The notes under the pieces are model-generated. The model was not told the origin of the DNA. It was given only the letters and a program-made list of their open reading frames with translations, and did no database searches. The position numbers were made by a program, and so were the translations under genes. This document shows, one piece after another, positions 1-64,000 of a stretch of 64,000 nt of DNA (its first letter is position 1; every line of letters starts with the position of its first letter). Source of the stretch: an uncultured delta proteobacterium (GTDB lineage: Bacteria; Desulfobacterota; Binatia; DP-6); contig CAWFFN010000007.1 in the NCBI GenBank assembly GCA_963815115.1, positions 96,001 to 160,000 on the forward strand, read 5' to 3'.

Positions 1-1
1 G

Positions 2-976
2 GTGACGGACGCCGAGCGGCCGGCGGCGGAGCCGCTGCCTGGCTTCCGGCCAGTGAAGCCGATGGTCTTCAGCGGGCTCTATCCCGCCGAGTCGGCGCAG
101 TACGACGCGCTCCGGGACGCGGTGGAGAAGCTCCGGCTGAACGATTCGTCGTTCAGCTACGAGCCCGAGACGTCGCTCGCGCTCGGCTTCGGCTTCCGCT
201 GCGGGTTCCTCGGCCTGCTCCACATGGAGATCATCCAGGAGCGCCTCGAGCGCGAGTTCGCCCTCTCCCTCATCACGACCGCCCCGACGGTCGCGTATCG
301 CGTCGTGCAGACCGATGGCACCGCGATCGTCATCGACAGCCCGGCGAAGCTGCCGCCGCCGATGCGCGTGGAGCACATCGAGGAGCCCTACATCAGGGCC
401 ACCATCCACCTGCCGATCGAGTACCTGGGCAACGTGCTCCAGCTCTGCCAGGACCGGCGCGGCGAGCAGAAGGAGCTCAAGATCATCGCGGAGACGCGGG
501 CCATGCTCACCTACGAGCTGCCGCTGACCGAGGTCGTGGTCGACTTCTACGACAAGCTCAAGTCCTTCACCAAGGGGTATGCCTCGATGGACTACGAGTA
601 CCTCGACTTCCGGCCCTCGAACCTGGTGAAGCTCGATCTGCTGATCAACGGCGACCCGGTGGACGCGATGGCGGTGATCGTCCACCGCGACAACGCCTAC
701 CTCCGCGGGCGGGACCTCTGCCAGCGGCTGCGCGGCTTGATCCCGCGGCAGATGTTCGAGGTGGTGATCCAGGCGTCGATCGGCGCGAAGGTGATCGCGC
801 GCGAGACGGTCAAGGCGATGCGCAAGAACGTGACGGCGAAGTGCTACGGCGGGGACATCACCCGCAAGCGCAAGCTCCTCGAACGTCAGAAGGAAGGCAA
901 GAAGCGCATGAAGCAGGTCGGGCGCGTCGAGATCCCGCAGGAGGCGTTCCTCGCGGTGCTGAAGGGTGGCGAGTGA
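2..976 (+). CDS. lepA: Elongation factor 4 (LepA), 5'-truncated by window edge
   Basis: [14 protein letters not shown] and C-terminal [30 protein letters not shown] motifs. Confidence 0.97.
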
Positions 977-1003
977 AGCACCCCTCGTCTATGATCGAGG
1001 GCC

Positions 1004-1678
1004 ATGCCTGAGTCGGAGGCTCGGCGACGGGAGGCCGTCGCGGGCGTGCCCGCGACCCTGCCAAAGCGCAAGTCGCACCTTCGCGAGTACGTCGAGGCGC
1101 TCGCCGTCGCCCTCCTGCTCGCGCTCGGGATCCGGACCTTCGTGGTGCAGGCGTTCAAGATCCCCTCCGGCTCGATGCTGCCGACCCTCCAGATCGGCGA
1201 CCACATCCTGGTGAACAAGTTCCTCTACGGACCCCGTCTGGAGATCCCGCTGACCCAGATGTCGCTCGGGCGGCTGCCCGGGCTGCGCAAGCCGCGCCCC
1301 GGGGACGTGGTCGTGTTCATCTGGCCGAAGGACCGTTCCAAGGACTTCATCAAGCGGGTCATCGCGGTCGAGGGCCAGACGATCGAGGTGCGCAACCGCC
1401 AGGTCTTCATCGACGGCAAGCCGTGGGACGATCCCCACGCCACCTGGGTCATGCAGCGTGGTCTGGGCGGGGCGGCGGGCGACAACTACGGCCCTTACAC
1501 GGTGCCGGCGGACCACGTCTTCGTCATGGGGGACAACCGCGACCAGAGCTACGACTCGCGGTTCTGGGGTCCGGTGCCCATCGCGGACATCAAGGGCGAG
1601 GCGCTGGTGATCTACTGGTCCTGGGACGGCCCGGACCGGTGGGTGCGCTGGGAACGGCTCGGACGCCTGGTCTACTAG
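1004..1678 (+). CDS. lepB: Signal peptidase I
   Basis: IPSGSMLPTL (catalytic Ser), FIKRVIA (catalytic Lys), GDNRDQSYDSRFWG; directly after lepA. Confidence 0.96.
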   Translation: MPESEARRREAVAGVPATLPKRKSHLREYVEALAVALLLALGIRTFVVQAFKIPSGSMLPTLQIGDHILVNKFLYGPRLEIPLTQMSLGRLPGLRKPRPGDVVVFIWPKDRSKDFIKRVIAVEGQTIEVRNRQVFIDGKPWDDPHATWVMQRGLGGAAGDNYGPYTVPADHVFVMGDNRDQSYDSRFWGPVPIADIKGEALVIYWSWDGPDRWVRWERLGRLVY

Positions 1679-1686
1679 TAACGCGG

Positions 1687-2511
1687 ATGTCGGCGGCGCG
1701 GGACGAGTGGCAGGCGGTCGCGGAGGGCTGGCGTCGCTGGGAGCCGATGTTCCAGTCGTTCTCGTGGCCCCTGGCGCTGCGCATGGCGGCGGTGGCGGAG
1801 ATCGGCAGCGCGCAGCGGGTGCTCGACGTGGGCTGCGGCATCGGCGACCCGACGCTCCAGGTGGCCGTGCTCGTCGGGCCGCACGGTCGGGTGCTCGGGC
1901 TCGACATCGCAGAGGAGATGATCGCCATCGCGCGCGAGCGCGCGGCGGTCCTCGGCCTCACGCACGCCGAGTTCCGCGTCGAGGACGTCACCACCGCCGC
2001 GCTTCCCGAAGCCTCGTTCGATGCCGTCCTCGGTCGCTGGAGCCTCATCTACCTGGAGGACGTGCCGCGGGTGCTCGAACGCCTGCGCGGCTGCCTCGTC
2101 CCGGGTGGTCGTATCGCGGTGACGGCCTGGGCGCCCCCCGAGGTGAACCCGTGGTTCACCGTGCCCCATCAGGCGCTCGCACGGGTCCGCGCGACCCGTG
2201 TGCCCGACCCGAGCGTCCCCGGCGTGTTCCACCTCTCGAGCGACGGCGCGCTGGCGCGCGCGCTCGTCGGCGCCGGCTTCCAAACCGTCGGCCAGGAGCG
2301 GGTCGTGCTCTCGCAGCTGGCGTACGATGGCGCCGGGTTCTGGCGCATGATGACCGACACCGCCGGACCGCTGGCCCCGCTCATCGAAGGCCTCGCGCCG
2401 GCCGAGCGCGAGGCGGTCGCGGCGGACGTCGCGGGACGCCTCGAGCGCTACCGGGCCGGGGACGTGCTGCGGATTCCCGCCCAGGCGCAGCTCGCGTGGG
2501 GCAGGGCGTAA
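1687..2511 (+). CDS. Class I SAM-dependent methyltransferase (UbiE-like)
   Basis: VLDVGCGIG motif I, GLDIAEEM, FDAV; ATG at 1687 inside ORF 1423..2511. Confidence 0.85.
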   Translation: MSAARDEWQAVAEGWRRWEPMFQSFSWPLALRMAAVAEIGSAQRVLDVGCGIGDPTLQVAVLVGPHGRVLGLDIAEEMIAIARERAAVLGLTHAEFRVEDVTTAALPEASFDAVLGRWSLIYLEDVPRVLERLRGCLVPGGRIAVTAWAPPEVNPWFTVPHQALARVRATRVPDPSVPGVFHLSSDGALARALVGAGFQTVGQERVVLSQLAYDGAGFWRMMTDTAGPLAPLIEGLAPAEREAVAADVAGRLERYRAGDVLRIPAQAQLAWGRA

Positions 2512-2527
2512 CCGGCGTCCGGGCCGA

Positions 2528-2935
2528 TCAGGGCACCAGCTCGAGCGCCGCGACGTGGCGCGGGCGCACCGCGCCGAAATGCCGCCGATCGGTGGTGGCC
2601 ACGACCCGCACGCGGAGCCGCTCGCTCACGGCCACCAGCGATGCGTCGACGAACCCGATCTGGGGGTACTCGTCGAGCAGGACCCGACACCGCTCGACGT
2701 CGCTCCCCGTGACCTGCTCGAGGCCGATCTCACCCGCGGCGAGCGAGGCGACGAACAGGCGTTCGGCGTCCGGTCCGAGTCGGGCGGCCAGCAGATAGGT
2801 CACCTCGGGCACCACGGTGATCGGGGCGATGAGCGGTTCGGACGTCCTCTCGAGCCAGGTGCGGACGCGCGCGTGCCACGCATCTCCCGCGTCGGCGGCA
2901 GCGTACAGGATCCCCGTGTCGACGATGACCGGCAT
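2528..2935 (-). CDS. vapC: PIN-domain VapC-type toxin
   Basis: VIVDTGILYA...VVPEV...FVDASLVA...TTDRRHF acidic PIN motifs; start overlaps antitoxin stop. Confidence 0.88.
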   Translation of the reverse strand: MPVIVDTGILYAAADAGDAWHARVRTWLERTSEPLIAPITVVPEVTYLLAARLGPDAERLFVASLAAGEIGLEQVTGSDVERCRVLLDEYPQIGFVDASLVAVSERLRVRVVATTDRRHFGAVRPRHVAALELVP

Positions 2936-3231
2936 CAGCGCCGGCGCCTTGCCGTGGCCGCGACCGCCTTGACCCGCGTGCGGGCGCGCGGGCCGGGCGT
3001 GGGCTCCGGGCTGGCGAAGAGCAGCTCCTCGTGGCGCTCGGCGGTATCGCCGTGGCCGCTGCGCCCAACCGCGACGAAGCGCAGCGGACGGCGCGCCGTC
3101 GCCTTCTGCCGTGCTACGTAGTCGGTGATCGCCTCCCGGATCATGTCGGCGACGGGGCGACGCTGCTGGCGCGCGAGCGCCTTCAAGTCGCATTCGGTCG
3201 CTTCGTGCAGGAAGACCGTCGTGCGCTTCAT
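2935..3231 (-). CDS. Ribbon-helix-helix (CopG-like) antitoxin
   Basis: MKRTTVFL...LKALARQQRRPVADMIREAITDY, upstream of and coupled to the PIN gene. Confidence 0.85.
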   Translation of the reverse strand: MKRTTVFLHEATECDLKALARQQRRPVADMIREAITDYVARQKATARRPLRFVAVGRSGHGDTAERHEELLFASPEPTPGPRARTRVKAVAATARRRR

Positions 3232-3233
3232 AT

Positions 3234-3253
3234 GACGTATGCTAGCATACGTC
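3234..3253. promoter_or_regulatory. Perfect 20-bp palindrome GACGTATGCTAGCATACGTC; probable TA operator overlapping a TAGCAT -10 box
   Basis: Perfect palindrome 2 nt upstream of the antitoxin ATG; RHH antitoxins typically autoregulate at such sites. Confidence 0.7.
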
Positions 3254-3295
3254 CCGCGTGAGTCCAGGACCAGGCGGCGGACGGCCCCGTAGCGA

Positions 3296-4798
3296 TCACG
3301 CCGGATCGAACGTCGTGATCCCGTCGGTGGTCGTTACCCGTCCGCGGCGTCCGACCTGCTCGTCGCGCTCCGCCGCTTCCAGCAGCGCCCGGTCGCTCGG
3401 CAGCTTCGCGACGAAGCGCTCGCCGTCGTCGAGCAGACCGATCGCCACGCCGCGCTCCGCGGCGCCATCGCGACCGTGGACCACCGTGTAGGTTTCCAGC
3501 CGACCGGTCCCGCTGGGCTCCGGCACGACCGCAGGATGCGACTGCTCGGCGACCGACGCCCGGATGGCGCTCGTGTCCACGCGCTGCCATCCGCGCGGCG
3601 GCGGCTGGCGGCCGTAGATCGCGAGCGCGTGCTTGGTGAAGTTCCAGCCCAGCGCGTGCACCAGACCCAAGCCGTCACGGTCGTGGCGCAGCCGGTCCAC
3701 GATCGCGGCGATGGCGTGGGTCGCGTAGTCGTTTCCGGGACCGCCGAACCAGGGCAGAGCGCCCGTCACCGTGAGTGGCCGGGCCGTCGCCGGATCGAGA
3801 CCCAGCATCGCCGCCGACAGCCGGGGTGCGATCGGGAAGCAGCCGTAGAGGTCGAGGTGGCCGATGCGCTCGAGGTCGAGGTCGACGCTCGCCAGCAGCG
3901 CGGCGGCGCCGCGCCGCATGCCGGGGAGCTCGTGGAAGCTCGCCCGGTCGGAGAGGAACCACAGCTCGGCGACGTCGACCCCGGCCCAGGGATAGACGAA
4001 GCGATCCGCCGCCACACCGAGCCGGCGGGCGGCGGCGTCACTGGCGAGGAGGAGCGCGGCGCCCTGGTTCACCTCCATGATCGCGTTCAGGTACTTGGGG
4101 TACGGGAACGCCACCATGCGGTTGGCGGGGGCCACGGTGGTGAGCGTTGCCGCGTCCTTCGCGTCGCGGAACCACGCGTAGGGATTGCCGGCTGCGATGC
4201 GGGCGCAACGCTCGGCGAAGGCGCCCAGCTCGGCCCGCTGCCCGGCGAGCGACTGTCCGCGCGCCGCACGGAAGGCGTTCTCGAACAGCGCGAAGCTGAC
4301 GTACGCCTCGCGCGCACCGTGGCGCGACTCGACGTCGGTGACGCCGGGGCGCGTCTCGCCCCAGCGCGCCACGGCGGCTGCCGACGGCGGCGTCCACGGG
4401 CTCGGGAGGCCGGCTTTGCCGAGCGCGCGCATCGTGTGCACGGCCTCGCCACCCGCGAGCAGCGCCACCTCGATCCGTCCGGCGGCGACCTCGTCGCACA
4501 GGTGCGAGAGCAACGACTGGGGCGTGTTGCCGCCCCAGGTGCTGAGAATGGTGCGGCGCGGCCCGATGCCGAGTCGGCCGGCCAGCATGCGTGCCGTGTC
4601 CCCGTAGTCGTGGAAGACGTTGGTCACGACGGCGACGGTGTCGACGGCAGCCAGCAGCGGCACGCCAGCACCCGCGTCGTCGCACGCACGCCGGGCGGCG
4701 GTCTCCATGAGCGCGAGCGGTTCGAGCCCCTGGCGCGGATCGTCCGGGCGGTCCGTGATCTGGCCCGCACCGACGAGGACGGGGAGTGGTCGACTCAT
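3296..4798 (-). CDS. Thiolase-like (acetyl-CoA acetyltransferase family) protein with C-terminal extra domain
   Basis: PVLVGAGQ, GGNTPQSL, DLYGCFP, LTVTGALPWFGGPGNDY, ETYTVVH motifs. Confidence 0.8.
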   Translation of the reverse strand: MSRPLPVLVGAGQITDRPDDPRQGLEPLALMETAARRACDDAGAGVPLLAAVDTVAVVTNVFHDYGDTARMLAGRLGIGPRRTILSTWGGNTPQSLLSHLCDEVAAGRIEVALLAGGEAVHTMRALGKAGLPSPWTPPSAAAVARWGETRPGVTDVESRHGAREAYVSFALFENAFRAARGQSLAGQRAELGAFAERCARIAAGNPYAWFRDAKDAATLTTVAPANRMVAFPYPKYLNAIMEVNQGAALLLASDAAARRLGVAADRFVYPWAGVDVAELWFLSDRASFHELPGMRRGAAALLASVDLDLERIGHLDLYGCFPIAPRLSAAMLGLDPATARPLTVTGALPWFGGPGNDYATHAIAAIVDRLRHDRDGLGLVHALGWNFTKHALAIYGRQPPPRGWQRVDTSAIRASVAEQSHPAVVPEPSGTGRLETYTVVHGRDGAAERGVAIGLLDDGERFVAKLPSDRALLEAAERDEQVGRRGRVTTTDGITTFDPA

Positions 4799-4852
4799 GG
4801 GAGTGGGGGCGACTCCTTGACAGCGCCCGGAGCGGCGTCGAAAGTCATTCCC

Positions 4853-5851
4853 ATGCCGCACGCTTCCGGGTCAAACGGCTCCGCATCCTCGCCGCTCCGC
4901 ACGCCCCTCTGCGACCTCTTCGGCATCGACGTGCCGATCTGCCTCGCCGGGATGGGGGGCGTCTCGATGGCGCCGCTCGTGGCCGCGGTGTCCAACGCGG
5001 GAGGGCTCGGCATCATGGGCGCCGCGAACCTCGCCCCCGACGGCCTGCGCCAGGAGATCCGCCGGACGCGCGAGCTGACCAGCCGGCCATTCGCGGTCGA
5101 TCTGCTCGCCCCGATCCCCGAGATGATCGAGCCCTACATCCCGGTGCTGTTCGAGGAGGAGGTGCGCATCTTCGTCGCCGGGCTCGCCGTGCCCGAGAAG
5201 CACGTCGCCGAGATGAAGCGGCACGGCATGAAGATCATGGTGATGACGGGCAAGGTGCAGCACGCGGTTCGCGCCGAGGCGGCAGGCGCCGACGTGGTCG
5301 CCGCGCAGGGCACCGAGGCCGGCGGCCACACGGGCGAGATCGGCACCCTCGCGCTCGTTCCGCAGGTGGTCGACGCGGTGAGGATCCCCGTCGTCGCGGC
5401 GGGCGGCATCACGGACGGCCGCGGCGTGATCGCCGCCCTCGCCCTCGGTGCGCAGGGTGCCGTCATCGGCACGCGGTTCATCGCCACGCCCGAGGCGACG
5501 GCCGCGCGGCAGTACCGCGAGGCGCTGGTGCGGGCGAAGCAGGACGAGACGGTGCGGACGCGGTGCTACTCGGGCAAGCCGCTCCGCACGCTGAAGAATC
5601 CCTACGTCGCCGAGTACGAGGCCGACCCCTCGAAGATCAAGCGCTTTCCCGAGCAGCTGGCGATCTCGAGCGCGCGCCAGGTGATGGCCTACTGGAATCC
5701 GGAGGCCGATCCCGAGCGCACCTGCATGCCGGCGGGCCAGGGCATCGGGAGCTTTCGCGAGATCCGGCCCGCCGGGGACATCCTGCGCGACATCGTCGCC
5801 CAGGCGGAGGACATCCTTCGCCGCGGGCTCGTCCGGCACGCGCCGGCCTGA
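4853..5851 (+). CDS. Nitronate monooxygenase / FabK-like flavoprotein
   Basis: PICLAGMGG, VSNAGGLG, QGTEAGGHTG, VAAGGITDGRG, GTRF. Confidence 0.88.
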   Translation: MPHASGSNGSASSPLRTPLCDLFGIDVPICLAGMGGVSMAPLVAAVSNAGGLGIMGAANLAPDGLRQEIRRTRELTSRPFAVDLLAPIPEMIEPYIPVLFEEEVRIFVAGLAVPEKHVAEMKRHGMKIMVMTGKVQHAVRAEAAGADVVAAQGTEAGGHTGEIGTLALVPQVVDAVRIPVVAAGGITDGRGVIAALALGAQGAVIGTRFIATPEATAARQYREALVRAKQDETVRTRCYSGKPLRTLKNPYVAEYEADPSKIKRFPEQLAISSARQVMAYWNPEADPERTCMPAGQGIGSFREIRPAGDILRDIVAQAEDILRRGLVRHAPA

Positions 5852-5868
5852 CCCCGGCGCGGTCTCCA

Positions 5869-6984
5869 TCAGCGCCGTTCGACGACCCGCGCGGGGGGCG
5901 TGGGCTCCACCACGACGATGTCCCGCCCGGCGTACAGCTCCCGGTAGATGTCGATGAACGAGAGCAGCGTGGCGAGGATCACCGGCGCCAGGAAGATCCC
6001 GAGGAAGCCGTAGACGCTCATCCCGCCCAGGATGGCGAACAGCAGCAGGAAGGTCGGCAGGCGGGCGCGGCCGCCGATGAAGAGCGGACGGATGATGTTG
6101 TCGACCATGCTGATGACGAGCGTTCCCCAGAGGGCCAGGAGCACGCCGCGGACGACGCTGCCGGTGACCAGGAGGTAGACGGCGGCGGGCACCCACACGA
6201 ACGCGCCGCCGAACGGCGGCAGGAAGGACGCGATCGCGGTGAGAAAGCCGAGGAAGACGCTGAAGGGCAGGGCGCCGATCGCCCAGTAGCCGAAGCCGCC
6301 GAGGATCCCCTGGGCAACCGCGTTCACGACCATGCTCTGCACCACCGCGGTGAGCGTGTCGTAGACGCGCGCGAAGACCTCGTGCTTGTGGTCCGCGTCC
6401 ATCGGCAGCAGGTCGCGGATCACGGTCGACATGCGGTCGCCGTCGCGAAAGAAGAAGAAGAGCGCGAGCAGCATGAGCACGCCGCTCACCACGCTCTCGA
6501 GGATGTTGCGGGCGAACGCGCCGGTCTGGGCGGCGACATACTGTGAGGTATAGCTGGTCGCGCCCAGCACGAGCTGCGACAGGTCGATGTTGAGCGAGTC
6601 GATGATGGGCGATGCGAGGCGATCGACCAGCAGGCCGGGGCGAGAGGTCCGCAGCTGGTCGACGAGCCGGGCGAGCTCGCCCGTCTGCACCATCTCCTTG
6701 GCGCGGTCGTAGGCACCGGCGGCCTCGCTCACCAGCAGGGACCCGAGCATGATCGACGGCACCACCGCGACGATCAGGACGCCGAGGACCAGCACCGACG
6801 CGGCGAGCGCCCGCGATCCCCGGAACAGACGGACGAGCCACGTCGTCAGGGGGTAGAAGGTGAGCGCGAGGATGGCGGCCCAGCTGAGGGGCCGCAAGAA
6901 CGGCGAGAGGAAGAGGAAGAACTGATAGAGCAGCAGGCCGAGGACGACGAAGAAGAAGGCCGCGAAGAGCCGCTCGCGCGACAC
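5869..6984 (-). CDS. AI-2E family (PerM/YdiK-like) membrane transporter
   Basis: Multi-TM protein with MVDNIIRP and FGFLGIFLAP-like motifs. Confidence 0.88.
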   Translation of the reverse strand: MSRERLFAAFFFVVLGLLLYQFFLFLSPFLRPLSWAAILALTFYPLTTWLVRLFRGSRALAASVLVLGVLIVAVVPSIMLGSLLVSEAAGAYDRAKEMVQTGELARLVDQLRTSRPGLLVDRLASPIIDSLNIDLSQLVLGATSYTSQYVAAQTGAFARNILESVVSGVLMLLALFFFFRDGDRMSTVIRDLLPMDADHKHEVFARVYDTLTAVVQSMVVNAVAQGILGGFGYWAIGALPFSVFLGFLTAIASFLPPFGGAFVWVPAAVYLLVTGSVVRGVLLALWGTLVISMVDNIIRPLFIGGRARLPTFLLLFAILGGMSVYGFLGIFLAPVILATLLSFIDIYRELYAGRDIVVVEPTPPARVVERR

Positions 6985-7030
6985 GCGCGGACTGTAGCGG
7001 CGCGGCGTGCCCGGTACAAGCGCTCTCGCC

Positions 7031-7059
7031 TTGACAGGTCACGCGCGCGTTGCTACGAA
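7031..7059 (+). promoter_or_regulatory. Putative sigma70 promoter for tRNA-Val/thrS
   Basis: TTGACA-17 nt-TACGAA upstream of the tRNA; -10 element is imperfect. Confidence 0.45.
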
Positions 7060-7084
7060 ATGCCCCCTTATCGAGCACTTACGC

Positions 7085-7157
7085 AGGCACGTAGCTCAGT
7101 GGCTAGAGCGCTTCCTTGACACGGAAGAGGCCGGCGGTTCAATCCCGCCCGTGCCTA
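7085..7157 (+). tRNA. tRNA-Val (GAC), CCA not encoded
   Basis: Acceptor AGGCACG/CGTGCCT, TAGCTCAGTGG D-arm, CTTCC-TTGACAC-GGAAG anticodon arm, GGTTCAATCC T-loop. Confidence 0.95.
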
Positions 7158-7206
7158 CTGCCCACGTTCGCCCAAGACCAGCCCAGTCGGTCACCGTGTA
7201 GTCCGG

Positions 7207-9159
7207 ATGGCCGAGATCGTCGTGACCTTCGCCGACGGGGCGCAGGAGCGTCTGCCCGCAGGGATCACCGCCGGCGATGCGTTGCGCCTGCACGCCGAGC
7301 GCAACGGAGCCGGACGCAAGGAGGTGCGGCGTGCAGTCGCCGCACGCGTCGAGAGCGCCGACGCCGACGGCGCACGCGTGGTGGACATGAGCCGTCCGCT
7401 CACCGCCGATTGCCGGGTCACGTCGGTGGCGCCCGACTCGCCGGACGGACTCGACGTCCTGCGCCACTCGTGCGCCCATCTGATGGCCCAGGCGGTACAG
7501 CGCCTGTTCCCGGGGACCGAGATCACGATCGGCCCGGTGATCGAGCACGGCTTCTACTACGACTTCAAGCGACCCGAGGGTTTCACGCCGGACGATCTGC
7601 AACGCATCGAGGAGGTCATGCGCGCCATCGTGGCCGAGAACCTCCCGGTGAGCCGCGAGGAGCTCCCGCGCGACGACGCGGTCCGGCTCTTCGAGGGCAT
7701 GGGCGAGCACTACAAGGTGGAGATCATCCGCGGCATCCCCGAGGATGTCGTGTCGCTCTATCGCCAGGGCGAGTTCGTCGACCTGTGCCGCGGTCCGCAC
7801 GTGCCATCGACCGGACACGTCGCCGCCTTCCGGCTCACCAGCGTCGCGGGAGCCTACTGGCGCGGGGACAGCCGCAACGAGATGCTCCAGCGCATCTACG
7901 GCACGGCGTGGGCCACCCAGAAGGAGCTCGATGCGCATCTCAAGCGCATCGAGGAGGCCAAGCAGCGCGACCACCGCCGGCTCGGCCAGCAGCTCGACCT
8001 CTTCTCCCTCCATCCCGTCGCCCCGGGATCGCCCTTCTTCCATCCGAAGGGCGCCATCGTCTACAACACGCTGGTCGCGTACATCCGCAGCCTCTACCGG
8101 CGCTACGGGTACGCCGAGGTGATCACGCCGCTGATCTACAAGACCGACCTGTGGAAGACCTCCGGGCACTACGAGGCGTTCCACGACGACATGTTCCTCA
8201 TGACGCTCGACGAGGACGAGTACGGCGTGAAGCCGATGAACTGCCCGGGGCACTGCTACCTCTACGCCACGCGCAAGCACTCGTATCGCGATCTCCCGCT
8301 GCGCTACGCCGACTTCAGCCGGTTGCACCGATTCGAGCCCTCCGGCACGCTCGCCGGCCTCACGCGGGTCCGCTCGATGGCGCAGGACGACGCTCACATC
8401 TACTGCACGCCGGAGCAGCTCGACGGCGAGCTGGCGTCCTTCATCGCCATGACACGCGAGGTCTACGAGGCGTTCGGCTTCGATCGCGTCGAGGTCACGC
8501 TGCAGACCCGGCCGGAGAAGTTCCTCGGCCGCCCGGAACGATGGGACGCGGCCGAGGCAGCGCTCGAGCGCGCGGTGCGCGGCGCCGGCTACGAGGTCAC
8601 CGTGCTGCCGGGCGAGGGCGCGTTCTACGGGCCCAAGATCGGCTTCGATTTCCGCGACGTCCTCGAGCGCTCGTGGACGCTCGCCACCGTGCAGATCGAC
8701 TGCGCCATGCCCGAGCGCTTCGACCTCCAGTACGTCACGCCCGAGGGTACCGACGCCACACCCGTGATGATCCATCGCGCGGTGCTGGGCTCGCTCGAGC
8801 GCTTCATCGCCATCCTGCTCGAGCACACGGCCGGCAAGCTGCCGCTGTGGCTCGCGCCCGTCCAGGTGCGGGTGCTGCCGGTCAGCGAGAAGGTCGAGCA
8901 GTATGCCCGCCGGGTGGAGCAGGCGTGCCTCGCCGCGGGTCTCCGGGCGGAGGCCGATCTGCGCAACGAGAAGCTGAGCTACAAGATCCGCGAGGCGCAG
9001 CTCGAGAAGATCCCGGTGCTGGCCGTCGTCGGTGAGCGAGAGGCGGCCGATGGCACGGTCGCGCCCCGCGTCGGCGGCGAGAACCGCGCCGGCGAGACCC
9101 TCGACGCCTTCCTCGCCCAGGTCACGCGCGACGCCCGAATGCCAGGAGGTGCCTTATAG
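7207..9159 (+). CDS. thrS: Threonine-tRNA ligase
   Basis: RHSCAHLMA, DLCRGPHV, KPMNCPGH, GAFYGPKI, MIHRAVLGSLERF. Confidence 0.98.
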   Translation: MAEIVVTFADGAQERLPAGITAGDALRLHAERNGAGRKEVRRAVAARVESADADGARVVDMSRPLTADCRVTSVAPDSPDGLDVLRHSCAHLMAQAVQRLFPGTEITIGPVIEHGFYYDFKRPEGFTPDDLQRIEEVMRAIVAENLPVSREELPRDDAVRLFEGMGEHYKVEIIRGIPEDVVSLYRQGEFVDLCRGPHVPSTGHVAAFRLTSVAGAYWRGDSRNEMLQRIYGTAWATQKELDAHLKRIEEAKQRDHRRLGQQLDLFSLHPVAPGSPFFHPKGAIVYNTLVAYIRSLYRRYGYAEVITPLIYKTDLWKTSGHYEAFHDDMFLMTLDEDEYGVKPMNCPGHCYLYATRKHSYRDLPLRYADFSRLHRFEPSGTLAGLTRVRSMAQDDAHIYCTPEQLDGELASFIAMTREVYEAFGFDRVEVTLQTRPEKFLGRPERWDAAEAALERAVRGAGYEVTVLPGEGAFYGPKIGFDFRDVLERSWTLATVQIDCAMPERFDLQYVTPEGTDATPVMIHRAVLGSLERFIAILLEHTAGKLPLWLAPVQVRVLPVSEKVEQYARRVEQACLAAGLRAEADLRNEKLSYKIREAQLEKIPVLAVVGEREAADGTVAPRVGGENRAGETLDAFLAQVTRDARMPGGAL

Positions 9160-9671
9160 CGAAGGTCGAGGAGAGAGTCCGAATCAACCAGCAGATCCGC
9201 GCCCGCGAGATCCGCGTGATCGACAGCGACGGGGCGCAGCTCGGCGTGATGGCGACGTCCGATGCCCAGCGCATCGCCGATCAGAAGGAGCTCGACCTGG
9301 TCGAGGTCGCGCCCACCGCGAACCCGCCCGTGTGCCGGATCATGGACTACGGGAAGTTCAAGTACGCCGAGAAGAAGAAGGCGCAGCAATCGCGCAAGAA
9401 GAACGCCGCCAGCCAGCTGAAGGAAGTGAAGCTCGGATCGCAGACCAGCGGACATGACGTCGATTTCAAGGTCGGTCACATTCGCGACTTCCTCGGCGAG
9501 GGACACCGCGTGAAGGTCACCATCTTCTTCCGGGGCCGCTCGATCACGCACCCGGAGCTGGGTCGCGCCATGCTGGATCGCATCGCCGGGAAGGTGGCCG
9601 ACGTCGCCCAGGTCGAGCAGAACGCGCGGATGGAGGGTCGGCAGATGTCCATGATGCTGGTAGGCAAGTAG
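9156..9671 (+). CDS. infC: Translation initiation factor IF-3, non-canonical ATA start
   Basis: GGAGGT at 9145-9150, then in-frame ATA at 9156 giving (M)AKVEERVRINQQIRAREIRVID; LDLVEVAP...PPVCRIMDYGKF. Confidence 0.93.
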   Translation: MAKVEERVRINQQIRAREIRVIDSDGAQLGVMATSDAQRIADQKELDLVEVAPTANPPVCRIMDYGKFKYAEKKKAQQSRKKNAASQLKEVKLGSQTSGHDVDFKVGHIRDFLGEGHRVKVTIFFRGRSITHPELGRAMLDRIAGKVADVAQVEQNARMEGRQMSMMLVGK

Positions 9672-9688
9672 AGAGAGGAAGTGCACCC

Positions 9689-9886
9689 ATGCCCAAGATG
9701 AAGACCAACCGCGCGGCGGCCAAGCGCTTCACCTTCACCGCCACCGGCAAGGTGAAGCGGCGTCGCGGCTATCTGCGCCACATCAACACCCACATGACCA
9801 CCAAGCGGAAGCGCCACCTGCGCCAGCCCGCGCTCGTCGACAAGGCCGACGAGAAGCACATCAAGCGCCTGCTGCCGTACGGCTGA
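9689..9886 (+). CDS. rpmI: 50S ribosomal protein L35
   Basis: MPKMKTNRAAAKRF, 65 aa, conserved position after infC. Confidence 0.97.
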   Translation: MPKMKTNRAAAKRFTFTATGKVKRRRGYLRHINTHMTTKRKRHLRQPALVDKADEKHIKRLLPYG

Positions 9887-9919
9887 CCGCGGCCGTCGCA
9901 GGTTCCCGAAGGAGACGCC

Positions 9920-10285
9920 ATGCCACGCGCCAAGGGTGGGCCAAAGACGCGCCGCCGGCACAAGAAGATCATGAAGGCCGCGAAGGGGTACGTCGGCGGC
10001 CGCCGGAAGACCTACCGCCAGGCTCGCGAGACCGTCGAGCGCGGCCTCACCTACGCCTATCGCGACCGCAAGCAGCGCAAGCGCGACTTCCGCGGCCTGT
10101 GGATCACACGCATCAACGCGGCGGCGCGACAGCACGGCCTGTCCTACAGCCGTCTCGTCGCCGGCCTGAAGGCCGCGGGCGTCACGGTGGACCGCAAGAT
10201 CCTCGCGGCCCTGGCGCTCGACGACGCGCGGGCGTTCGGGGAGCTCGCCGGCCTGGCCAAGACCCACCTTCCGGCGACGGCGTAG
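9920..10285 (+). CDS. rplT: 50S ribosomal protein L20
   Basis: [26 protein letters not shown]. Confidence 0.98.
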
Positions 10286-11323
10286 TTGCAGGCGGAGCTG
10301 GCACGGCTCCGGGGGGCCGCGGAGGCGGAGATCGCCGCGGCCGAGAGTGCGGAGAGCCTGGAGGCGATCCGCGTGCGCTACCTCGGCCGCAAGGGGTCGC
10401 TGAACGCGATCCTGCGCGGGCTCGGGCAGCTGGCGCCCGAGGAGCGTCCCGCGATGGGGGCGCTCGCCAACGCGGTGCGGGACGCCGTGGCGGCTGCGAT
10501 CGACGGCAAGGCCGAGACGCTCGCCCGCGCCGGCCTCGAGCGGGCGATCGCCGAGGAGCGCCTCGACGTCACGCTGCCCGGGCGGCGCCGCCCCCGGGGA
10601 CATCTCCACCCGTTGCGGCAGATGGAGGACGATCTGGTCGACGTCTTCGTCTCCATGGGGTTCTCCGTCGCCGAGGGTCCGGAGGTCGAGGACGACTTCC
10701 ACAACTTCGGCGGCCTGAACTTCCCGCCCGACCATCCCGCGCGCGACGCGCAGGACACCTTCTTTCTCGCGGGAGGCGACGGTCTCCTGCTGCGCACCCA
10801 CACCTCGCCGGTCCAGCTGCACGTCATGCGCACCACGCCGCCGCCCATCCGCGTGGTGATGCCGGGCGCGTGCTACCGGCGCGACGATCCCGATCCCACA
10901 CACTCGCCGGTGTTCCAGCAGATCGAGGGGCTGCTGATCGACGAGCAGGTGAGCTTCGCCGACCTGAAGGGCGTGCTCACCACGTTCCTGCGCCGCCTCT
11001 TCGGGCCCGCGACCGGGGTGCGCTTCCGCGCCAGCTTCTTCCCGTTCACGGAGCCGAGCGCCGAGGTCGACATCGCCTGCATCAAGTGTCCGGCCGACGC
11101 CCCGCGCGCCGGCTGCCGGATCTGCAAGGGCAGCGGCTGGCTCGAGATCCTGGGCTCCGGGATGGTGCATCCGAACGTCCTGCGCGCCGGGGGCTACGAC
11201 CCCGAGCGCGTTCGCGGCTTCGCCTTCGGCATGGGGATCGATCGCGTGACGCTCCTGTGTCACGAGCTCGACGACCTGCGCCTGCTCTACGACAACGACC
11301 TCCGCTTCCTGGCGCAGTTCTGA
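10286..11323 (+). CDS. pheS: Phenylalanine-tRNA ligase alpha subunit (TTG start)
   Basis: HPARDAQDTF, LRTHTSPVQ, FFPFTEPSAEVD, GFAFGMGIDR. Confidence 0.97.
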   Translation: MQAELARLRGAAEAEIAAAESAESLEAIRVRYLGRKGSLNAILRGLGQLAPEERPAMGALANAVRDAVAAAIDGKAETLARAGLERAIAEERLDVTLPGRRRPRGHLHPLRQMEDDLVDVFVSMGFSVAEGPEVEDDFHNFGGLNFPPDHPARDAQDTFFLAGGDGLLLRTHTSPVQLHVMRTTPPPIRVVMPGACYRRDDPDPTHSPVFQQIEGLLIDEQVSFADLKGVLTTFLRRLFGPATGVRFRASFFPFTEPSAEVDIACIKCPADAPRAGCRICKGSGWLEILGSGMVHPNVLRAGGYDPERVRGFAFGMGIDRVTLLCHELDDLRLLYDNDLRFLAQF

Positions 11324-11335
11324 GGGCCGTCGCTC

Positions 11336-13744
11336 GTGCGCATCCCGCTCAGCTGGCTCGCGGAGGTCGTGTCCTGGGACGAGGGGACCGCCGCGCTCGT
11401 CGATCGCATGACGATGACGGGCCTCAAGGTCGAGGCCGTCGAGGAGGTCGGCGACCTCGACGGCCGCATCCGTGTGGCACGCCTCGAGGCCGTCGAGCCG
11501 CACCCGGAGGCCGACCGCCTGGCGGTCTGCCGGCTCGATGTGGGTGGCGAGCACCTGACGGTCGTCTCGGCCGCGCCCGGATTGCGCCCGGATCGCCGCG
11601 TTGCCGTCGCGCAGGCCGGAGCGAAGCTGCCGGCCGGTCGGGCGGTGGAGGCCGCGGTGCTCCGCGGCGTCACCTCGCAGGGTGTCCTGTGCACGGAGGC
11701 CGACCTCGACCTCGGGGAGGAGACGGGTCGGGTGCTCGAGCTGCCGGGCGCCGCCCCGGGCAGCGCGCTGCGGGACCTCCCGGGGGTGCGGGACACGGTG
11801 GTGGAGCTGGAGATCACCCCGAACCGCGGCGACCTGCTGTCGATCCTGGGCGTGGCGCGCGATCTGGCGGCCGTCCTCGGGGCGCGCGTGCGGGTGCCGC
11901 GCGTGCGGCTGCGCGAGCTGGGACTGCCGGCGGTCGAGCACGTGCGCGTGCAGATCGAGGAGCCGGGGCTGTGTCCCCGGTATGCGGCACGCATCGTGCG
12001 CGGCGTCTCGATCGCCGCGGCCCCGTTCGCCGTGCGCCTGCGGCTGCGGCGCGCGGGCATGCGGCCCATCAACGCCATCGTGGACGCGACCAACTACGTC
12101 ATGCTGGAGCGCGGGCAGCCGCTGCATGCCTTCGACCTGGCGACGGTCGCCGAGGGCACCGTCGTCGTCCGGCGGGCGCGTGCCGGCGAGCGCCTGGTGA
12201 CGCTCGACGGCGTCGAGCGGGCGCTGGTCCCGGACGACCTGGTGATCGCCGACCCGCGCGGGGCGCTGGCGCTCGCGGGCGTCATGGGCGGACGGGCGAG
12301 CGAGGTGACCGACGCGACCCGCGACGTCCTGCTCGAGAGCGCGTTCTTCTCGCCGGCGGCGGTGCGACGGACGAGCCGGCGCCTCGGGCTGCCGTCGCAG
12401 GCCGCCTATCGCTTCGAGCGTCGCGTCGATCCCGACGGCGTGCCGGCGGCGCTCGACGCCGTCGCCGCCATGATGTCCCGGGTGGCGCGCGGCGAGGTCG
12501 CGCCCGGGCGGGTCGAGGAGGCGCCGGGCCTCGCCGCGCTCGCCGCGCGCCCGATTCGCTTCCGGCCCGAGCGCGCTCGGGCGCTGCTCGGGATCGACGT
12601 GTCGCCGTCCGAGATGCGGCGGCGGCTGCGGGCCCTCGGCATGACGTGCAGCCGGGAGGGCGACGCCCTCGTCGTGACCCCGCCGTCGTTCCGCGGCGAC
12701 CTCGCCATCGAGGAGGACCTGGCCGAGGAGGTCGCCCGGATCGGGGGATACGAGGCGATCCCGACGACGCTGCCGTTCGTCCCCGCGTCGGGCGGGGACG
12801 AAGGCGCGCCGCGGCGCATGGCGCGGCACATCCGACGGCTGCTCGTGGCGGAGGGGCTCAGCGAGATGGTGACCCTCTCGCTGACCGATCCCGCGACCAA
12901 TCGCCTGCTTCCCGGATGGGTGGGGGACGGGGTGGCGCCGGTGGTGCTCGCGAACGCGCTCTCCTCCGAGCTGAGCGAGCTGCGCCACTCGCCCCTCGCC
13001 GGGCTGGCGCGGGCGGCGCGACTCAACCGCGCCCACGGCGCCGGCTTCGTCGGGGCCTTCGAGCTGGGCACGGGCTTCGGGCGCGACGGCGAGGGCACCG
13101 TACGCGAGCGGCGCGCCGTCGCCGGGGTGCTGTGCGGCGTCTGGCCCCCGCGGGGCGCGGAGCGTAGCGGGCCCGCCATCGACTTCTTCGACCTGAAGGG
13201 CGTGGTGCAGAACCTCCTCGCCGGCCTGGGGCTGGGGGAGGACGAGGTGCGCTGGCGGCCCGCGGCCGACGTCGCCTTCCTCCATCCCGGCAAGACGGCC
13301 CGGGTGGAGATCGCCGGTCGGACCCTCGGCATCGCCGGAGCGCTGCATCCTGGGGCGGCGCAGGCCCTCGATCTTGCAGGGGAAGTGTGGCTTTTCGAGC
13401 TTGACTTCACGGAGGTAGCCCACTATCGTCCGCGCCGCGTCGCCCTCCGGTCGCTGCCGCGATTTCCCGCGGTCACCCGCGACATCGCCTTGGTGGTCGA
13501 CGAGAGCTTCCTGGCCGAGACGATCCTCGAGGAGATCCGCGCGTTGGCCGATCCGCTGGTTGAATCCGCGAGCCTCTTCGACTGCTACCGGGGGACCCCG
13601 ATTCCCGAGGGGAAGAAGAGCCTGGCGTACACCATCGCCTACCGCGCTGCCGACCGCACGCTGACCGACGACGAGGCGAACGCAGTCCACGACCGTGTGC
13701 GCGCGCATCTGGGCGCGCGGTTCGCCCTCACCCTGCGGAGCTGA
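11336..13744 (+). CDS. pheT: Phenylalanine-tRNA ligase beta subunit
   Basis: ITPNRGDLLS, VDATNYVMLERGQPLHAFD, RFERRVD, EEDLAEEVARI, GKKSLAY. Confidence 0.97.
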   Translation: MRIPLSWLAEVVSWDEGTAALVDRMTMTGLKVEAVEEVGDLDGRIRVARLEAVEPHPEADRLAVCRLDVGGEHLTVVSAAPGLRPDRRVAVAQAGAKLPAGRAVEAAVLRGVTSQGVLCTEADLDLGEETGRVLELPGAAPGSALRDLPGVRDTVVELEITPNRGDLLSILGVARDLAAVLGARVRVPRVRLRELGLPAVEHVRVQIEEPGLCPRYAARIVRGVSIAAAPFAVRLRLRRAGMRPINAIVDATNYVMLERGQPLHAFDLATVAEGTVVVRRARAGERLVTLDGVERALVPDDLVIADPRGALALAGVMGGRASEVTDATRDVLLESAFFSPAAVRRTSRRLGLPSQAAYRFERRVDPDGVPAALDAVAAMMSRVARGEVAPGRVEEAPGLAALAARPIRFRPERARALLGIDVSPSEMRRRLRALGMTCSREGDALVVTPPSFRGDLAIEEDLAEEVARIGGYEAIPTTLPFVPASGGDEGAPRRMARHIRRLLVAEGLSEMVTLSLTDPATNRLLPGWVGDGVAPVVLANALSSELSELRHSPLAGLARAARLNRAHGAGFVGAFELGTGFGRDGEGTVRERRAVAGVLCGVWPPRGAERSGPAIDFFDLKGVVQNLLAGLGLGEDEVRWRPAADVAFLHPGKTARVEIAGRTLGIAGALHPGAAQALDLAGEVWLFELDFTEVAHYRPRRVALRSLPRFPAVTRDIALVVDESFLAETILEEIRALADPLVESASLFDCYRGTPIPEGKKSLAYTIAYRAADRTLTDDEANAVHDRVRAHLGARFALTLRS

Positions 13745-13751
13745 CCCAACC

Positions 13752-14060
13752 ATGACGATGACCAAGGCCGACATCGTCGAGCGGATCTACGAGAAGGTGG
13801 GTTTTTCTAAGAAGGAAGCCACCGAGATCGTGGAGTCCCTCTTCGAGGTCGTGAAACGGCGTCTGGAGGCGGGGGAGAAGGTGAAGGTGTCGGGCTTCGG
13901 GAACTTCGTCGTGAACGAGAAGCGCCCGCGCAAGGGACGCAACCCGCAGACCGGCGAGGAGATCGTCATCACCGGGCGCCGCGTGCTCACCTTCAAGGCG
14001 AGCCAGGTGCTCAAGAAGACGATGAACGGCGACGGGACGGCGGGCTCCGACGGGGCGTGA
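13752..14060 (+). CDS. ihfA: Integration host factor alpha subunit
   Basis: MTKADIVE...VSGFGNF...GRNPQTGEEI; follows pheT. Confidence 0.93.
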   Translation: MTMTKADIVERIYEKVGFSKKEATEIVESLFEVVKRRLEAGEKVKVSGFGNFVVNEKRPRKGRNPQTGEEIVITGRRVLTFKASQVLKKTMNGDGTAGSDGA

Positions 14061-14077
14061 GCGAGCTGCTGCTTCTG

Positions 14078-14440
14078 CTACGGAGCGGTCACCTGAGAGA
14101 TGCAGTTGTTGCTCGCATTCTCCATGCAGAGCGTCAGGCGGCCCTTGCTGGAAGAGAGCCCGAGGGCCCGGCAGTAGGACGGTCCCGGCGTCGTGTCCGT
14201 CGTGAAGTTGGTCAGGCCGGGACCCAGGGTTCCGGTCGATTGCGACACCACGCTGGCGCTGAACGCCCCGACGATCTGCACGGTGACGTCCGCCGGCTTC
14301 GTGCCGACGTTCGTGACGATGCACGTGACCTCGGTAGCGGTTCCCGGAAACAGCGTGGGCGTCACCAGGGGGGCGGCAAGGGCGAGGTCTCCGAGGGTCA
14401 GGACGCCTCCGACGGCCACGAGCATGGCCAGTTTCGACAT
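14078..14440 (-). CDS. Small secreted hypothetical protein (signal peptide, 4 Cys)
   Basis: GGAGG RBS, MSKLAMLVAVGGVLTLGDLALA signal, VTCIVTNVGT, coding-like codon usage. Confidence 0.65.
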   Translation of the reverse strand: MSKLAMLVAVGGVLTLGDLALAAPLVTPTLFPGTATEVTCIVTNVGTKPADVTVQIVGAFSASVVSQSTGTLGPGLTNFTTDTTPGPSYCRALGLSSSKGRLTLCMENASNNCISQVTAP

Positions 14441-14598
14441 GCGCACCTCCTCCGAGCCGAGCTCGGCCCGTTCGTTCGGATCCGTGAAGCGTCCCCCCGA
14501 TGTCCGGAGGGTGTCAAGCCAGGTCTCCTTGAGGAGGATCACCGGAACGCGCATCCTGGCCGACGCCGTCGCACGCCGACGGACATCGAGGACCACGG

Positions 14599-15486
14599 GT
14601 GACGACTCTCGATTGGTATGGCTGCGCGACCTTCCGCCTGCGCACCGCCGGACGCACGATATTCCTCGATGCATACATCGACCGCGTCGCCGGCGCTGCC
14701 GGCACGGGGCTCACCGCCGACGCCATCGATGCGTGCGATTGGATCCTCGTCGGGCATTCCCATTTCGATCACCTCTGGGGCGCCGAACGCATCATGCGCA
14801 ACACGCACGCCCGGCTCGCCGGCAGCTACGAGACGATCCGCGTCATGGAGGCAGCGGGGGTGCCCTTCGATCGGATGACGCCGGTCGCCGGCGGCGAGAC
14901 GGTCGACCTCGGCGGCGGCGTGCGGGTGTCGGTATACCCCAGTCAGCACTCGTGCGTCTGGTCACACGGGCAGATGGCGCAGGCCGACCAGGTCTGCATC
15001 GGAGACCTCGGCGTCACGCTGCAGGAGCAGCAACGCCGCTTCGGTGAGCTCGTGTCGCACTTGACCAACCTCGGGAGGACGACGCTCGACCACCTGGTCG
15101 CGAGCAATCAGGGGGCGCGTGGTGACGGCGGCGCGCTCGTCTATCTCCTCGAGACGCCGGATGGCAGCATCCTCTATCAGGACACGTCGGGCCACTGGAG
15201 CGGAGTCCTTCGCGACCTGCGCCCGGACGTGGCGATCCTGGCAGCCGCGGGACGCGGAAACATCGACGGGCAACCCATCCAGGGGAGCCTCGCGCAGTTC
15301 GTCGCCCGCCAGGTCGACCTGGTACGCCCGCGGCGCGTGGTGCTCTGCCACCACGACGACTGGCTTCCGGGCTTTTCGGTCGCGACGGACGTCGCGCCGA
15401 TCCGGCGAGAAATGGAGAGGGTGGCGCCGCGCACGGCGCTGGTCGAGGTCGGATACGTCGCCGCAGCGCCGATCCTGGCGCTGTGA
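14599..15486 (+). CDS. MBL-fold metallo-hydrolase (UlaG-like)
   Basis: LDWYGCATF, GHSHFDH, CHHD metal motifs. Confidence 0.85.
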   Translation: MTTLDWYGCATFRLRTAGRTIFLDAYIDRVAGAAGTGLTADAIDACDWILVGHSHFDHLWGAERIMRNTHARLAGSYETIRVMEAAGVPFDRMTPVAGGETVDLGGGVRVSVYPSQHSCVWSHGQMAQADQVCIGDLGVTLQEQQRRFGELVSHLTNLGRTTLDHLVASNQGARGDGGALVYLLETPDGSILYQDTSGHWSGVLRDLRPDVAILAAAGRGNIDGQPIQGSLAQFVARQVDLVRPRRVVLCHHDDWLPGFSVATDVAPIRREMERVAPRTALVEVGYVAAAPILAL

Positions 15487-15597
15487 CGAGGGACCTCCGA
15501 CTGCCAGGGCGGACCCATCTCCAGCCGACGCGCATGTGCGGATCCGTACCGAGGCCGCATTGACGCTGGCCGTGCCCGTCGGCTAGCGGTGCGCCGC

Positions 15598-16338
15598 ATG
15601 GGGCTTTCCCTTCGCGGCATCAGGTCGTCGCCTGCCCTCAACGCCGTGGGACTTCTCGCGGTCGGGCTGTTCGTCCTGGGACCGCTGCTCGCCAAGCTGC
15701 ACATCGCACCCGCCCTGGGCGGCTTCGTCCTCTTCGCGCTCGGCGGCCTGCTGGCGCTGGTGGTGGCAATCATGGGCGTCGTCGGCGCGCTGCGCGGACG
15801 CGGCTTCGGCCGCGGCGGGGTGCTGGCGGCCACGGTCGCGGCGCTCGTGTTTCTCTGGCTGGCGATCGTGCAGGGGGGCTCGGCGCCGCTGATCAACGAC
15901 TACACGACCGACCCGGCCGACCCGCCGGCCTTCAAGCAGGATGCGAGCCTGCCGGCCAACGTCGGGAGGGACATGGGCTACCCGCAGGCGTTCGCCGAGG
16001 TGCAGCGCGGCTGCTGCGCCGATCTCGCCCCGCAGCGCCTCGCGCTCGATCCGGCCGCCGCCTTCGCCGTGGTCGACAGCGTGGCGACCGCCATGCCCCA
16101 CTGGACGGTCACGCGTCGCGACCCGCAGGCCGGCGAGCTGGAGGCCGTGGTCACGAGCGCCATCTTCGGCTTCGAGGACGACGTCGTGATCCGCGTGCGG
16201 CCGCATCCCACCGGCGCCAGCATCGTCGACATGCGGTCCAAGTCGCGCAACGGCAAGGGCGATCGCGGGGTCAACGCCGCCCGCATCCGCACCTTCCAGG
16301 GCGCGCTGGCCGGACGGGCAGGTGCCGGGACGCGGTGA
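15598..16338 (+). CDS. DUF1499 family membrane protein
   Basis: N-terminal TMs, INDYTTD, FGFEDDVVIRV, DMRSKSRNGKGDRGVNAARI. Confidence 0.85.
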   Translation: MGLSLRGIRSSPALNAVGLLAVGLFVLGPLLAKLHIAPALGGFVLFALGGLLALVVAIMGVVGALRGRGFGRGGVLAATVAALVFLWLAIVQGGSAPLINDYTTDPADPPAFKQDASLPANVGRDMGYPQAFAEVQRGCCADLAPQRLALDPAAAFAVVDSVATAMPHWTVTRRDPQAGELEAVVTSAIFGFEDDVVIRVRPHPTGASIVDMRSKSRNGKGDRGVNAARIRTFQGALAGRAGAGTR

Positions 16339-16456
16339 GACGCGTCCTCCTCGGTGTCCTCGCCCTGCGCGCCGTCGTGGCGCTGGTACACCGGACGACA
16401 CGCGACCGCCGCCGCCTTGACCCCCGGGCGCGGAGCCCCTAAGACTCGCTCGACGC

Positions 16457-16530
16457 CGGGGCGTGGCGCAGCCAGGTAGCGCACTCGCTTGGGGTGCGAG
16501 TGGTCGGCCGTTCAAATCGGCTCGCCCCGA
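16457..16530 (+). tRNA. tRNA-Pro (GGG), CCA not encoded
   Basis: Acceptor CGGGGCG/CGCCCCG, CTCGC-TTGGGGT-GCGAG anticodon arm, GTTCAAATC T-loop. Confidence 0.95.
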
Positions 16531-16601
16531 CTCAGCGTGCAGCCGAGGCGGCGTCGTGTGCTTGCAGCGTCGCCGCCTTGGTGGCACGCTCCTCGCGCTC
16601 G

Positions 16602-17366
16602 ATGCCGCCCGCGCCGCTCATCCTGGTCTCCAACGACGATGGCATCCACTCGGACGGGTTGCGGGCCCTCGCGGACGCCGTCGCCGCGCACGGTCGCGTC
16701 GTGGTGGTCGCGCCCGACCGCGAGCAGAGCGCCGTCAGCCACGCGCTCACCCTGCACCGGCCGCTGCGCATCGACGAGGTCGACCCCGGCCGCTACACCG
16801 TCGACGGCACGCCCACCGATTGCGTCAACCTCGCCATCAACGGGATCCTCAGCGAGCGGCCCGCGCTGGTGATCTCGGGCATCAACAAGGGCGCGAACCT
16901 GGGTGACGACGTCACCTACTCCGGCACCGTGAGCGCCGCGATGGAGGGAACACTGCTCGGCGTGCCCTCGATCGCCGTGTCGCAGATCGGCCGCGGGCCG
17001 TACGACTTCGCGATCGCGGCCGCCTTCACGGCGGAGCTGGTGGCGCGCGTGCTGGCGGCGCCGCTGCCGGCGGATACGCTGCTCAACGTGAACGTGCCCC
17101 AGTTCCGGGACGGCGAGCGCCCGCGCGGCGTCGAGCTCACGCGCATGGGCAAGCGTCGCTACGGCGACGCGATCATCGAGAAGGTCGATCCGAGAGGACG
17201 GAAGTACTACTGGATCGGCGGCGAGGAGCTGTCGTTCATCGAGGAGGAGGGCACGGACTTCGACGCCGTCAGCCGGGGACGTATCTCGCTGACGCCCATC
17301 CACCTCGACCTCACCAACTACGCGTCCTTCGACGCGCTGCGCCCGCTGGTGGGCTCGTGGTCGTAG
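16602..17366 (+). CDS. surE: 5'/3'-nucleotidase SurE
   Basis: ILVSNDDG, DGTPTDCV, SGINKGANLG, YSGTVSAA. Confidence 0.96.
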   Translation: MPPAPLILVSNDDGIHSDGLRALADAVAAHGRVVVVAPDREQSAVSHALTLHRPLRIDEVDPGRYTVDGTPTDCVNLAINGILSERPALVISGINKGANLGDDVTYSGTVSAAMEGTLLGVPSIAVSQIGRGPYDFAIAAAFTAELVARVLAAPLPADTLLNVNVPQFRDGERPRGVELTRMGKRRYGDAIIEKVDPRGRKYYWIGGEELSFIEEEGTDFDAVSRGRISLTPIHLDLTNYASFDALRPLVGSWS

Positions 17367-18034
17367 CGCAGAGGTCGGGCCGCATGGCCTTCGAGCGCGC
17401 GCGTGAGGACATGGTGAGCCGGCAGCTCGCAGCGCGCGGCATCCGGGATGCGCGCGTGCTGGACGCCATGCGGCGCGTTCCGCGCGACCGCTTCGTCGCG
17501 GCCGAGCTGGCCGAGCACGCCCACGACGACACGCCGCTCCCGATCGGCGAGCGCCAGACCATCTCGCAGCCCTACATGGTCGCGCTGATGAGCGAAGCGC
17601 TCGACCTGCGCGGCGCGGAGCCGCGCGTCCTGGAGGTGGGGACCGGCTCCGGCTACCAGGCGGCGGTGCTCGCGGCCATGGGCGCTCGCGTGTTCACCAT
17701 CGAACGTCTGCCGGCGCTGGCGGCGCGTGCCCGCGCGGTGCTCGCCGAGATCGGCCTCGACGAACGCGTGCGCGTGCTCGACGGCGACGGCACGCTCGGC
17801 TGGCCGGACGAGGCACCCTACGACGGCATCGTGATCACCGCCGGCGCGCCGCAGGTTCCGCGGCCGCTGCTCGCGCAGCTCACGCTCGGCGGCACCCTCG
17901 TCCTGCCGATAGGCGAGCAGGACGTGCAGACCCTGGTGCGGTTGCGCCGCGCCCCGCAGGGGCTCGTCGAGGACTACCTCGGCGAGTGCCGCTTCGTGAA
18001 GCTGCGCGGCGCATACGGCTGGAACGAGCCCTGA
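17357..18034 (+). CDS. pcm: Protein-L-isoaspartate O-methyltransferase (start may be ATG 17384)
   Basis: [37 protein letters not shown]; follows surE. Confidence 0.95.
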
Positions 18035-18059
18035 CCCCCAGATGCAGGAACCGGAGGCC

Positions 18060-18572
18060 ATGAGCGAACTGAAGCGGCACATCCGCGACATCCCCGACTT
18101 CCCCAAGCCTGGTATCCTCTTCAAGGACATCACGCCGCTCCTCGCGGACGCGGGTGCCTTCCGGGCCGCCATCGACGCCCTGATCGAACCCTTCCGGGGG
18201 CGCGTCGATCTGGTGCTCGGTATCGAGTCGCGCGGCTTCATCGTCGGCGCGGCCGCGGCGTACGCGCTCGCTACCGGCATCGCGGTGGTGCGCAAGCCGG
18301 GCAAGCTGCCCTATCGCACCCATCGGGCGAGCTACGCGCTGGAGTACGGCACCGACAGCCTCGAGATCCACCACGATGCGCTCGACCACGAGACCCGGGT
18401 GCTGCTGGTCGACGACCTGCTCGCCACCGGCGGGACGGCGAGCGCCGCCGTCGACCTGGTGCGGCAGTGCGGGGGCGGCGTGGTGGGCTGTGCCTTCCTG
18501 ATCGAGCTGACGGCCCTGGGCGGCCGGGCGCGACTCGCCGGGCACGAGGTCCACGCGCTGATGTCCTATTGA
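18060..18572 (+). CDS. apt: Adenine phosphoribosyltransferase
   Basis: [34 protein letters not shown]. Confidence 0.96.
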
Positions 18573-18584
18573 GCGCGGGGGACC

Positions 18585-19490
18585 ATGAGCGACCGGGAGC
18601 ACGCGCGCGAGATGGGGGCGGTGCGCACCGGCCTGGCCGCGAGCTCGGTGCTCTGCCTCGTGGAGCTCGCCGGCGGCTGGTTCAGCAACAGTCTGGCGCT
18701 GCTCACCGATGCCGCGCACATGCTCACCGACGTCGCCGCGCTCGCGCTGACCCTCTTCGCGCTCTGGATCGCCGGCCGGCCCGCCAGCGAGCGCAAGACG
18801 TTCGGCTACTACCGCGCCGAGATCCTGGCCGCGCTCGTGAACGGGGTCGTGCTGTGCGTGCTGGTGCTCGGCATCATCCTCGAGGCATGGCAGCGCCTGC
18901 AACGGCCTCCCGCCGTGCGGGCCGGCATGATGCTCGTGTTCGCCGTCGGCGGCCTGCTGGTGAATCTCTTCGTGGCGCACGGCCTGCGCGTGCACCAGGA
19001 ACGCAGCCTCAACCTGCGCGGCGCGTACCTGCACGTCGTCTCCGACCTGCTCGGGTCGCTCGGCGCGATCCTCGCGGGCGCCGTCATCCTGACCTTCGGC
19101 TGGAACGCGATCGACCCGCTCGTCAGCCTGCTGATCGCGGGGCTCATCCTCTTCTCGTCGTGGAAGCTCGTGCGCGAGGCGGTAGACGTGCTCATGGAAG
19201 CCGTGCCGTCCCACGTCGACGTCGACCGGCTCGAGCGCGCGCTGGCGGCAGTACCGGGAGTCGAGGAGGTCCACGACCTGCACGTCTGGACCCTCACCAC
19301 CGGGCGCCACGCCCTCTCGGCGCACGTGGTCGCGAGTGGGCCGGTGTCCGACGACACGCTGCTCGCCGCCGTGAGCGACGTGTGCCGGTGCGACTTCCAG
19401 GTGGAGCACACGACCATCCAGGTCGAGCACGAGAACCAGCGGCTGCGCGAGCCGGCGGCGTGCGCCGATCGGCAGCCGCGAGCGGGATGA
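18585..19490 (+). CDS. Cation diffusion facilitator (CzcD/ZitB-like)
   Basis: SLALLTDAAHMLTD, TFGYYRAEIL, NLRGAYLHVVSD, HDLHVW. Confidence 0.92.
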   Translation: MSDREHAREMGAVRTGLAASSVLCLVELAGGWFSNSLALLTDAAHMLTDVAALALTLFALWIAGRPASERKTFGYYRAEILAALVNGVVLCVLVLGIILEAWQRLQRPPAVRAGMMLVFAVGGLLVNLFVAHGLRVHQERSLNLRGAYLHVVSDLLGSLGAILAGAVILTFGWNAIDPLVSLLIAGLILFSSWKLVREAVDVLMEAVPSHVDVDRLERALAAVPGVEEVHDLHVWTLTTGRHALSAHVVASGPVSDDTLLAAVSDVCRCDFQVEHTTIQVEHENQRLREPAACADRQPRAG

Positions 19491-19546
19491 GGGCCGGGCG
19501 CCTTCCTGCTATCGATGGTCGTGTGCTGCATGCCGGAGACGCCGCC

Positions 19547-19960
19547 GTGTCGGTGCGCGAGTTCGCGCACACGGCCGACGTCGGATTCGAGGTCGAGGCG
19601 CCCACCATGGAGGCGCTCTTCGAGGGGGCGGCGCTCGGCCTCTCGGCGGCCATCGCGGACCTCGACGGCGTCGCGGCCCGCGAGCGCCGCACGGTGACCG
19701 TGTCGGCGGTGGACCGCACGGCCCTGCTGCACGACTTCCTGCACGCCATCCTCCTGCTCGCCCAGGTCGATGGCTTCCTGGTCTCGGGGATCGAGGTGGT
19801 GGCGATCGACGGCGAGGCGGTGCGCGCCGTCGTCGCCGGCGAGCCCGTCGATCCCGCCCGCCACCGCCTGCACGGCGAGGTGAAAGCCGTCACCTGGCAC
19901 GGCCTCGCGGTCGAGCAAACCGCCAGCGGCTGGCACGCGCGCATTCTCCTCGACGTATGA
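19547..19960 (+). CDS. Archease
   Basis: EFAHTADVGFEV N-terminus, EVKAVTWHGL...ARILLDV C-terminus; stop overlaps rtcB start. Confidence 0.9.
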   Translation: MSVREFAHTADVGFEVEAPTMEALFEGAALGLSAAIADLDGVAARERRTVTVSAVDRTALLHDFLHAILLLAQVDGFLVSGIEVVAIDGEAVRAVVAGEPVDPARHRLHGEVKAVTWHGLAVEQTASGWHARILLDV

Positions 19961-21396
19961 TGGAGCTGCGGCGCGTCGCCGAGGTGGTCTGGGAGATTCC
20001 GCGGCACGGTGGCATGCGTGTCCCGGCGCGCGTCTACGCCAGCGAGGCGCAGATGGCGACCTTGCGCGACGACCCGGCGCTCGCGCAGCTCGTCAACGTC
20101 GCGCACCTGCCCGGCATTGTCGGGCACGCGCTCGCGATGCCCGACGTGCACTGGGGCTACGGCTTTCCCATCGGCGGGGTCGCGGCCGTGGACGCCGAGG
20201 AAGGCGTCGTCACGCCCGGCGGCATCGGCTTCGACATCAACTGCGGCGTTCGCCTCCTGGCGACGCGCGTCGCCGCCGCAGACATCGGGCCCGTTCGTGA
20301 CCGCCTCGCCGATCGGCTGTTCGCCTCGGTGCCCTCGGGCGTCGGGAGCGCGGGCGCGGTACGGACGCTGTCGGCGCGCGACACCCGGCGCGTGCTCGAG
20401 CGCGGGGCCGCCTGGGCGGTCGAGGAAGGGTTCGGGCGAGCGAGCGACCTCGAGCACTGCGAGGAGGAAGGCCGGCTGCGAGGAGCGGATCCCGAAGCCG
20501 TGTCCGAGACGGCACGGACGCGGGGGCGCACGCAGATGGGCAGCCTTGGTTCGGGAAACCACTTCCTCGAGGTGCAGCGGGTGGAACGCGTCCACGACGC
20601 GTCCGCGGCGGCGGCGCTCGGGCTGGAGGAAGGGCAGGCGGCCGTGATGATCCACTCCGGATCGCGCGGCCTCGGCTACCAGGTGTGCGACGACGCGCTC
20701 CGCACGATGGGGACGGCGATGCAGCGCCACGGCATCGCGGTGCCCGATCGTCAGCTCGCCTGCGTGCCGCTGCGCTCGGCCGAGGGCCGGACCTATCTCG
20801 GCGCCATGGCGGCAGCAGCCAACTTCGCGTGGGCGAACCGCCAGGTGATGGCGGGACTGGCCGAGCGCACCTTCGCCGAGGTGCTGGGCGCCGGCCCGGC
20901 GACCCTCGGCTTCCGCCTCGTGTACGACGTCTGCCACAACGTGGCCAAGCTCGAGGAGCACGTCGTGGACGGGCGGCTCCGTCGCCTCTGCGTGCATCGC
21001 AAGGGGGCGACGCGCGCGTTCGCGCCCGGCCATCCGGCCCTTCCGCCGGCGCTGCGCCACCTCGGGCAGCCCGTGATCATCCCCGGGGACATGGGACGCT
21101 ACTCCTTCCTCCTGGTCGGGGCCGCGGGCGCGATGGCCGAGACCTTCGGGACGACCTGCCACGGGGCGGGTCGCGTGATGAGCCGGGCGCAAGCCAAGAA
21201 GGCGGGGCGGGGCGTCGATCTGGTGGCGGCCCTGGCGGACCGCGGGGTGACGGTGCGCGCGCGCGCCCTGGCGGGCGTCGCCGAGGAGATGCCGTGGGCC
21301 TACAAGGACGCGGCCGAGGTGGTCGACGTCGTCGTGCGCGCGGGATTGGCCCGGCTGGTGGCGCGGCTGGTCCCGTTGATCGTCATCAAGGGATGA
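19957..21396 (+). CDS. rtcB: RNA-splicing/repair ligase RtcB (archaeal/eukaryotic-like long type)
   Basis: MPDVHWGYGFPIGG, GFDINCGVRL, GSGNHFLEVQ, IHSGSRG, HRKGATRA, CHGAGR. Confidence 0.96.
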   Translation: MMELRRVAEVVWEIPRHGGMRVPARVYASEAQMATLRDDPALAQLVNVAHLPGIVGHALAMPDVHWGYGFPIGGVAAVDAEEGVVTPGGIGFDINCGVRLLATRVAAADIGPVRDRLADRLFASVPSGVGSAGAVRTLSARDTRRVLERGAAWAVEEGFGRASDLEHCEEEGRLRGADPEAVSETARTRGRTQMGSLGSGNHFLEVQRVERVHDASAAAALGLEEGQAAVMIHSGSRGLGYQVCDDALRTMGTAMQRHGIAVPDRQLACVPLRSAEGRTYLGAMAAAANFAWANRQVMAGLAERTFAEVLGAGPATLGFRLVYDVCHNVAKLEEHVVDGRLRRLCVHRKGATRAFAPGHPALPPALRHLGQPVIIPGDMGRYSFLLVGAAGAMAETFGTTCHGAGRVMSRAQAKKAGRGVDLVAALADRGVTVRARALAGVAEEMPWAYKDAAEVVDVVVRAGLARLVARLVPLIVIKG

Positions 21397-22493
21397 GGAT
21401 CGCGGCCCCCGTCCTCGCGGCGCTCTCGCTCGTCGCGACGCTGCTCGTGCTCGAAGGGACGGTACGGTTGCGTCTCTCGAAGGAGCAGTGGGCCCGGCTG
21501 CCGCACGTCGGCGCGAGCTCCGAGACGCAGCGGCGGCTCGCCTGGACGGAGCGGGATCACGCCAGCGACGGCGCGGCGTGGGAGTTCGACGTGCCGGATC
21601 CCCTGCTCGGGTGGCGGCCGCGTTCCGGCGTGCACGCCCGGAGCGCGCATCCCGGCTCGTACGACGTGATGGTGACCACCGACGCGCAGGGGCTGCGAGG
21701 CGCACGCGACGCGACCCGCAAGAAGACGCCCGGCGTGACGCGGATCGCCGTCTTCGGCTGCTCGCAGACCTTTGGCAGCGGGGTGGCGGACGACGAGACC
21801 TTCAGCGCCCGTCTCGAAGCGGGGCTTGCGGGCGTCGAGGTGCTCAACTTCGGCGTGCACGGCTACGGCACCGATCAGATGCTGCTGCGCTACGAGCACG
21901 AGGGAGCGGGCTACGATCCCGACATCATCGTGCTCGCCTTCGCGTACTACCACCTCGACCGCAACGTGACCGGGTTCCGCTTCTACGCCAAGCCGTACTT
22001 CGTGCTGGAGCGCGGCGGCCTGCTGCGCCTGATGGGCGTTCCGGTTCCGCCACCCGACGTCGTGGCGCGCGACGGCCTCCTCGCGCCGCCGTTGCCGCTG
22101 GCCGACCACAGCGTCCTCGCGCGCTGGCTCTGGGGACGCGAGCTGCGGCGCCGGGACGAGGCGCTCTACTACGATGGCACGCCGGCCTGGGACGTCACCC
22201 GCGCGCTCGTCGCGCGCTTCGCCGCCGAGGCGCACGACCGCGGCGCCCGCATGATCCTGCTCAACATCGACGAGGACGCGCCGTGGCTCACCGAGCCGCT
22301 GGTCCGCCTCACCCAGGACACCGGCATCGACTGGGCGGACGCCGCACCCAGACTCGGCGCGCTCCGGGGCCAGGGGGTTCGGCTCCGCCTGCGGGCCGAC
22401 CCGCACTGGAACCCGCAAGGGCATGCGGTGATCGCGGACGTGCTGCGCGAGCGGCTGTGCGCGCCGCCGGCGCTGCCCGGGTGCGGCGGCTAA
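21393..22493 (+). CDS. SGNH/GDSL hydrolase-family membrane-anchored protein
   Basis: N-terminal TM, FGCSQTFG (GDS variant), NFGVHGYGTDQ, DPHWNPQGH. Confidence 0.8.
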   Translation: MRIAAPVLAALSLVATLLVLEGTVRLRLSKEQWARLPHVGASSETQRRLAWTERDHASDGAAWEFDVPDPLLGWRPRSGVHARSAHPGSYDVMVTTDAQGLRGARDATRKKTPGVTRIAVFGCSQTFGSGVADDETFSARLEAGLAGVEVLNFGVHGYGTDQMLLRYEHEGAGYDPDIIVLAFAYYHLDRNVTGFRFYAKPYFVLERGGLLRLMGVPVPPPDVVARDGLLAPPLPLADHSVLARWLWGRELRRRDEALYYDGTPAWDVTRALVARFAAEAHDRGARMILLNIDEDAPWLTEPLVRLTQDTGIDWADAAPRLGALRGQGVRLRLRADPHWNPQGHAVIADVLRERLCAPPALPGCGG

Positions 22494-22519
22494 ACCCGGC
22501 GGCGCCGTGCCAGCCGAGG

Positions 22520-22690
22520 CTGCCCCGCTTCATCGAGCGCGGGTTCCGCGACTTCCTCGGGTGTGGCCAGCTCGAGCGGGGCTTCGCCCGGCTGAGGATC
22601 GCCGGCGCCTCGAACGTCTGTGTCGCTACCTGCTGCGGCCCCTATCGCCCAGGAGCGCCTGACGCTGCGGCCCGACGGCGGGGGCGTCGT
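22520..22690 (+). mobile_element. Internally deleted IS91-like (Y2/HUH) transposase relic
   Basis: LPRFIERGFRDFLGCGQLERGFARLR (Zn-binding N-terminal part) joined directly to DRRRLERLCRYLLRP..IAQERLTLRPDG (C-terminal catalytic-Tyr part). Confidence 0.7.
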
Positions 22691-23466
22691 CACGACGCGT
22701 GGCGGGCGGCGGTGGCCCCCGCCGCGCACTCGCTCGAGTTGAAGCAGGCGTCGGCGCACTGAGCGGCCGTATCGGCGCAGCCGTATTCCGCGGTCTCGAG
22801 CAGCGTGACGCAGACGAGCTTGTCCCCCGAGCACTTCGGGAGCGCCGCCAGCGCGTTGAGCGCGCACCGCCATTGCGGACCGAGGCAGGCGACGTTGCAG
22901 AGCGCACACGCCGGGAGCAGTCCCGCGGCGGTGCCGTCGAGCGGGTCGTTCAGGCATGGGCTCTTGAGCGTCTGCTTCGTGAGGCGCCGGAGCGCGCCCT
23001 TGACGGAGGCTTTCAGCTTGACGGCGGGGGCCTTCTGGCCGTCCGCGAAGACGAGCGTGGCGAGCCCGGCTTTCTGGAACGGCACGACGTCGCGACCGTC
23101 GACGGCGCCGCTGAACGTCACGCCGTCGGTGCTCGCGACGTCGGCCTTCTGCACGCCGCGAAACCCGGAGCCGGCTTCGAGATCGACGGTGAGACCGCCG
23201 GCGCCGGAGGCCGAATCGAGCGTCAGGAGCGCCTGCGGCCCCTTCTTCAGGGTTACAGTGCTCGTCGGCTGAGCCGCCTGGCTTGCCGCGGTCACGAACT
23301 CGAGCGTCACCCCGTTCGCGGGCCGTCCGACCCGCGCCGTGAATTCGGCCGCCACGCGAGTCGAGACGCCCACGCTGCAGTGCGACACGTGAAGAGGCGC
23401 CGCCCCGGCGACGCCTGCGAGACCGATGATCGGGAGAACCGCCAGGAGGATGGGTACGAGTCTCAC
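22690..23466 (-). CDS. Secreted hypothetical protein with Cys-rich C-terminal tail
   Basis: AGGAG RBS + GTG, signal MRLVPILLAVLPIIGLAGVAGA, many Cys in the last ~70 aa. Confidence 0.7.
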   Translation of the reverse strand: MRLVPILLAVLPIIGLAGVAGAAPLHVSHCSVGVSTRVAAEFTARVGRPANGVTLEFVTAASQAAQPTSTVTLKKGPQALLTLDSASGAGGLTVDLEAGSGFRGVQKADVASTDGVTFSGAVDGRDVVPFQKAGLATLVFADGQKAPAVKLKASVKGALRRLTKQTLKSPCLNDPLDGTAAGLLPACALCNVACLGPQWRCALNALAALPKCSGDKLVCVTLLETAEYGCADTAAQCADACFNSSECAAGATAARHAS

Positions 23467-23796
23467 TTAGGAACTCCTACAGTTGGATGCGCGATGGACG
23501 GAGCCCATCCCCGTCCCTGGGGTTGGATACCGCCCTGGCGACCTCGCGGGCAAGGCTTTCTGCCGTCGGGACGCCACACGGGCGTCCGGACGTCTCCGAG
23601 CGCCGTCCGGCCCGACTGCGGCACCTCGAGGACGCACTCCGGGACGCAGCTCGGACCCCGGCTGCCGCGTCTCTTCATTACGCCGAAGTGGCCGTCAGCC
23701 GTCTTATTGACTTCCAACGATCGACTGCTTTCCGAGATGCCGCCGCTGGTAGTCTGGCAGACGGCGTCGGCGGAGGGGTCGAGTGATGAACAGCCA

Positions 23797-23837
23797 TTGA
23801 CAGATTCCTGATCGATCGAACAGAGTTGTCGTTCGAT
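23797..23837 (+). promoter_or_regulatory. Putative promoter with operator-like inverted repeat ATCGAAC-N9-GTTCGAT
   Basis: TTGACA at 23797-23802; inverted repeat 23815-23837 overlaps the hydrolase start codon. Confidence 0.45.
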
Positions 23838-24789
23838 GGCCAACCACCGCGCTCGCTTCGGACCGCACAATCCCGGCGAGACCTACGTCGCCCACGTGAT
23901 CGCGGAGCAGCTGGTCGACCTCGGCGAGATCCAGATGAACTACGCGACCGTGGGCGATGCTGCGTCGCCGGCGCTGCTTCTCATCCCGGGCCAGACCGAG
24001 TCGTGGTGGGGCTACGAGGCGGCGATGCCGCTGCTCGCCGACCGCTTCCAGGTGTTCGCCGTCGATCTCCGGGGCCAGGGCCGCAGCACGCGCACGCCTG
24101 GCCGCTACACGCTCGACAACATGGGCAACGATCTGGTCCGTTTCCTCGACCTCGTGATCGGGCGACCGGCGATCGTGAGCGGCCTGTCCTCGGGCGGCGT
24201 CCTCGCCGCCTGGCTGTCGGCGTACGCCAAGCCCGGTCAGGTGCTCGCGGCGCTCTGCGAGGACCCGCCGCTGTTCGCGTCGGAGGTGCGGCCGGCCGTC
24301 GCTCCCGGCATCCGCCAGTGTATCGGCCCGTTGTTCGACCTCTGGAGCAGCTTCCTGGGCGACCAGTGGTCGATCGGAGCCTGGGACGCGATGCGCGAAG
24401 GATCGGCGACTCGACTGCCGGAGCACCTGCGGTTCATCCCGGTGCCCGACGAGCCGCCCCAGAACTTGAAGGAGTACGACCCCGAGTGGGGCCGGTCGTT
24501 CTGGACCGGGACGGTCGGCGCCGCGTGCGACCACGAGCGGATGCTGCGCAGCGCCAAGGTCCCCTCGGTGCTGCTGACGCACCACATGCGCATCACCGAC
24601 GATGCCAGCGGCTTCCTGTTCGGTGCGATGTCCGACCAGCAGGCCCAGCGGGTGCAGGACCTCCTCACCGGCGCGGGCGTCGACGTGCAGTACCGGTCGT
24701 TCCCCGACGTCGGCCACTCGATGCACGGCGACAGGCCCGACCTCTACGTCGAGACCCTCTTCGACTGGGTCACGAGCATCACGGCGTGA
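23836..24789 (+). CDS. Alpha/beta hydrolase, ZenA-like (zearalenone/resorcylic acid lactone hydrolase family)
   Basis: VDLGEIQMNY, QTESWWGYE, DLRGQGRS, YTLDNMGNDLVRF, GLSSGG nucleophile, FLGDQWSIG, PQNLKEYDPEWGR; these blocks recall Rhodococcus ZenA. Confidence 0.8.
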   Translation: MANHRARFGPHNPGETYVAHVIAEQLVDLGEIQMNYATVGDAASPALLLIPGQTESWWGYEAAMPLLADRFQVFAVDLRGQGRSTRTPGRYTLDNMGNDLVRFLDLVIGRPAIVSGLSSGGVLAAWLSAYAKPGQVLAALCEDPPLFASEVRPAVAPGIRQCIGPLFDLWSSFLGDQWSIGAWDAMREGSATRLPEHLRFIPVPDEPPQNLKEYDPEWGRSFWTGTVGAACDHERMLRSAKVPSVLLTHHMRITDDASGFLFGAMSDQQAQRVQDLLTGAGVDVQYRSFPDVGHSMHGDRPDLYVETLFDWVTSITA

Positions 24790-25739
24790 GCGCATCCCGC
24801 ACGATCGACGTGCACGCCCACTACGTCCCGGCGAGCTACCGGGCGGCGCTGCTGGACACCGGCCACGGCGAACCCGACGGCTTCCCCCGGATCCCGGACT
24901 GGTCCGCCGAGGAGCACGTTGCCGCGATGGACCGGCTCGGAATCGCGACGTCGCTGCTGTCGATCTCGTCACCTGGCGTGCACCTCGCCGACGAACAAGC
25001 GGCGCGGGACCTCGCCCGCGAGGTGAACGAGGCCGGCCGACGAGCCGTCGTCGACCATCCCGGACGGTTCGGCCTGTTCGCCTCGCTCCCCCTGCCCGAC
25101 GTCGATGCGGCCATCGCCGAGATCGCGCACTGCTGCGACCGGCTCGACGTCGCCGGCTTCGCGCTGCTCACCAACATCGGGGGGACGTACCTGGGCGACC
25201 CCGCGTTCCAACCGGTCTTCGGCGAGCTCGACCGGCGCGGCGCCCGGCTGTTCATCCACCCGACCTCGCCGGCGTGCTGGGAGCACACCTCGCTCGGGCG
25301 TCCCCGACCGATGCTCGAGTTCTTCTTCGACACCACCCGTGCCGTGGTCGACCTGGTGCTCAACGGCACCGTCGCCAGGCATCCGGGAGTCGAGTTCATC
25401 ATCCCGCACGCCGGAGCGACGCTGCCGATGGTCGCCGACCGGGTCAGCGTCTTCTCCCAGCTGCTCGGCGTCGACCCCGCGGTGGACGTGCTCCGCGACC
25501 TGGGCCGACTCCACTTCGACCTCGCCGGCTTCCCGGTTCCCCGCCAGCTCGACGCGCTCCTCACGCTCACCACGATCGAGCACCTGCACTACGGGAGCGA
25601 CTATCCCTTCACCCCGGAGTTCGCCGCCGCCATGGCGAGTGAACGACTCGCCGAGCGGGGCGACCCGCCGGGTTCGCTGCTGGCCGCGCTCCGCGCCAAC
25701 ACCGATCGCCTCTTCCCCGCGTTCACTGACCGGCGCTGA
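24786..25739 (+). CDS. Amidohydrolase_2 family protein, 6-methylsalicylate/orsellinate decarboxylase-like
   Basis: IDVHAHY, LSISSPG, FASLPLPD, FIHPT, EFFFDTTRA, PHAGATLP, YGSDYPF; GTGA overlap with upstream gene. Confidence 0.8.
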   Translation: MSASRTIDVHAHYVPASYRAALLDTGHGEPDGFPRIPDWSAEEHVAAMDRLGIATSLLSISSPGVHLADEQAARDLAREVNEAGRRAVVDHPGRFGLFASLPLPDVDAAIAEIAHCCDRLDVAGFALLTNIGGTYLGDPAFQPVFGELDRRGARLFIHPTSPACWEHTSLGRPRPMLEFFFDTTRAVVDLVLNGTVARHPGVEFIIPHAGATLPMVADRVSVFSQLLGVDPAVDVLRDLGRLHFDLAGFPVPRQLDALLTLTTIEHLHYGSDYPFTPEFAAAMASERLAERGDPPGSLLAALRANTDRLFPAFTDRR

Positions 25740-25771
25740 CCAGCGACAGACGACGAAACTCGCCCTGGCGT

Positions 25772-26956
25772 TCAGAACCTCGCGGGACGGTCCGGCGTCA
25801 GGTATTCCGTGATCGCCGTGAACAGCCGCTCGCTGTAGTTCGTCGTGGTGGCCGCCGCCCGCTGCCCTTTCGTGACGGTGAGCGCGACCGAGATCCGTCT
25901 CGACGGCAGATAGGCCTGGATCGCGGTGTAGCCTTGCATCTCGGGGTTCTGAATCTCCCAGGTGTTCACGATCACGATGCCGAGCCCGTAGTAGAGGCTC
26001 TGGCTGAACCCCGGGAGCCCCGCCGTCGTCGGGGCGATGCGCTCGCGCGCGGCCGCCTTGGAGATCAACGCTCCCCTCCCGAACGCCTGCGCCGACTTGA
26101 GCACGTCGCCGATCGTCGACGTCATGATCATGCTCTCGGCGATCGACCAGGAAGGGCTCCAGAAGGTCGAATCCTCGTAGGGACCGCGGTCGGCAGTGTA
26201 CGCGTGCAGAACCGGCGGCGGGATGTCGGGCAGTGAGGAGATCCTCGTGTTGCGCAAGCCGAGCGGGCGAAGGACGCGCTTGCGGAGCAGCTCCGCCACC
26301 GGCTTGCCGGTGACGGCCTCGATCACGTTGCCGAGGATGATGAAGTTCGTGTGGGCGTAGTGAAAGCATGTCCCCGGGTCGCAGATGCGCGGGCGCGCCA
26401 GCGCGATCTCCAGCAGCTCCCGCGTCTGCCACTGGCGGAAGACGTTCGCGTACCAGTCTTTGACCCAGGCGGGGTCCTCCTGGATCCAGTCGGCGTAGCC
26501 GGAGGTCGCGGTGGCGAGCATCCTCAGAGTCACGCGATCGGCGTCGGGGAGGGCGGGAAACCAGGTGGACAGGCGGTCGTCGAGGGACAGCCGTCCGTCG
26601 TCCTGAAGCTGGAGCAGGAGGTCGATGACGTAGGGGATCGCGACCGAGCCGATGCGGAAGTTCATGCGAAGGTTCGCGGGCACCCCGTCCATCGACTCCC
26701 CCGCAGAGACGCGCGCGATCGAACGGTCGCCCAGGCTGACCCGGACGAGGGCCGCGCGCAGGTCGTCGTCCTGGACCGACCGCTCCACGATCGCCCGGAT
26801 CTCGCGGCCCGCGGCGGCGAGGCTCGTACAGCCCGACGCCGTCCGGATTCTCTCGCGCGGACAGGGCGTGACGCCGTCACCCGCGGCCGCAAAGCCGGAC
26901 GCGAGCAGGGCCGCGCAGACCGCTCCGGAAACCGCGAGGCTCCGAGATACCTTCAC
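25772..26956 (-). CDS. Secreted serine hydrolase (beta-lactamase/PBP family)
   Basis: Signal peptide, FRIGSVAI, LSLDD, VTLRMLA, FHYAHTNF; canonical SxxK Lys appears substituted (SVAI). Confidence 0.8.
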   Translation of the reverse strand: MKVSRSLAVSGAVCAALLASGFAAAGDGVTPCPRERIRTASGCTSLAAAGREIRAIVERSVQDDDLRAALVRVSLGDRSIARVSAGESMDGVPANLRMNFRIGSVAIPYVIDLLLQLQDDGRLSLDDRLSTWFPALPDADRVTLRMLATATSGYADWIQEDPAWVKDWYANVFRQWQTRELLEIALARPRICDPGTCFHYAHTNFIILGNVIEAVTGKPVAELLRKRVLRPLGLRNTRISSLPDIPPPVLHAYTADRGPYEDSTFWSPSWSIAESMIMTSTIGDVLKSAQAFGRGALISKAAARERIAPTTAGLPGFSQSLYYGLGIVIVNTWEIQNPEMQGYTAIQAYLPSRRISVALTVTKGQRAAATTTNYSERLFTAITEYLTPDRPARF

Positions 26957-27160
26957 CCCTCCCACCGAGCGTGCTCTGGTCACGAGGAACACATATCGCC
27001 TTTGCTCGAAAATCTCGCCGCGGCGTAGCTGCGCGACTTCGGGCTGATGCGCGGTGCACTCACCCTCGCCCGAGTCGGGTCCGAGTTCGACCCACCTGGC
27101 GGCGCGCTGCACGCCGCCGACCAGTGGCACACGCGAGAGGGGTGAGGTGCTCGAGCAGCG

Positions 27161-27601
27161 TCACCCCCGCGTGCCCGCTTCCAGGGCGGCGAGTCGCTTC
27201 TTCAGCGCACGCTCCTCTTCCCAGCGCGCGGTGACGTCTCGGATGATTGCCGCCGGACCGAGCAGTGTACCGTCCGGGTCGTGGAGCAGTGCGATGGTGA
27301 ACTCGACGGAGATCGACGTCCCGTCCTTCCGCACGGCCGGCACCGCGAGCACCCGGCGTCCATACCGAGTCGTTCCCGTCGCCATGGATTCTCGGTAGCC
27401 ACTCCAGTGCCGCTGCCGGAGACGCTCCGGGATGATCAGATCCAGCGTGCGACCGAGCGCTTCATCGACGCGATAGCCGAAGAGGACCTCGGCGCCCGGG
27501 TTCCACAGTCGGATGATTCCGTCGCGATCCGCCAGGATGATCGCGTCGCATGCCTCCCGCACGATCTCCCGGCACAGCCACTCGTGTGTATCCCCTGCCA
27601 T
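27161..27601 (-). CDS. Stand-alone PAS domain protein
   Basis: DAIILADRDGIIRLWNPGAEVLFGY, LDLIIPERLR..HW.GY, RKDG..ISVEF, AIIRD. Confidence 0.85.
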   Translation of the reverse strand: MAGDTHEWLCREIVREACDAIILADRDGIIRLWNPGAEVLFGYRVDEALGRTLDLIIPERLRQRHWSGYRESMATGTTRYGRRVLAVPAVRKDGTSISVEFTIALLHDPDGTLLGPAAIIRDVTARWEEERALKKRLAALEAGTRG

Positions 27602-27849
27602 TCGTTCCCCCTCGTCCCTGGTGACCGAACCCGTGACCTCGATGACCCCTCGTTGCAAGCCGGCCGGATGGAGGGTTCCGGCAGGCGCTGCGAGGTTGAC
27701 CGAAAAGTTGCGCTCCGCGACATGGAACGGCATCGTCAGGGCATGCCGGGTTCCTGCCAGCCGACCGGGTAGCGCCCCGTCTGGCGAATCTTGCGTTTGC
27801 GGCCGCGCCGCCGCGTGGTGGCCGTCGTGTCCCGGGGGGGGAGGACACG

Positions 27850-28175
27850 ATGCGCACCTTCATGATCACTCTGCTGGCCGCCGCCGTGCTGGCCGGCGTG
27901 CCGGCGCGGGCCTCGGCGCAGTGCACCACCGACGACGACGCCAACGCCGCGCGCAAGACGCTGAAGGAGTCCGCCACGATCCCGGCAACCCGGCGACGCT
28001 CTTCGAGACCGAGCTGTACGACCTGATCGCCGACCCGTACGAGCTGACCAACGTGGCGAGCGATCCCGCGAACGCGACCCGGGTCGCGACCATGGCGGCG
28101 CGGCTGCGCCAGCTGCGGCCGAACTGGCCGATCGACTCCGACCCGAACGGCCCCGATCCGGACGAGGACGAGTGA
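27850..28175 (+). pseudogene. Internally deleted secreted sulfatase-like gene relic
   Basis: RBS GAGG + signal MRTFMITLLAAAVLAGVPARASAQC, joined out of frame (~27975) to sulfatase-type C-terminus ETELYDLIADPYELTNVASDP. Confidence 0.6.
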
Positions 28176-28205
28176 CGTGAAGCGAGACGGCGGGGCGGCT
28201 CCCCC

Positions 28206-28372
28206 CGCCGTCTGGCCTTCCAGATCTGCTCGCACGGCCAGCGCCGGGCCCAGTCGAGCGAGACGAAGGGGAGAGCGCGAGGTGGCGTCCGCCGGCGGGC
28301 GCCCCTCGACGAGGGCTTCGATCTCGAAGCCGTTCGCGTGCAGGAGGCGAATCCATTCGCCGAGGGAGTTGT
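28206..28372 (-). pseudogene. C-terminal fragment of a SAM methyltransferase
   Basis: LGEWIRLLHANGFEIEALVE..PPADATS then, after a frameshift, FVSLDWARRWPCEQIWKARR; no N-terminus. Confidence 0.55.
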
Positions 28373-28424
28373 AGGTATCGGAGGTATTGGCAGACAGCTC
28401 CACGGGGGGAACCTGACCGGGGGG

Positions 28425-28500
28425 CTCGAGCAGTCGGACTCAACCTCCTCCGCGTGCCGCCATGGGCCCTGCGGGCCGATGACCTCGGTCTTGTACGGCC
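28425..28500 (-). mobile_element. IS3-family transposase fragment
   Basis: Minus strand reads YKTEVIGPQGPWRHAEEVE, resembling the IS3 OrfB motif YKxEVIxxxGPWRxxxxVE. Confidence 0.45.
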
Positions 28501-28587
28501 GATCACGGACTCGGCCAGGGCATTACCCTAGGAGTCGCCGCTGCCGACGGAGGGCTCGATGCCTGCTGCCGCGAGCCGTTCGGTGTA

Positions 28588-28675
28588 GCGGATCGACAGT
28601 GGCCTCACCGGTCTTCAAGACCGCGAGGTCCCACCTGGTGCGCGATCGAAGGTTCGATCTTCGTCCCGATCGTCA
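28588..28675 (+). tRNA. Degenerate tRNA-Sec-like sequence (probable pseudo-tRNA)
   Basis: CGGT-CTTCAAG-ACCG arm with TCA anticodon at 28615-28617, long variable region, GAAGGTTCGATCTTC T-arm-like; acceptor and D arms poorly paired, no CCA. Confidence 0.4.
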
Positions 28676-29114
28676 CGAGGGATCTCGCGGGCTCGAGGGA
28701 AAGAGCGGGCCGCCGAGAGCGGCCACGAGCAGCAACCAGACGAGTCGAACGAGACGCCTGCGCCGGCTTGCAGAGGCTGGCATCGCCATCTCTACGCGCG
28801 ACCCGCCCGCGCGGATGCATGCGGTTGCCGTGGTTCGGGGAGGAGCCGAGCTGCATCCTCTCTGCCGCGCCTCGAGGGGTGCGGGCGGTCACGGGCCGAG
28901 AGAGCGCCCCGCCCGGGGCGACGGTCGTGCGCGGTCGGAGGCCGTCCTCCGGACTCCTTCGGGGAGCCAGGACCGTCTGTCGCTGGGCGGCCGCGTCCCG
29001 GTCGCGTGCCTCGGCCGGGCGACGCGCCGGGTGCGCGCCGACGGCGAGGAGCGCGCGTGCGCCGCGTCCCAGCATGGTTCAACAGGCTGTCTTCTGAGCA
29101 GCTTGACAGACGGG

Positions 29115-29519
29115 GTGCGAGGCACCTTTCGCACCGACGAGCCGTCCACGGAGATCGTCCGGAAGGCGCTCGTCGACGAGTTCCAGCGCGGGGGACGTCG
29201 GGTCGTCTCGGGAGGAGGCGAGACCGCGGACGTGCCGATGGTCGTGACGCTGCGGCGCTTCTGGGCATCCCCCAGCGTGGGCACGCTCAGCGAGGTGGCG
29301 CAGCTCGACGCGGAGATCCTCCTCGGAACGGTGCCCGACCCCGTCCAGTTCCCCGTCAGCGGGTTCTTCAAGACGACGTTCGAGCGCCGGATCATCGGAA
29401 CGTTCCGGTTCGACCAGGCCGCCGACCTGAACGGAGCGCTCGCCGACTTCGTTCGCAACCTGACCCTCGACCCGCACCTGCGGGCGGCGTTCGAAGCGGG
29501 CACGTCCGCGACGAGATGA
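29115..29519 (+). pseudogene. 3' portion of a YajG-like lipoprotein/hypothetical gene lacking a clear start
   Basis: Protein-like stretch STEIVRKALVDEFQRGG...LRRFW...LNGALADFVRNLTLDPHLRAAF; upstream part of the ORF looks non-coding. Confidence 0.4.
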
Positions 29520-29748
29520 GTACCGGCGCGCGGCGCGCCGCTCGGATCGGGTGCCACGTGCGTGGCCCTCTTCGAGCGTCGCCCCACCAGCCCCGTCGGA
29601 TGCTCCGCTACCACCCGGTCGGGCAGCGCCAAGAACCTGCGGGGAACGCTCGCGATCCGGGATACCGACGGCGGCCTCCACACCACCGGCGCCGTCGATC
29701 TGCGATGACCACGGAGGGACCGACGACGATCCGCCAGGCCACTGCCAC

Positions 29749-30070
29749 GATGGTATTGCTCCTCCGGTTAGCGCCCCGAGTGGCGGGAGCCGGCGGCAGC
29801 ATCGGGAGCGCCGCGATCTTCGACGGCTCGAATCAGGACATCGCCGCTCGCAGCATCCGGAACGTCGGAACGAGTCCCCTCCTGGTCGTCGCGACCATCT
29901 TCGACGAATCGGGCGACCCGCTCCCTGCCGCCAAGGACAGATGCACTGACAGGCCGATCGTTTCGGGCGGCCAATGCAGGGTGAATGCGCGGATCCCGAC
30001 GGGCGTCGCGTCCGCATGCTCCGCGACGGCTCGTTCCGGCAGCATCAAAAACGCGCGAGAGGACGCTGAC
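29749..30070 (+). pseudogene. Degenerate small secreted protein resembling 14078..14440
   Basis: IRNVGTSPLLVVATIFDESG...C..C segment resembles VTNVGTKPADVTVQIVG; no clean end. Confidence 0.3.
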
Positions 30071-30265
30071 GGTCGGCTCTCTCGCCGTCGCCAGCGACCT
30101 CGAGCGCCGCGCCGAGCTTCGCTAGGGCGGGCCGCGAGGGCCGAGGAGCTGTATCTCCGTTCCCGAGACCTCGCGCTGCGCCACCGACGGTCGCGCAGGG
30201 CCCGCGAGCCTGGGACGCGTGGGCCGACCTCTGCTCCGAGGCCGGCCATGATCGCGGTCGGGTCC

Positions 30266-31396
30266 CTAGCGCGGCACGAGGCGGACGACGCCGTTGTCGG
30301 CGCTATCGGGTCCGCGCCCGGCCAGTGCGACCGCCGTGCGCAGCAGCGCGACGTTGAGACCGAGCCTGCCGCCCTCGTCACGCCCCGGGAAGCTGCCGAT
30401 CAGCGCGCCGGTCCGTGTCGAGTAGAGGTACGCCGCGCCTTCCTCTCCGTCGGCCAGCGACGTGCACGCCGCCCCGACGAGAACGGCGTCGCGCCGCACC
30501 GCCACCGCGTTCCCGAAGCAGCCGGCGTTGGGGTCGTCCGACACGATCGTCCGGCGCAGGCGGCCGCGCCGGTCGAACAGGTGAACGGCTCCGCGGCCGC
30601 CGGATGCCCCGGGGGCGCTGACGGCGATCACGGGTCCGTCGGCGGCGATCGCGCTGCCGAAGGAGTCCCCGGCTTCCTGGGAGCCGACGACGGTCTCGAC
30701 CGCGCCCGTCTCGGGATCCAGGATCGACACGATGCCGTCCCCCGACACGCTGCCGTCCGGGTTGCCGAGACCCCAGTGCGAGATCACGAGGCGCCGTCCG
30801 ACACGCGCGAGGGCGGAACGGAGAAAGCGCTGGGGCTCCGGATTCGGCACCGTTCGCAGCAGGGCTCCGGTCCGAGCGTCGAACACGTGGATGCCGCCGG
30901 TTCCCGGCACCGAACTCCCGCTGTCGAGCAGCGCAACTCGCTGGTTCATGGCGACGAGGGCTGCGATCGATGAGACCGAACTCGGAGCCTGGTACGTGGC
31001 CCGTACGACCGCCGTCGCCGGCTCCACGCGCAACGCCTCGGGCCCTGGTGCTCCCACGAGCCGTGCGACGAGGACATCGCGCCCAATCGTGGCCACCAGG
31101 CTCCCGAAGCCGGTGTCCTCGAGGTCGTACAGCGACCACACGGTCTCGCCGGTGCCGGGATCGAGGGCCTCCACGAAGTTGCAGAACTCCCCTGCGCTGC
31201 CGACCACGAGACGGCCCCCGAGGACGGCCATCGAATGGCCGTAGGTGTTCTCGATGTCGCAATAGGGCTGGGCCGGTCCGGTGACGATGGTCGCTCCCGC
31301 CACCGCGGCGAGGGTGAGGAGCGCGGCCGAGGCGGCGAGATACGCACGCGGCCGGCGGCGAGCGAGCGGCGAACGCACGAGCTCCTCGGGGAGCAA
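30266..31396 (-). CDS. Secreted beta-propeller protein (FG-GAP/PQQ-like repeats)
   Basis: Signal-like N-terminus; repeated FGS/FGN..VA, GAVHLFD, DARTG, DPETG motifs. Confidence 0.7.
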   Translation of the reverse strand: MLPEELVRSPLARRRPRAYLAASAALLTLAAVAGATIVTGPAQPYCDIENTYGHSMAVLGGRLVVGSAGEFCNFVEALDPGTGETVWSLYDLEDTGFGSLVATIGRDVLVARLVGAPGPEALRVEPATAVVRATYQAPSSVSSIAALVAMNQRVALLDSGSSVPGTGGIHVFDARTGALLRTVPNPEPQRFLRSALARVGRRLVISHWGLGNPDGSVSGDGIVSILDPETGAVETVVGSQEAGDSFGSAIAADGPVIAVSAPGASGGRGAVHLFDRRGRLRRTIVSDDPNAGCFGNAVAVRRDAVLVGAACTSLADGEEGAAYLYSTRTGALIGSFPGRDEGGRLGLNVALLRTAVALAGRGPDSADNGVVRLVPR

Positions 31397-31683
31397 CGGT
31401 CGTGCCGTCTCCGGACGCGCACTGGCGGGGCACCGTCGCCGCGCGAGTCTGCAACGTCGCGGCGGCCCCGCAGTGCTGCAGGCTGCTTCGTACGATCGGG
31501 ATGATCCACGAGGCCGACGTCCAGCCTACCGTGTGCCCCATCTTCCCGTCCCTCGGGCCCGGTCACGACAGCCGTGCTTGCGCGGCTTGTACCACAGGCT
31601 GCGCTCGCTGACGCCGAGGAGCCGTCCTCCGGAGCCCTTGGGAGGCCGTCCTTCGTGTGCGCCGCGCCGCGGCTTCGCCCGGG

Positions 31684-34600
31684 TCAGCAGCTGGCCGCGC
31701 CGTCGCCAGCGCGCCGACGGACCACCCGCTCGAGGACCTCGAAGAGCTCCCGCGCCTTGATCGGCTTCGAGACGTATCCGTCCATCCCCGCGGCCAGGCA
31801 GCGCTCGCGATCGCCCATCATCGCATGTGCCGTCATCGCGATGATGGGCACGTGAACCGAGGCATCGGCCGGGAAAGCGGTGGCGGCGCCGTCGCCGCGA
31901 ACGGCTGGCGTCTGGGCGCCGCCGCTCGTCGGTACGGCGAGGTGTTCATCACCCCGGATCTGCGCGGTGGCCTCGAACCCGTCCATCACGGGCATCTGCA
32001 CATCCATCAACACCGCGTCGAACGGCTCGCGCCGAACCGCGGCCAGGGCTTCCAGTCCATTGCTCGCCAGCGCGACCGTGCACCCGTGCTTCTCGAGCAG
32101 CCGGACTGCAAGACGTTGATTCACGATGTTGTCCTCGACGAGCAGGATATGCCTGTGCACCTCCACACCGTGCGGTGCCGCGCCGGCTCGATTCGGCGCC
32201 GCCGGCGGACGGTCAACGCGGTCGCCGGACGCTCGCAGGGTGCGCGCAACGGCATCGAGCAGATCGCTCGGCTTGACCGGCTTCATCAGATGCGCCGCGA
32301 TACCGAGCGCTCTACACCGTGCGCCATCGCCGGCCTGACCGCCGGAGGTCATCATGATGAGCGCCGGTGGGTCGGGCAGGGCGCTCTGCGCAATCCGGGC
32401 GGCAAGCGTGAATCCGTCCATCTCGGGCATCTCCTCGTCGAGCAATACCAGGGCGAAGCCGTGACCGGCCCGTACCGCGCCGTCCAGGGCCTCGAGCGCG
32501 GCGGCGCCACTCGCGACCGCGACGGGGCGCATCCCCCCAGCGCAGCACCGTCTCCTCGAGGATGCGGCGGTTGGTGACGTTGTCGTCGACGACGAGGACC
32601 GGCAGATCGCGCAGCATCGCCGGCGTCCTGATCGCGGGCGCCGCCGCGGCGATCCCGAAGCACGCGGTGAAGCGAAAGCTGCTTCCGTGTCCCACGGCGC
32701 TGTCGAGCTCGATGTCTCCCTCCATCAAGTTGACCAGCCGCCTGGCGATCGTGAGCCCGAGGCCCGTGCCGCCATACTTGCGCGTCGTCGAGCCGTCCGC
32801 CTGCTCGAAGGCCTCGAAGATGCCCCGTTGCTTCTCGGCCGCGACGCCGATCCCCGTATCGCGAACCGTGAAGCGCAACTCGGTCCGCGGGCAGGCGCTC
32901 GGAGGCTCGGATCTGGACAGGCCTGTCCCTGCCGCGGGCGGACGATCACCGGGCGGGCTCGCGCTCGCCTGCTCGACCTCCACGGCCACCTCGCCCTGCG
33001 GCGTGAACTTGATGGCGTTCCCGACGAGATTGACGAGGATCTGCCTGAGGCGCCCCGGGTCGCCCACGAGGTTCTCGGGCACATCGGGCAGGACTCGCCA
33101 GGTGAGCTCCAGCCCCTTCTGATGGGCGCACAACGCCTGAACCTTCATGACGTCGCCGAGGACATTCGGGAGGTTGAACTCGACCGGATCGAGCTCCAGC
33201 TTTCCGGCCTCGATCTTGGAGAAATCGAGTATGTCGTTGATGACCGACATCAACGAGTCGGCCGAGACCTTCACCATCTCCAGGTATTCCCGCTGATCGG
33301 GCTCCAGCGTCGTGTCCAGGGCCAGGTCCGTCATGCCGATGATGCCGTTCATCGGTGTACGGATCTCGTGACTCATGTTGGCGAGAAAGTCGCTCTTGGC
33401 GCGGCTGGCCGCTTCGGCCGTTTCCCTGGCCTCCCGCAGCTGCATCTCCACTCGCTTCCGTTCGGTGATGTCACGGACGATGCCGACCGCGTGCCAGCGG
33501 CCATCGAGGTGGATCGGCGCGAGCGATAGCTCGATCGGTATCTCATCGCCGCCGTTGCGCCGTCCCACGACCTCCCTCGTCTTGCCGATGGCTGCGCCCT
33601 CGCCCGTGAGCCAGAACGCCTCGAGACCCCGCGCCGCCGCCTCCCGGAACGTCGCCGGCGCCACGAGCTCATGGAGATCGCGCCCCAGCACCGCGCCCTC
33701 CGAGTATCCGAAGATCGTTTCCGCCGCGCGGTTCCAGAACGCCACGCGGCCGTCCGCATCCATCATGACGATGCCATCCTGCGCCGACGCGGTGATGGTG
33801 CGGAATCGCTCTTCACTGTCGCGCAGCGCCTGCTCCACGAGCCTGCGCTGGGTGACGTCACGCGCGATCGCCGAAGCGCCCGTGACGACGCCCTCGGTGT
33901 CCCGGACCGGTGACAACTTCAGCGAGACGGCGACCGGGGTGCCGTCCTTGCGACGGCGCGTCGCCTCGTAGTCAGCGATTCGCTGGCCATCCTTCACCCG
34001 TTCGAGAAGGCGGAGCGTCTCCGTCGGGTCGGAGCACAGGAGGGTGGCGACCGGCATGCCGATCGCCTCCTCTGCGGTGTACCCGTAGACGTGCTCGGCG
34101 CCGCGATTCCAGCTGAGGATCGTGCCGTCGAGTGTTTCACTGATGATGGCGTCCTCCGAGGACTCCACGATGGCTGCCAGGAGACGGCGCTCGTCCTCGA
34201 CCCGCTTGAGCTCGGTGATGTCCCGGGCCACCGCGGCGAAGCCGATCGTCCGCCCGTTTTCCACGATGAGCTGGACGTTGTGCCCGAGCCAGAGCTCCGT
34301 GCCGTCCTTGGCGATCGCAGGCACCTCGCAATAGGTCGTCGGGATTCGCTCGACGAATTGCCGCAGATAGAAGCGGCCGATTCGCCGGCGCGAATCCGGT
34401 CGGACGAGGACGAGGAAGTGGATGCCCATCATCTCGCTCTCGCTGTATCGCATGAGGCGCAGGGCGATCGGATTGCAGTAGGTCACGTGACCCGTGTCGT
34501 CGGTCCGATAGATGATGTCGGTCGCGTGTCCGAGTATCTGCTCGTAGCGCGCCGCGCTCGCCGCACTCGTGGTGTGGATGCCGTAACCGGCGAGCAGCGC

Positions 34601-35326
34601 GGCGGCGAGCGCCAGCAGGCCCAGCATCTCGGCCTGGCTCAAACTGTGCTCGCCGAATACCTCCAGCACGTAGGACAGGAGCGCGATGCCGCCGCCGAAC
34701 AGCACCAGGTCCACGACGTCGAGCGGATGGGTCTGCTGCTCGCGATAGTCCGGCAGGTGGCGATACACGAAGTAGACGCCGAGCAGGCCGACCGGAACGT
34801 TGACGTAGAACACGCCGCGCCAATTGAGATAGGAGACGATCAGCCCGCCGGCGACCGGCCCGACCATGGGGCCGATCAGGCCTGGAATGGCGACAAAGCT
34901 CATGACGGGGACGAGATCGGCCTTGTCGTAGGTGCGCGCCAGCGTCATGCGACCGACCGGCATCATCATGGCACCGCCCGCGCCCTGCAGGATGCGGCAG
35001 GCCACCAGCATCTCGAGGCTGGTCGAGAGGCCGCACAGCACCGAGCCCACGGTGAAGAGGCCGATCGCCGTGGCGAACACGCGCCGCGTGCCGAACCGGT
35101 CGGCCATCCAGCCGCTCACCGGCATGAAGACGGCGAGGCTCAGTGTATAGCTCGCCAGCACCGACTTCACGCTGAGCGGCGCCACGTCCATGGCCCGCGC
35201 GATGGCTGGCACCGCGGTGTTGAGGATCGTCGTGTCGAGCGACTGCATGAAGAACGCAACGGCGACCAGCCACGGCAACAGGCGCTTGATGGCATCGTTT
35301 GGCGAAGCGGTGGTTGTCGCGGCCAT
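31684..35326 (-). CDS. Hybrid sensor histidine kinase: half-MFS (DHA2) domain + 3 PAS + HisKA + HATPase + 2 REC; one +1 frameshift in a G6 run at ~32535
   Basis: MQSLDTTILN, GWMADRFGTRR, RILQGAGG, GPMVGPVAGG (MFS); three PAS-PAC; SHEIRTPMNG; NLVGNAIKFT, DTGIG, GGTGLGL; VLVVDDN/LLDEEMP and LLVEDN/LMDVQMP receivers. Confidence 0.85.
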
Positions 35327-35530
35327 CGTCAGTCCGCCGGTCTGAAAGGAGCCTGCCCGTGGGCGTCGAACAGGGCGTCCAGGAATTCCGGGATCAGCGG
35401 CATGCTCCGCGTCCCCTTGACGCAGGGTGGCTCCGGGGCAGCCGGTGCGCACTGAAGCGGGGCCGCACACGCTGCTCGTACTTGGGGACGAGCTGAGGCA
35501 ATACATTGATCCCCAGAGAGGAGATCCTCC

Positions 35531-35899
35531 ATGCCGTATCTCCGTGCAGTGCTCCTTGCGACCATCATCACGATGGGGATGGCTCCTGCGGCACACTCAG
35601 CGACCGATCGGGAGAAGCTCAGCAAGCTCATGAGGGACGCCGCACCGAGATTCGGCAACGTCTTCAGCGCACAGGCCGTCAGCGATGCGTTGCAGAAGTC
35701 GAAGACGGTGTGCGTCTGCTTCGATCCCCAACAGAACGCGGCGCTGGTTGGGTTCATGGTGTTCTTGGGCCCCCGGACAGCTGGCGAGGGCTTCACAGCA
35801 CTGTGCCTGACGCCGGTGTTCACGTCAGATGGTGCCGTGACCGGCGGGACGGGCGCCTGTGCCGAGTTCACCCCCATCCCGGGCAGCAACGCGCCGTGA
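35531..35899 (+). CDS. Small secreted hypothetical protein
   Basis: GAGGAG RBS, signal MPYLRAVLLATIITMGMAPAAHS, 4 Cys. Confidence 0.6.
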   Translation: MPYLRAVLLATIITMGMAPAAHSATDREKLSKLMRDAAPRFGNVFSAQAVSDALQKSKTVCVCFDPQQNAALVGFMVFLGPRTAGEGFTALCLTPVFTSDGAVTGGTGACAEFTPIPGSNAP

Positions 35900-36029
35900 A
35901 TGTGCCCTTCCGTCGGCGTCGGCAACGAACCGGCGCGGAGCATTTCTCCTCCGAGGCCGTCGGAGGCCGTCCTTCGAGCTCCTTCGGGAGCACCCGCGAG
36001 GATCGGGCCTTTGTGCGGACTATCTGGTC

Positions 36030-36200
36030 GATCCGAGCACCGACGTCGACGTGCCCTCGAGCTACACGAACTTCGGCGAACGCGCCGTCTACCTGAGCGT
36101 TCCCGGCCAGGTGCAGGCCGTCCTGCGGTGCTCCGCCGACGATCTGGGGCCCGCGGGACGCGACGCCTTCCACGGCCGGGGACGGGTGAACGCGATCGCG
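36030..36200 (+). pseudogene. Internally deleted S8 (subtilisin-like) peptidase relic
   Basis: PSSYTNFGERAVYLSVPG joined directly to QVQAVLRCSADDLGPAGRDAFHGRGRVNA; the GTSMA catalytic-Ser segment that normally lies between them is absent. Confidence 0.6.
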
Positions 36201-36280
36201 ATGACCCGGGGAGTGATCGCCCTGGCGTCGCGCAGCTCGCATCGCTGCACGTGAACCACGGTCACCGAGTGGTGCGTGCG

Positions 36281-37771
36281 CTACCGGTCGGGCCCGTGCC
36301 GAACGGCGCGCAAGCCGGACAGATCGCGCGCGACCATCGTGTTGCGATCGGACACGCTGCTGCCGAGCGCAAACTGGGGCCACAGGCCGGCTATCTCCTG
36401 CCGGCTGCGTTCGCTCCACGCCCGGGCGAGCCGGCTCCGCGTCTTGTGGAAGTTCAACGCGAAGCCGCCGGTGTAGAGCCGCAGGAGGGAGAAGCCGCCC
36501 GGATACTCCTTGCCCGCGGCGATCTCCTGCATCGTGACCCCGGGAGCCACCGCGCTGATCGTGCGCTTGTTGCGATGCGTGTGGCCTGCGTGATGCAGAA
36601 ACAGTCCGGGAGTCTGCGAGTAGTCGTCCAGGATCGTCGCCACCTGTCCGGCCTCGAGCCTGTTGCTCGCCGAGGTCGGGAACGGTGACTTCTCGACGAT
36701 GAGAGGATGGTGCCCGAACACGATCGTCGGCTGCTCGCGCTCCCTGGCGAGCTCGGCGCGGAACCAGGCGAGCTGTTCGGCGGAGAGCGCGCCGGCATCG
36801 CTGCCGCGTCCGGGCTTGTCGTAGGTGTCGAGGCCGATGACCCGGAGGCCACGGAGTTCGCGACTGAAGTAGGTCGGCTCGTCTCCCGGGAAGAAGTGAT
36901 CGTGGAAGCAGTCGTTGCCCTGCCATTGGCCGATACGACACGCCGCGTACGCCTCACCGGTATGCGCGCGATCGTGATTGCCGCGCACGACGAAGTAGTC
37001 CCGGCGATACTTGCCGAATCGTCTGAGCAGCTTCCCCGCTCTGCTGAGGTCGACCGGCGCGGCTTCGGCCGTGATGTCGCCGGCGGCAAGCAGGAACGAT
37101 GCACCGAGCGCGCTCGCATCATGGACGAGCGACTCGAGCATCACCTCGGGATAGGGCGGGAGGCCGGGAGCCTGCTGGATCCCGACGATCCCCGTGCCTC
37201 CGAGGAGCCCGGCTGTCGTCTCGCCCATGTGGAGGTCGTTGCACAGCGCGATGGAGAACAGGAAGCGGCCCGGCGGCGGCTCCGGAACGGTGAAGCTGTA
37301 TGGACCGCCGGTCATCAGACCGAAGTCGGAGGTGCCGACGGCGTTCCCGCTGATGAGCGTGAACGGAGTCGGGGATACCGGAATATCGTTGGAGCGGGCC
37401 TCGTAGTAGTACGTCCGTCCCGGCTCGAGGCCTTTGAGCTCGACGTAGTGATACGGCGTGTCGCGGAAGCGACCCCCCGCCGCCCGGTTCAACCGCTGGG
37501 GGTCCGTTCCCCAGAAGACCGCGCCGTCGGCCGGAGCGGGTTCCATCCGACCCAGGCCGTCATCGGTTCCGGTGTATCCCGTGTACCAGGTGATGACCGC
37601 CCGGTCTTCGGTGAGGGTCACGAGCTCGAGGTTCACCGGCGACACGGCGTCCTTACGGCTGCGTGCGGCGGCAACCCCGTTGTCGAACAGGCGGCGAGCG
37701 AAGAATGGTGAGGCCGCGGCTACGGCGGTCCAGCGCAGGAAGTCCCGTCGCGTGAAGTCACAACCAGGCAC
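36281..37771 (-). CDS. Tat-exported metallophosphoesterase with N-terminal Fn3/purple-acid-phosphatase-like domain
   Basis: FTRRDFL Tat motif; NDLH, AGDIT, GNHD, GHHP, GHTH. Confidence 0.88.
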   Translation of the reverse strand: MPGCDFTRRDFLRWTAVAAASPFFARRLFDNGVAAARSRKDAVSPVNLELVTLTEDRAVITWYTGYTGTDDGLGRMEPAPADGAVFWGTDPQRLNRAAGGRFRDTPYHYVELKGLEPGRTYYYEARSNDIPVSPTPFTLISGNAVGTSDFGLMTGGPYSFTVPEPPPGRFLFSIALCNDLHMGETTAGLLGGTGIVGIQQAPGLPPYPEVMLESLVHDASALGASFLLAAGDITAEAAPVDLSRAGKLLRRFGKYRRDYFVVRGNHDRAHTGEAYAACRIGQWQGNDCFHDHFFPGDEPTYFSRELRGLRVIGLDTYDKPGRGSDAGALSAEQLAWFRAELAREREQPTIVFGHHPLIVEKSPFPTSASNRLEAGQVATILDDYSQTPGLFLHHAGHTHRNKRTISAVAPGVTMQEIAAGKEYPGGFSLLRLYTGGFALNFHKTRSRLARAWSERSRQEIAGLWPQFALGSSVSDRNTMVARDLSGLRAVRHGPDR

Positions 37772-38104
37772 GGACCAAACCTACCAATCGCCGACGTCGC
37801 GTGGCGGCCGTCTCGCGGTGCATGGGAGCGGTCTCCTCCGGCCGCATCGCGCCTGTCTCACCATGGCCCTGAGGGAGTGCCAGAGTCGTTCGGGGTGGGT
37901 CAACGATGGACTTGCCTCTCGTCGGCGTCCCGGGCTCGTGATGCCGCACGTGCGTCCCGGCGTCGCGCGCTCCGCGGACACGCCGAGGTCAGGACTCCGG
38001 TTGCCGCTCCGGGGCCTGCGGGGTCACCATCGCCAGACGCGAGCCACGCGGCAACGCGGAGGGGCGTCGACCGCCGTCGACCGCCCTGCGGACCTCCTTC
38101 CCGT

Positions 38105-39028
38105 TCAAGGAGTACGGGCGACGCGGAAGCCGAAGCGGGGGAAGTGCACGACCACGGCGCCGAGCGCGGGCTCCTCGCGGCGGATGGCGATGTCCTCGGC
38201 CGACGACTCGACCAGGGTCCCGGCGATGGGATCGAAGCCGTAGTCGTCCGCCGTGACGGTCACGGCCATGCCGGCCGCCAGCCCGTTCGGCTCCCGGGAA
38301 TCGACCGTGCCCGGCGCGGCCGGCTCCGCCGCGCGCGCGACGGCGAGCGCCTCGGCCGCGGACACGTCGCGCCGCTCGCCCTGGCCCATGGCCTCCAGGC
38401 GCGCCATCCAGCCGGCAACGCGGCCGAACTCGCCGAGCAGCGCCTGCGCTCCGGGCGCGACGCGCAGGAACCAGAGCGGGTGGTAGCACGCGGCATCGGC
38501 CAGGCTGAAGGCGCGGCCGAGCAGCCATTGACGGCCGTCGGCGAGCTGCGAGTCGAGGGTGGCGATCAGCGCGCGCACCTGCTCGCGGGCGTGCGGCGCC
38601 TGCTTCGGGATGTCGCGGAAATCGCGTCCGGGCATCATCTTGCTCCGGTCCTCGATGAACGCCGGCGGCACGAGCGCGCCGATGTCCGCGAACACGACCG
38701 CCACGACGGGCATGAAGAGCAGGCGGTCGGCCCACAGGTTCCAGGCATGCGCGGTCCCGACCGATCCCTCGGGGTAGATGGTCGGCTCGGGCGCCACGCG
38801 CTCGAGCAGGCGCACGATGCACTGCGTGTCGCAGTAGACGTCGGCGCCGATCTGGAGCACGGGAATGCGCCGGTAGCCGCCGGTCAACGGAACCAGGTCC
38901 GGCTTCGGCATGATGCTCGGCTGCTCGACGGCGCCCCAGGCGAGTCGCTTGTGCGCGAGCACCTTGCGGATCTTCTCGGAGAACGGCGAGGTGTCGTAGT
39001 GGTGCAGCAGCAGCGCGGGCTGCGTCAT
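38105..39028 (-). CDS. Glutathione S-transferase family protein
   Basis: HHYDTSPFSEKIR, LTGGYRRIPVLQIGADVYCDT, FSLADAACY, VHFPRFG. Confidence 0.9.
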   Translation of the reverse strand: MTQPALLLHHYDTSPFSEKIRKVLAHKRLAWGAVEQPSIMPKPDLVPLTGGYRRIPVLQIGADVYCDTQCIVRLLERVAPEPTIYPEGSVGTAHAWNLWADRLLFMPVVAVVFADIGALVPPAFIEDRSKMMPGRDFRDIPKQAPHAREQVRALIATLDSQLADGRQWLLGRAFSLADAACYHPLWFLRVAPGAQALLGEFGRVAGWMARLEAMGQGERRDVSAAEALAVARAAEPAAPGTVDSREPNGLAAGMAVTVTADDYGFDPIAGTLVESSAEDIAIRREEPALGAVVVHFPRFGFRVARTP

Positions 39029-39054
39029 GAACCTTCCCTCATGAACCTTCCCTC
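39025..39054. repeat. 14-bp tandem duplication TCATGAACCTTCCC x2 at the GST start/RBS
   Basis: tcatgaaccttccc tcatgaaccttccc tc. Confidence 0.8.
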
Positions 39055-39055
39055 C

Positions 39056-39084
39056 TTGACAGCGCCCGGGCCGGCGCGTATCAA
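39056..39084 (+). promoter_or_regulatory. Putative sigma70 promoter of pyr operon
   Basis: TTGACA (39056)-17 nt-TATCAA upstream of the PyrR leader. Confidence 0.5.
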
Positions 39085-39110
39085 ACTGCAGCTTCAGCCG
39101 ATCGCCCGGC

Positions 39111-39815
<705 letters not shown>

Positions 39816-39825
39816 GGGAGGCACC

Positions 39826-40814
39826 ATGGCGTTCACCCGGCGTCATCTGCTCGGGCTCGAGGGCGTGCCGAGGGAGGAGATCGTCGCCATCCTCGATACC
39901 GCGGCGTCGTTCAAGGAGATCTCGGAGCGCGACATCAAGAAGGTGCCGGCGCTGCGCGGCAAGACGATCATCAACCTCTTCTACGAGGCCAGCACGCGCA
40001 CGCGGACCTCCTTCGAGATCGCGGCCAAGCGCCTGTCGGCCGACACCATCAACATCAGCGCGTCGAGCTCGAGCGCCAGCAAGGGCGAGACGCTGGCCGA
40101 TACGGCGCGCAATCTCGAGGCCATGAAGCCCGACGCGATCGTCGTGCGCCACCCCGCGTCGGGTGCGTGCGCCTTCCTTGCCCGACACGTCGGCTGCCCC
40201 ATCCTCAACGCCGGGGATGGCTGCCACGAGCATCCCACGCAGGCGCTCCTCGATTGCCTCACCATCCGCGAGCGGCGGGGCGAGATCGCCGGGCTCACGG
40301 TGGCGATCGTCGGCGATCTGCTGCACAGCCGCGTCGGGCGCTCCAACGTGCACGCCCTGCGGACGCTGGGCGCGCGGGTGCGGCTGGTGGGACCGCCCAC
40401 GCTGCTGCCGCCGGAGTTCGCCACCCCCGGCGTGGAGCTGCACTCGCGGCTGGCCGACGGCGTGCGCGACGCCGACGTCATCATGATGCTGCGCATCCAG
40501 CGCGAGCGGCAGGGGGCGAACTTCTTCCCCTCGCTCGAGGAGTACTCGCACTACTACTGCCTCACCGAGGAGATGGTGCGCCTGGCACGCCCGAGGTGAT
40601 CATCCTGCACCCCGGCCCGCTGAACCGCGGGCTCGAGATCGCCAGCGCCGTCGCCGACGGCCCCTACTCGGTGATCATGAACCAGGTGACCAACGGCCTG
40701 GCGGTGCGGATGGCGCTCCTCTACCTGCTCGTCGCGCGCAGCAAGGCCGTGGATGCCGTCGAGCTCGAGCCGGTGACGGAGCCGGTGCGCGGCCGGGGTG
40801 GGGTGCGCGGATGA
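39826..40814 (+). CDS. pyrB: Aspartate carbamoyltransferase, frameshift at ~40590
   Basis: [30 protein letters not shown]; continues in another frame with [10 protein letters not shown]...[11 protein letters not shown]. Confidence 0.92.
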
Positions 40815-42125
40815 GCGGCCGGACGCTCCTGGCCGGCGGGCGCCTGGTCGATCCGCTCGCCGGCACGGTCGGGGCCGAGGATCTGCTGATCGACGACGGG
40901 CGGATCGCCGCGCGCCTCCCGGCGGGCACGCCCGTCGACGACGCCGCGGTGCTCGACGCGCGCGGGCTGCTGGTGCTGCCCGGGCTGGTCGACATGCACG
41001 TGCACCTGCGGGAGCCGGGGCAGGAGTACAAGGAGACGGTCGCGACCGGGGTGGCGGCGGCGCTCGCGGGCGGCTTCACGTCGATCGCCTGCATGGCCAA
41101 CACCGACCCGGTGAACGACAGCGGCGCGGTCACGCGCTTCATCCTGGAGCGTGCGGCGCTGGCCGGCGGCGCGCGGGTCCATCCCATCGGGGCGCTCTCG
41201 CTCGGGCTCGCCGGGGAGCGGCTGGCCGAGATCGGCGAGATGCACCGGGCGGGCATCGTCGCCGTCTCGGACGACGGCCGCCCCGTGATGCACGCCGGGC
41301 TCATGCGCCGGGCGCTCGAGTACACCCGGCTCTTCGACCTCCCCGTCATCGCGCACGAGGAGGACGAGCACCTGTGCGCGGGCGGCGTGATGAACGAGGG
41401 GGCGATGGCGGTCCGTCTCGGGTTGCGCGGGCGGCCGGCGGTGGCGGAGGAGGTGATGGTGGCGCGCGACATGGCCCTCGCCGAGCTCACGCGGCGGCCG
41501 CCTGCACGTGGCCCACGTGAGCACGGCGCGCGCCGTCGAGCTGGTCCGGGACGCGCGTGCCCGCGGCGTCCGGGTCAGCGCCGAGGCCACGCCGCACCAT
41601 CTCGTGCTCACCGAGGAGGCGGTCGGCGACTACGACGCCAACGCCAAGATGGCGCCGCCGCTGCGCACGGCGGCCGACGTCGCGGCGCTGCGTGCCGGCC
41701 TGGCGGACGGCACGATCGAGGCCATCGCGAGCGACCACGCGCCGCACCACCGGGACGAGAAGGACGTCGAGTTCGATCAGGCGGCGAACGGCATCGTCGG
41801 GCTCGAGACGGCGCTGGCGCTGGGGCTGCGGCTGGTTGCCGACGGGGTGCTCGACCTGCCCGCGCTGGTGGAGCGCATGAGCGCGGGCCCGGCACGGCTC
41901 CTCGGCCTGCCCGCGGGGACGCTCGCCGTCGGCGCCGCGGCGGACGTGACCCTGGTCGATCCGGAGCGGCGCTGGAAGGTGTCGGCGCGCGCCTTCCGGT
42001 CGAAGGCGCGGAACACGCCGTTCGAGGGCTGGGAGCTCGTCGGCCGCGTGACGGCGGTGCTGGTCGGCGGTCGCCTGGTGTACGACGAGCGGCCGGCGAT
42101 GCCGACGCTGCGGGTGGCGTCCTGA
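40811..42125 (+). CDS. pyrC: Dihydroorotase, frameshift at ~41492
   Basis: [18 protein letters not shown]; then HVST, EATPHHL, KMAPPLR, ASDHAPH in second frame. Confidence 0.92.
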
Positions 42126-43269
42126 TGGCGCATGGCACCGCCATCCTCGCCCTGGCCGACGGGACGATCTTCCGTGGCCGTGCCTTCGGCGCCGTCGGGC
42201 GAGGCGGCCGGCGAGCTCGTCTTCAACACGAGCATGACGGGCTACCAGGAGATCCTCACCGACCCGTCGTACGAGGGGCAGCTCGTCGCCATGACCTACC
42301 CCGAGATCGGCAACGTCGGCGTGAACCGCGAGGACGTCGAGTCGCGCCGCCCCTTCGTGCGCGGGTTCATCGTGCGCGAGTACCGCGAGGTGCCGCTCCT
42401 CGTGGCGGGCCGAGCAGAGCCTGGGCGCGTACCTCGCGCACTGGGCATCCCGGGCATCGAGGGCATCGACACGCGTGCGCTGGTGCGCCACCTGCGCGAC
42501 CACGGGTCGCAGGAGGCGGTGCTGTCGAGCGTCGACCTCGACCCGGCGCGGCTGGTGCAGCGGGCGAAGGACACCCCCGGCCTCGTGGGCCGCGACCTGG
42601 TCAAGGAGGTCACGTGCGCCGAGCCGTACGACTGGGAGCAGGGTCCCTGGAAGCTCGGCGGCTACCTGACGGCGGACGAGATCGCGGCCGTGCTCGGCCG
42701 GCCGTCGTTCAAGGTCGTCGCCTACGACTACGGCATCAAGCGCAACATCCTGCGCAACCTGGTGGGAGCCGGGTGCGCGGTGCGCGTCGTGCCTGCCACG
42801 ACGCCGGCGCGCGAGGTGCTCGCGCTGCGCCCCGACGGCGTCTTCCTCTCCAACGGCCCCGGCGATCCCGACGCGGTCGCGGGCGCGCCGGAGAACGTGG
42901 CCCGGCTGCTCGGCAGAGGTGCCGGTGTTCGGCATCTGCCTCGGCCATCAGATCCTCGGCCTGGCGCTCGGCGGGCGTACCTACAAGCTCAAGTTCGGCC
43001 ATCACGGCGGCAACCAGCCGGTGAAGGACCTGACGACCGGCAAGGTCGAGATCACCGCCCAGAACCACGGCTTCGCCGTCGACGTGGATTCGCTCGGCGA
43101 TCTCGCCGAGCTGACGCACGTCAACCTCAACGACCAGACCGTGGAAGGGCTGACGGTGAAGGGCCAGCCCACGTTCTCGGTGCAGTACCATCCCGAGGCG
43201 TCGCCCGGCCCGCACGACGCGCGCTATCTGTTCCGCCGCTTCGTCGAGATGATGGAGCGCTGGCGGTGA
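42125..43269 (+). CDS. carA: Carbamoyl-phosphate synthase small subunit, several indels (~42198, ~42396, ~42441, ~42918)
   Basis: [50 protein letters not shown]. Confidence 0.92.
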
Positions 43270-43298
43270 GCCTGCGGCTCGCCCCCTGGTGACGATCG

Positions 43299-46518
<3,220 letters not shown>

Positions 46519-46522
<4 letters not shown>

Positions 46523-48957
46523 CCGCCGGCGGCGGGCCGCTCGCCGAGCTGCTGGACGCGCTCGCTCCGCCGCTCGAGTACCTGGCCGCCGACGGGTTCC
46601 GCCAGGCGGCGCGCACCAGCCTGCCGCTGCGCGCGCTCGCCGAACGCCTGGCGCGGGCGCGGGCCCAGGCGGCACCGGGAGTGGACCGGGCGCTCGGTGA
46701 GCTGGACGAGGTCCTGGCCGCGCTCGGCGGTGCGGCGCCGGATGCCCGCACCGCGCTCCTGCGCCGGGCGCACGAGCTCCTCCCCGCGCTGCGACCCGAG
46801 CGCCGGGACGACCATCGCGCGCGAGAGCGGCCGGTCGATGCGGCGCTCGCCGCCCTCACGCAGCCGGTCGAGACCCTGCCCGCCGTGGGGCCCAAGCGCG
46901 CCGCCGAGCTCGCTCGCTTCGGGCTCACGACGGTGGAGGACGTTCTCTACCACCTGCCGTTCCGCTACGAGGACCGGCGCACCCGGACGCCGCTGCACGC
47001 GTTGCGTGCGGGCGAAGACGTGACCGCCGTCGGTGAGGTGGCCTCGGTGCGCCAGGGTGTGACCGGTCGTCGCGGGCGGCGGGTCCTCGAGGTGGCGCTG
47101 CGCGACGGCACCGGGGCCACCCTGCTGGTCTGGTTCAACCAGGTGCAGTACTTCGCGGGCCGGTTCCGGGTCGGCCAGCGGCTGCTGGTGCACGGCCGCG
47201 TCGAGCCGCCGCTCGGCGCCGGACCGCATCGCATACCCCATCCCGACGTCACGGTGCTGGACGACGAGAGCGACCTCGCGCACCTGCCGCCCGTCGTGCC
47301 GGTCTACGAGAAGCCGACGGCGATGCCGGTCGGCGTCATGCGGCGCATCGAGCAGGCCGCGGTCGATGCCTTCGCCGACCGGGTGCCGGCGGCCGTTCCG
47401 GCCGACGTCGCACGACGCCAGCGGCTGATCGAGCCCGGCCGCGCGCTCCGTCACGTGCACCTGCCGCCGGCCGAGGTCGACCTGGAGGCGCTCGCCGAGG
47501 CTCGCTCGCTGGCGCACCGCTCGCTGATCTTCGACGAGCTGTTCTTCCTCCAGCTCGGGCTCGCGCTCCGGCGCACCGCGGCCGGGCAGGAGCCGGGCAC
47601 CGCGTTTCCGGGCACGGGCAGCCTGGGCGTCTCGCTGCGCGAGCGGCTGCCGTTTCGCCTGACCGGCGCCCAGGAGCGCGCGCTCGCGGAGATCGCGGCC
47701 GACCTCGCCGCGCCGCACCCGATGCGCCGGCTCCTGCAGGGCGACGTCGGCAGCGGGAAGACGCTGGTGGCGCTGCTCGCGGCGCTGCTGGTGATCGACG
47801 CCGGCTGGCAGGCGGCGCTGATGGCCCCGACCGAGCTGCTGGCGGAGCAGCACTTCGAGACGGTGCGGCCGCTGGTCGAGCCGCTCGGCGTGCGGGCGGT
47901 GCTGCTCACCGGAGCGATCAAGGGCCGCGCGCGGCGCGACGCCCTCGCCGCGCTCGAGAGCGGCGCCGCCGCGCTCGCGGTCGGCACCCACGCGCTCATC
48001 CAGGAGGGGGTCGACTTCAACCGCCTCGGCCTCGCCATCGTCGACGAGCAACATCGTTTCGGGGTGCTGCAGCGTGCGGCGCTCCAGCGCCGCGCCGATC
48101 GGCCCGCGGCGGTGGACGTGCTGGTGATGAGCGCCACCCCCATCCCGCGCACGCTGGCTCTCACGCTCTACGGTGACCTGGCGATGTCCACGCTCGACGA
48201 GCTCCCGCCCGGCCGCACGCCGATCGCGACGACGCTCTGCCGCGAGTCGCAACGGGCGCGGCTGGTCGAGCGCCTGCGCGCCGAGGTCGCGGCCGGCCAC
48301 CAGGCCTACGTCGTGTACCCGCTGGTGGAGGAGTCGGACAAGAGCGATCTGCGTGCCGCGACGACGATGGTGCGGGAGCTGGCGGCCGGTCCGCTGGCGG
48401 GCCTGCGGCTCGATCTCGTCCACGGGCGCATGAAGGCCGACGAGAAGGACGCCGTCATGCGCCGCTTCAAGGCCGGTGCCTTCGACGTGCTGGTCTCGAC
48501 CACGGTCATCGAGGTCGGCATCGACGTGCCGAACGCGACCGTGATGGTCGTCGAGCATGCCGAGCGCTTCGGGCTGGCGCAGCTTCACCAGCTCCGCGGG
48601 CGGGTCGGCCGCGGGCAGGCGCCGGGCCATTGCATCCTCGTGGTGCCGGACTGGGTGTCGAGCGACGCCTTCCAGCGCTTGCGCGTCCTCGAGCGCTCGA
48701 GCGACGGGTTCGTCATCGCGGAGGCCGATCTGCGGCTGCGCGGTCCGGGGGACTTCCTCGGCACGCGTCAGGCCGGGCTCCCGCCGTTCCGGGTGGCCAA
48801 CCTGCTGCGCGACACCGCGCTGCTGCGCACCGCGCGCGACGAGGCGGCGCGCTGGCTCGAGCACGACCCCGAGCTCTCGCGGCCCGAGTCGAGGACGGTG
48901 CGCGCCGTGCTGCACCACCGCTGGGCCGGGCGGCTCGAGCTCGCCAAGGTGGGGTAG
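46519..48957 (+). CDS. recG: ATP-dependent DNA helicase RecG (with N-terminal extension)
   Basis: LQGDVGSGKT, DEQHRFG, SATPIPRTL, GLAQLHQLRGRVGR, DLRLRGPG. Confidence 0.96.
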
Positions 48958-48998
48958 GGCTTGGTCGATCCCGAGCGTTCGCGCTACATCCTCGTCGC

Positions 48999-49541
48999 AT
49001 GCATCGACCCTCGCCCATCGTGCTCGCGCTCGGCGCCCTGATCGCGTGCGGAGCGGCCGACCAGGAGCAGCGTACCGCCGCGGTGACCACCACGACCACG
49101 ACGCAGCCGCCGGCCGCCCGCAGCTCGGCGCGCCCCGCCCGCTCGCTCAGCGACACCGAGCGGGCGGCGATGCTGCGCGTCCTCGCCGGCGAGAGTGGGC
49201 CCGTGCGCAAGGTGTGGTTCGCGGTTGCGGCCGGGGACCCGGAGTCGGCGGGGCTGAAGGACGCCTTCGAGGGGGTGTTCAGGCAGGCGGGGTGGGAGAG
49301 CGCCACGCAGACGGTCACCGGGATGTTGCTCAAGCCGGGGCTGAGCATCCTGATCGCGGCCGAGGACCCGCCCTCCTACGTCGCGGTCGCGCAGCAGGCC
49401 CTCGAGTCGACCGGCTTCACGTTCAAGACGGGATCGGGCTATCGCGCCTACTTCGACGAGCGCAGACAGGCCGACCCCAAGTGGCCGGGCATCGAGCTCG
49501 CGCCCGATCAGGAATTCGTGGTCGTCGTCGGCCCGCAGTAA
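48999..49541 (+). CDS. Hypothetical lipoprotein
   Basis: MHRPSPIVLALGALIAC lipobox, Thr-rich linker. Confidence 0.65.
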   Translation: MHRPSPIVLALGALIACGAADQEQRTAAVTTTTTTQPPAARSSARPARSLSDTERAAMLRVLAGESGPVRKVWFAVAAGDPESAGLKDAFEGVFRQAGWESATQTVTGMLLKPGLSILIAAEDPPSYVAVAQQALESTGFTFKTGSGYRAYFDERRQADPKWPGIELAPDQEFVVVVGPQ

Positions 49542-49786
49542 GTGTCGACCCGAGACTGCGTCTCGGGTCGACACGGAAGCGAGCGTGTGGCGTTCGGTGG
49601 CTCTGGCGAACGCCGTGCCGCGGCCGGCGAAGCCGGCGCGGCAAAACGTGGCCCGCACGACGCCCTGGGCTCTCCGGTACGTTTGCCGCGGCGGCTTCGC
49701 CGCCCGCGGCACGACATCCGCACCGTGCATCGAGCCTCACTCTCGCTCTCCGCGTAGCACCGAGACGCAGTCTCGGTGCTACGCGG
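49542..49786. repeat. Four-hairpin palindromic repeat element, copy 1
   Basis: GTGTCGACCCGAGAC-TGC-GTCTCGGGTCGACAC; internal inverted pair of GCCGCGGCCGGC-GAA-GCCGGCGCGGC hairpins; CCGCGTAGCACCGAGAC-GCA-GTCTCGGTGCTACGCGG. Confidence 0.85.
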
Positions 49787-50858
49787 GCTCTTGCTGCGTC
49801 ATGCAGTGCAGCGTCCCGAGCCCCAGCACCAGGTCGACCGCGTGGATGCCGACGACGCAGCGGGTGGGGAACAGATCGGCCAGCGTATGCAGGGCCCGGC
49901 GGTCGGCGGGGTCGTTGAACGTCGGCACGAGAACGACCGAATTGGCGACGTAGAAGTTGGCATAGCTCGCGGGCAGGCGCTGCCCGTCGAACAGGACGGG
50001 GCGCGGCATCGGCAGCTCGACGACGCGCAGGGGCGTGTCGTCCTGGTCGGTCATGTCGCGCAGCCGGTCGCGGTTCTCGCGCAGCTTCTGGTAGTTCTCG
50101 TCGGCGGGATCGTCGCACACGGCGACCGCCACCGTCCGCGGGTCGACGAAGCGAGCGAGGTCGTCCACGTGGCCGTGCGTGTCGTCGCCGGCGATGCCCT
50201 CCCCGAGCCAGAGCACCTTGCGGACTCCGAGGTGCTCCGCCAGCACGCGCTCGAGGTCCCGGCGCCCGAGTCCGGGATTGCGCGCCTGCACCGGGCTCAG
50301 CAGGCACTCCTCGGTCGTGAGCAGGGCGCCGCGGCCGTTCACGTCGATGGCGCCGCCCTCCAGCACGACGCGACGCTGCGCGCCGTCGATGCCGGCGAGA
50401 GGCAGCCAGAGGGGATGGCGCAGGCGTCGCGCGAGGTAGCGGGGCACGGCCGCATCGCGCCGGTGGTCGGGATACTTCGCCCATCCGGTGAATCGCCAGC
50501 CGACCAGCCCCTTCTCGCCGTCGGCACCGCGCACGAAGAGCGGACAGTAGTCGCGGGTCCACGAGCGGTCCGTCGCGACCCGCAGCCAGTCCACGCGGGC
50601 GAGATCGACGCCGGCGCGGCGCAGCACGGCGCGCGCCTGGCGCTCGAGACGCTCGTCGCGCACCAGGATGCGAACCCGCTCGCCGGAGACCAGCTGGCGC
50701 ACGACCTCGGCGTAGACCCAGCGCACCGCCTCGAGCTTCCCGGGTCCGGGCCAGTCGCTGCGCTCGTGCGGCCAGGCGAGCCAGGTGGCGGTGTGGGACT
50801 CCCACTCCGCGGGCATGCGATAGCCCTGCGCCGCGGGCGTGCCCCGGGCGGGCGTCAT
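49779..50858 (-). CDS. aguA: Agmatine deiminase
   Basis: RMPAEWESH..TWLAWP, WTRDY, LEGGAIDVNG, DDTHGHVDD, GTLHCMTQQ. Confidence 0.92.
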   Translation of the reverse strand: MTPARGTPAAQGYRMPAEWESHTATWLAWPHERSDWPGPGKLEAVRWVYAEVVRQLVSGERVRILVRDERLERQARAVLRRAGVDLARVDWLRVATDRSWTRDYCPLFVRGADGEKGLVGWRFTGWAKYPDHRRDAAVPRYLARRLRHPLWLPLAGIDGAQRRVVLEGGAIDVNGRGALLTTEECLLSPVQARNPGLGRRDLERVLAEHLGVRKVLWLGEGIAGDDTHGHVDDLARFVDPRTVAVAVCDDPADENYQKLRENRDRLRDMTDQDDTPLRVVELPMPRPVLFDGQRLPASYANFYVANSVVLVPTFNDPADRRALHTLADLFPTRCVVGIHAVDLVLGLGTLHCMTQQEPA

Positions 50859-51743
50859 GTGTCGAGGAGACGCTTCGAGATGGCAGCGTAGGCGTCGATG
50901 CGCCGGTCGCGCAGGAAGGGCCAGTTGCGCCGGACGTCTTCCTGGTGGGCGCGGTCGCATTCGACGACCAGCACCGCTTCGGCGTCGCGCGGGGCCTCGG
51001 CGACCACGACCCCGAACGGATCGCTCACGAACGACGACCCCCAGAACTCGACGCCGCCACCGGCCGGCCCCTCGTGGCCGACCCGGTTCACCGCGGCGAC
51101 GTAGACGCCGTTGGCGATGGCGTGCGCGCGCTGCATGACCTGCCAGGCGGTCGCCTGGGCCTCGCCGTACTCGGCCTTCTCCCGCGGATGCCAGCCGATG
51201 GCCGTCGGGTAGAAGAGCACGTCGGCGCCCGCGAGGGCCGTCAGCCGGGCCGCTTCGGGAAACCACTGGTCCCAGCAGACGAGCGTGCCGACCTTCCCGA
51301 CGCCTGGTGTCGAAGGCGTTGAAGCCGAGATCGCCGGGCGTGAAGTAGAACTTCTCGTAGTAGAGCGGGTCGTCAGGGATGTGCATCTTGCGGTAGCGGC
51401 CGCGCTCGGCGCCGTCCGCATCGAGGACCAGTGCCGTGTTGTGGTAGACGCCCGCGGCCCGGCGCTCGAAGAGCGAGGCCACGATCGCCACCCCGAGCTC
51501 GCGCGCCACGCGGGCCAGGGCGTCGCTGGTGGGGCCCGGAATGGGCTCGGCGAGGTCGAAGAGCGCCGCGTCCTCGCGCTGGCAGAAGTAGGGCGTGCGG
51601 AAGAGTTCCGGCAGGCAGACGATCCCGGCGCCGCGGGCGGCGGCCTCGCGAATCCGCGTGACGGCGCTGTCGAGGTTGGCAGCGGCGTCGTCGCCCATGC
51701 GCATCTGCACGAGGCCGACCGAGAAGCGCACCGGTGCTCCCAT
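50855..51743 (-). CDS. aguB: N-carbamoylputrescine amidase (nitrilase family), frameshift at ~51303
   Basis: CLPELF, RKMHIPDDPLYYEKFYFTPGD; second frame VCWDQWFPEAAR, YPTAIGWHP, WPFLRDRR. Confidence 0.88.
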
Positions 51744-51844
51744 CGGCGGCGACACTGCCCAGCGCGCGGGGGGCTGTCAACGCGCGCGCCGGGCCGAGCG
51801 CGTGCGCTGGCATCGCCGGCGGGCGCCGGTCTAGGATGCGCGGC

Positions 51845-52984
51845 ATGGACATGTCCTACACGCCCGAGGAAGAGGCCTTTCGCGCGCGAGTCCGCGCCTG
51901 GCTGGAGGAGAACACCCCGGCGCCCGGGTCGCTCGCCGAGGACCTCGAGGCCATGCGGGCCTGGCAGCGCAAGCTGCACGAGGCCGGCCTGCTCGCCGTG
52001 TCGTGGCCGAAGGAGTACGGCGGCGCCGGCCTGTCGCCGATGGAGCAGGCGATCCTGAACGAGGAGCTCGCCCGCGTGCGCGCCCCGGGCGTCGTCAACG
52101 CCATGGCGATCTGGTGGGTCGGGCCCGCGATCATGAAGTACGGCACCGACGAGCAGAAGCAACGGTTCATCCCGAAGATCCTCACCGCGGAGGAGATCTG
52201 GGCGACCGGGTACTCCGAGCCGTCCTCGGGCTCCGACATGGCGGCGGCGAAGACCCGCGCCGAGCGCCAGGGCGACTACTACGTGGTCAACGGCCAGAAG
52301 ATCTGGACCACGCTGGCGCACATCTCGGACTGGTACTTCGTGCTCGTGCGCACCTCGAACGAGTCGAAGTGGGGCGGGCTCTCGCTCATGCTCATGGACA
52401 TGCGCAGCCCGGGGGTCGAGATCCGTCCCATCAGGCAGATCGACGGCGGCACCGAGTTCAACGAGGTCTTCATGACCGACGTGAAGGTGCCGGTCGCGAA
52501 CCTGCTCGGCAAGGAAGGGCAGGGCTGGGAAGTGGTCTCGAGCGCGCTGGTCAACGAGCGCTCCGGCATCGCCGGCAGCATCCGCGGCGACCAGGCGCTC
52601 GACTGGCTGGTCACCACGACGCGCGGCCAGGGGAAGACGAAGGATCCCAACGTGCGGCAGCGGATCGCCGACCTCGCCATCAAGGGGGCGATCATGCGCT
52701 ACGCCGGGATGCGCTCTCTCACCGACTCGCTGCGCGAGCGGCTGAACCCGCACCTCTCGGCCGCCATGAAGCTCATGGGCACGAGCCTCGTGCAGCAGTA
52801 CTCCGAGACGGCGATGGAGATTCTCGGCCCGTACGCCGCGCTCATGTGGGACGAGCACGCGCCGTCGAACGGGCGCTGGGCGCGGCAGTATCTCTACGAC
52901 CGCTCGATGACGATCGCCGGGGGTACGAGCGAGGTGCAGCGCAACATCGTCGCGCAGCGCATCCTGGGCCTGCCGAGGCGGTAG
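51845..52984 (+). CDS. Acyl-CoA dehydrogenase family protein
   Basis: WPKEYGG, YSEPSSGSD, NGQKIWTT, EFNEVF, TIAGGTSEVQRNI. Confidence 0.92.
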   Translation: MDMSYTPEEEAFRARVRAWLEENTPAPGSLAEDLEAMRAWQRKLHEAGLLAVSWPKEYGGAGLSPMEQAILNEELARVRAPGVVNAMAIWWVGPAIMKYGTDEQKQRFIPKILTAEEIWATGYSEPSSGSDMAAAKTRAERQGDYYVVNGQKIWTTLAHISDWYFVLVRTSNESKWGGLSLMLMDMRSPGVEIRPIRQIDGGTEFNEVFMTDVKVPVANLLGKEGQGWEVVSSALVNERSGIAGSIRGDQALDWLVTTTRGQGKTKDPNVRQRIADLAIKGAIMRYAGMRSLTDSLRERLNPHLSAAMKLMGTSLVQQYSETAMEILGPYAALMWDEHAPSNGRWARQYLYDRSMTIAGGTSEVQRNIVAQRILGLPRR

Positions 52985-52986
52985 CA

Positions 52987-53267
52987 GTCCGACCCGAGAC
53001 TCCGTCTCGGCTCGGGACGAACGGCGAGAATGGGGCCTGGTCAACAGTGCGGACGTCGTGCCGCGGCCGGCAAAGCCGGCGCGGCAGACGTGCCGGAGCA
53101 CGAAGCTGTCGCTAACACGCCATATTTGTGGTGGCGCAGGCCAGACCGTCGGGCGTTCCACGTTTTGCCGCGCCGGCTTCGCCGGCCGCGGCATGGCGCC
53201 CAGCCGAGCCCCCACGCCAGACGCTCGCGTTCCGCTTTCGACCCGAGACGAAGTCTCGGGTCGACAC
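52987..53267. repeat. Four-hairpin palindromic repeat element, copy 2 (inverted relative to copy 1)
   Basis: GACCCGAGAC-TCC-GTCTCGG..., the same internal GCCGGC hairpin pair, and TCGACCCGAGAC-GAA-GTCTCGGGTCGACAC. Confidence 0.85.
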
Positions 53268-53268
53268 C

Positions 53269-54312
53269 CTAGAGCGCCAGGTTCACCACCAGCCCGAGCA
53301 CGAACAGGCCGCCCGCCAGCTTGTTGTGGTGGAAGGCGAGGGCCACGTACCACAGCGGCCAGATGCGGTAGCCCGCAGGCGGCGCCGACGGCTTGGGCTC
53401 GCCGTATGCCTTCAGCACGCGCACCAGACGCGGCACCGCCCCGAGCGAGAGCAGCACGCCCCAGCCGAGACAGCCGAAGGCCACGAGCCCCACGACGATG
53501 GGGTAGAAGGCGACCATCAGCGCCTGGTTCAGACGCAGCGAGGCTTGCCGCCCGAGGAGCACCGGCAGGGTGTGGATGCCGCGCGCCGAGTCCTGCTCGA
53601 ACTTGTCGACGTGCTTGCCGATCAGCACGGTCGTGACGCTGATGGCGTAGGGAAGGGTGGCGACCCAGACCCAGGGCGGGATCGATCCCGCGGTGACGTA
53701 GTAGGTGCCGCCGATCATGAGCGGGCCCCAGACCACGAACACGCCCGGCTCGCCGAGGCCGTGGTGCTTCAGCTTGAGCGGCGGGGCGACGTAGAAGACG
53801 CTGATGAAGAGGCCCGCGAGCGCGAACGCCGCCACCGGCCACCCCCGCGCCGACACCAGCGCCAGGAGGATCACGAGGTCGGCGAGGTTGACGGCGGCGA
53901 TGCTGGCCACGAGGCCGCGCTTCGAGATCAGGCCGGAGAGGAGCGGATGCGGCGCGTAGAGCGCCCGCGTGTACTCGCTGGTGTCGACCCCACCGGTGGT
54001 GTCGAACAGGTCGTTGATCATGTTGTTGGCGGCGTGCGCGAGCACCAGCCCGACCAGCGCCAGCGTGAAGTAGCTCCAGCGGGGTGCGGGTGCCGTGGCG
54101 GCGGCGAGCAGCCCGCCGATCAGCGCCGACGTGATGGTCATGGAGAAGACGCACGCGCGGGTGATCAGCAGCCAGCGCGACACGCCGTCGATGGCGCGGC
54201 CCGGGCGCAGGTTCCCCTGCGCGAGGATCGATCGCCAGTTGTCGACCAGACCGGCGAGCCCGGGGCTCGCAACGGCCTCGCCCGGGTTGACCGCCTGCGC
54301 GCGCTCGGCCAT
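53269..54312 (-). CDS. UbiA-family prenyltransferase (MenA-like)
   Basis: HAANNMINDLFD..GVD, PPLKLKHHGLGE, DKFEQDSARGIHTL, multiple TMs. Confidence 0.8.
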   Translation of the reverse strand: MAERAQAVNPGEAVASPGLAGLVDNWRSILAQGNLRPGRAIDGVSRWLLITRACVFSMTITSALIGGLLAAATAPAPRWSYFTLALVGLVLAHAANNMINDLFDTTGGVDTSEYTRALYAPHPLLSGLISKRGLVASIAAVNLADLVILLALVSARGWPVAAFALAGLFISVFYVAPPLKLKHHGLGEPGVFVVWGPLMIGGTYYVTAGSIPPWVWVATLPYAISVTTVLIGKHVDKFEQDSARGIHTLPVLLGRQASLRLNQALMVAFYPIVVGLVAFGCLGWGVLLSLGAVPRLVRVLKAYGEPKPSAPPAGYRIWPLWYVALAFHHNKLAGGLFVLGLVVNLAL

Positions 54313-54343
54313 GGCTCCGGTTTAGGGGGTCGCGTGGCGCGAT

Positions 54344-55184
54344 TCAACCATCGAATCGCGTGAGCGCATGCTCGGCGTGAAACGTCGGTCCGTGCACGTC
54401 GCGACCGGTGAAGAACATCGGATCCTCCGCCGTGGCGAGCATGGCGCACACCCGGCCCGGGTTCTCCACGGGGAGGCCCTTGGAGGCGTCGAAGCCGAAC
54501 GGTCCCAGCTCCGCCGCCATGCGCTCGGTGGCGACGAAGCCGGGCATGAGGCCGATCACGGCCACGTTGTGGGGGCGGAGCTCCTTCGCCAGCCCCGGGA
54601 TCATGCGCCCGAAGGCCGCCTTGGTGATCGAGTAGCCGAGCCCCCAGCCTCCCTTGCCGATGGGGGCGGGCGTCTCGATCTGCCCCGCGCTCGAGGTGAT
54701 GTTGATGACGATGCCGGAGCCCTGCTGCTTCCAGAGCGGCAGGCAGAGCTTGATGAGCTGGAGGGGTGCGAACACGTTGCAACGGAACATGCGCTCGATC
54801 AGCTCGAGCGGCGTGTCCTCGAACGCGTCCATGTGCCCCGGACCGATGTAGCGACCGTTGTTGACCAGCACGTCGATGCGGCCGAAGCGGCCGACGGCGG
54901 CCTGGACCGCGGCCGGGGGATCGCCCGGCTGCAGCAGATCGAGCGCGGCCACCAGGGTGGCGGCGCCGAGCGCGCGTCGCCTCGCGAGAGGTCTCGTCCA
55001 GCGTTCCCGGCAGCGGGTCGGTGGCGGAGCGGCGGACGGTGGAGGAGTGCTCGAGGCGCTCCGCGCCAGTGACGGTGCGGGCGGTGAGCACGAGATCGAA
55101 CCCGCGCCGCGCCAGCTCGAGCGCGCAGCCGCGCCCGATGCCGCGACTCGCCCCGGTGACGAACGCGACCTTGCGCTCAGCCAT
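54344..55184 (-). CDS. SDR family oxidoreductase, frameshift at ~54985
   Basis: VTGASRGIG; second frame DVLVNNG, INITS, YSITK. Confidence 0.85.
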
Positions 55185-55587
55185 CGCGCTCCTCCGCGCC
55201 CCGGGTCCACAGGCGCTCGACCTCGCGCCGGGTGATGCGCCAGCCCTCCGGCCCGCGCGCCAGCTCGTCGTGGTAGCGGACGGCAACGGTGCGGGAGCTG
55301 CCGTCCGGAAGCCAGTGCTGCGCCGTGCAGTCGGCGTGGCTGCGGGCGCTGTCGCCGTCGACCTCGACGTCCTGCGCGGTGATGGCATGCCGCGTGGCAT
55401 CGTAGCGGCGCATCGCGTCGCCGAGCGCGGCGAGCGCATCGGCGATCGTGCCGCTGGCCAGCGTGCCGCGATAGGCCGCGTCGCTGGTGAAGCAGGAGGC
55501 CACGAGGTGCGGGTCCCTCGCATCGACCCCGCGCGCATATCGCAGCAGCAGCTCGCGGATGGCCGTGCGGTCGTCGATCTCGGTCAT
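55177..55587 (-). CDS. SnoaL/NTF2-like protein
   Basis: DRTAIRELLLRYARGVD, TRHAIT, RYHDEL..GWRI. Confidence 0.85.
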   Translation of the reverse strand: MTEIDDRTAIRELLLRYARGVDARDPHLVASCFTSDAAYRGTLASGTIADALAALGDAMRRYDATRHAITAQDVEVDGDSARSHADCTAQHWLPDGSSRTVAVRYHDELARGPEGWRITRREVERLWTRGAEERDG

Positions 55588-55682
55588 GCAGCACGGTCCT
55601 GTCACGGTGGCGCGACGCGAGGCAACCCCATCCGCGGTCGTGGTTGCGATGGCACGCACGCGCGGGATACCTCCTGGGGTCC

Positions 55683-56414
55683 GTGCTTCTGCCGCGCCGC
55701 GCGCACCTGGACGCCGTCTTCCTCGATGCCGGCAACACCCTGATCACCTTCGATCACGCGCTGGTGTGCGGGATGCTGGCGGACGAAGGGATCACGGCCA
55801 CGCCGGTGGCGCTCGCGCGAGCCGAGGCGGCGGCGCGGCCCGAGGTGTCCCGCTTCCTGGCCGACGGCATCTCCAGCGAGCGCCGCGACACCTTCGTCTT
55901 CTACGTCGCCCGCATGCTCGCCCGCCTGGGCCGTGACGGGGCGGACGGCCCGCCGCTCGCCGGCCGCCTGGTGGCGCGGCTCAGGCGCGAGGTTCCGACG
56001 CAGCGCCTGTGGTCGCAGGTGCTTCCCGGCGTCCCTGATGCGCTGCGCGCACTGCGTGCGGCCGGCCTCACCCTCGTGGTGGTGAGCAACTCCGACGGCA
56101 CGGTCGAGGAGGGCCTCGCCGCGATGGGGCTGCGTCCCCTCCTCGACGCCGTGGTCGACTCTGCCGTGGTCGGCATCGAGAAGCCCGACCCGGCGATCTT
56201 CCGCCACGCGCTCGCGCTCGCCGGCGTACGCCCCGACCGCGCGCTCCACGTGGGAGACCTGCATGCCGTCGACGTGCTCGGGGCGCGGGCGGCCGGCCTG
56301 CACGCCGTGCTGCTCGATCCGCACGGAGACTGGGCCGGTGTCGATTGCGTCCGGAGCGCGGACCTGACGTCGCTCACCCGGGCGCTGCTCGACGAGGAAG
56401 GGGGTCAGGCGTGA
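55683..56414 (+). CDS. HAD-superfamily hydrolase
   Basis: FLDAGNTL, VVSNSDG, EKPDPAIF, HVGD...D. Confidence 0.88.
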   Translation: MLLPRRAHLDAVFLDAGNTLITFDHALVCGMLADEGITATPVALARAEAAARPEVSRFLADGISSERRDTFVFYVARMLARLGRDGADGPPLAGRLVARLRREVPTQRLWSQVLPGVPDALRALRAAGLTLVVVSNSDGTVEEGLAAMGLRPLLDAVVDSAVVGIEKPDPAIFRHALALAGVRPDRALHVGDLHAVDVLGARAAGLHAVLLDPHGDWAGVDCVRSADLTSLTRALLDEEGGQA

Positions 56415-57139
56415 ACGAGCAGGACGTGACCTACGCGCGCGATGGCGACGTGCTGAGGGCGTACGCCGTCTCACCGGACGCCGGGCCGCCGGCGGGCGCC
56501 GTGATCGTCATCCCCGACGTACGCGGGCTCACCGAGCACTATCGCGACGTCGCGCGGCGCTTCGCCGCCGAGGGCTTCCTCGCCCTGGCGGTCGATCTCT
56601 ACAGCCGCGAGGGCGCGCCCGAGCTGCCCGACGTGGCCGCGGCCCTGCGCTGGATGCGCCAGCTTCCCGATCCCCGCGTGCTGGGCGATCTCGCCGCCGC
56701 GGTGCGCTACCTCGAGGGGCGTTCCGGCGCCGCGCCGCATCGCATCGGCATCACCGGGTTCTGCATGGGCGGGCAGTACGCGCTCATGGCGGCGTGCAGC
56801 GTTCCCGGCATCGCGGCGTGCGTGTCGTGGTACGGCATGCTGCGCTATGCGGAGCGCGACGCCCTCAAGCCGGCGAGCCCGCTCGACCTCGCCCCGCGGC
56901 TCGGGTGTCCGTATCTCGGCCTCTTCGGAGAGGAGGACGCGCTCATTCCGCTGGCCGACGTGGAGGCCCTGCGCGGCATCCTGTCGGCGGCCGGCAAGGA
57001 GTTCGAGATCCGCACCTACGCCGGCGCGGGCCACGCCTTCTTCAACGACACGCGAGCCGAGACCTACCGCCCCGCGGCGGCCGCCGATGCGTGGCCGCGT
57101 GCCGTGGCCTTCTTCCGGCGGCACCTGGGCGGCGACTGA
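56411..57139 (+). CDS. Dienelactone hydrolase family protein
   Basis: GITGFCMGG, FGEED, AGHAFFND. Confidence 0.9.
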   Translation: MNEQDVTYARDGDVLRAYAVSPDAGPPAGAVIVIPDVRGLTEHYRDVARRFAAEGFLALAVDLYSREGAPELPDVAAALRWMRQLPDPRVLGDLAAAVRYLEGRSGAAPHRIGITGFCMGGQYALMAACSVPGIAACVSWYGMLRYAERDALKPASPLDLAPRLGCPYLGLFGEEDALIPLADVEALRGILSAAGKEFEIRTYAGAGHAFFNDTRAETYRPAAAADAWPRAVAFFRRHLGGD

Positions 57140-57225
57140 GGCGAGTCCAGGGCGCCACGAGCGGCTGTCATTCGCGTCCGAAAATGGCCAGACTGGAGCG
57201 GCCGGGTGTGCCACAACTCTCCCGC

Positions 57226-58698
57226 ATGGACCTGCCGCCGCACGACGCCTGCTACCGCGCGCTCGCCTCGCGCGACGCGCGCTTCGACGGGCGCGTCTTC
57301 GTCGGGGTGCGGACCACCGGCATCTACTGCCGGCCCATCTGTCCTGCGCGCACTGCCAGATCGGAGAACTGCAGGTTCTTCCCGAGCGCGGCCGCGGCCC
57401 AGGAGGCGGGCTTCCGTCCCTGCCTGCGGTGCCGCCCCGAGCTGTCCCCCGACGCCGCCGCGTGGCGCGGGACGTCCAATACCGTCTCGCGGGCCCTCGC
57501 GCTGATCGGCGAAGGATCGTTCGATGCCGAGCACGGCGTGCCGGAGCTGGCCGCGCGCCTCGGCGTGGGCGAGCGGCATCTCCGTCGGCTGTTCCAGCGC
57601 CATCTCGGTGCGCCACCGATCGCGGTGGCGCAGACGCGACGCATCCTGTTCGCCAAGCAGCTCATCCAGGAGACGCAGCTGTCGATGACGGAGATCGCCG
57701 CCGCCGCGGGGTTCGGCAGCGTGCGCCGTTTCAACCACGTCTTCCGCACCCTCTACCGGCGGCCGGCCAGCAGCCTGCGCGTGCGCCGCGGCCGTGGCGC
57801 GGCCCTCTCGCGGGTGACGCTGCGCCTCGGCTACCGGCCGCCCTACGACTGGGAGGAGATGATCGCGTTCCTGGCCGCGCGGGCCGTCCCCGGCGTCGAG
57901 CTGGTGACCACCGATCGCTACGCGCGCACGATCGAGCTCGACGGCCGGGTCGGCAGCGTGGCGGTCTCGCCCGGCCGCAGCCATCTCGTCGCGATCATCA
58001 AGTTTCCCGAGGTCCGCGCGCTGCTGTCGATCGTGGCACGGCTGCGCCGGCTCTTCGACCTCGACGCGGACGTGGAGACCATCGGCGCGCATCTCGCCGG
58101 CGACCGCGGTCTCGCACCGCTGATCGCCAGGCGCCCCGGCCTGCGCACTCCGGGCGCCTGGGACGGCTTCGAGCTCGCCGTTCGCGCCGTGCTGGGACAG
58201 CAGGTGACCGTCGGCGCCGCCCGCGGGCTCGCCGCCGCGCTCGTCGTCCGCGCCGGGGCCGCGCTGGCGCCGGCCGCGATCGAGGTTCCGGGGCTCTCGC
58301 GCACCTTCCCCACGCCCGCCCGCATGGCCGCCGCCGACCTGTCGTCGCTCCCCATGCCCCGTGCGCGCATCGCCGCGCTCGTCGCGCTCGCGCGAGCCGC
58401 CGCCGCCGACCCCGGGCTGCTCGAGCCCGCCGGCACCTCCGACGAGGCCGTGGCACGGCTGCTGAAGCTCCCCGGGTTCGGACCGTGGACGGCGCAGTAC
58501 TGGGCGCTGCGCGCCCTGCGTGACAGCGATGCCTTTCCCGCCGCCGACGTGGGATTGCTGCGCAGCGCCGTCGTCGCGTGCGACGGCAGGCGGCCCACAC
58601 CGGCGGCGCTGCTGGCGAGGGCGGAGCGCTGGCGTCCATGGCGGGCCTATGCGGCGCAGCACCTGTGGGCGTCGGCCGGCAAGGCGGCGCTCGCCTAG
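57226..58698 (+). CDS. alkA: Ada-AlkA fusion (Zn-binding Ada domain, AraC HTH, 3-methyladenine glycosylase II)
   Basis: TTGIYCRPIC, GFRPCLRCRP, GFGSVRRFN, AVLGQQV, PGFGPWTAQY, WRPWRAYA. Confidence 0.9.
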   Translation: MDLPPHDACYRALASRDARFDGRVFVGVRTTGIYCRPICPARTARSENCRFFPSAAAAQEAGFRPCLRCRPELSPDAAAWRGTSNTVSRALALIGEGSFDAEHGVPELAARLGVGERHLRRLFQRHLGAPPIAVAQTRRILFAKQLIQETQLSMTEIAAAAGFGSVRRFNHVFRTLYRRPASSLRVRRGRGAALSRVTLRLGYRPPYDWEEMIAFLAARAVPGVELVTTDRYARTIELDGRVGSVAVSPGRSHLVAIIKFPEVRALLSIVARLRRLFDLDADVETIGAHLAGDRGLAPLIARRPGLRTPGAWDGFELAVRAVLGQQVTVGAARGLAAALVVRAGAALAPAAIEVPGLSRTFPTPARMAAADLSSLPMPRARIAALVALARAAAADPGLLEPAGTSDEAVARLLKLPGFGPWTAQYWALRALRDSDAFPAADVGLLRSAVVACDGRRPTPAALLARAERWRPWRAYAAQHLWASAGKAALA

Positions 58699-58727
58699 CA
58701 CACCGTGACCATCGGAGGGCCGAGCTG

Positions 58728-59537
58728 ATGAGCAGTCCACGAGTCGACGACGCCGCGCGGTTCCGGGCGCTGCATGACGGGCCCGCCCTGCTCGTCCTTC
58801 CGAACGCCTGGGACGCGGGCAGCGCTCGCATCATCGAGAAGGCGGGCGCGCGGGCGATCGCCACCTCGAGCGCGGCGGTCGCGTGGGGACGGGGCTATCC
58901 GGACGGGCAGGCGCTGCCTCTCGACGCCCTGATCGCGACCGTTCGTGCCATCGTGCGCGTCGTCGAGGTACCGGTGTCGGCCGACGTCGAGGCCGCCTAC
59001 GCGGACGACGCGACAGCGGCCGCCGCCACAGCGAGTCGCGTCATCGATGCCGGCGGGGTGGGAATCAACGTCGAGGACGGCCAGGACGCGCCGGATCTGC
59101 TGTGCGCGAAGATCGAGGGCATCAAGGCCGTGGCTCGAAAGACCGGCGTCGACCTGTGGGTCAACGCGCGCACCGACGTCTATCTGCGCGGTCTCGCGCC
59201 GGCGTCGACCGCCATGGCCGAGACGATCGCGCGGGCCCGGCGATACCGCGGCGCCGGGGCCGACTCCGTGTTCGTCCCCGGTCTGATCGACGAGGGGGAC
59301 ATCGCGCGATTCGTCGCCGAGGTGCCGCTGCCGCTCAACCTGCTGGCATGGCCCGGCTTGCCGGCGCCCGCCGCGCTCGAACGGCTCGGCGTGCGGCGGC
59401 TGAGCGCCGGCACCGCCATCGCGCAGGCGGCGTACCGCCGCGCGTACCAGGCCGCCCGGGCGTTCCTCGGGGTCGAGGCGACCGAGGAGCCCACGTTCAG
59501 CGTCGGGGAGCTGAACGGCCTGATGCGCATCGACTGA
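58728..59537 (+). CDS. Isocitrate lyase/PEP mutase family protein
   Basis: LPNAWDAGSA, ATSSAAVA..GYPDG, GINVED, NARTD, AGADSVFVP. Confidence 0.88.
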   Translation: MSSPRVDDAARFRALHDGPALLVLPNAWDAGSARIIEKAGARAIATSSAAVAWGRGYPDGQALPLDALIATVRAIVRVVEVPVSADVEAAYADDATAAAATASRVIDAGGVGINVEDGQDAPDLLCAKIEGIKAVARKTGVDLWVNARTDVYLRGLAPASTAMAETIARARRYRGAGADSVFVPGLIDEGDIARFVAEVPLPLNLLAWPGLPAPAALERLGVRRLSAGTAIAQAAYRRAYQAARAFLGVEATEEPTFSVGELNGLMRID

Positions 59538-59633
59538 GCCCTCGAACGGCGGGCGGACGGGGCACGCGCCCGGACGCGAGGGCCCTGGTCGTCGCGTGTG
59601 TTTTTTCGCGCGGCAGCGTAGGTTGCCGCCCGC

Positions 59634-60713
59634 ATGCGCCGGACCAACCTCGCTCGATACCGCAGCAGCCGAAGAGTTCTCGCAGTGCTCCTGCTGATCC
59701 TCGCCCCGCACGCACGGGCGAAGGATGCGCCGCCGCCCGAGCAGGTGGCGCGCGGGAAAGAGCTGTACGGGAAGATGTGCGCCGTGTGTCACGGTCCGAC
59801 GGGCGAGGGCTACCGGGCGGATCAGGCGCCGCGGATCGCACACCCCGACTTCCTGTCGGCGGTCACCGACGAGTATCTGCGCCGGGCCATCACGCTGGGC
59901 CGGCCGGGCACGACCATGTCGGCCTGGGGGAAGGAGCGCGGAGGTCCCCTGTCGCCGGCGGACGTCGACGCGCTCGTCGCCTTCATGCGGTCGTGGCATC
60001 AGGGGCCTCCCGCGCACCTCGACGAGCACCTGCTGTCCGGCGATCCCACGCGCGGCCGGGCGATCTACGCCGAGGAGTGCGCGCACTGCCACGGGGAGCG
60101 TGGTGTCGACGGCCGCAACATCCACATCGGAAGTCCGCTGTTCCTGCGCAGCGCGACCAACGGCTTCCTGCGCTACGCCATCGCGAAGGGACGCTCGGGC
60201 ACCAGCATGCCCGGATTTCAGAGCTCCCTCGGCACCGATCGCATCGAGGACGTGGTCGCGCTGCTGCGCACGTTCCAGCTTCCCGCGGGCCTGGCGGAGC
60301 ACCTGCCGGCGCGCCCGCCGCCGCTCCCGCTCGGCCCCGTGCCCCTCAATCCGAAGGGGCGCGCTCCCGTGGGCTTCCGCACCTACCCGGACATGACCTC
60401 GGTCGACACCGTGAAGGGGCAGCTGGACGCGCACGCGCGCTTCGCCCTGCTGGATGCCCGGGCGCCCTCCGACTATGCGACCGAGCACATCGCGGGCGCG
60501 GTGAGCGTCCCCTTCTACGATCCGGCTCCCTACATCGACAAGCTGCCGAAGGACGCCTGGCTGGTGTGCTACTGCGCCTGCCCGCACGCCGAGTCGGGCG
60601 AGCTCGCGCGCCGGCTCATGGCGGCGGGGTTCACCAAGGTGACGGTGCTCGACGAGGGCCTGCGCGTGTGGAAGGAGCGGGGCTATCCCACCCAGACCGG
60701 CGACAAGCCGTAG
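59634..60713 (+). CDS. Exported diheme cytochrome c fused to a C-terminal rhodanese domain
   Basis: Signal peptide, CAVCH and CAHCH, GTTMSAW/GTSMPGF Met ligands; LLDAR..DYATEHIAGA, VCYCACPH, LDEGL..W. Confidence 0.88.
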   Translation: MRRTNLARYRSSRRVLAVLLLILAPHARAKDAPPPEQVARGKELYGKMCAVCHGPTGEGYRADQAPRIAHPDFLSAVTDEYLRRAITLGRPGTTMSAWGKERGGPLSPADVDALVAFMRSWHQGPPAHLDEHLLSGDPTRGRAIYAEECAHCHGERGVDGRNIHIGSPLFLRSATNGFLRYAIAKGRSGTSMPGFQSSLGTDRIEDVVALLRTFQLPAGLAEHLPARPPPLPLGPVPLNPKGRAPVGFRTYPDMTSVDTVKGQLDAHARFALLDARAPSDYATEHIAGAVSVPFYDPAPYIDKLPKDAWLVCYCACPHAESGELARRLMAAGFTKVTVLDEGLRVWKERGYPTQTGDKP

Positions 60714-60787
60714 CGCGCCGGTCGGGTGGCAGAATTCGAGGGCTCGATGGCCTTGCAGCCAGATCGGAGCCCTGCGATGGTTCCGGC

Positions 60788-61783
60788 ATGCCCCCCTGCA
60801 CGCCCCCACCTCGCCACGTGGCGATGGTCGCCTATCCGGGCGCCAACGCCGTCGACGTCATCGGGCCGCTCGAGGTCTTCGCCGCCGCCGCCGCGCTCGC
60901 GGGGCGCGCGCCCGGCGAGCCCCGGGCCTACACCACCGAGATCGTGGCCACGGCGGCGGGCCCGGTGGAGACCCAGTCAGGCATCCGTGTCGTCGCGGCG
61001 CGGGCGCTCGGGGCGATTCGCGGCGGCGTGGACACCCTGCTCGTCGCCGGAGGGCTGGGCACCCAGACGGCGCTCGGCAACCGCCCGCTGCTCGCGGCAC
61101 TGCGCCGGCTGGCTCCGCGCGTGCGTCGCCTGGGGTCGGTCTGCTCCGGCAGCTTCCTGCTCGCCGAGGCGGGATTGCTCGACGGACGCCGCGCGACGAC
61201 GCACTGGATGTGGTGCGAGACGCTCGCGGAGCGCTATCCGCGGGTTCGGGTCGAGCCCGACCCCATCTTCGTGCGCGACGGGAACGTGTGGACCTCCGCC
61301 GGGGTCACGGCGGGAATGGACCTGGCGCTCGCGCTCGTCGAGGACGATCTCGGCCGCGATCTCGCGCTCCACACGGCGCGGCAGATGGTGCTCTTTCTTC
61401 GCCGGCCCGGCGGCCAGTCCCAGTTCAGCGCTCAGCTCGCGGCGCAGGCCGCCGACCGCCAGCCGCTGCGGGACCTGCAGGCCTGGGTGGTCGATCATCC
61501 CGGCGCGGACTGCTCGGTGACGGCGCTGGCGCGGCGGGTCGCGATGAGTCCGCGCAACTTCGCCCGGGTCTTCCTGCGCGAGAGCGGCATGACGCCGGCA
61601 CAGTACGTGGAGCGGGTGCGCGTCGAGGCGGCGCGGCGGCGGCTGGAGGATTCGGCGGACGGGGTGGACGCGATCGCGTCGGGCTGCGGCTTCGGCACCG
61701 CCGAGACCATGCGGCGAACCTTCCTGCGCCACCTGCGGGTGGCGCCGAGCGACTACCGGATTCGCTTCCGGGTGGCGAGCTGA
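60788..61783 (+). CDS. GlxA/FtrA-family AraC regulator with DJ-1 domain
   Basis: SVCSGSFLLA, RATTHW, TSAGVTAGMDL, RPGGQSQFS, MSPRNFAR, CGFG. Confidence 0.9.
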   Translation: MPPCTPPPRHVAMVAYPGANAVDVIGPLEVFAAAAALAGRAPGEPRAYTTEIVATAAGPVETQSGIRVVAARALGAIRGGVDTLLVAGGLGTQTALGNRPLLAALRRLAPRVRRLGSVCSGSFLLAEAGLLDGRRATTHWMWCETLAERYPRVRVEPDPIFVRDGNVWTSAGVTAGMDLALALVEDDLGRDLALHTARQMVLFLRRPGGQSQFSAQLAAQAADRQPLRDLQAWVVDHPGADCSVTALARRVAMSPRNFARVFLRESGMTPAQYVERVRVEAARRRLEDSADGVDAIASGCGFGTAETMRRTFLRHLRVAPSDYRIRFRVAS

Positions 61784-61792
61784 GGAGGAATC

Positions 61793-62413
61793 ATGGAACC
61801 CAAGCGTGTCGGCATCCTGGTGTTCGACGCCGTCGAGGTACTCGACTTCTGCGGGCCGTTCGAGGTCTTCTCCGTCACCCGGCTGGACGAGAGCCGGCGA
61901 CGCGAGGACCCGTCGCCCTTCGAGGTCGTGCTGGTGGCGGAGCGGGCCGGCATCGTCACCGCCGCCGGCGGTCTCAAGGTGACGCCCGATCACGCGCTGG
62001 CGGACTGCCCGTCCCTCGACGTCCTCGTCGTTCCGGGGGGCTGGGGCACGCGCCGCGAGATCGGCAACCCGGCGCTGCTCGAATGGATCGGCGCGCGCGC
62101 TCGCACGGTGGAGACCGTGGCCTCGGTCTGCACCGGCGCCATGCTCCTCGGCCAGGCCGGCCTCCTCGACGGGCGGCGCGCGACGACGCACTGGCGATCG
62201 CTCGGCTGGATGCGCGAGTCGTTCCCCAACGTCACGGTCGAGGAGGCGCTGCACGTCGTCGAGGACGGCAACGTGTTCACCTCCGCCGGCATCTCCGCCG
62301 GCATCGACATGGCGCTGCTGGTCGTCGCGCGCTACCACGGCGAGGAGATCGCGCGCGCGACGGCGCGGCAGATGGAGTACCCGTATCCCGACGACCTGCG
62401 ACGGCGCATCTGA
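61793..62413 (+). CDS. DJ-1/PfpI family protein (InhA-like)
   Basis: EVLDFCGPFEVF, VVPGG, SVCTGA, ATTHW, TSAGISAGIDM. Confidence 0.9.
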   Translation: MEPKRVGILVFDAVEVLDFCGPFEVFSVTRLDESRRREDPSPFEVVLVAERAGIVTAAGGLKVTPDHALADCPSLDVLVVPGGWGTRREIGNPALLEWIGARARTVETVASVCTGAMLLGQAGLLDGRRATTHWRSLGWMRESFPNVTVEEALHVVEDGNVFTSAGISAGIDMALLVVARYHGEEIARATARQMEYPYPDDLRRRI

Positions 62414-62484
62414 CGACGCCCGCGCCGCGCGAGGTTTGACGGTCGCGGCGTGATCCCCTATGAGCGGGCCTGCCGGGCCCGGCC

Positions 62485-63690
62485 ATGGAGTTCCCACGTA
62501 TCCAGCGTCTTCCTCCGTACGTCTTCAACGTCGTCGGTGAGCTCAAGCACGCGGCGCGCCAGGCGGGCGAGGACATCATCGACTTCTCGATGGGGAATCC
62601 CGATGGGCCGACGCCGCCGCACATCGTGCAGAGCCTGGTCGAGTCCGCCCAGAAGCCGCAGAATCACCGCTACTCGGTGTCGCGCGGGATCTTGAAGCTT
62701 CGCGTCGCCATCTGCGACTGGTACCGGCGCCGCTACGGCGTCGGCCTCGACCCGGACTCCGAGGCGATCGTCACCATCGGATCGAAGGAGGGCATCGGAC
62801 ACCTGGCGCTCGCGATGCTGGGTCCGGGGGACGTCGTCTTCTGTCCCAGCCCGACGTATCCCATACACCAGTATTCCGTCATCATCGCGGGCGGCGATCT
62901 GCGCTCGATTCCCCTCCTGCCCGGCGGCGACTTCCTCGGGCTGCTGCGGGAGGCGGTTCGCACGACGTGGCCGAAGCCGAAGCTGCTCATCCTGAACTTT
63001 CCCGCCAATCCCACCACCGAGGTCGTCGACCTGGCGTTCTTCGAGGGGATCGTCGAGTTCGCGCGCGAGCACGAGTGTCTGGTGGTCCACGACCTCGCCT
63101 ACGCCGACCTCTGCTTCGACGGCTACCAGGCGCCGTCCTTCCTGCAGGTGCCCGGGGCGCGCGAGGTCGGGGTGGAGTTCTTCACCCTGTCCAAGAGCTA
63201 CAACATGCCGGGCTGGCGGATCGGCTTCGCCGTCGGCAACCGCGAGATCATCGCGGCGCTGTCGCGCATCAAGAGCTACCTCGACTACGGCACCTTCCAG
63301 CCTCTCCAGATCGCCGCGACGCACGCCCTCAACGGTCCGCAGCACTACGTCGACGAGATCCGGGAGACCTACCGGCGCCGTCGCGACGTGCTCTGTGACG
63401 GCCTCGATCGGGCCGGGTGGCACGTGACGCGGCCGAAGGCGACGATGTTCGTCTGGGCGGAGATCCCGGACGAGTACAAGCCCATGGGCTCGCTCGAGTT
63501 CACGAAGTTTCTCCTGCGGGAGGCGAAGGTCGCCGTGTCGCCGGGGATCGGCTTCGGACAGTACGGTGACGACTACGTTCGCCTCGCGCTGATCGAGAAC
63601 GAGCACCGCACCCGCCAGGCCGTCCGCGGCATCAAGAAGGCGCTCGGCGCGAGCCTCGACCAGGCCGCGCGCCGGGCCCAGACCGGCTGA
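62485..63690 (+). CDS. alaC: Class I PLP aminotransferase, AlaC-like
   Basis: [45 protein letters not shown]; upstream of hom. Confidence 0.85.
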
Positions 63691-63695
63691 CGCGG

Positions 63696-64000
63696 GTGCC
63701 TGCGGCTCGGCCCGTTCGCGTCGGGCTGATCGGCTTCGGCACGATCGGCGCCGGCGTGGTGAAGCTGCTCCGTGCCCACCGCGCGGAGATCACGCGGCGC
63801 GCCGGGCGGTCGGTCACGCTCGCCGCCATCGCTGACGTCGACCTCGACAGCGATCGCGGCGTGTCGACGACCGGCATCCGGATGACCCGCGACGCGCTCG
63901 CCATGGTCGCCGATCCCGACATCGATGTGGTGATCGAGCTGGTGGGCGGCTACGAGCCGGCACGCCGCTTCGTGCTCGAGGCCATCCGGCACGGCAAGGA
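63696..64000 (+). CDS. hom: Homoserine dehydrogenase, 3'-truncated by window edge
   Basis: Translated by hand from GTG 63696: PVRVGLIGFGTIGAGVVKLL...DPDIDVVIELVGG; not in the ORF track. Confidence 0.9.
   Translation, partial: MPAARPVRVGLIGFGTIGAGVVKLLRAHRAEITRRAGRSVTLAAIADVDLDSDRGVSTTGIRMTRDALAMVADPDIDVVIELVGGYEPARRFVLEAIRHGK

Follow-up and report, generated by a model that had tools for sequence, protein, structure and literature searches.

The window analysed here, a 64 kb stretch of DNA, contains a compact pair of genes on the forward strand. The first is an ATG-started open reading frame of 317 aa (23836..24789, +), which encodes a ZenA-like alpha/beta-hydrolase (P0001), and the second is a GTG-started frame, likewise of 317 aa (24786..25739, +), which encodes an Amidohydro_2 protein (P0002). 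Both frames are present as the original prediction described, and so is the GTGA overlap (24786..24789, +) that places the start of the Amidohydro_2 gene on the stop codon of the zenA-like gene; this arrangement suggests translational coupling of the two genes. The GTG start is supported by the 120 best relatives of P0002, which are mostly 316-318 aa long (range 309-330) and cover 97-100% of the protein. An Rfam scan of positions 21300-26200 returned nothing credible, and a consensus scan for terminators found one hairpin, located inside the Amidohydro_2 gene and at chance level.

The pair was compared with related loci, 84 in total, comprising 34 of the window's ZenA clade, 46 other genome loci and 4 plasmid loci. 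Nucleotide homology with related loci defines a conserved control region upstream of the pair (23785..23835, +); 15 loci, of which 12 are TetR-linked, show homology that begins at 23785-23797. The region includes a -35-like TTGACA (23797-23802, +), an operator-like imperfect palindrome CTGATCGATCGAACAG (23808-23823, +) and a weak -10-like CAGAGT (23821-23826, +). A distance of only 9 nt separates the last element from the ATG, and the zenA-like gene may therefore have a very short leader or none. The upstream stretch is in register with the upstream regions of loci carrying a divergent TetR gene (consensus TTGACAGAnnnCTGATCGAnCGAnCAG), and the palindrome itself is in register with the CTGATC-N4-GAWCAG sites of the TetR-linked loci. 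The palindrome-type site occurs as a single copy in the window, and 7 loci have the same motif ~10-75 nt ahead of zenA. Taken by itself, the motif count in the window does not reach significance, 27 of 100 shuffles having equalled or exceeded it, and the operator motif draws its weight only from positional conservation. The expected promoter with an operator-like repeat is thus partly borne out by the TTGACA element, the palindrome and the in-register conservation, but a sigma-70 consensus scan called no promoter upstream of the pair and no TetR homologue was found in the whole window (E 1e-3). Compared with a TetR operon, the window has the predicted palindromic operator overlapping the promoter but not the divergent cognate TetR gene; its divergent neighbour encodes a secreted Cys-rich protein in which Pfam recognises no domain.

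P0001 matches Abhydrolase_6 (1.3e-17) and Abhydrolase_1 (6.5e-16) in Pfam; in NCBIfam every match is far below its cut-off, giving no usable name. Among solved structures, it matches ZenA of Rhodococcus (8clt) with an E-value of 7.2e-111 over residues 15-315 and 8cln with 5e-108, and the next non-ZenA structure follows at 2.8e-13. The blocks YTLDNMGNDLVRF, AAWLSAYAKPGQ, FLGDQWSIG and PQNLKEYDPEWGR, which had been noted as ZenA-like, are all four present and align with near-identical blocks of the solved Rhodococcus enzyme, and the resemblance is therefore real. In similarity and in the tree the protein falls within the ZenA family and not among unrelated hydrolases, and on these comparisons P0001 is a true ZenA-family protein. 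Its identity amounts to 56-57% with Rhodococcus plasmid homologues and to 52-57% across the characterised Rhodococcus/Streptomyces branch, outside which it sits in the ZenA tree. The family is compact, only four full-length representatives of 50%-identity clusters having scored above E 1e-98. P0001 shares with the ZenA of Rhodococcus erythropolis (PDB 8CLT/U/V) and Streptomyces coelicoflavus (8CLN/O/P/Q), as presented by Fruhauf et al. 2024 (PMC10913051), a Ser-His-Asp triad with the Asp after strand 6, a Ser-Ser nucleophile elbow, a Gln as oxyanion residue II and a cap Phe stacking on the resorcylate ring. It differs from them in its separate branch, in a Gly in place of the Glu before the oxyanion Gln, in other lip residues and in its Binatia-like host. 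The fungal zearalenone lactonase ZHD101 performs the same reaction as characterised ZenA but is no useful relative, being only 13-18% identical to bacterial ZenA according to the same paper (PMC10913051).

The residue roles used below, namely the triad with its acidic residue after strand 6, the oxyanion residues and the stacking residue, were taken from PMC10913051. ZenARe S128, S129, Q63, D153, H303, P155, F177 and F232 correspond to S118, S119, Q53, D143, H294, P145, F167 and F222 of P0001. The predicted catalytic triad S118/D143/H294 is invariant in 83/83 aligned rows, as are the oxyanion/substrate residue Q53, the predicted aromatic stacking residue F167 and P145, while S119 and F222 are each conserved in 82/83. 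PMC10913051 describes the ZenA oxyanion hole as non-canonical, in that its Gln follows no Gly-type motif and is joined by a second Ser next after the nucleophile; the resorcylate hydroxyl is contacted by both residues. The Glu before the Gln is described there as not strictly conserved. This position is Gly in the window protein and in 78/83 rows, and Glu in Rhodococcus. The cap-lip positions in contact with the macrolactone chain differ widely between family members (position 200 alone is occupied by ten different residues), and P0001 has F200/I201 where the characterised enzyme has L210/F211. Conservation of the resorcylate-site residues together with this variable lip is what would be expected if the acyl (resorcylate) part of the substrate were constant and its alcohol part variable. 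In ZenA the resorcylic moiety is held tightly and the lactone ring loosely (PMC10913051). [quoted passage not shown] We thus predict P0001 to be a resorcylate-type lactonase/esterase. Zearalenone itself may not be its substrate; among the soluble ZenA homologues assayed in PMC10913051, 8/8 hydrolysed zearalenone.

P0002 is assigned to Amidohydro_2 (PF04909; 3.9e-23, residues 7-310), and no NCBIfam model matches it. Its nearest relative by both sequence and fold is PDB 2F6K, a structural-genomics entry from Lactobacillus plantarum termed 'amidohydrolase II' (3.4e-51, or 6e-79 with a profile). This entry has no assigned function and a literature search on its code found nothing relevant, so it is of no help with the substrate of P0002. 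After 2f6k, the profile search of solved structures returned ACMSD and the gamma-resorcylate, 5-carboxyvanillate, uracil-5-carboxylate, 2,3-dihydroxybenzoate and salicylate decarboxylases (E 4e-33 to 7e-16). The predicted metal ligands H10, H12, H158 and D272 and the predicted catalytic H208 align with the HxH/H/H/D site of human ACMSD, in which we take the HxH of strand 1, the His of strand 5 and the Asp of strand 8 to be metal ligands and the His of strand 6 to be catalytic. These five residues are conserved in 15-16 of the 16 aligned ZenA-linked Amidohydro_2 proteins, which span two deep clades. P0002 carries HxH in strand 1 as ACMSD does, whereas gamma-resorcylate decarboxylase has Glu-x-His instead.

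The structure model of P0002 (pLDDT 87.0, pTM 0.89) matches 2f6k with a TM-score of 0.89 at 34% identity and 2,6-dihydroxybenzoate decarboxylase with 0.80, the family structures ranging over 0.76-0.89. Among the fold matches listed (to rank 48), every named enzyme is a decarboxylase, four entries are uncharacterised and one, 6jqx, is titled 'hydrogenase'. The TIM-barrel (TM 0.76-0.82) and the aligned metal and catalytic residues are shared with the gamma-resorcylate/2,6-dihydroxybenzoate (2DVT), LigW (4ICM), ACMSD (4IGN), 2,3-dihydroxybenzoate (6M53) and salicylate (6JQW) decarboxylases, but P0002 is only 17-23% identical to them in fold alignments and is an orthologue of none. By its profile matches and its model, P0002 belongs to the ACMSD-type decarboxylase branch of Amidohydro_2, and it is predicted to be a metal-dependent non-oxidative decarboxylase of ortho-hydroxybenzoates (resorcylate-type). 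The more specific placement in the group of the fungal 6-methylsalicylate decarboxylase (PatG/YanB) and orsellinate decarboxylase has automatic labels of relatives as its sole basis: the JGI name '6-methylsalicylate decarboxylase' on some 80-93%-identical proteins and the same automatic name on the nearest ESM Atlas cluster (score 0.98).

The benzoates used by ACMSD-type decarboxylases carry a hydroxyl in ortho position to the carboxylate, and ZenA releases just such an acid. Those parts of the original interpretation that lent themselves to computation all held up. We favour, as a reading that is on balance probable, a bicistronic and translationally coupled module which inactivates esters of beta-resorcylate-type ortho-hydroxybenzoic acids or starts their catabolism. 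In a first step, as is known for its homologues, the ZenA-like serine hydrolase would open the ester or lactone to release a free 2,4-dihydroxy-6-alkylbenzoic acid; zearalenone would give 'hydrolysed zearalenone' and a depside would give an orsellinate-type acid. In a second step, the Amidohydro_2 enzyme would bind the carboxylate and the ortho-hydroxyl at its divalent metal and remove CO2, yielding a 5-alkylresorcinol. The decarboxylation that follows characterised ZenA is described in the literature as spontaneous and slow; the second enzyme would supplant it and make the ring opening irreversible. Both the substrate class and the enzymatic decarboxylation are inferred.

In related genomes, the pair is found within larger gene clusters. 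In Acidimicrobiia it stands at the head of a cluster under TetR control, which also encodes a flavin phenol hydroxylase, a BphC-type extradiol dioxygenase and an FAH-family hydrolase. Across the 34 loci of the window's clade, an extradiol dioxygenase and a flavin monooxygenase each occur in 22, a TetR gene in 19 and an FAH gene in 17. Among solved structures, the extradiol dioxygenase comes closest to BphC (2.6e-50), the flavin monooxygenase to phenol and hydroxybenzoate hydroxylases, and the FAH protein to HpcE-like or diketo-acid hydrolases. In addition, on two Rhodococcus plasmids ZenA is accompanied by genes for flavin monooxygenase, FAH protein, VOC dioxygenase, CoA ligase, SDR and thiolase. 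The added genes are what a catabolic route via an alkylresorcinol would need: in the Acidimicrobiia operon, the class-A flavin phenol hydroxylase and the BphC-type extradiol dioxygenase would act in turn and the FAH-family hydrolase would split the ring-fission product, making up a full route to central metabolism. Homologues of the hydroxylase, dioxygenase and FAH genes of those clusters were not found in the 64 kb window, and the pair also occurs without any dioxygenase at 6-8 other loci. The window holds only the first two genes, with the putative ancestral promoter/operator; the later steps would be encoded elsewhere, if at all, or the pair would serve detoxification only. The flanks of the loci with the pair only are heterogeneous and give no further functional hint.

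Resorcinol, gamma-resorcylate and orcinol are degraded through the tsd/gra genes (Rhodococcus, Rhizobium) and the orcinol pathway (Pseudomonas putida). The clusters of the relatives resemble these pathways in combining a decarboxylase, a flavin hydroxylase, a ring-cleavage dioxygenase and polyketo-acid hydrolysis; they differ in the ester hydrolase in front and in the BphC-type extradiol ring cleavage, and the downstream genes are absent from the window. A BphC-type dioxygenase suits many substituted catechols, and the same two-step logic could apply to other ortho-hydroxybenzoic esters (salicylate, 6-methylsalicylate, 2,3-dihydroxybenzoate, or plant/lichen phenolic esters) instead of resorcylic acid lactones or depsides, zearalenone hydrolysis being a side activity of the family. 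The high variability of the lip residues that contact the macrolactone, particularly at position 200, and the automatic '6-methylsalicylate decarboxylase' labels on relatives of P0002 agree with this idea, and the ZenA authors propose a possible evolution for another substrate (PMC10913051). However, the residues holding the beta-resorcylate ring in ZenA crystal structures (Q53, S119, F167 and F222 of P0001) are nearly invariant, and characterised ZenA has a sub-micromolar KM for zearalenone and is induced by zearalenone in Rhodococcus. We consider other esters unlikely, though still plausible, as the main substrates.

The ring-cleavage genes of the relatives raise a further alternative, in which P0001 would be a meta-cleavage-product (C-C) hydrolase of a catechol meta-pathway, the Amidohydro_2 decarboxylase would feed a hydroxybenzoate in, and no ester would be hydrolysed. 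Meta-pathways normally need such a hydrolase, and the clusters with their extradiol dioxygenase, phenol hydroxylase and FAH protein hold no other alpha/beta hydrolase. This is nevertheless improbable: an FAH-family protein can provide C-C hydrolysis, the pair stands without any dioxygenase in the window and the 6-8 loci mentioned above, and P0001 has the acidic residue after strand 6 typical of ZenA as well as the resorcylate-binding residues. Moreover, the best 60 solved-structure matches of P0001 include no meta-cleavage-product hydrolase, and the HsaD model scores it at 22.6 bits versus a cut-off of 400. On the structure matches, the HsaD score and the ZenA residues, a meta-cleavage-product hydrolase was rejected as the main reading of P0001.

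It is equally to be asked if P0002 could, instead of a decarboxylase, be a hydratase, a lactonase or a C-C hydrolase with another intermediate as its substrate (a side chain or a ring-fission product). The profile search also recovered the LigJ hydratase at 4e-19, which lies inside the decarboxylase range, and the C-C hydrolase LigY at 5e-12, and the closest structure, 2f6k, is uncharacterised. The best decarboxylases score far better (4e-33 to 3e-30), the named enzymes among the listed fold matches are all decarboxylases, and the neighbouring enzyme would yield precisely the kind of o-hydroxy acid on which such decarboxylases act, which leaves little credence for a different activity.

The pairing of the two genes, for which a conservation check had been proposed, proved to be conserved and co-inherited, and it recurs in many soil bacteria. 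An Amidohydro_2 gene lies directly downstream of zenA in 29 of the 34 loci of the window's clade, and in most of these the second gene begins at or within ~12 nt of the end of the first. Among the 46 other genome loci, 8 have an Amidohydro_2 gene (39-44% identical) directly upstream on the same strand. In 5 further loci, one lies within 6 kb on the opposite strand. The 8 upstream cases are spread over four separate places in the ZenA tree, and their Amidohydro_2 partners over three deep branches of the corresponding tree; 4-nt overlaps recur in the reversed gene order (L039 and L074). In total, the pair is adjacent in 37/84 loci, in two gene orders and with separate Amidohydro_2 clades, and the two trees agree on the nearest relatives of the window (L001, L018 and L002). 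No P0002-like gene was found across the 485 kb of the 42 loci scored as lacking Amidohydro_2, which makes chance adjacency negligible. Within the fetched flanks, Amidohydro_2 is absent from 34/46 distant genome loci, 4/34 clade loci and 4/4 plasmid loci of cultured Rhodococcus and Streptomyces, the lineages in which ZenA was characterised; unlike in these four actinomycete loci, the zenA-like gene of the window shares an operon with the Amidohydro_2 gene. The decarboxylase gene is therefore dispensable for the ZenA family and not universal. That the two genes adjoin without any shared function, as the distant and plasmid loci lacking a nearby Amidohydro_2 gene could be taken to indicate, is hardly credible given the start/stop overlap, the repeated adjacency in two orders, the congruent trees and the lack of background copies, and is contradicted by the conservation data.

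The ThrRS of the window host is 87% identical to a Binatia protein, and the host is probably Binatia-like on this marker. The pair was thus rightly placed outside the Actinobacteria as far as its host is concerned, but P0001 and P0002 both nest among versions from Acidimicrobiia (Actinomycetota), with 85-88% amino-acid identity. The cassette consequently looks borrowed from Actinomycetota, the trees being unrooted and the taxon labels of the metagenome-assembled genomes uncertain. Homology to all 80 genome loci is limited to 23785/23828-25754 of the window (ending at 25741 in the nearest, L001), and seven flank proteins of the window have no match in any of the 80 loci, which means that the search recovered no orthologous locus from the same lineage. 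As none of the fetched loci shares the flanks of the window, the two genes are probably a horizontally acquired cassette set between unrelated chromosomal genes.

ZenA is an approved feed enzyme against zearalenone, and its discoverers call its natural role and substrate speculative (PMC10913051). At the level of abstracts, the literature on hydrolysed-zearalenone decarboxylation, zearalenone downstream pathways, bacterial orsellinate/6-methylsalicylate decarboxylases and alkylresorcinol catabolism yielded no description of the zenA/Amidohydro_2 pairing. The conserved coupling with a decarboxylase, together with the ring-cleavage genes of the relatives, offers a testable answer on the natural role of ZenA: members of the family would cleave resorcylate esters so that these can be catabolised, and an enzyme, not slow spontaneous decay, would dispose of the acid that is formed. 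Tentatively, and with somewhat less than even confidence, we go further and propose that ZenA is not a stand-alone mycotoxin esterase but the entry of a widespread, undescribed TetR-repressed pathway for fungal, lichen or plant resorcylic-acid esters, in which the ester hydrolase would be followed by a dedicated Amidohydro_2 resorcylate decarboxylase, a flavin hydroxylase, a BphC-type extradiol dioxygenase and an FAH hydrolase. The first two genes would then form a self-contained detoxification cassette that crosses phyla, here from Acidimicrobiia to Binatia, and P0002 would represent the first decarboxylase dedicated to hydrolysed zearalenone or alkyl-resorcylates. If the proposed natural role of ZenA holds true, it would provide a second enzyme rendering zearalenone inactivation irreversible and would illustrate how a detoxification cassette of two genes can move from one phylum to another. 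It would also define the substrate class of a family whose hundreds of members are found in uncultured soil Acidimicrobiia, Binatia, Myxococcota and Proteobacteria.

Within the window, whose G+C content is ~71%, the ZenA-like hydrolase P0001 is encoded by an ATG ORF of 317 aa (23836-24789, +), and the Amidohydro_2 protein P0002 by a second ORF of 317 aa starting with GTG at 24786 (24786-25739, +). The two ORFs have four bases in common, bearing out the GTGA overlap of the original prediction, and the presence of an overlapping ZenA-like/Amidohydro_2 pair is confirmed. P0001 matches Abhydrolase_6 (1.3e-17) and Abhydrolase_1 (6.5e-16) in Pfam, indicating an alpha/beta-hydrolase fold, and P0002 matches Amidohydro_2 over residues 7-310 (3.9e-23). 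With moderate confidence, we favor reading the pair as a two-step hydrolase-decarboxylase module for resorcylate-type esters. The original prediction had interpreted the pair in this way, and this interpretation stood wherever it could be tested, the chemistry being what we infer.

P0001 is closely related to ZenA, as had been proposed from four shared peptide blocks. All four blocks are found in P0001, and their counterparts in ZenA of Rhodococcus erythropolis (ZenARe; 8clt, a Rhodococcus 'zearalenone lactonase' entry) are near-identical in the alignment. In the search of solved structures, P0001 matches 8clt with an E value of 7.2e-111 over residues 15-315 and the Streptomyces coelicoflavus ZenA (8cln) with 5e-108, and the best of all other solved structures reaches only 2.8e-13. 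P0001 is 52-57% identical to the homologues on Rhodococcus and Streptomyces plasmids. Among 1.84 billion cluster representatives, just four full-length ones at the 50%-identity level score above E 1e-98 (52-59% identity), and beneath them come fragments and then partial matches of ~40% identity; the ZenA family is thus compact, with P0001 inside it. NCBIfam has no model for this family. Compared with the structurally characterized ZenA enzymes, P0001 is an addition to a known family, set on a branch apart from them.

The functional residues of ZenARe have been described in the structure paper. S128 is the nucleophile, D153 and H303 complete the triad, and S129 and Q63 form the oxyanion hole, each also hydrogen-bonding the ring hydroxyl, while F177 stacks on the beta-resorcylate ring; further functional residues are P155, F232 and, on the mobile lip, L210 and F211 (PMC10913051). 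In the 8clt alignment, ZenARe S128, S129, Q63, D153 and H303 correspond to P0001 S118, S119, Q53, D143 and H294, and P155, F177, F232 and L210/F211 to P145, F167, F222 and F200/I201. We aligned 83 ZenA proteins, from the window, 78 genome loci and four plasmid loci, with two frameshifted loci excluded. Q53, S118, D143, P145, F167 and H294 are unchanged in all 83, and S119 and F222 are each conserved in 82, whereas both lip positions are variable, with ten or more residue types each. Such a pattern suggests that substrates of the family may share a constant acyl (resorcylate) moiety and differ in the alcohol or lactone moiety. The same paper reports that the resorcylic part is tightly held and the lactone ring loosely, and its authors suggest that other resorcylic acid lactones may be the substrates that ZenA evolved to use (PMC10913051).

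P0002 looks like a non-oxidative aromatic-acid decarboxylase. Its closest solved structure is 2f6k, an uncharacterized 'amidohydrolase II' from Lactobacillus plantarum (3.4e-51), followed by 5-carboxyvanillate decarboxylase (1.6e-19) and gamma-resorcylate decarboxylase (8.4e-18). When 16 ZenA-linked Amidohydro_2 proteins (A4) are combined into a profile and run against solved structures, 2f6k is again the top match (6e-79), ahead of ACMSD (4e-33), gamma-resorcylate decarboxylase (7e-32), LigW (2e-31) and uracil-5-carboxylate decarboxylase (3e-30), with 2,3-dihydroxybenzoate decarboxylase (~5e-24) and salicylate decarboxylase (7e-16) lower. The non-decarboxylase matches of this profile are LigJ hydratase (4e-19), PtmU3 (2e-12) and the C-C hydrolase LigY (5e-12). 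Residues D8, H10, H12, H158, R185, H208, R219, D245 and D272 are invariant or nearly so in both deep clades of A4. Among them, H10/H12, H158, H208 and D272 correspond in the alignment to four motifs of human ACMSD (HxH, HP, the catalytic His and DYPF, respectively), the residues of which bind the metal or act in catalysis in that enzyme. The AlphaFold2 model of P0002 computed on A4 has a mean pLDDT of 87.0 and a pTM of 0.89. In a Foldseek search of the PDB, this model matches 2f6k (TM 0.89) and 2,6-dihydroxybenzoate decarboxylase (TM 0.80, E 2.7e-18), and further ACMSD, LigW and the 2,3-dihydroxybenzoate, uracil-5-carboxylate and salicylate decarboxylases. Among the matches listed, to rank 48, all named enzymes are decarboxylases, with four entries uncharacterized and one (6jqx) titled 'hydrogenase'. 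In addition, some relatives of P0002 (80-93% identical) carry the automatic JGI label '6-methylsalicylate decarboxylase', and the ESM Atlas cluster nearest P0002 has the same automatic name. That the pair applies the same two-step logic to other o-hydroxybenzoate esters is conceivable alongside these salicylate-type names, and we regard it as rather unlikely alongside the conserved ring residues of P0001.

The pairing proved to be conserved, in two ARRANGEMENTS with Amidohydro_2 downstream or upstream of zenA, among the best 80 of at least 502 loci. These loci come from a scan that covered a single genome for each species; the 80 retained (62-88% identity) were searched with P0002 by tblastn and mapped onto a ZenA tree (quick IQ-TREE, SH-aLRT support alone, four plasmid rows as outgroup). 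The ZenA clade of the window has 100% support and 32 tree loci, to which L034 and L035, with frameshifted zenA, are added for a count of 34. Amidohydro_2 lies immediately 3' of zenA on the same strand in 29 of the 34; it is on the other strand, 1.7 kb off, in L027, and absent from the 6 kb flanks of four (L015, L025, L030 and L033). Eight of the 46 other genome loci (L036, L039, L047, L054, L066, L071, L074 and L075) have an Amidohydro_2 gene, 39-44% identical, immediately 5' of zenA on the same strand, its stop overlapping the ZenA start by 4 nt in L039 and L074. A copy 63-70% identical occurs on the other strand, 4.7-5.8 kb distant, in four more, and tblastn with P0002 found none in the other 34. 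On the ZenA tree, the eight upstream cases occur at four separate places, in Myxococcota, in Caulobacteraceae, in Gammaproteobacteria and in one Acidimicrobiia, while on the Amidohydro_2 tree their partner proteins split into three deep branches distinct from the downstream clade, so the association arose more than once. Moreover, the adjacency is not due to chance, since no P0002-like gene occurs anywhere in the 485 kb of the 42 loci classed as 'none'. In the two metagenome-assembled genomes L034 (6001-6953) and L035 (6001-6950), the interrupted zenA gives a tblastn match only from residue ~45-65 on, in one frame, which stems from a frameshift or else from misassembly; Amidohydro_2 is likewise fragmented in L035 and L009.

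We grouped the ORFs from every locus into clusters and scanned the cluster representatives against Pfam. The recurrent order in Acidimicrobiia comprises a divergent TetR, ZenA, Amidohydro_2, a two-domain Glyoxalase/BphC extradiol dioxygenase and a FAD_binding_3 monooxygenase (~530 aa), continuing with a FAA_hydrolase-family (FAH) protein and then a P450 or a metallo-beta-lactamase-fold (MBL) protein. By tblastn, the dioxygenase and the monooxygenase were each found in 22 of the 34 clade loci, TetR in 19, FAH in 17, P450 in nine and MBL in eight. The nearest solved relative of the dioxygenase is 2,3-dihydroxybiphenyl 1,2-dioxygenase (2.6e-50); those of the monooxygenase are phenol 2-monooxygenase, 3-hydroxybenzoate hydroxylase, 2-hydroxybiphenyl 3-monooxygenase and polyketide hydroxylases, and those of the FAH protein are an HpcE-like protein (2.4e-80) and diketo-acid, acylpyruvate or maleylpyruvate hydrolases. 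Amid such ring-cleavage genes P0001 could be taken for a meta-cleavage hydrolase, which we consider very doubtful for a protein that carries the resorcylate-binding residues of ZenA. The extended cluster headed by the pair (L004:5293-12048; also L005, L007, L014, L021, L024 and others) appears to be a full catabolic operon that has not been described before. An alternative order, in L036:2070-6960 and L047:1663-6981 (Gammaproteobacteria) and L039:2168-6954 (Acidimicrobiia), consists of an acyl-CoA-dehydrogenase-fold protein that may be a flavin monooxygenase, then an extradiol dioxygenase, an SDR (only in L036 and L047), a distant Amidohydro_2 (~42% identical) and ZenA. These gene contexts and those on the plasmids described below together fit a route in which the ester would be converted to an o-hydroxy acid, an alkylresorcinol and a hydroxylated alkylresorcinol, followed by ring fission and hydrolysis. 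The orcinol and resorcinol pathways resemble this route.

On two Rhodococcus megaplasmids (L081:751-11165, NZ_CP014942; L083:1751-12166, NZ_CP089607), which come from cultured strains, a FAH protein, a VOC dioxygenase and an acetoacetate-CoA ligase lie to one side of ZenA, and an SDR and a thiolase to its other side, with a FAD monooxygenase nearby and GntR and HTH regulators also present. Amidohydro_2 is absent from both neighborhoods. This context hints at a zearalenone catabolic cluster, which the available passages of PMC10913051 and PMC12613374 do not discuss. On two Streptomyces plasmids, ZenA stands alone or beside a monooxygenase fragment. Decarboxylation of hydrolyzed zearalenone is described as spontaneous in the ZenA paper (PMC10913051) and in a 2025 review (PMC12613374); in Rhodococcus it is slow, and the hydrolyzed products are slowly catabolized further (PMC10913051). 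The absence of the decarboxylase gene in Rhodococcus matches this description. The word amidohydrolase has no occurrence in the text of PMC10913051. Full-text searches of openly accessible journal literature, judged from listings and abstracts, gave no description of a ZenA-decarboxylase pair, of an enzymatic hydrolyzed-zearalenone decarboxylase or of a downstream bacterial pathway.

The window lies in a core part of the chromosome and encodes LepA, signal peptidase, ThrRS, IF-3, L20, PheST, SurE, Pcm, RtcB, pyrimidine genes and RecG. Five of the best 120 ThrRS relatives are named by taxon; four belong to Candidatus Binatia/Binatus (87, 78, 77 and 77%) and one to 'Eisenbacteria' (76%), with no actinobacterial name among the five. 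Binatia is a class within the candidate phylum Binatota. Homologues of the TetR, dioxygenase, monooxygenase and FAH genes were not found within the 64-kb window, and seven of its flank proteins have no match in any of the 80 loci. Nucleotide homology to these loci is confined to the two-gene unit, beginning at 23785-23828 and ending at 25741-25754, with identities of 89.6% to L001, 88.3% to L018 and 87.2% to L002, the nearest relatives in both gene trees. In both trees the window falls inside a clade of mostly Acidimicrobiia rows, and the Binatia-labelled L003, L008 and L012, together with L017 and L020, lie just outside it. Both genes are 85-88% identical to Acidimicrobiia versions, whereas the host ThrRS is Binatia-like. 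These comparisons suggest a recent cross-phylum transfer, in which, we infer, a Binatia chromosome may have received the promoter and the two leading genes of an Acidimicrobiia-type operon, the taxon labels being those of metagenome-assembled genomes.

The pair also occurs without the cluster genes in L001, L003, L008, L009, L011 and L017, with TetR as sole cluster gene in L012 and with weak matches only in L020. Seven of these eight loci are labelled Binatia or 'delta proteobacterium' or, for L017, carry no phylum label, and their flanks are dissimilar among themselves. Over the 50 bases before the zenA ATG, the window lines up in register with the TetR-linked promoters, and this stretch includes TTGACA and the palindrome CTGATC-N4-GAWCAG. 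In L001, L008, L017 and L020, the sequence upstream is different and carries a Shine-Dalgarno-like GGAG. In the window, a weak -10-like hexamer stops 9 nt short of the ATG and there is no visible ribosome-binding site, so that the message might, tentatively, be leaderless or near-leaderless.

Divergent from the pair and unrelated to it, 22690-23466 (-) encodes a secreted protein of 258 aa whose N-terminus resembles a signal peptide and whose C-terminus is Cys-rich; it has no Pfam domain and was not found in any related locus. A convergent beta-lactamase-family (PF00144) serine hydrolase of 452 aa (25772-27130, -) ends 32 nt past the pair and is probably unrelated to it, because it is not conserved beside the pair elsewhere. 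At 21440-22493 (+), where a long ORF has its 3' portion, a protein is encoded that has a membrane segment at its N-terminus and motifs of the SGNH/GDSL kind; it lies in high-GC sequence, its start is uncertain, and it has no Pfam match under the ORF boundaries tried. The carbamoyl-phosphate synthase large subunit (43299-46522, +) is split into overlapping ORFs (43299-44765 and 44741-46522), which may be due to a frameshift or a sequencing error. Finally, 32312-35596 (-) encodes an unusual transporter-sensor fusion of 1094 aa, in which an MFS_1 transporter domain, three PAS domains and a histidine kinase of the HisKA/HATPase_c type are joined, and a response regulator (31684-32532) adjoins it.

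Follow-up and report, generated by a model that had tools for sequence, protein, structure and literature searches.

The window, a 64,000-nucleotide stretch of a contig from an uncultured delta proteobacterium, carries on its minus strand an open reading frame (32312..35596) which, read from an ATG at 35326, encodes 1004 amino acids. This start codon is backed by the approximately 93%-identical relative P0241, whose N-terminal residues are nearly the same. Pfam places MFS_1 (E 7.5e-37, profile positions 2–214 of 347 only) ahead of three PAS domains, HisKA and HATPase_c (Table 1), so that the half-MFS transporter joined in frame to a PAS-rich kinase described in an earlier note on this DNA is present in the assembly as claimed. 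The motifs quoted there are likewise all found in the translation: the TM1 Asp, the H-box SHEIRTPMNG, and the stretches GWMADRFGTRR, RILQGAGG and GPMVGPVAGG, which we take to be MFS motifs A, B and C, respectively. With HisKA carrying the phospho-acceptor His (SHEIRTP) and with HATPase_c, in which NAIKF, DTGIG and GGTGLGL presumably represent the named boxes, the protein has the core of a hybrid histidine kinase.

Table 1. Features of the fused gene and the evidence for each
Feature	Position in window	Strand	Basis
DHA2/EmrB-QacA-type MFS N-domain, TM1–6, with linker pair TM7–8	34577..35326	-	Codons 1–250; Pfam MFS_1, relatives, 8-helix model, Foldseek
Fusion joint, codons ~251–254 (HTTS), in frame	34566..34576	-	MFS likeness ends, kinase likeness begins
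Three PAS domains	33446..34565	-	Pfam PAS_9 6.1e-45, PAS 1.2e-41, PAS_4 6e-38, three stretches each
HisKA (DHp), H-box SHEIRTPMNG	33203..33400	-	Pfam 1.4e-22 and translation
HATPase_c catalytic domain	32666..33064	-	Pfam 1.7e-24; NAIKF, DTGIG, GGTGLGL in translation
Six-G run shifting the frame within receiver 1	32533..32538	-	One G fewer gives LRWGMRP of the orthologue
Receiver 1 (split by frameshift), receiver 2 and stop codon	31684..32605	-	Pfam Response_reg 4.9e-42 on ORF 31684..32532

An AlphaFold2 model of residues 1–255 contains eight helices (mean pLDDT 74.9; TM7–8 only 51–70), and the helix count was taken from this model, a hydropathy scan having missed TM6. By Foldseek the model overlays half of EmrB, EfpA and QacA (8zal_J, E 1.1e-10, TM-score 0.81 for the query and 0.44 for the target). 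In sequence, the MFS half is about 92–93% identical (238/259) to P0241 and 75% identical to P0004, whose PDB matches include EmrB (2.1e-31), QacA (9.6e-28), EfpA and NorC. DHA2 proteins consist of TM1–6, an inserted TM7–8 pair and TM9–14, as set out in the QacA cryo-EM report (PMC10425836), and therefore the break after TM8 coincides with a domain boundary that faces the cytoplasm, in agreement with the topology that the earlier note had proposed. The fused protein resembles the 14-TM DHA2 (EmrB/QacA) drug:proton antiporters in sequence kinship, in its intact motifs A, B and C and TM1 Asp, and in fold over TM1–8, but it has only the eight modeled helices, its match to the MFS profile stops short, and the C-domain (TM9–14) is deleted; hence it is not classed as a transporter. 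Because the C-domain is missing, transport by alternating access would be impossible for this half-transporter.

The kinase half is 87.4% identical to P0078 over 681 aa (P0078 residues 192–872), and a tblastn match of P0078 resumes in another frame for residues 869–1151 (83.7%). P0078 carries 188 extra N-terminal residues that the fused protein lacks, a multi-helix membrane module with about six hydrophobic stretches by eye and no Pfam family, and P0123 is 74% identical to P0078 over 96% of P0078 residues 1–330. Both of these hybrid kinases possess such a multi-helix N-terminus of their own, followed by three PAS domains, HisKA, HATPase_c and two receivers; the fused protein keeps this domain order from the PAS1 cap onward (87% identity to P0078), but it has the MFS half in place of the approximately 188-residue membrane module, and its linker is shorter. 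Because about 12 residues of the kinase juxtamembrane linker were lost in the fusion, helical coupling was not inherited from the parent. In P0124 the same PAS1 follows another N-module, with an identical joining point, and N-module swapping just before PAS1 therefore occurs naturally in the P0078-type kinase family.

Comparison with orthologues bore out the junction that the earlier note had put at about 34575, the change from MFS to kinase falling at about 34576. Resemblance to MFS orthologues, in DNA as well as in protein, ends with ...LLAGYGI, at about 34577, and likeness to P0078 begins within three codons (...HTT SAASAARYEQ). In the alignment of the joint, the window reads ...GYGI|HTTSAASAARYEQ, the MFS orthologues ...GYGIRASLTAFPLL... 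and the kinase P0078 ...EANLASVASAARYEQ. P0241 continues ...GYGIRATLTAF after TM8, and its tail aligns at 75–78% with MFS C-half DNA read in a shifted frame. Among the metagenome orthologues of the MFS half (80 loci kept of 547 confirmed, 69–86% identical), 79 of 80 run on as MFS beyond the break after TM8, and at locus L049 the contig ends only 5 residues past it, too close to tell; 72/80 reach at least residue 560 of the 568-aa P0004, and 8/80, L049 among them, hit a contig end. The joint keeps the reading frame, follows TM8 exactly and immediately precedes the PAS1 cap; no repeat was found at it. So clean a joint, at two domain borders, would be rare for a random deletion and is a hint that a working product was selected for. 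Clean fusion joints are also the cases that a scan picks up.

Within everything searched, the fusion appears in one genome only. A database search in which 7999 candidates of 552–1757 aa were scored gave, among the matches listed (120 of 146, E<=0.001), no protein other than the window's own that combines MFS with HisKA/HATPase_c. The genomes of 40 relatives yielded no strong match spanning both halves, and of the 80 metagenome MFS loci none carries the fusion and none has a close kinase nearby. A genome collection scanned with P0078 contained no orthologue, only kinases 35–54% identical, and the best 150 matches of residues 151–420 among representative proteins were all multi-PAS proteins aligned in the PAS part, which is uninformative on MFS-PAS fusions. 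No description of an MFS-histidine kinase fusion was found in the literature, which is not proof of absence. The pieces that the fused gene lacks are absent from the whole genome as well: tblastn gave no match to the missing MFS C-half, and for the missing kinase N-terminus only paralogue matches of 28–32%.

The two breakpoints, the genome-wide absence of the missing pieces and the separate genes in the nearest relatives are thus direct observations, and the reading that we prefer, at a probability of about 0.6, is that a lineage-specific fusion arose by deletion or illegitimate recombination, that the half-transporter serves as a substitute membrane anchor, and that the kinase works as its parent did. 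The age of the fusion is bounded only by the 92–93% identical relative P0241. The surroundings of the locus vary within the genus: window positions 24000–38100 are not syntenic with four genus relatives, and 38115–42998 are syntenic with them at 82–83% DNA identity. A partial tRNA-SeC copy, a transposase-like scrap and a sulfatase-like tail lie 3 kb away. When four metagenome MFS loci were compared with the window by tblastx, no flank synteny was seen outside 34544–35419, and the region, scanned for Rfam families, tRNAs and promoters/terminators, yielded nothing useful. The earlier note had allowed, as a caveat, for a recent accidental fusion amid deletion relics, and this has become the best-supported explanation.

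The same record could in principle reflect an assembly artefact, either a mis-join or a collapsed consensus, in a true genome that holds separate MFS and kinase genes. We regard this as improbable, even though the local consensus is poor, the fused protein is recorded from this contig only, and none of the contigs listed from the four public runs compared spans 34484–34587 around the joint or the G run. No public run contained half of the sampled words. Exact short contigs were recovered on either side of the joint (34304–34454, 34333–34483 and 34588–34738), those from the two halves coming from one run with similar depths, and on both sides of the fused gene DNA matches of 88–94% to G001/G003 assign the flanks to the same genus. 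The joint has no repeat, no further contig of the genome, whose completeness is rated 100%, carries the missing halves, and an in-frame join at two domain borders is not favored by mis-joining.

The earlier note had also read the gene as stop-free from the MFS half into both receivers, which holds through the PAS, HisKA and HATPase domains but fails in receiver 1, where the six-G run (ctgcgctggggggatgcgc) shifts the frame. LPVLVVDD lies upstream of the shift; past it, about 70 out-of-frame codons lead to the ORF stop at 32312, and the rest of receiver 1 together with receiver 2 occupies a separate-frame ORF (31684..32532). Read through this +1 shift, the protein would comprise about 1213 aa. 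Because single-base indels also interrupt the genome's only carA and pyrB, as well as pyrC, within the window (40587, 41491, 42197, 42396, 42446 and 42915, each against 3/3 relatives; rpoB intact), the shift in receiver 1 is most likely a local consensus error. With single-base indels present here in essential genes, frameshifts alone should not be taken as proof of decay without accurate reads.

The frameshift bears directly on a further reading, which shares the origin proposed above but takes the fused gene to be already dead or on its way there, its receiver frameshift real, its MFS half decaying and no useful protein made. This we judge unlikely. In its favor, a 414-nt contig of run X1 (34925–35349, depth 3.3) lacks 11 nt at 35121–35131, between gcc-g repeats, and is otherwise identical, which would disrupt the reading frame from about codon 66 onward; this variant is a single low-depth contig. 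The gene relics nearby also fit such a fate, as does the pattern of change in the MFS half. Of its 15 differences from P0241, a script labelled 12 as window-derived; re-read by eye, 9 are window-derived, 3 P0241-derived and 3 ambiguous, a 9:3 asymmetry that is not significant (binomial, about 0.07). Among the window-derived changes, I68M and G206D fall in columns invariant in the 80 orthologues, and R140P in a 93% column. Over the 119 columns conserved at 95% or more, the MFS half deviates at 2, compared with a median of 1 and a maximum of 5 in the 80 orthologues, and so is no outlier; its end branch in the orthologue tree measures 0.16, the median being 0.13. The changes relative to P0241 hint weakly at relaxed constraint on the transporter half. 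Against decay of the gene as a whole, the kinase half has neither a rate excess nor a lost motif. Window-derived and P0078-derived changes number 20:14, 17:18 and 16:13 with three outgroups, the kinase half thus evolving at a rate equal to that of its intact relative; its catalytic and receiver motifs are intact, with the receiver Asp residues present. In addition, the indels in carA, pyrB and pyrC beside an intact rpoB make consensus error the likelier cause of the frameshift.

The earlier note had suggested that the fusion is a transceptor. In a working transceptor, the MFS N-domain would bind a solute or proton and signal via TM8 to PAS1, and two N-halves might pair in an MFS-like manner in the kinase dimer. 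The topology is right, the break falls at a domain border, motifs A, B and C survive together with the TM1 Asp, and the clean in-frame join lies where the P0078-type kinase family swaps its N-modules. Nevertheless, this reading is highly improbable, given that the fusion is known from one genome, that each half finds its nearest relatives in separate genes, that the juxtamembrane linker has been shortened, and that I68M, R140P and G206D are window-specific at conserved MFS columns. A newborn transceptor, in which one deletion grafted a proton- or substrate-responsive drug-pump N-domain onto a PAS kinase and the paired N-halves gate signalling, is in our estimate exceedingly doubtful, and an evolved transceptor is not supported. 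As findings that would count against its proposal, the earlier note had named separate full-length MFS and kinase genes in relatives, a unique fusion and a decaying MFS half. The first two were found, and decay of the MFS half is weakly hinted at. Transceptor function, with two N-halves pairing into a sensor, has no support.

Comparison with known systems places the fusion apart from established transporter-kinase sensors. The CbrA/CrbS fusions (SLC5(SSS)-STAC-PAS-kinase) combine a whole transporter domain with a STAC linker, and they are conserved across species. They resemble the window's fusion in having a transporter-fold membrane domain N-terminal to a PAS-containing histidine kinase, but the latter has half a transporter and no STAC domain, and its occurrence in a single genome (0/40 relatives, 0/80 MFS loci) and half domain set contrast with the conservation and the complete transporter-fold domain of CbrA-like and Amt-kinase-like fusions. 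In UhpC/UhpB, an MFS-type sensor acts with a separate kinase; here too an MFS fold is coupled to a two-component kinase, but the proteins are full-length and unfused. The ammonium sensor Ks-Amt5 (Amt plus histidine kinase) likewise joins a membrane transporter domain to a kinase and uses this fusion as a sensor (PMC5764959), but it belongs to another transporter family, contains a complete domain and is experimentally characterized. That transporter-kinase fusions exist, as exemplified by Ks-Amt5 and by CbrA, the latter as cited in PMC11109136, favors the transceptor reading to that extent.

Returning to the lineage-specific fusion with a substitute anchor, we propose that one event removed TM9–14 of a DHA2 MFS gene, the first ~188 kinase codons and anything between them, and that the fused gene would now be driven by the promoter and start codon of the MFS gene. 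The product would be an inner-membrane protein with eight helices, N-in/C-in, followed directly by PAS1–3 and DHp/CA, and by the two receivers should the G-run shift prove to be a consensus error. As in the parent kinase, the PAS domains would take cytoplasmic input, and the DHp dimer would autophosphorylate on His and pass the phosphate to the receiver Asp and on to some Hpt or response regulator, with the half-transporter taking the place of the lost membrane module as anchor.

An MFS-based transceptor class is not established by this fusion. What it provides is a documented example of a sensor kinase whose membrane input module could be replaced in one step, at the boundary before PAS1, which is of modest interest for the diversification of two-component sensors. 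In addition, it supplies a naturally occurring construct with which to ask if half of an MFS fold can stand alone in the membrane.

The fusion reported in the earlier note, in which a half-MFS transporter runs into a PAS-rich hybrid histidine kinase, is real, although the receivers lie in a different frame. The longer of its two minus-strand ORFs (32312..35596) carries MFS_1 (Pfam, E 7.5e-37, with profile positions 2-214 of 347 alone covered) together with three PAS domains, HisKA and HATPase_c. Its start at the ATG at 35326 is supported because the first residues of P0241, a DHA2-type MFS relative, are almost the same. The claim of an open frame through to two receivers holds only if a shift is read through, which would give a product of ~1213 aa, since the two frames meet at a six-G run (32533-32538); P0078, the nearest kinase relative, reads LRWGMRP at this site, for which five G are needed.

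The G-run frameshift probably does not represent decay. The genes carA, pyrB and pyrC (39826-43289) are also split by single-base indels relative to 3/3 genus relatives, and rpoB, elsewhere in the genome, is intact. Because the broken carA and pyrB are the only copies in the genome, these indels are likely local consensus errors, and frameshifts in the window are therefore unreliable as signs of decay. A short-read contig of one public sequencing run, X1 (414 nt, depth 3.3, otherwise identical), has an 11-nt gap at 35121-35131, flanked by gcc-g repeats, that would shift the reading frame of the fusion gene from about codon 66 on; because this is one low-depth contig, it does no more than hint at circulating broken alleles.

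Residues 1-250 of the fusion protein are 92% identical (238/259) to P0241 and 75% identical to P0004, a 568-aa transporter placed in the EmrB/QacA subfamily by its source annotation, which matched the solved structures of EmrB (2.1e-31), QacA, EfpA and NorC. An AlphaFold2 model of residues 1-255, based on an alignment of 50 MFS-half sequences, contains eight helices (mean pLDDT 74.9, merely 51-70 in TM7-8) and superposes on half of EmrB, EfpA and QacA, with TM-scores of 0.81 for the query and 0.43-0.46 for the targets. The QacA cryo-EM study (PMC10425836) describes two bundles, TM1-6 and TM9-14, with TM7-8 inserted in the connecting loop. This places the break after TM8 at a cytoplasmic-side domain border, in line with the earlier note.

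At the joint, the MFS orthologues continue from ...LLAGYGIRASLTAFPLLNLGLFKIRTF into TM9-14, the window has ...LLAGYGI HTT SAASAARYEQILGHATD, and P0078 has ...IEANLASVASAARYEQILGHATD. Likeness of the DNA to the MFS orthologues ends after GGCATCC, at ~34577; the reading frame is kept, ~12 residues of the kinase juxtamembrane linker are removed, and no repeat was found at the joint.

Relatives carry the transporter and the kinase as separate, complete genes. P0078 (1151 aa) is 87.4% identical across 681 residues (P0078 192-872), while its residues 869-1151 are 83.7% identical to the window DNA in a shifted frame. Its N-terminus extends 188 residues beyond the kinase part of the fusion, with about six hydrophobic stretches by eye (seven partly overlapping peaks by crude hydropathy) and no Pfam family found for it; N-termini of this type occur in the kinase relatives P0123 (74% identity across 96% of P0078 residues 1-330) and, more distantly, P0125 (35%). 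A scan of metagenome contigs gave 547 confirmed relatives of the MFS half, and among the best 80 of these (69-86% identical) the match to full-length P0004 reaches at least residue 560 in 72; the remaining eight loci end at a contig end, seven of them at least 38 residues beyond the break and one (L049) just 5. Past TM8, P0241 reads ...GYGIRATLTAF, and because this unusual tail corresponds to a shifted frame of MFS C-half DNA in metagenome loci L013, L029 and others (75-78%), the P0241 gene too goes on as an MFS.

The kinase relative P0124 (1494 aa) shares PAS1 (...RYRQIVDHATDIIYRTD...) but carries another N-module, composed of two TM helices plus an outside domain and a coiled coil, which meets PAS1 at the same position as the fusion joint. 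Exchange of input modules right before PAS1 thus recurs in the P0078-type kinase family, and the fusion joint sits at a permissive site for such exchange.

The database comparison scored 7999 candidates of 552-1757 aa, and among 146 proteins at E<=0.001, 120 of them listed, MFS and HisKA/HATPase_c occurred together only in the window's own protein. No strong match over both halves was found among the matches listed for 40 relatives' genomes, with 157 weaker ones outside that listing; just one listed match crosses the joint, in G026 (query 12-332, 58.8 bits, 26% identity), and its frame, at 526 aa, is as long as an ordinary MFS. No close kinase was found near any of the 80 MFS loci, which gave merely four weak matches in three loci (25-28% identity), P0078 found kinases at only 35-54% identity in species-representative genomes, and no described MFS-kinase fusion was found in the literature searched. 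The evidence gives no support to the suggestion that the protein evolved as an MFS transceptor, for which the odds are low.

In tblastn searches of the whole 6.9-Mb genome, the missing MFS C-half (TM9-14) had 0 matches at E<=1e-3 and the missing kinase N-terminus matched only paralogues at 28-32% identity, indicating that a reciprocal product is absent. Genes on both flanks have 88-94% DNA matches in genus relatives. One public run yields exact short contigs from both fusion halves, and no contig across 34484-34587 was found among those listed for public runs. Deletion, rather than rearrangement or a mis-join, is the best explanation of the joint.

The segment 38115-42998 (GST-like, pyrB, pyrC, carA) is common to four genus relatives at 82-83% DNA identity, and no synteny with them was found left of 38115. 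Three relics lie ~3 kb past the end of the kinase. ARAGORN found no tRNA at 28599-28667; this partial tRNA-SeC sequence has 86-88% matches in every genus genome, presumably the selC genes there, and might be a scar left by an element formerly integrated at selC. The adjacent scrap, which we take to be transposase-like, had no Pfam match; both it and the sulfatase-like tail resemble remnants of genes next to the fusion locus. The neighbourhood is a deletion-prone, variable stretch, and the gene is best explained as a fusion, specific to this lineage, that arose by deletion within such a region. The small divergent ORF, for which no family was found, has a ~200-bp upstream region in common with the fusion gene. 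A GGAGGCCGTCCTTCG-type repeat flanks the fusion gene on both sides, with a further copy 3 kb off, and is perhaps a REP-like or terminator-like element.

Features of the fusion locus and its surroundings
Feature	Position	Strand	Remarks
Fusion gene, ORF 1	32312..35596	minus	1004-aa product from ATG at 35326
Fusion gene, ORF 2	31684..32532		other frame than ORF 1; rest of receiver 1 and receiver 2 (Response_reg 4.9e-42, Pfam)
Single-base indels in carA/pyrB/pyrC	40587, 41491, 42197, 42396, 42446, 42915		versus 3/3 relatives
Partial tRNA-SeC copy	28599-28667		68 nt; full gene on other contig (L177 274-369)
Presumed transposase-like C-terminal tail	~28400-28530	minus	short, two frames
Sulfatase-like protein, last ~70 residues	27960-28175	plus	SGSH_C E 2.4e-4, below cut-off
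Single-PAS stand-alone protein near relics	27164-27859	minus	PAS_4, E 9e-13
Small ORF, divergent from fusion gene	35531-35899	plus	122 aa; signal-peptide-like start, GGAG ribosome-binding site
GGAGGCCGTCCTTCG-type repeat, intergenic	28931-28963, 31632-31655, 35953-35988		88% between copies

Compared with 80 orthologues, the MFS half departs at 2 of the 119 columns conserved at 95% or more (I68M and G206D), the orthologues' own departures having a median of 1 and a maximum of 5, and its end branch, at 0.16, compares with a median of 0.13. Its 15 differences from the sister P0241 were assigned by script as 12 window-derived and 3 P0241-derived; on re-reading, three of the 12 (positions 104, 149 and 174) were ambiguous, leaving 9:3, and the nine include I68M, R140P and G206D in conserved columns. 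This window-side excess is suggestive but falls short of significance. For the kinase half, three outgroups gave window-derived to P0078-derived changes of 20:14, 17:18 and 16:13, a symmetric pattern, and all readable catalytic and receiver motifs of this half are intact. The kinase core probably remains usable; the MFS half may serve as its substitute membrane anchor, with transporter-type constraint on this half probably weakening.
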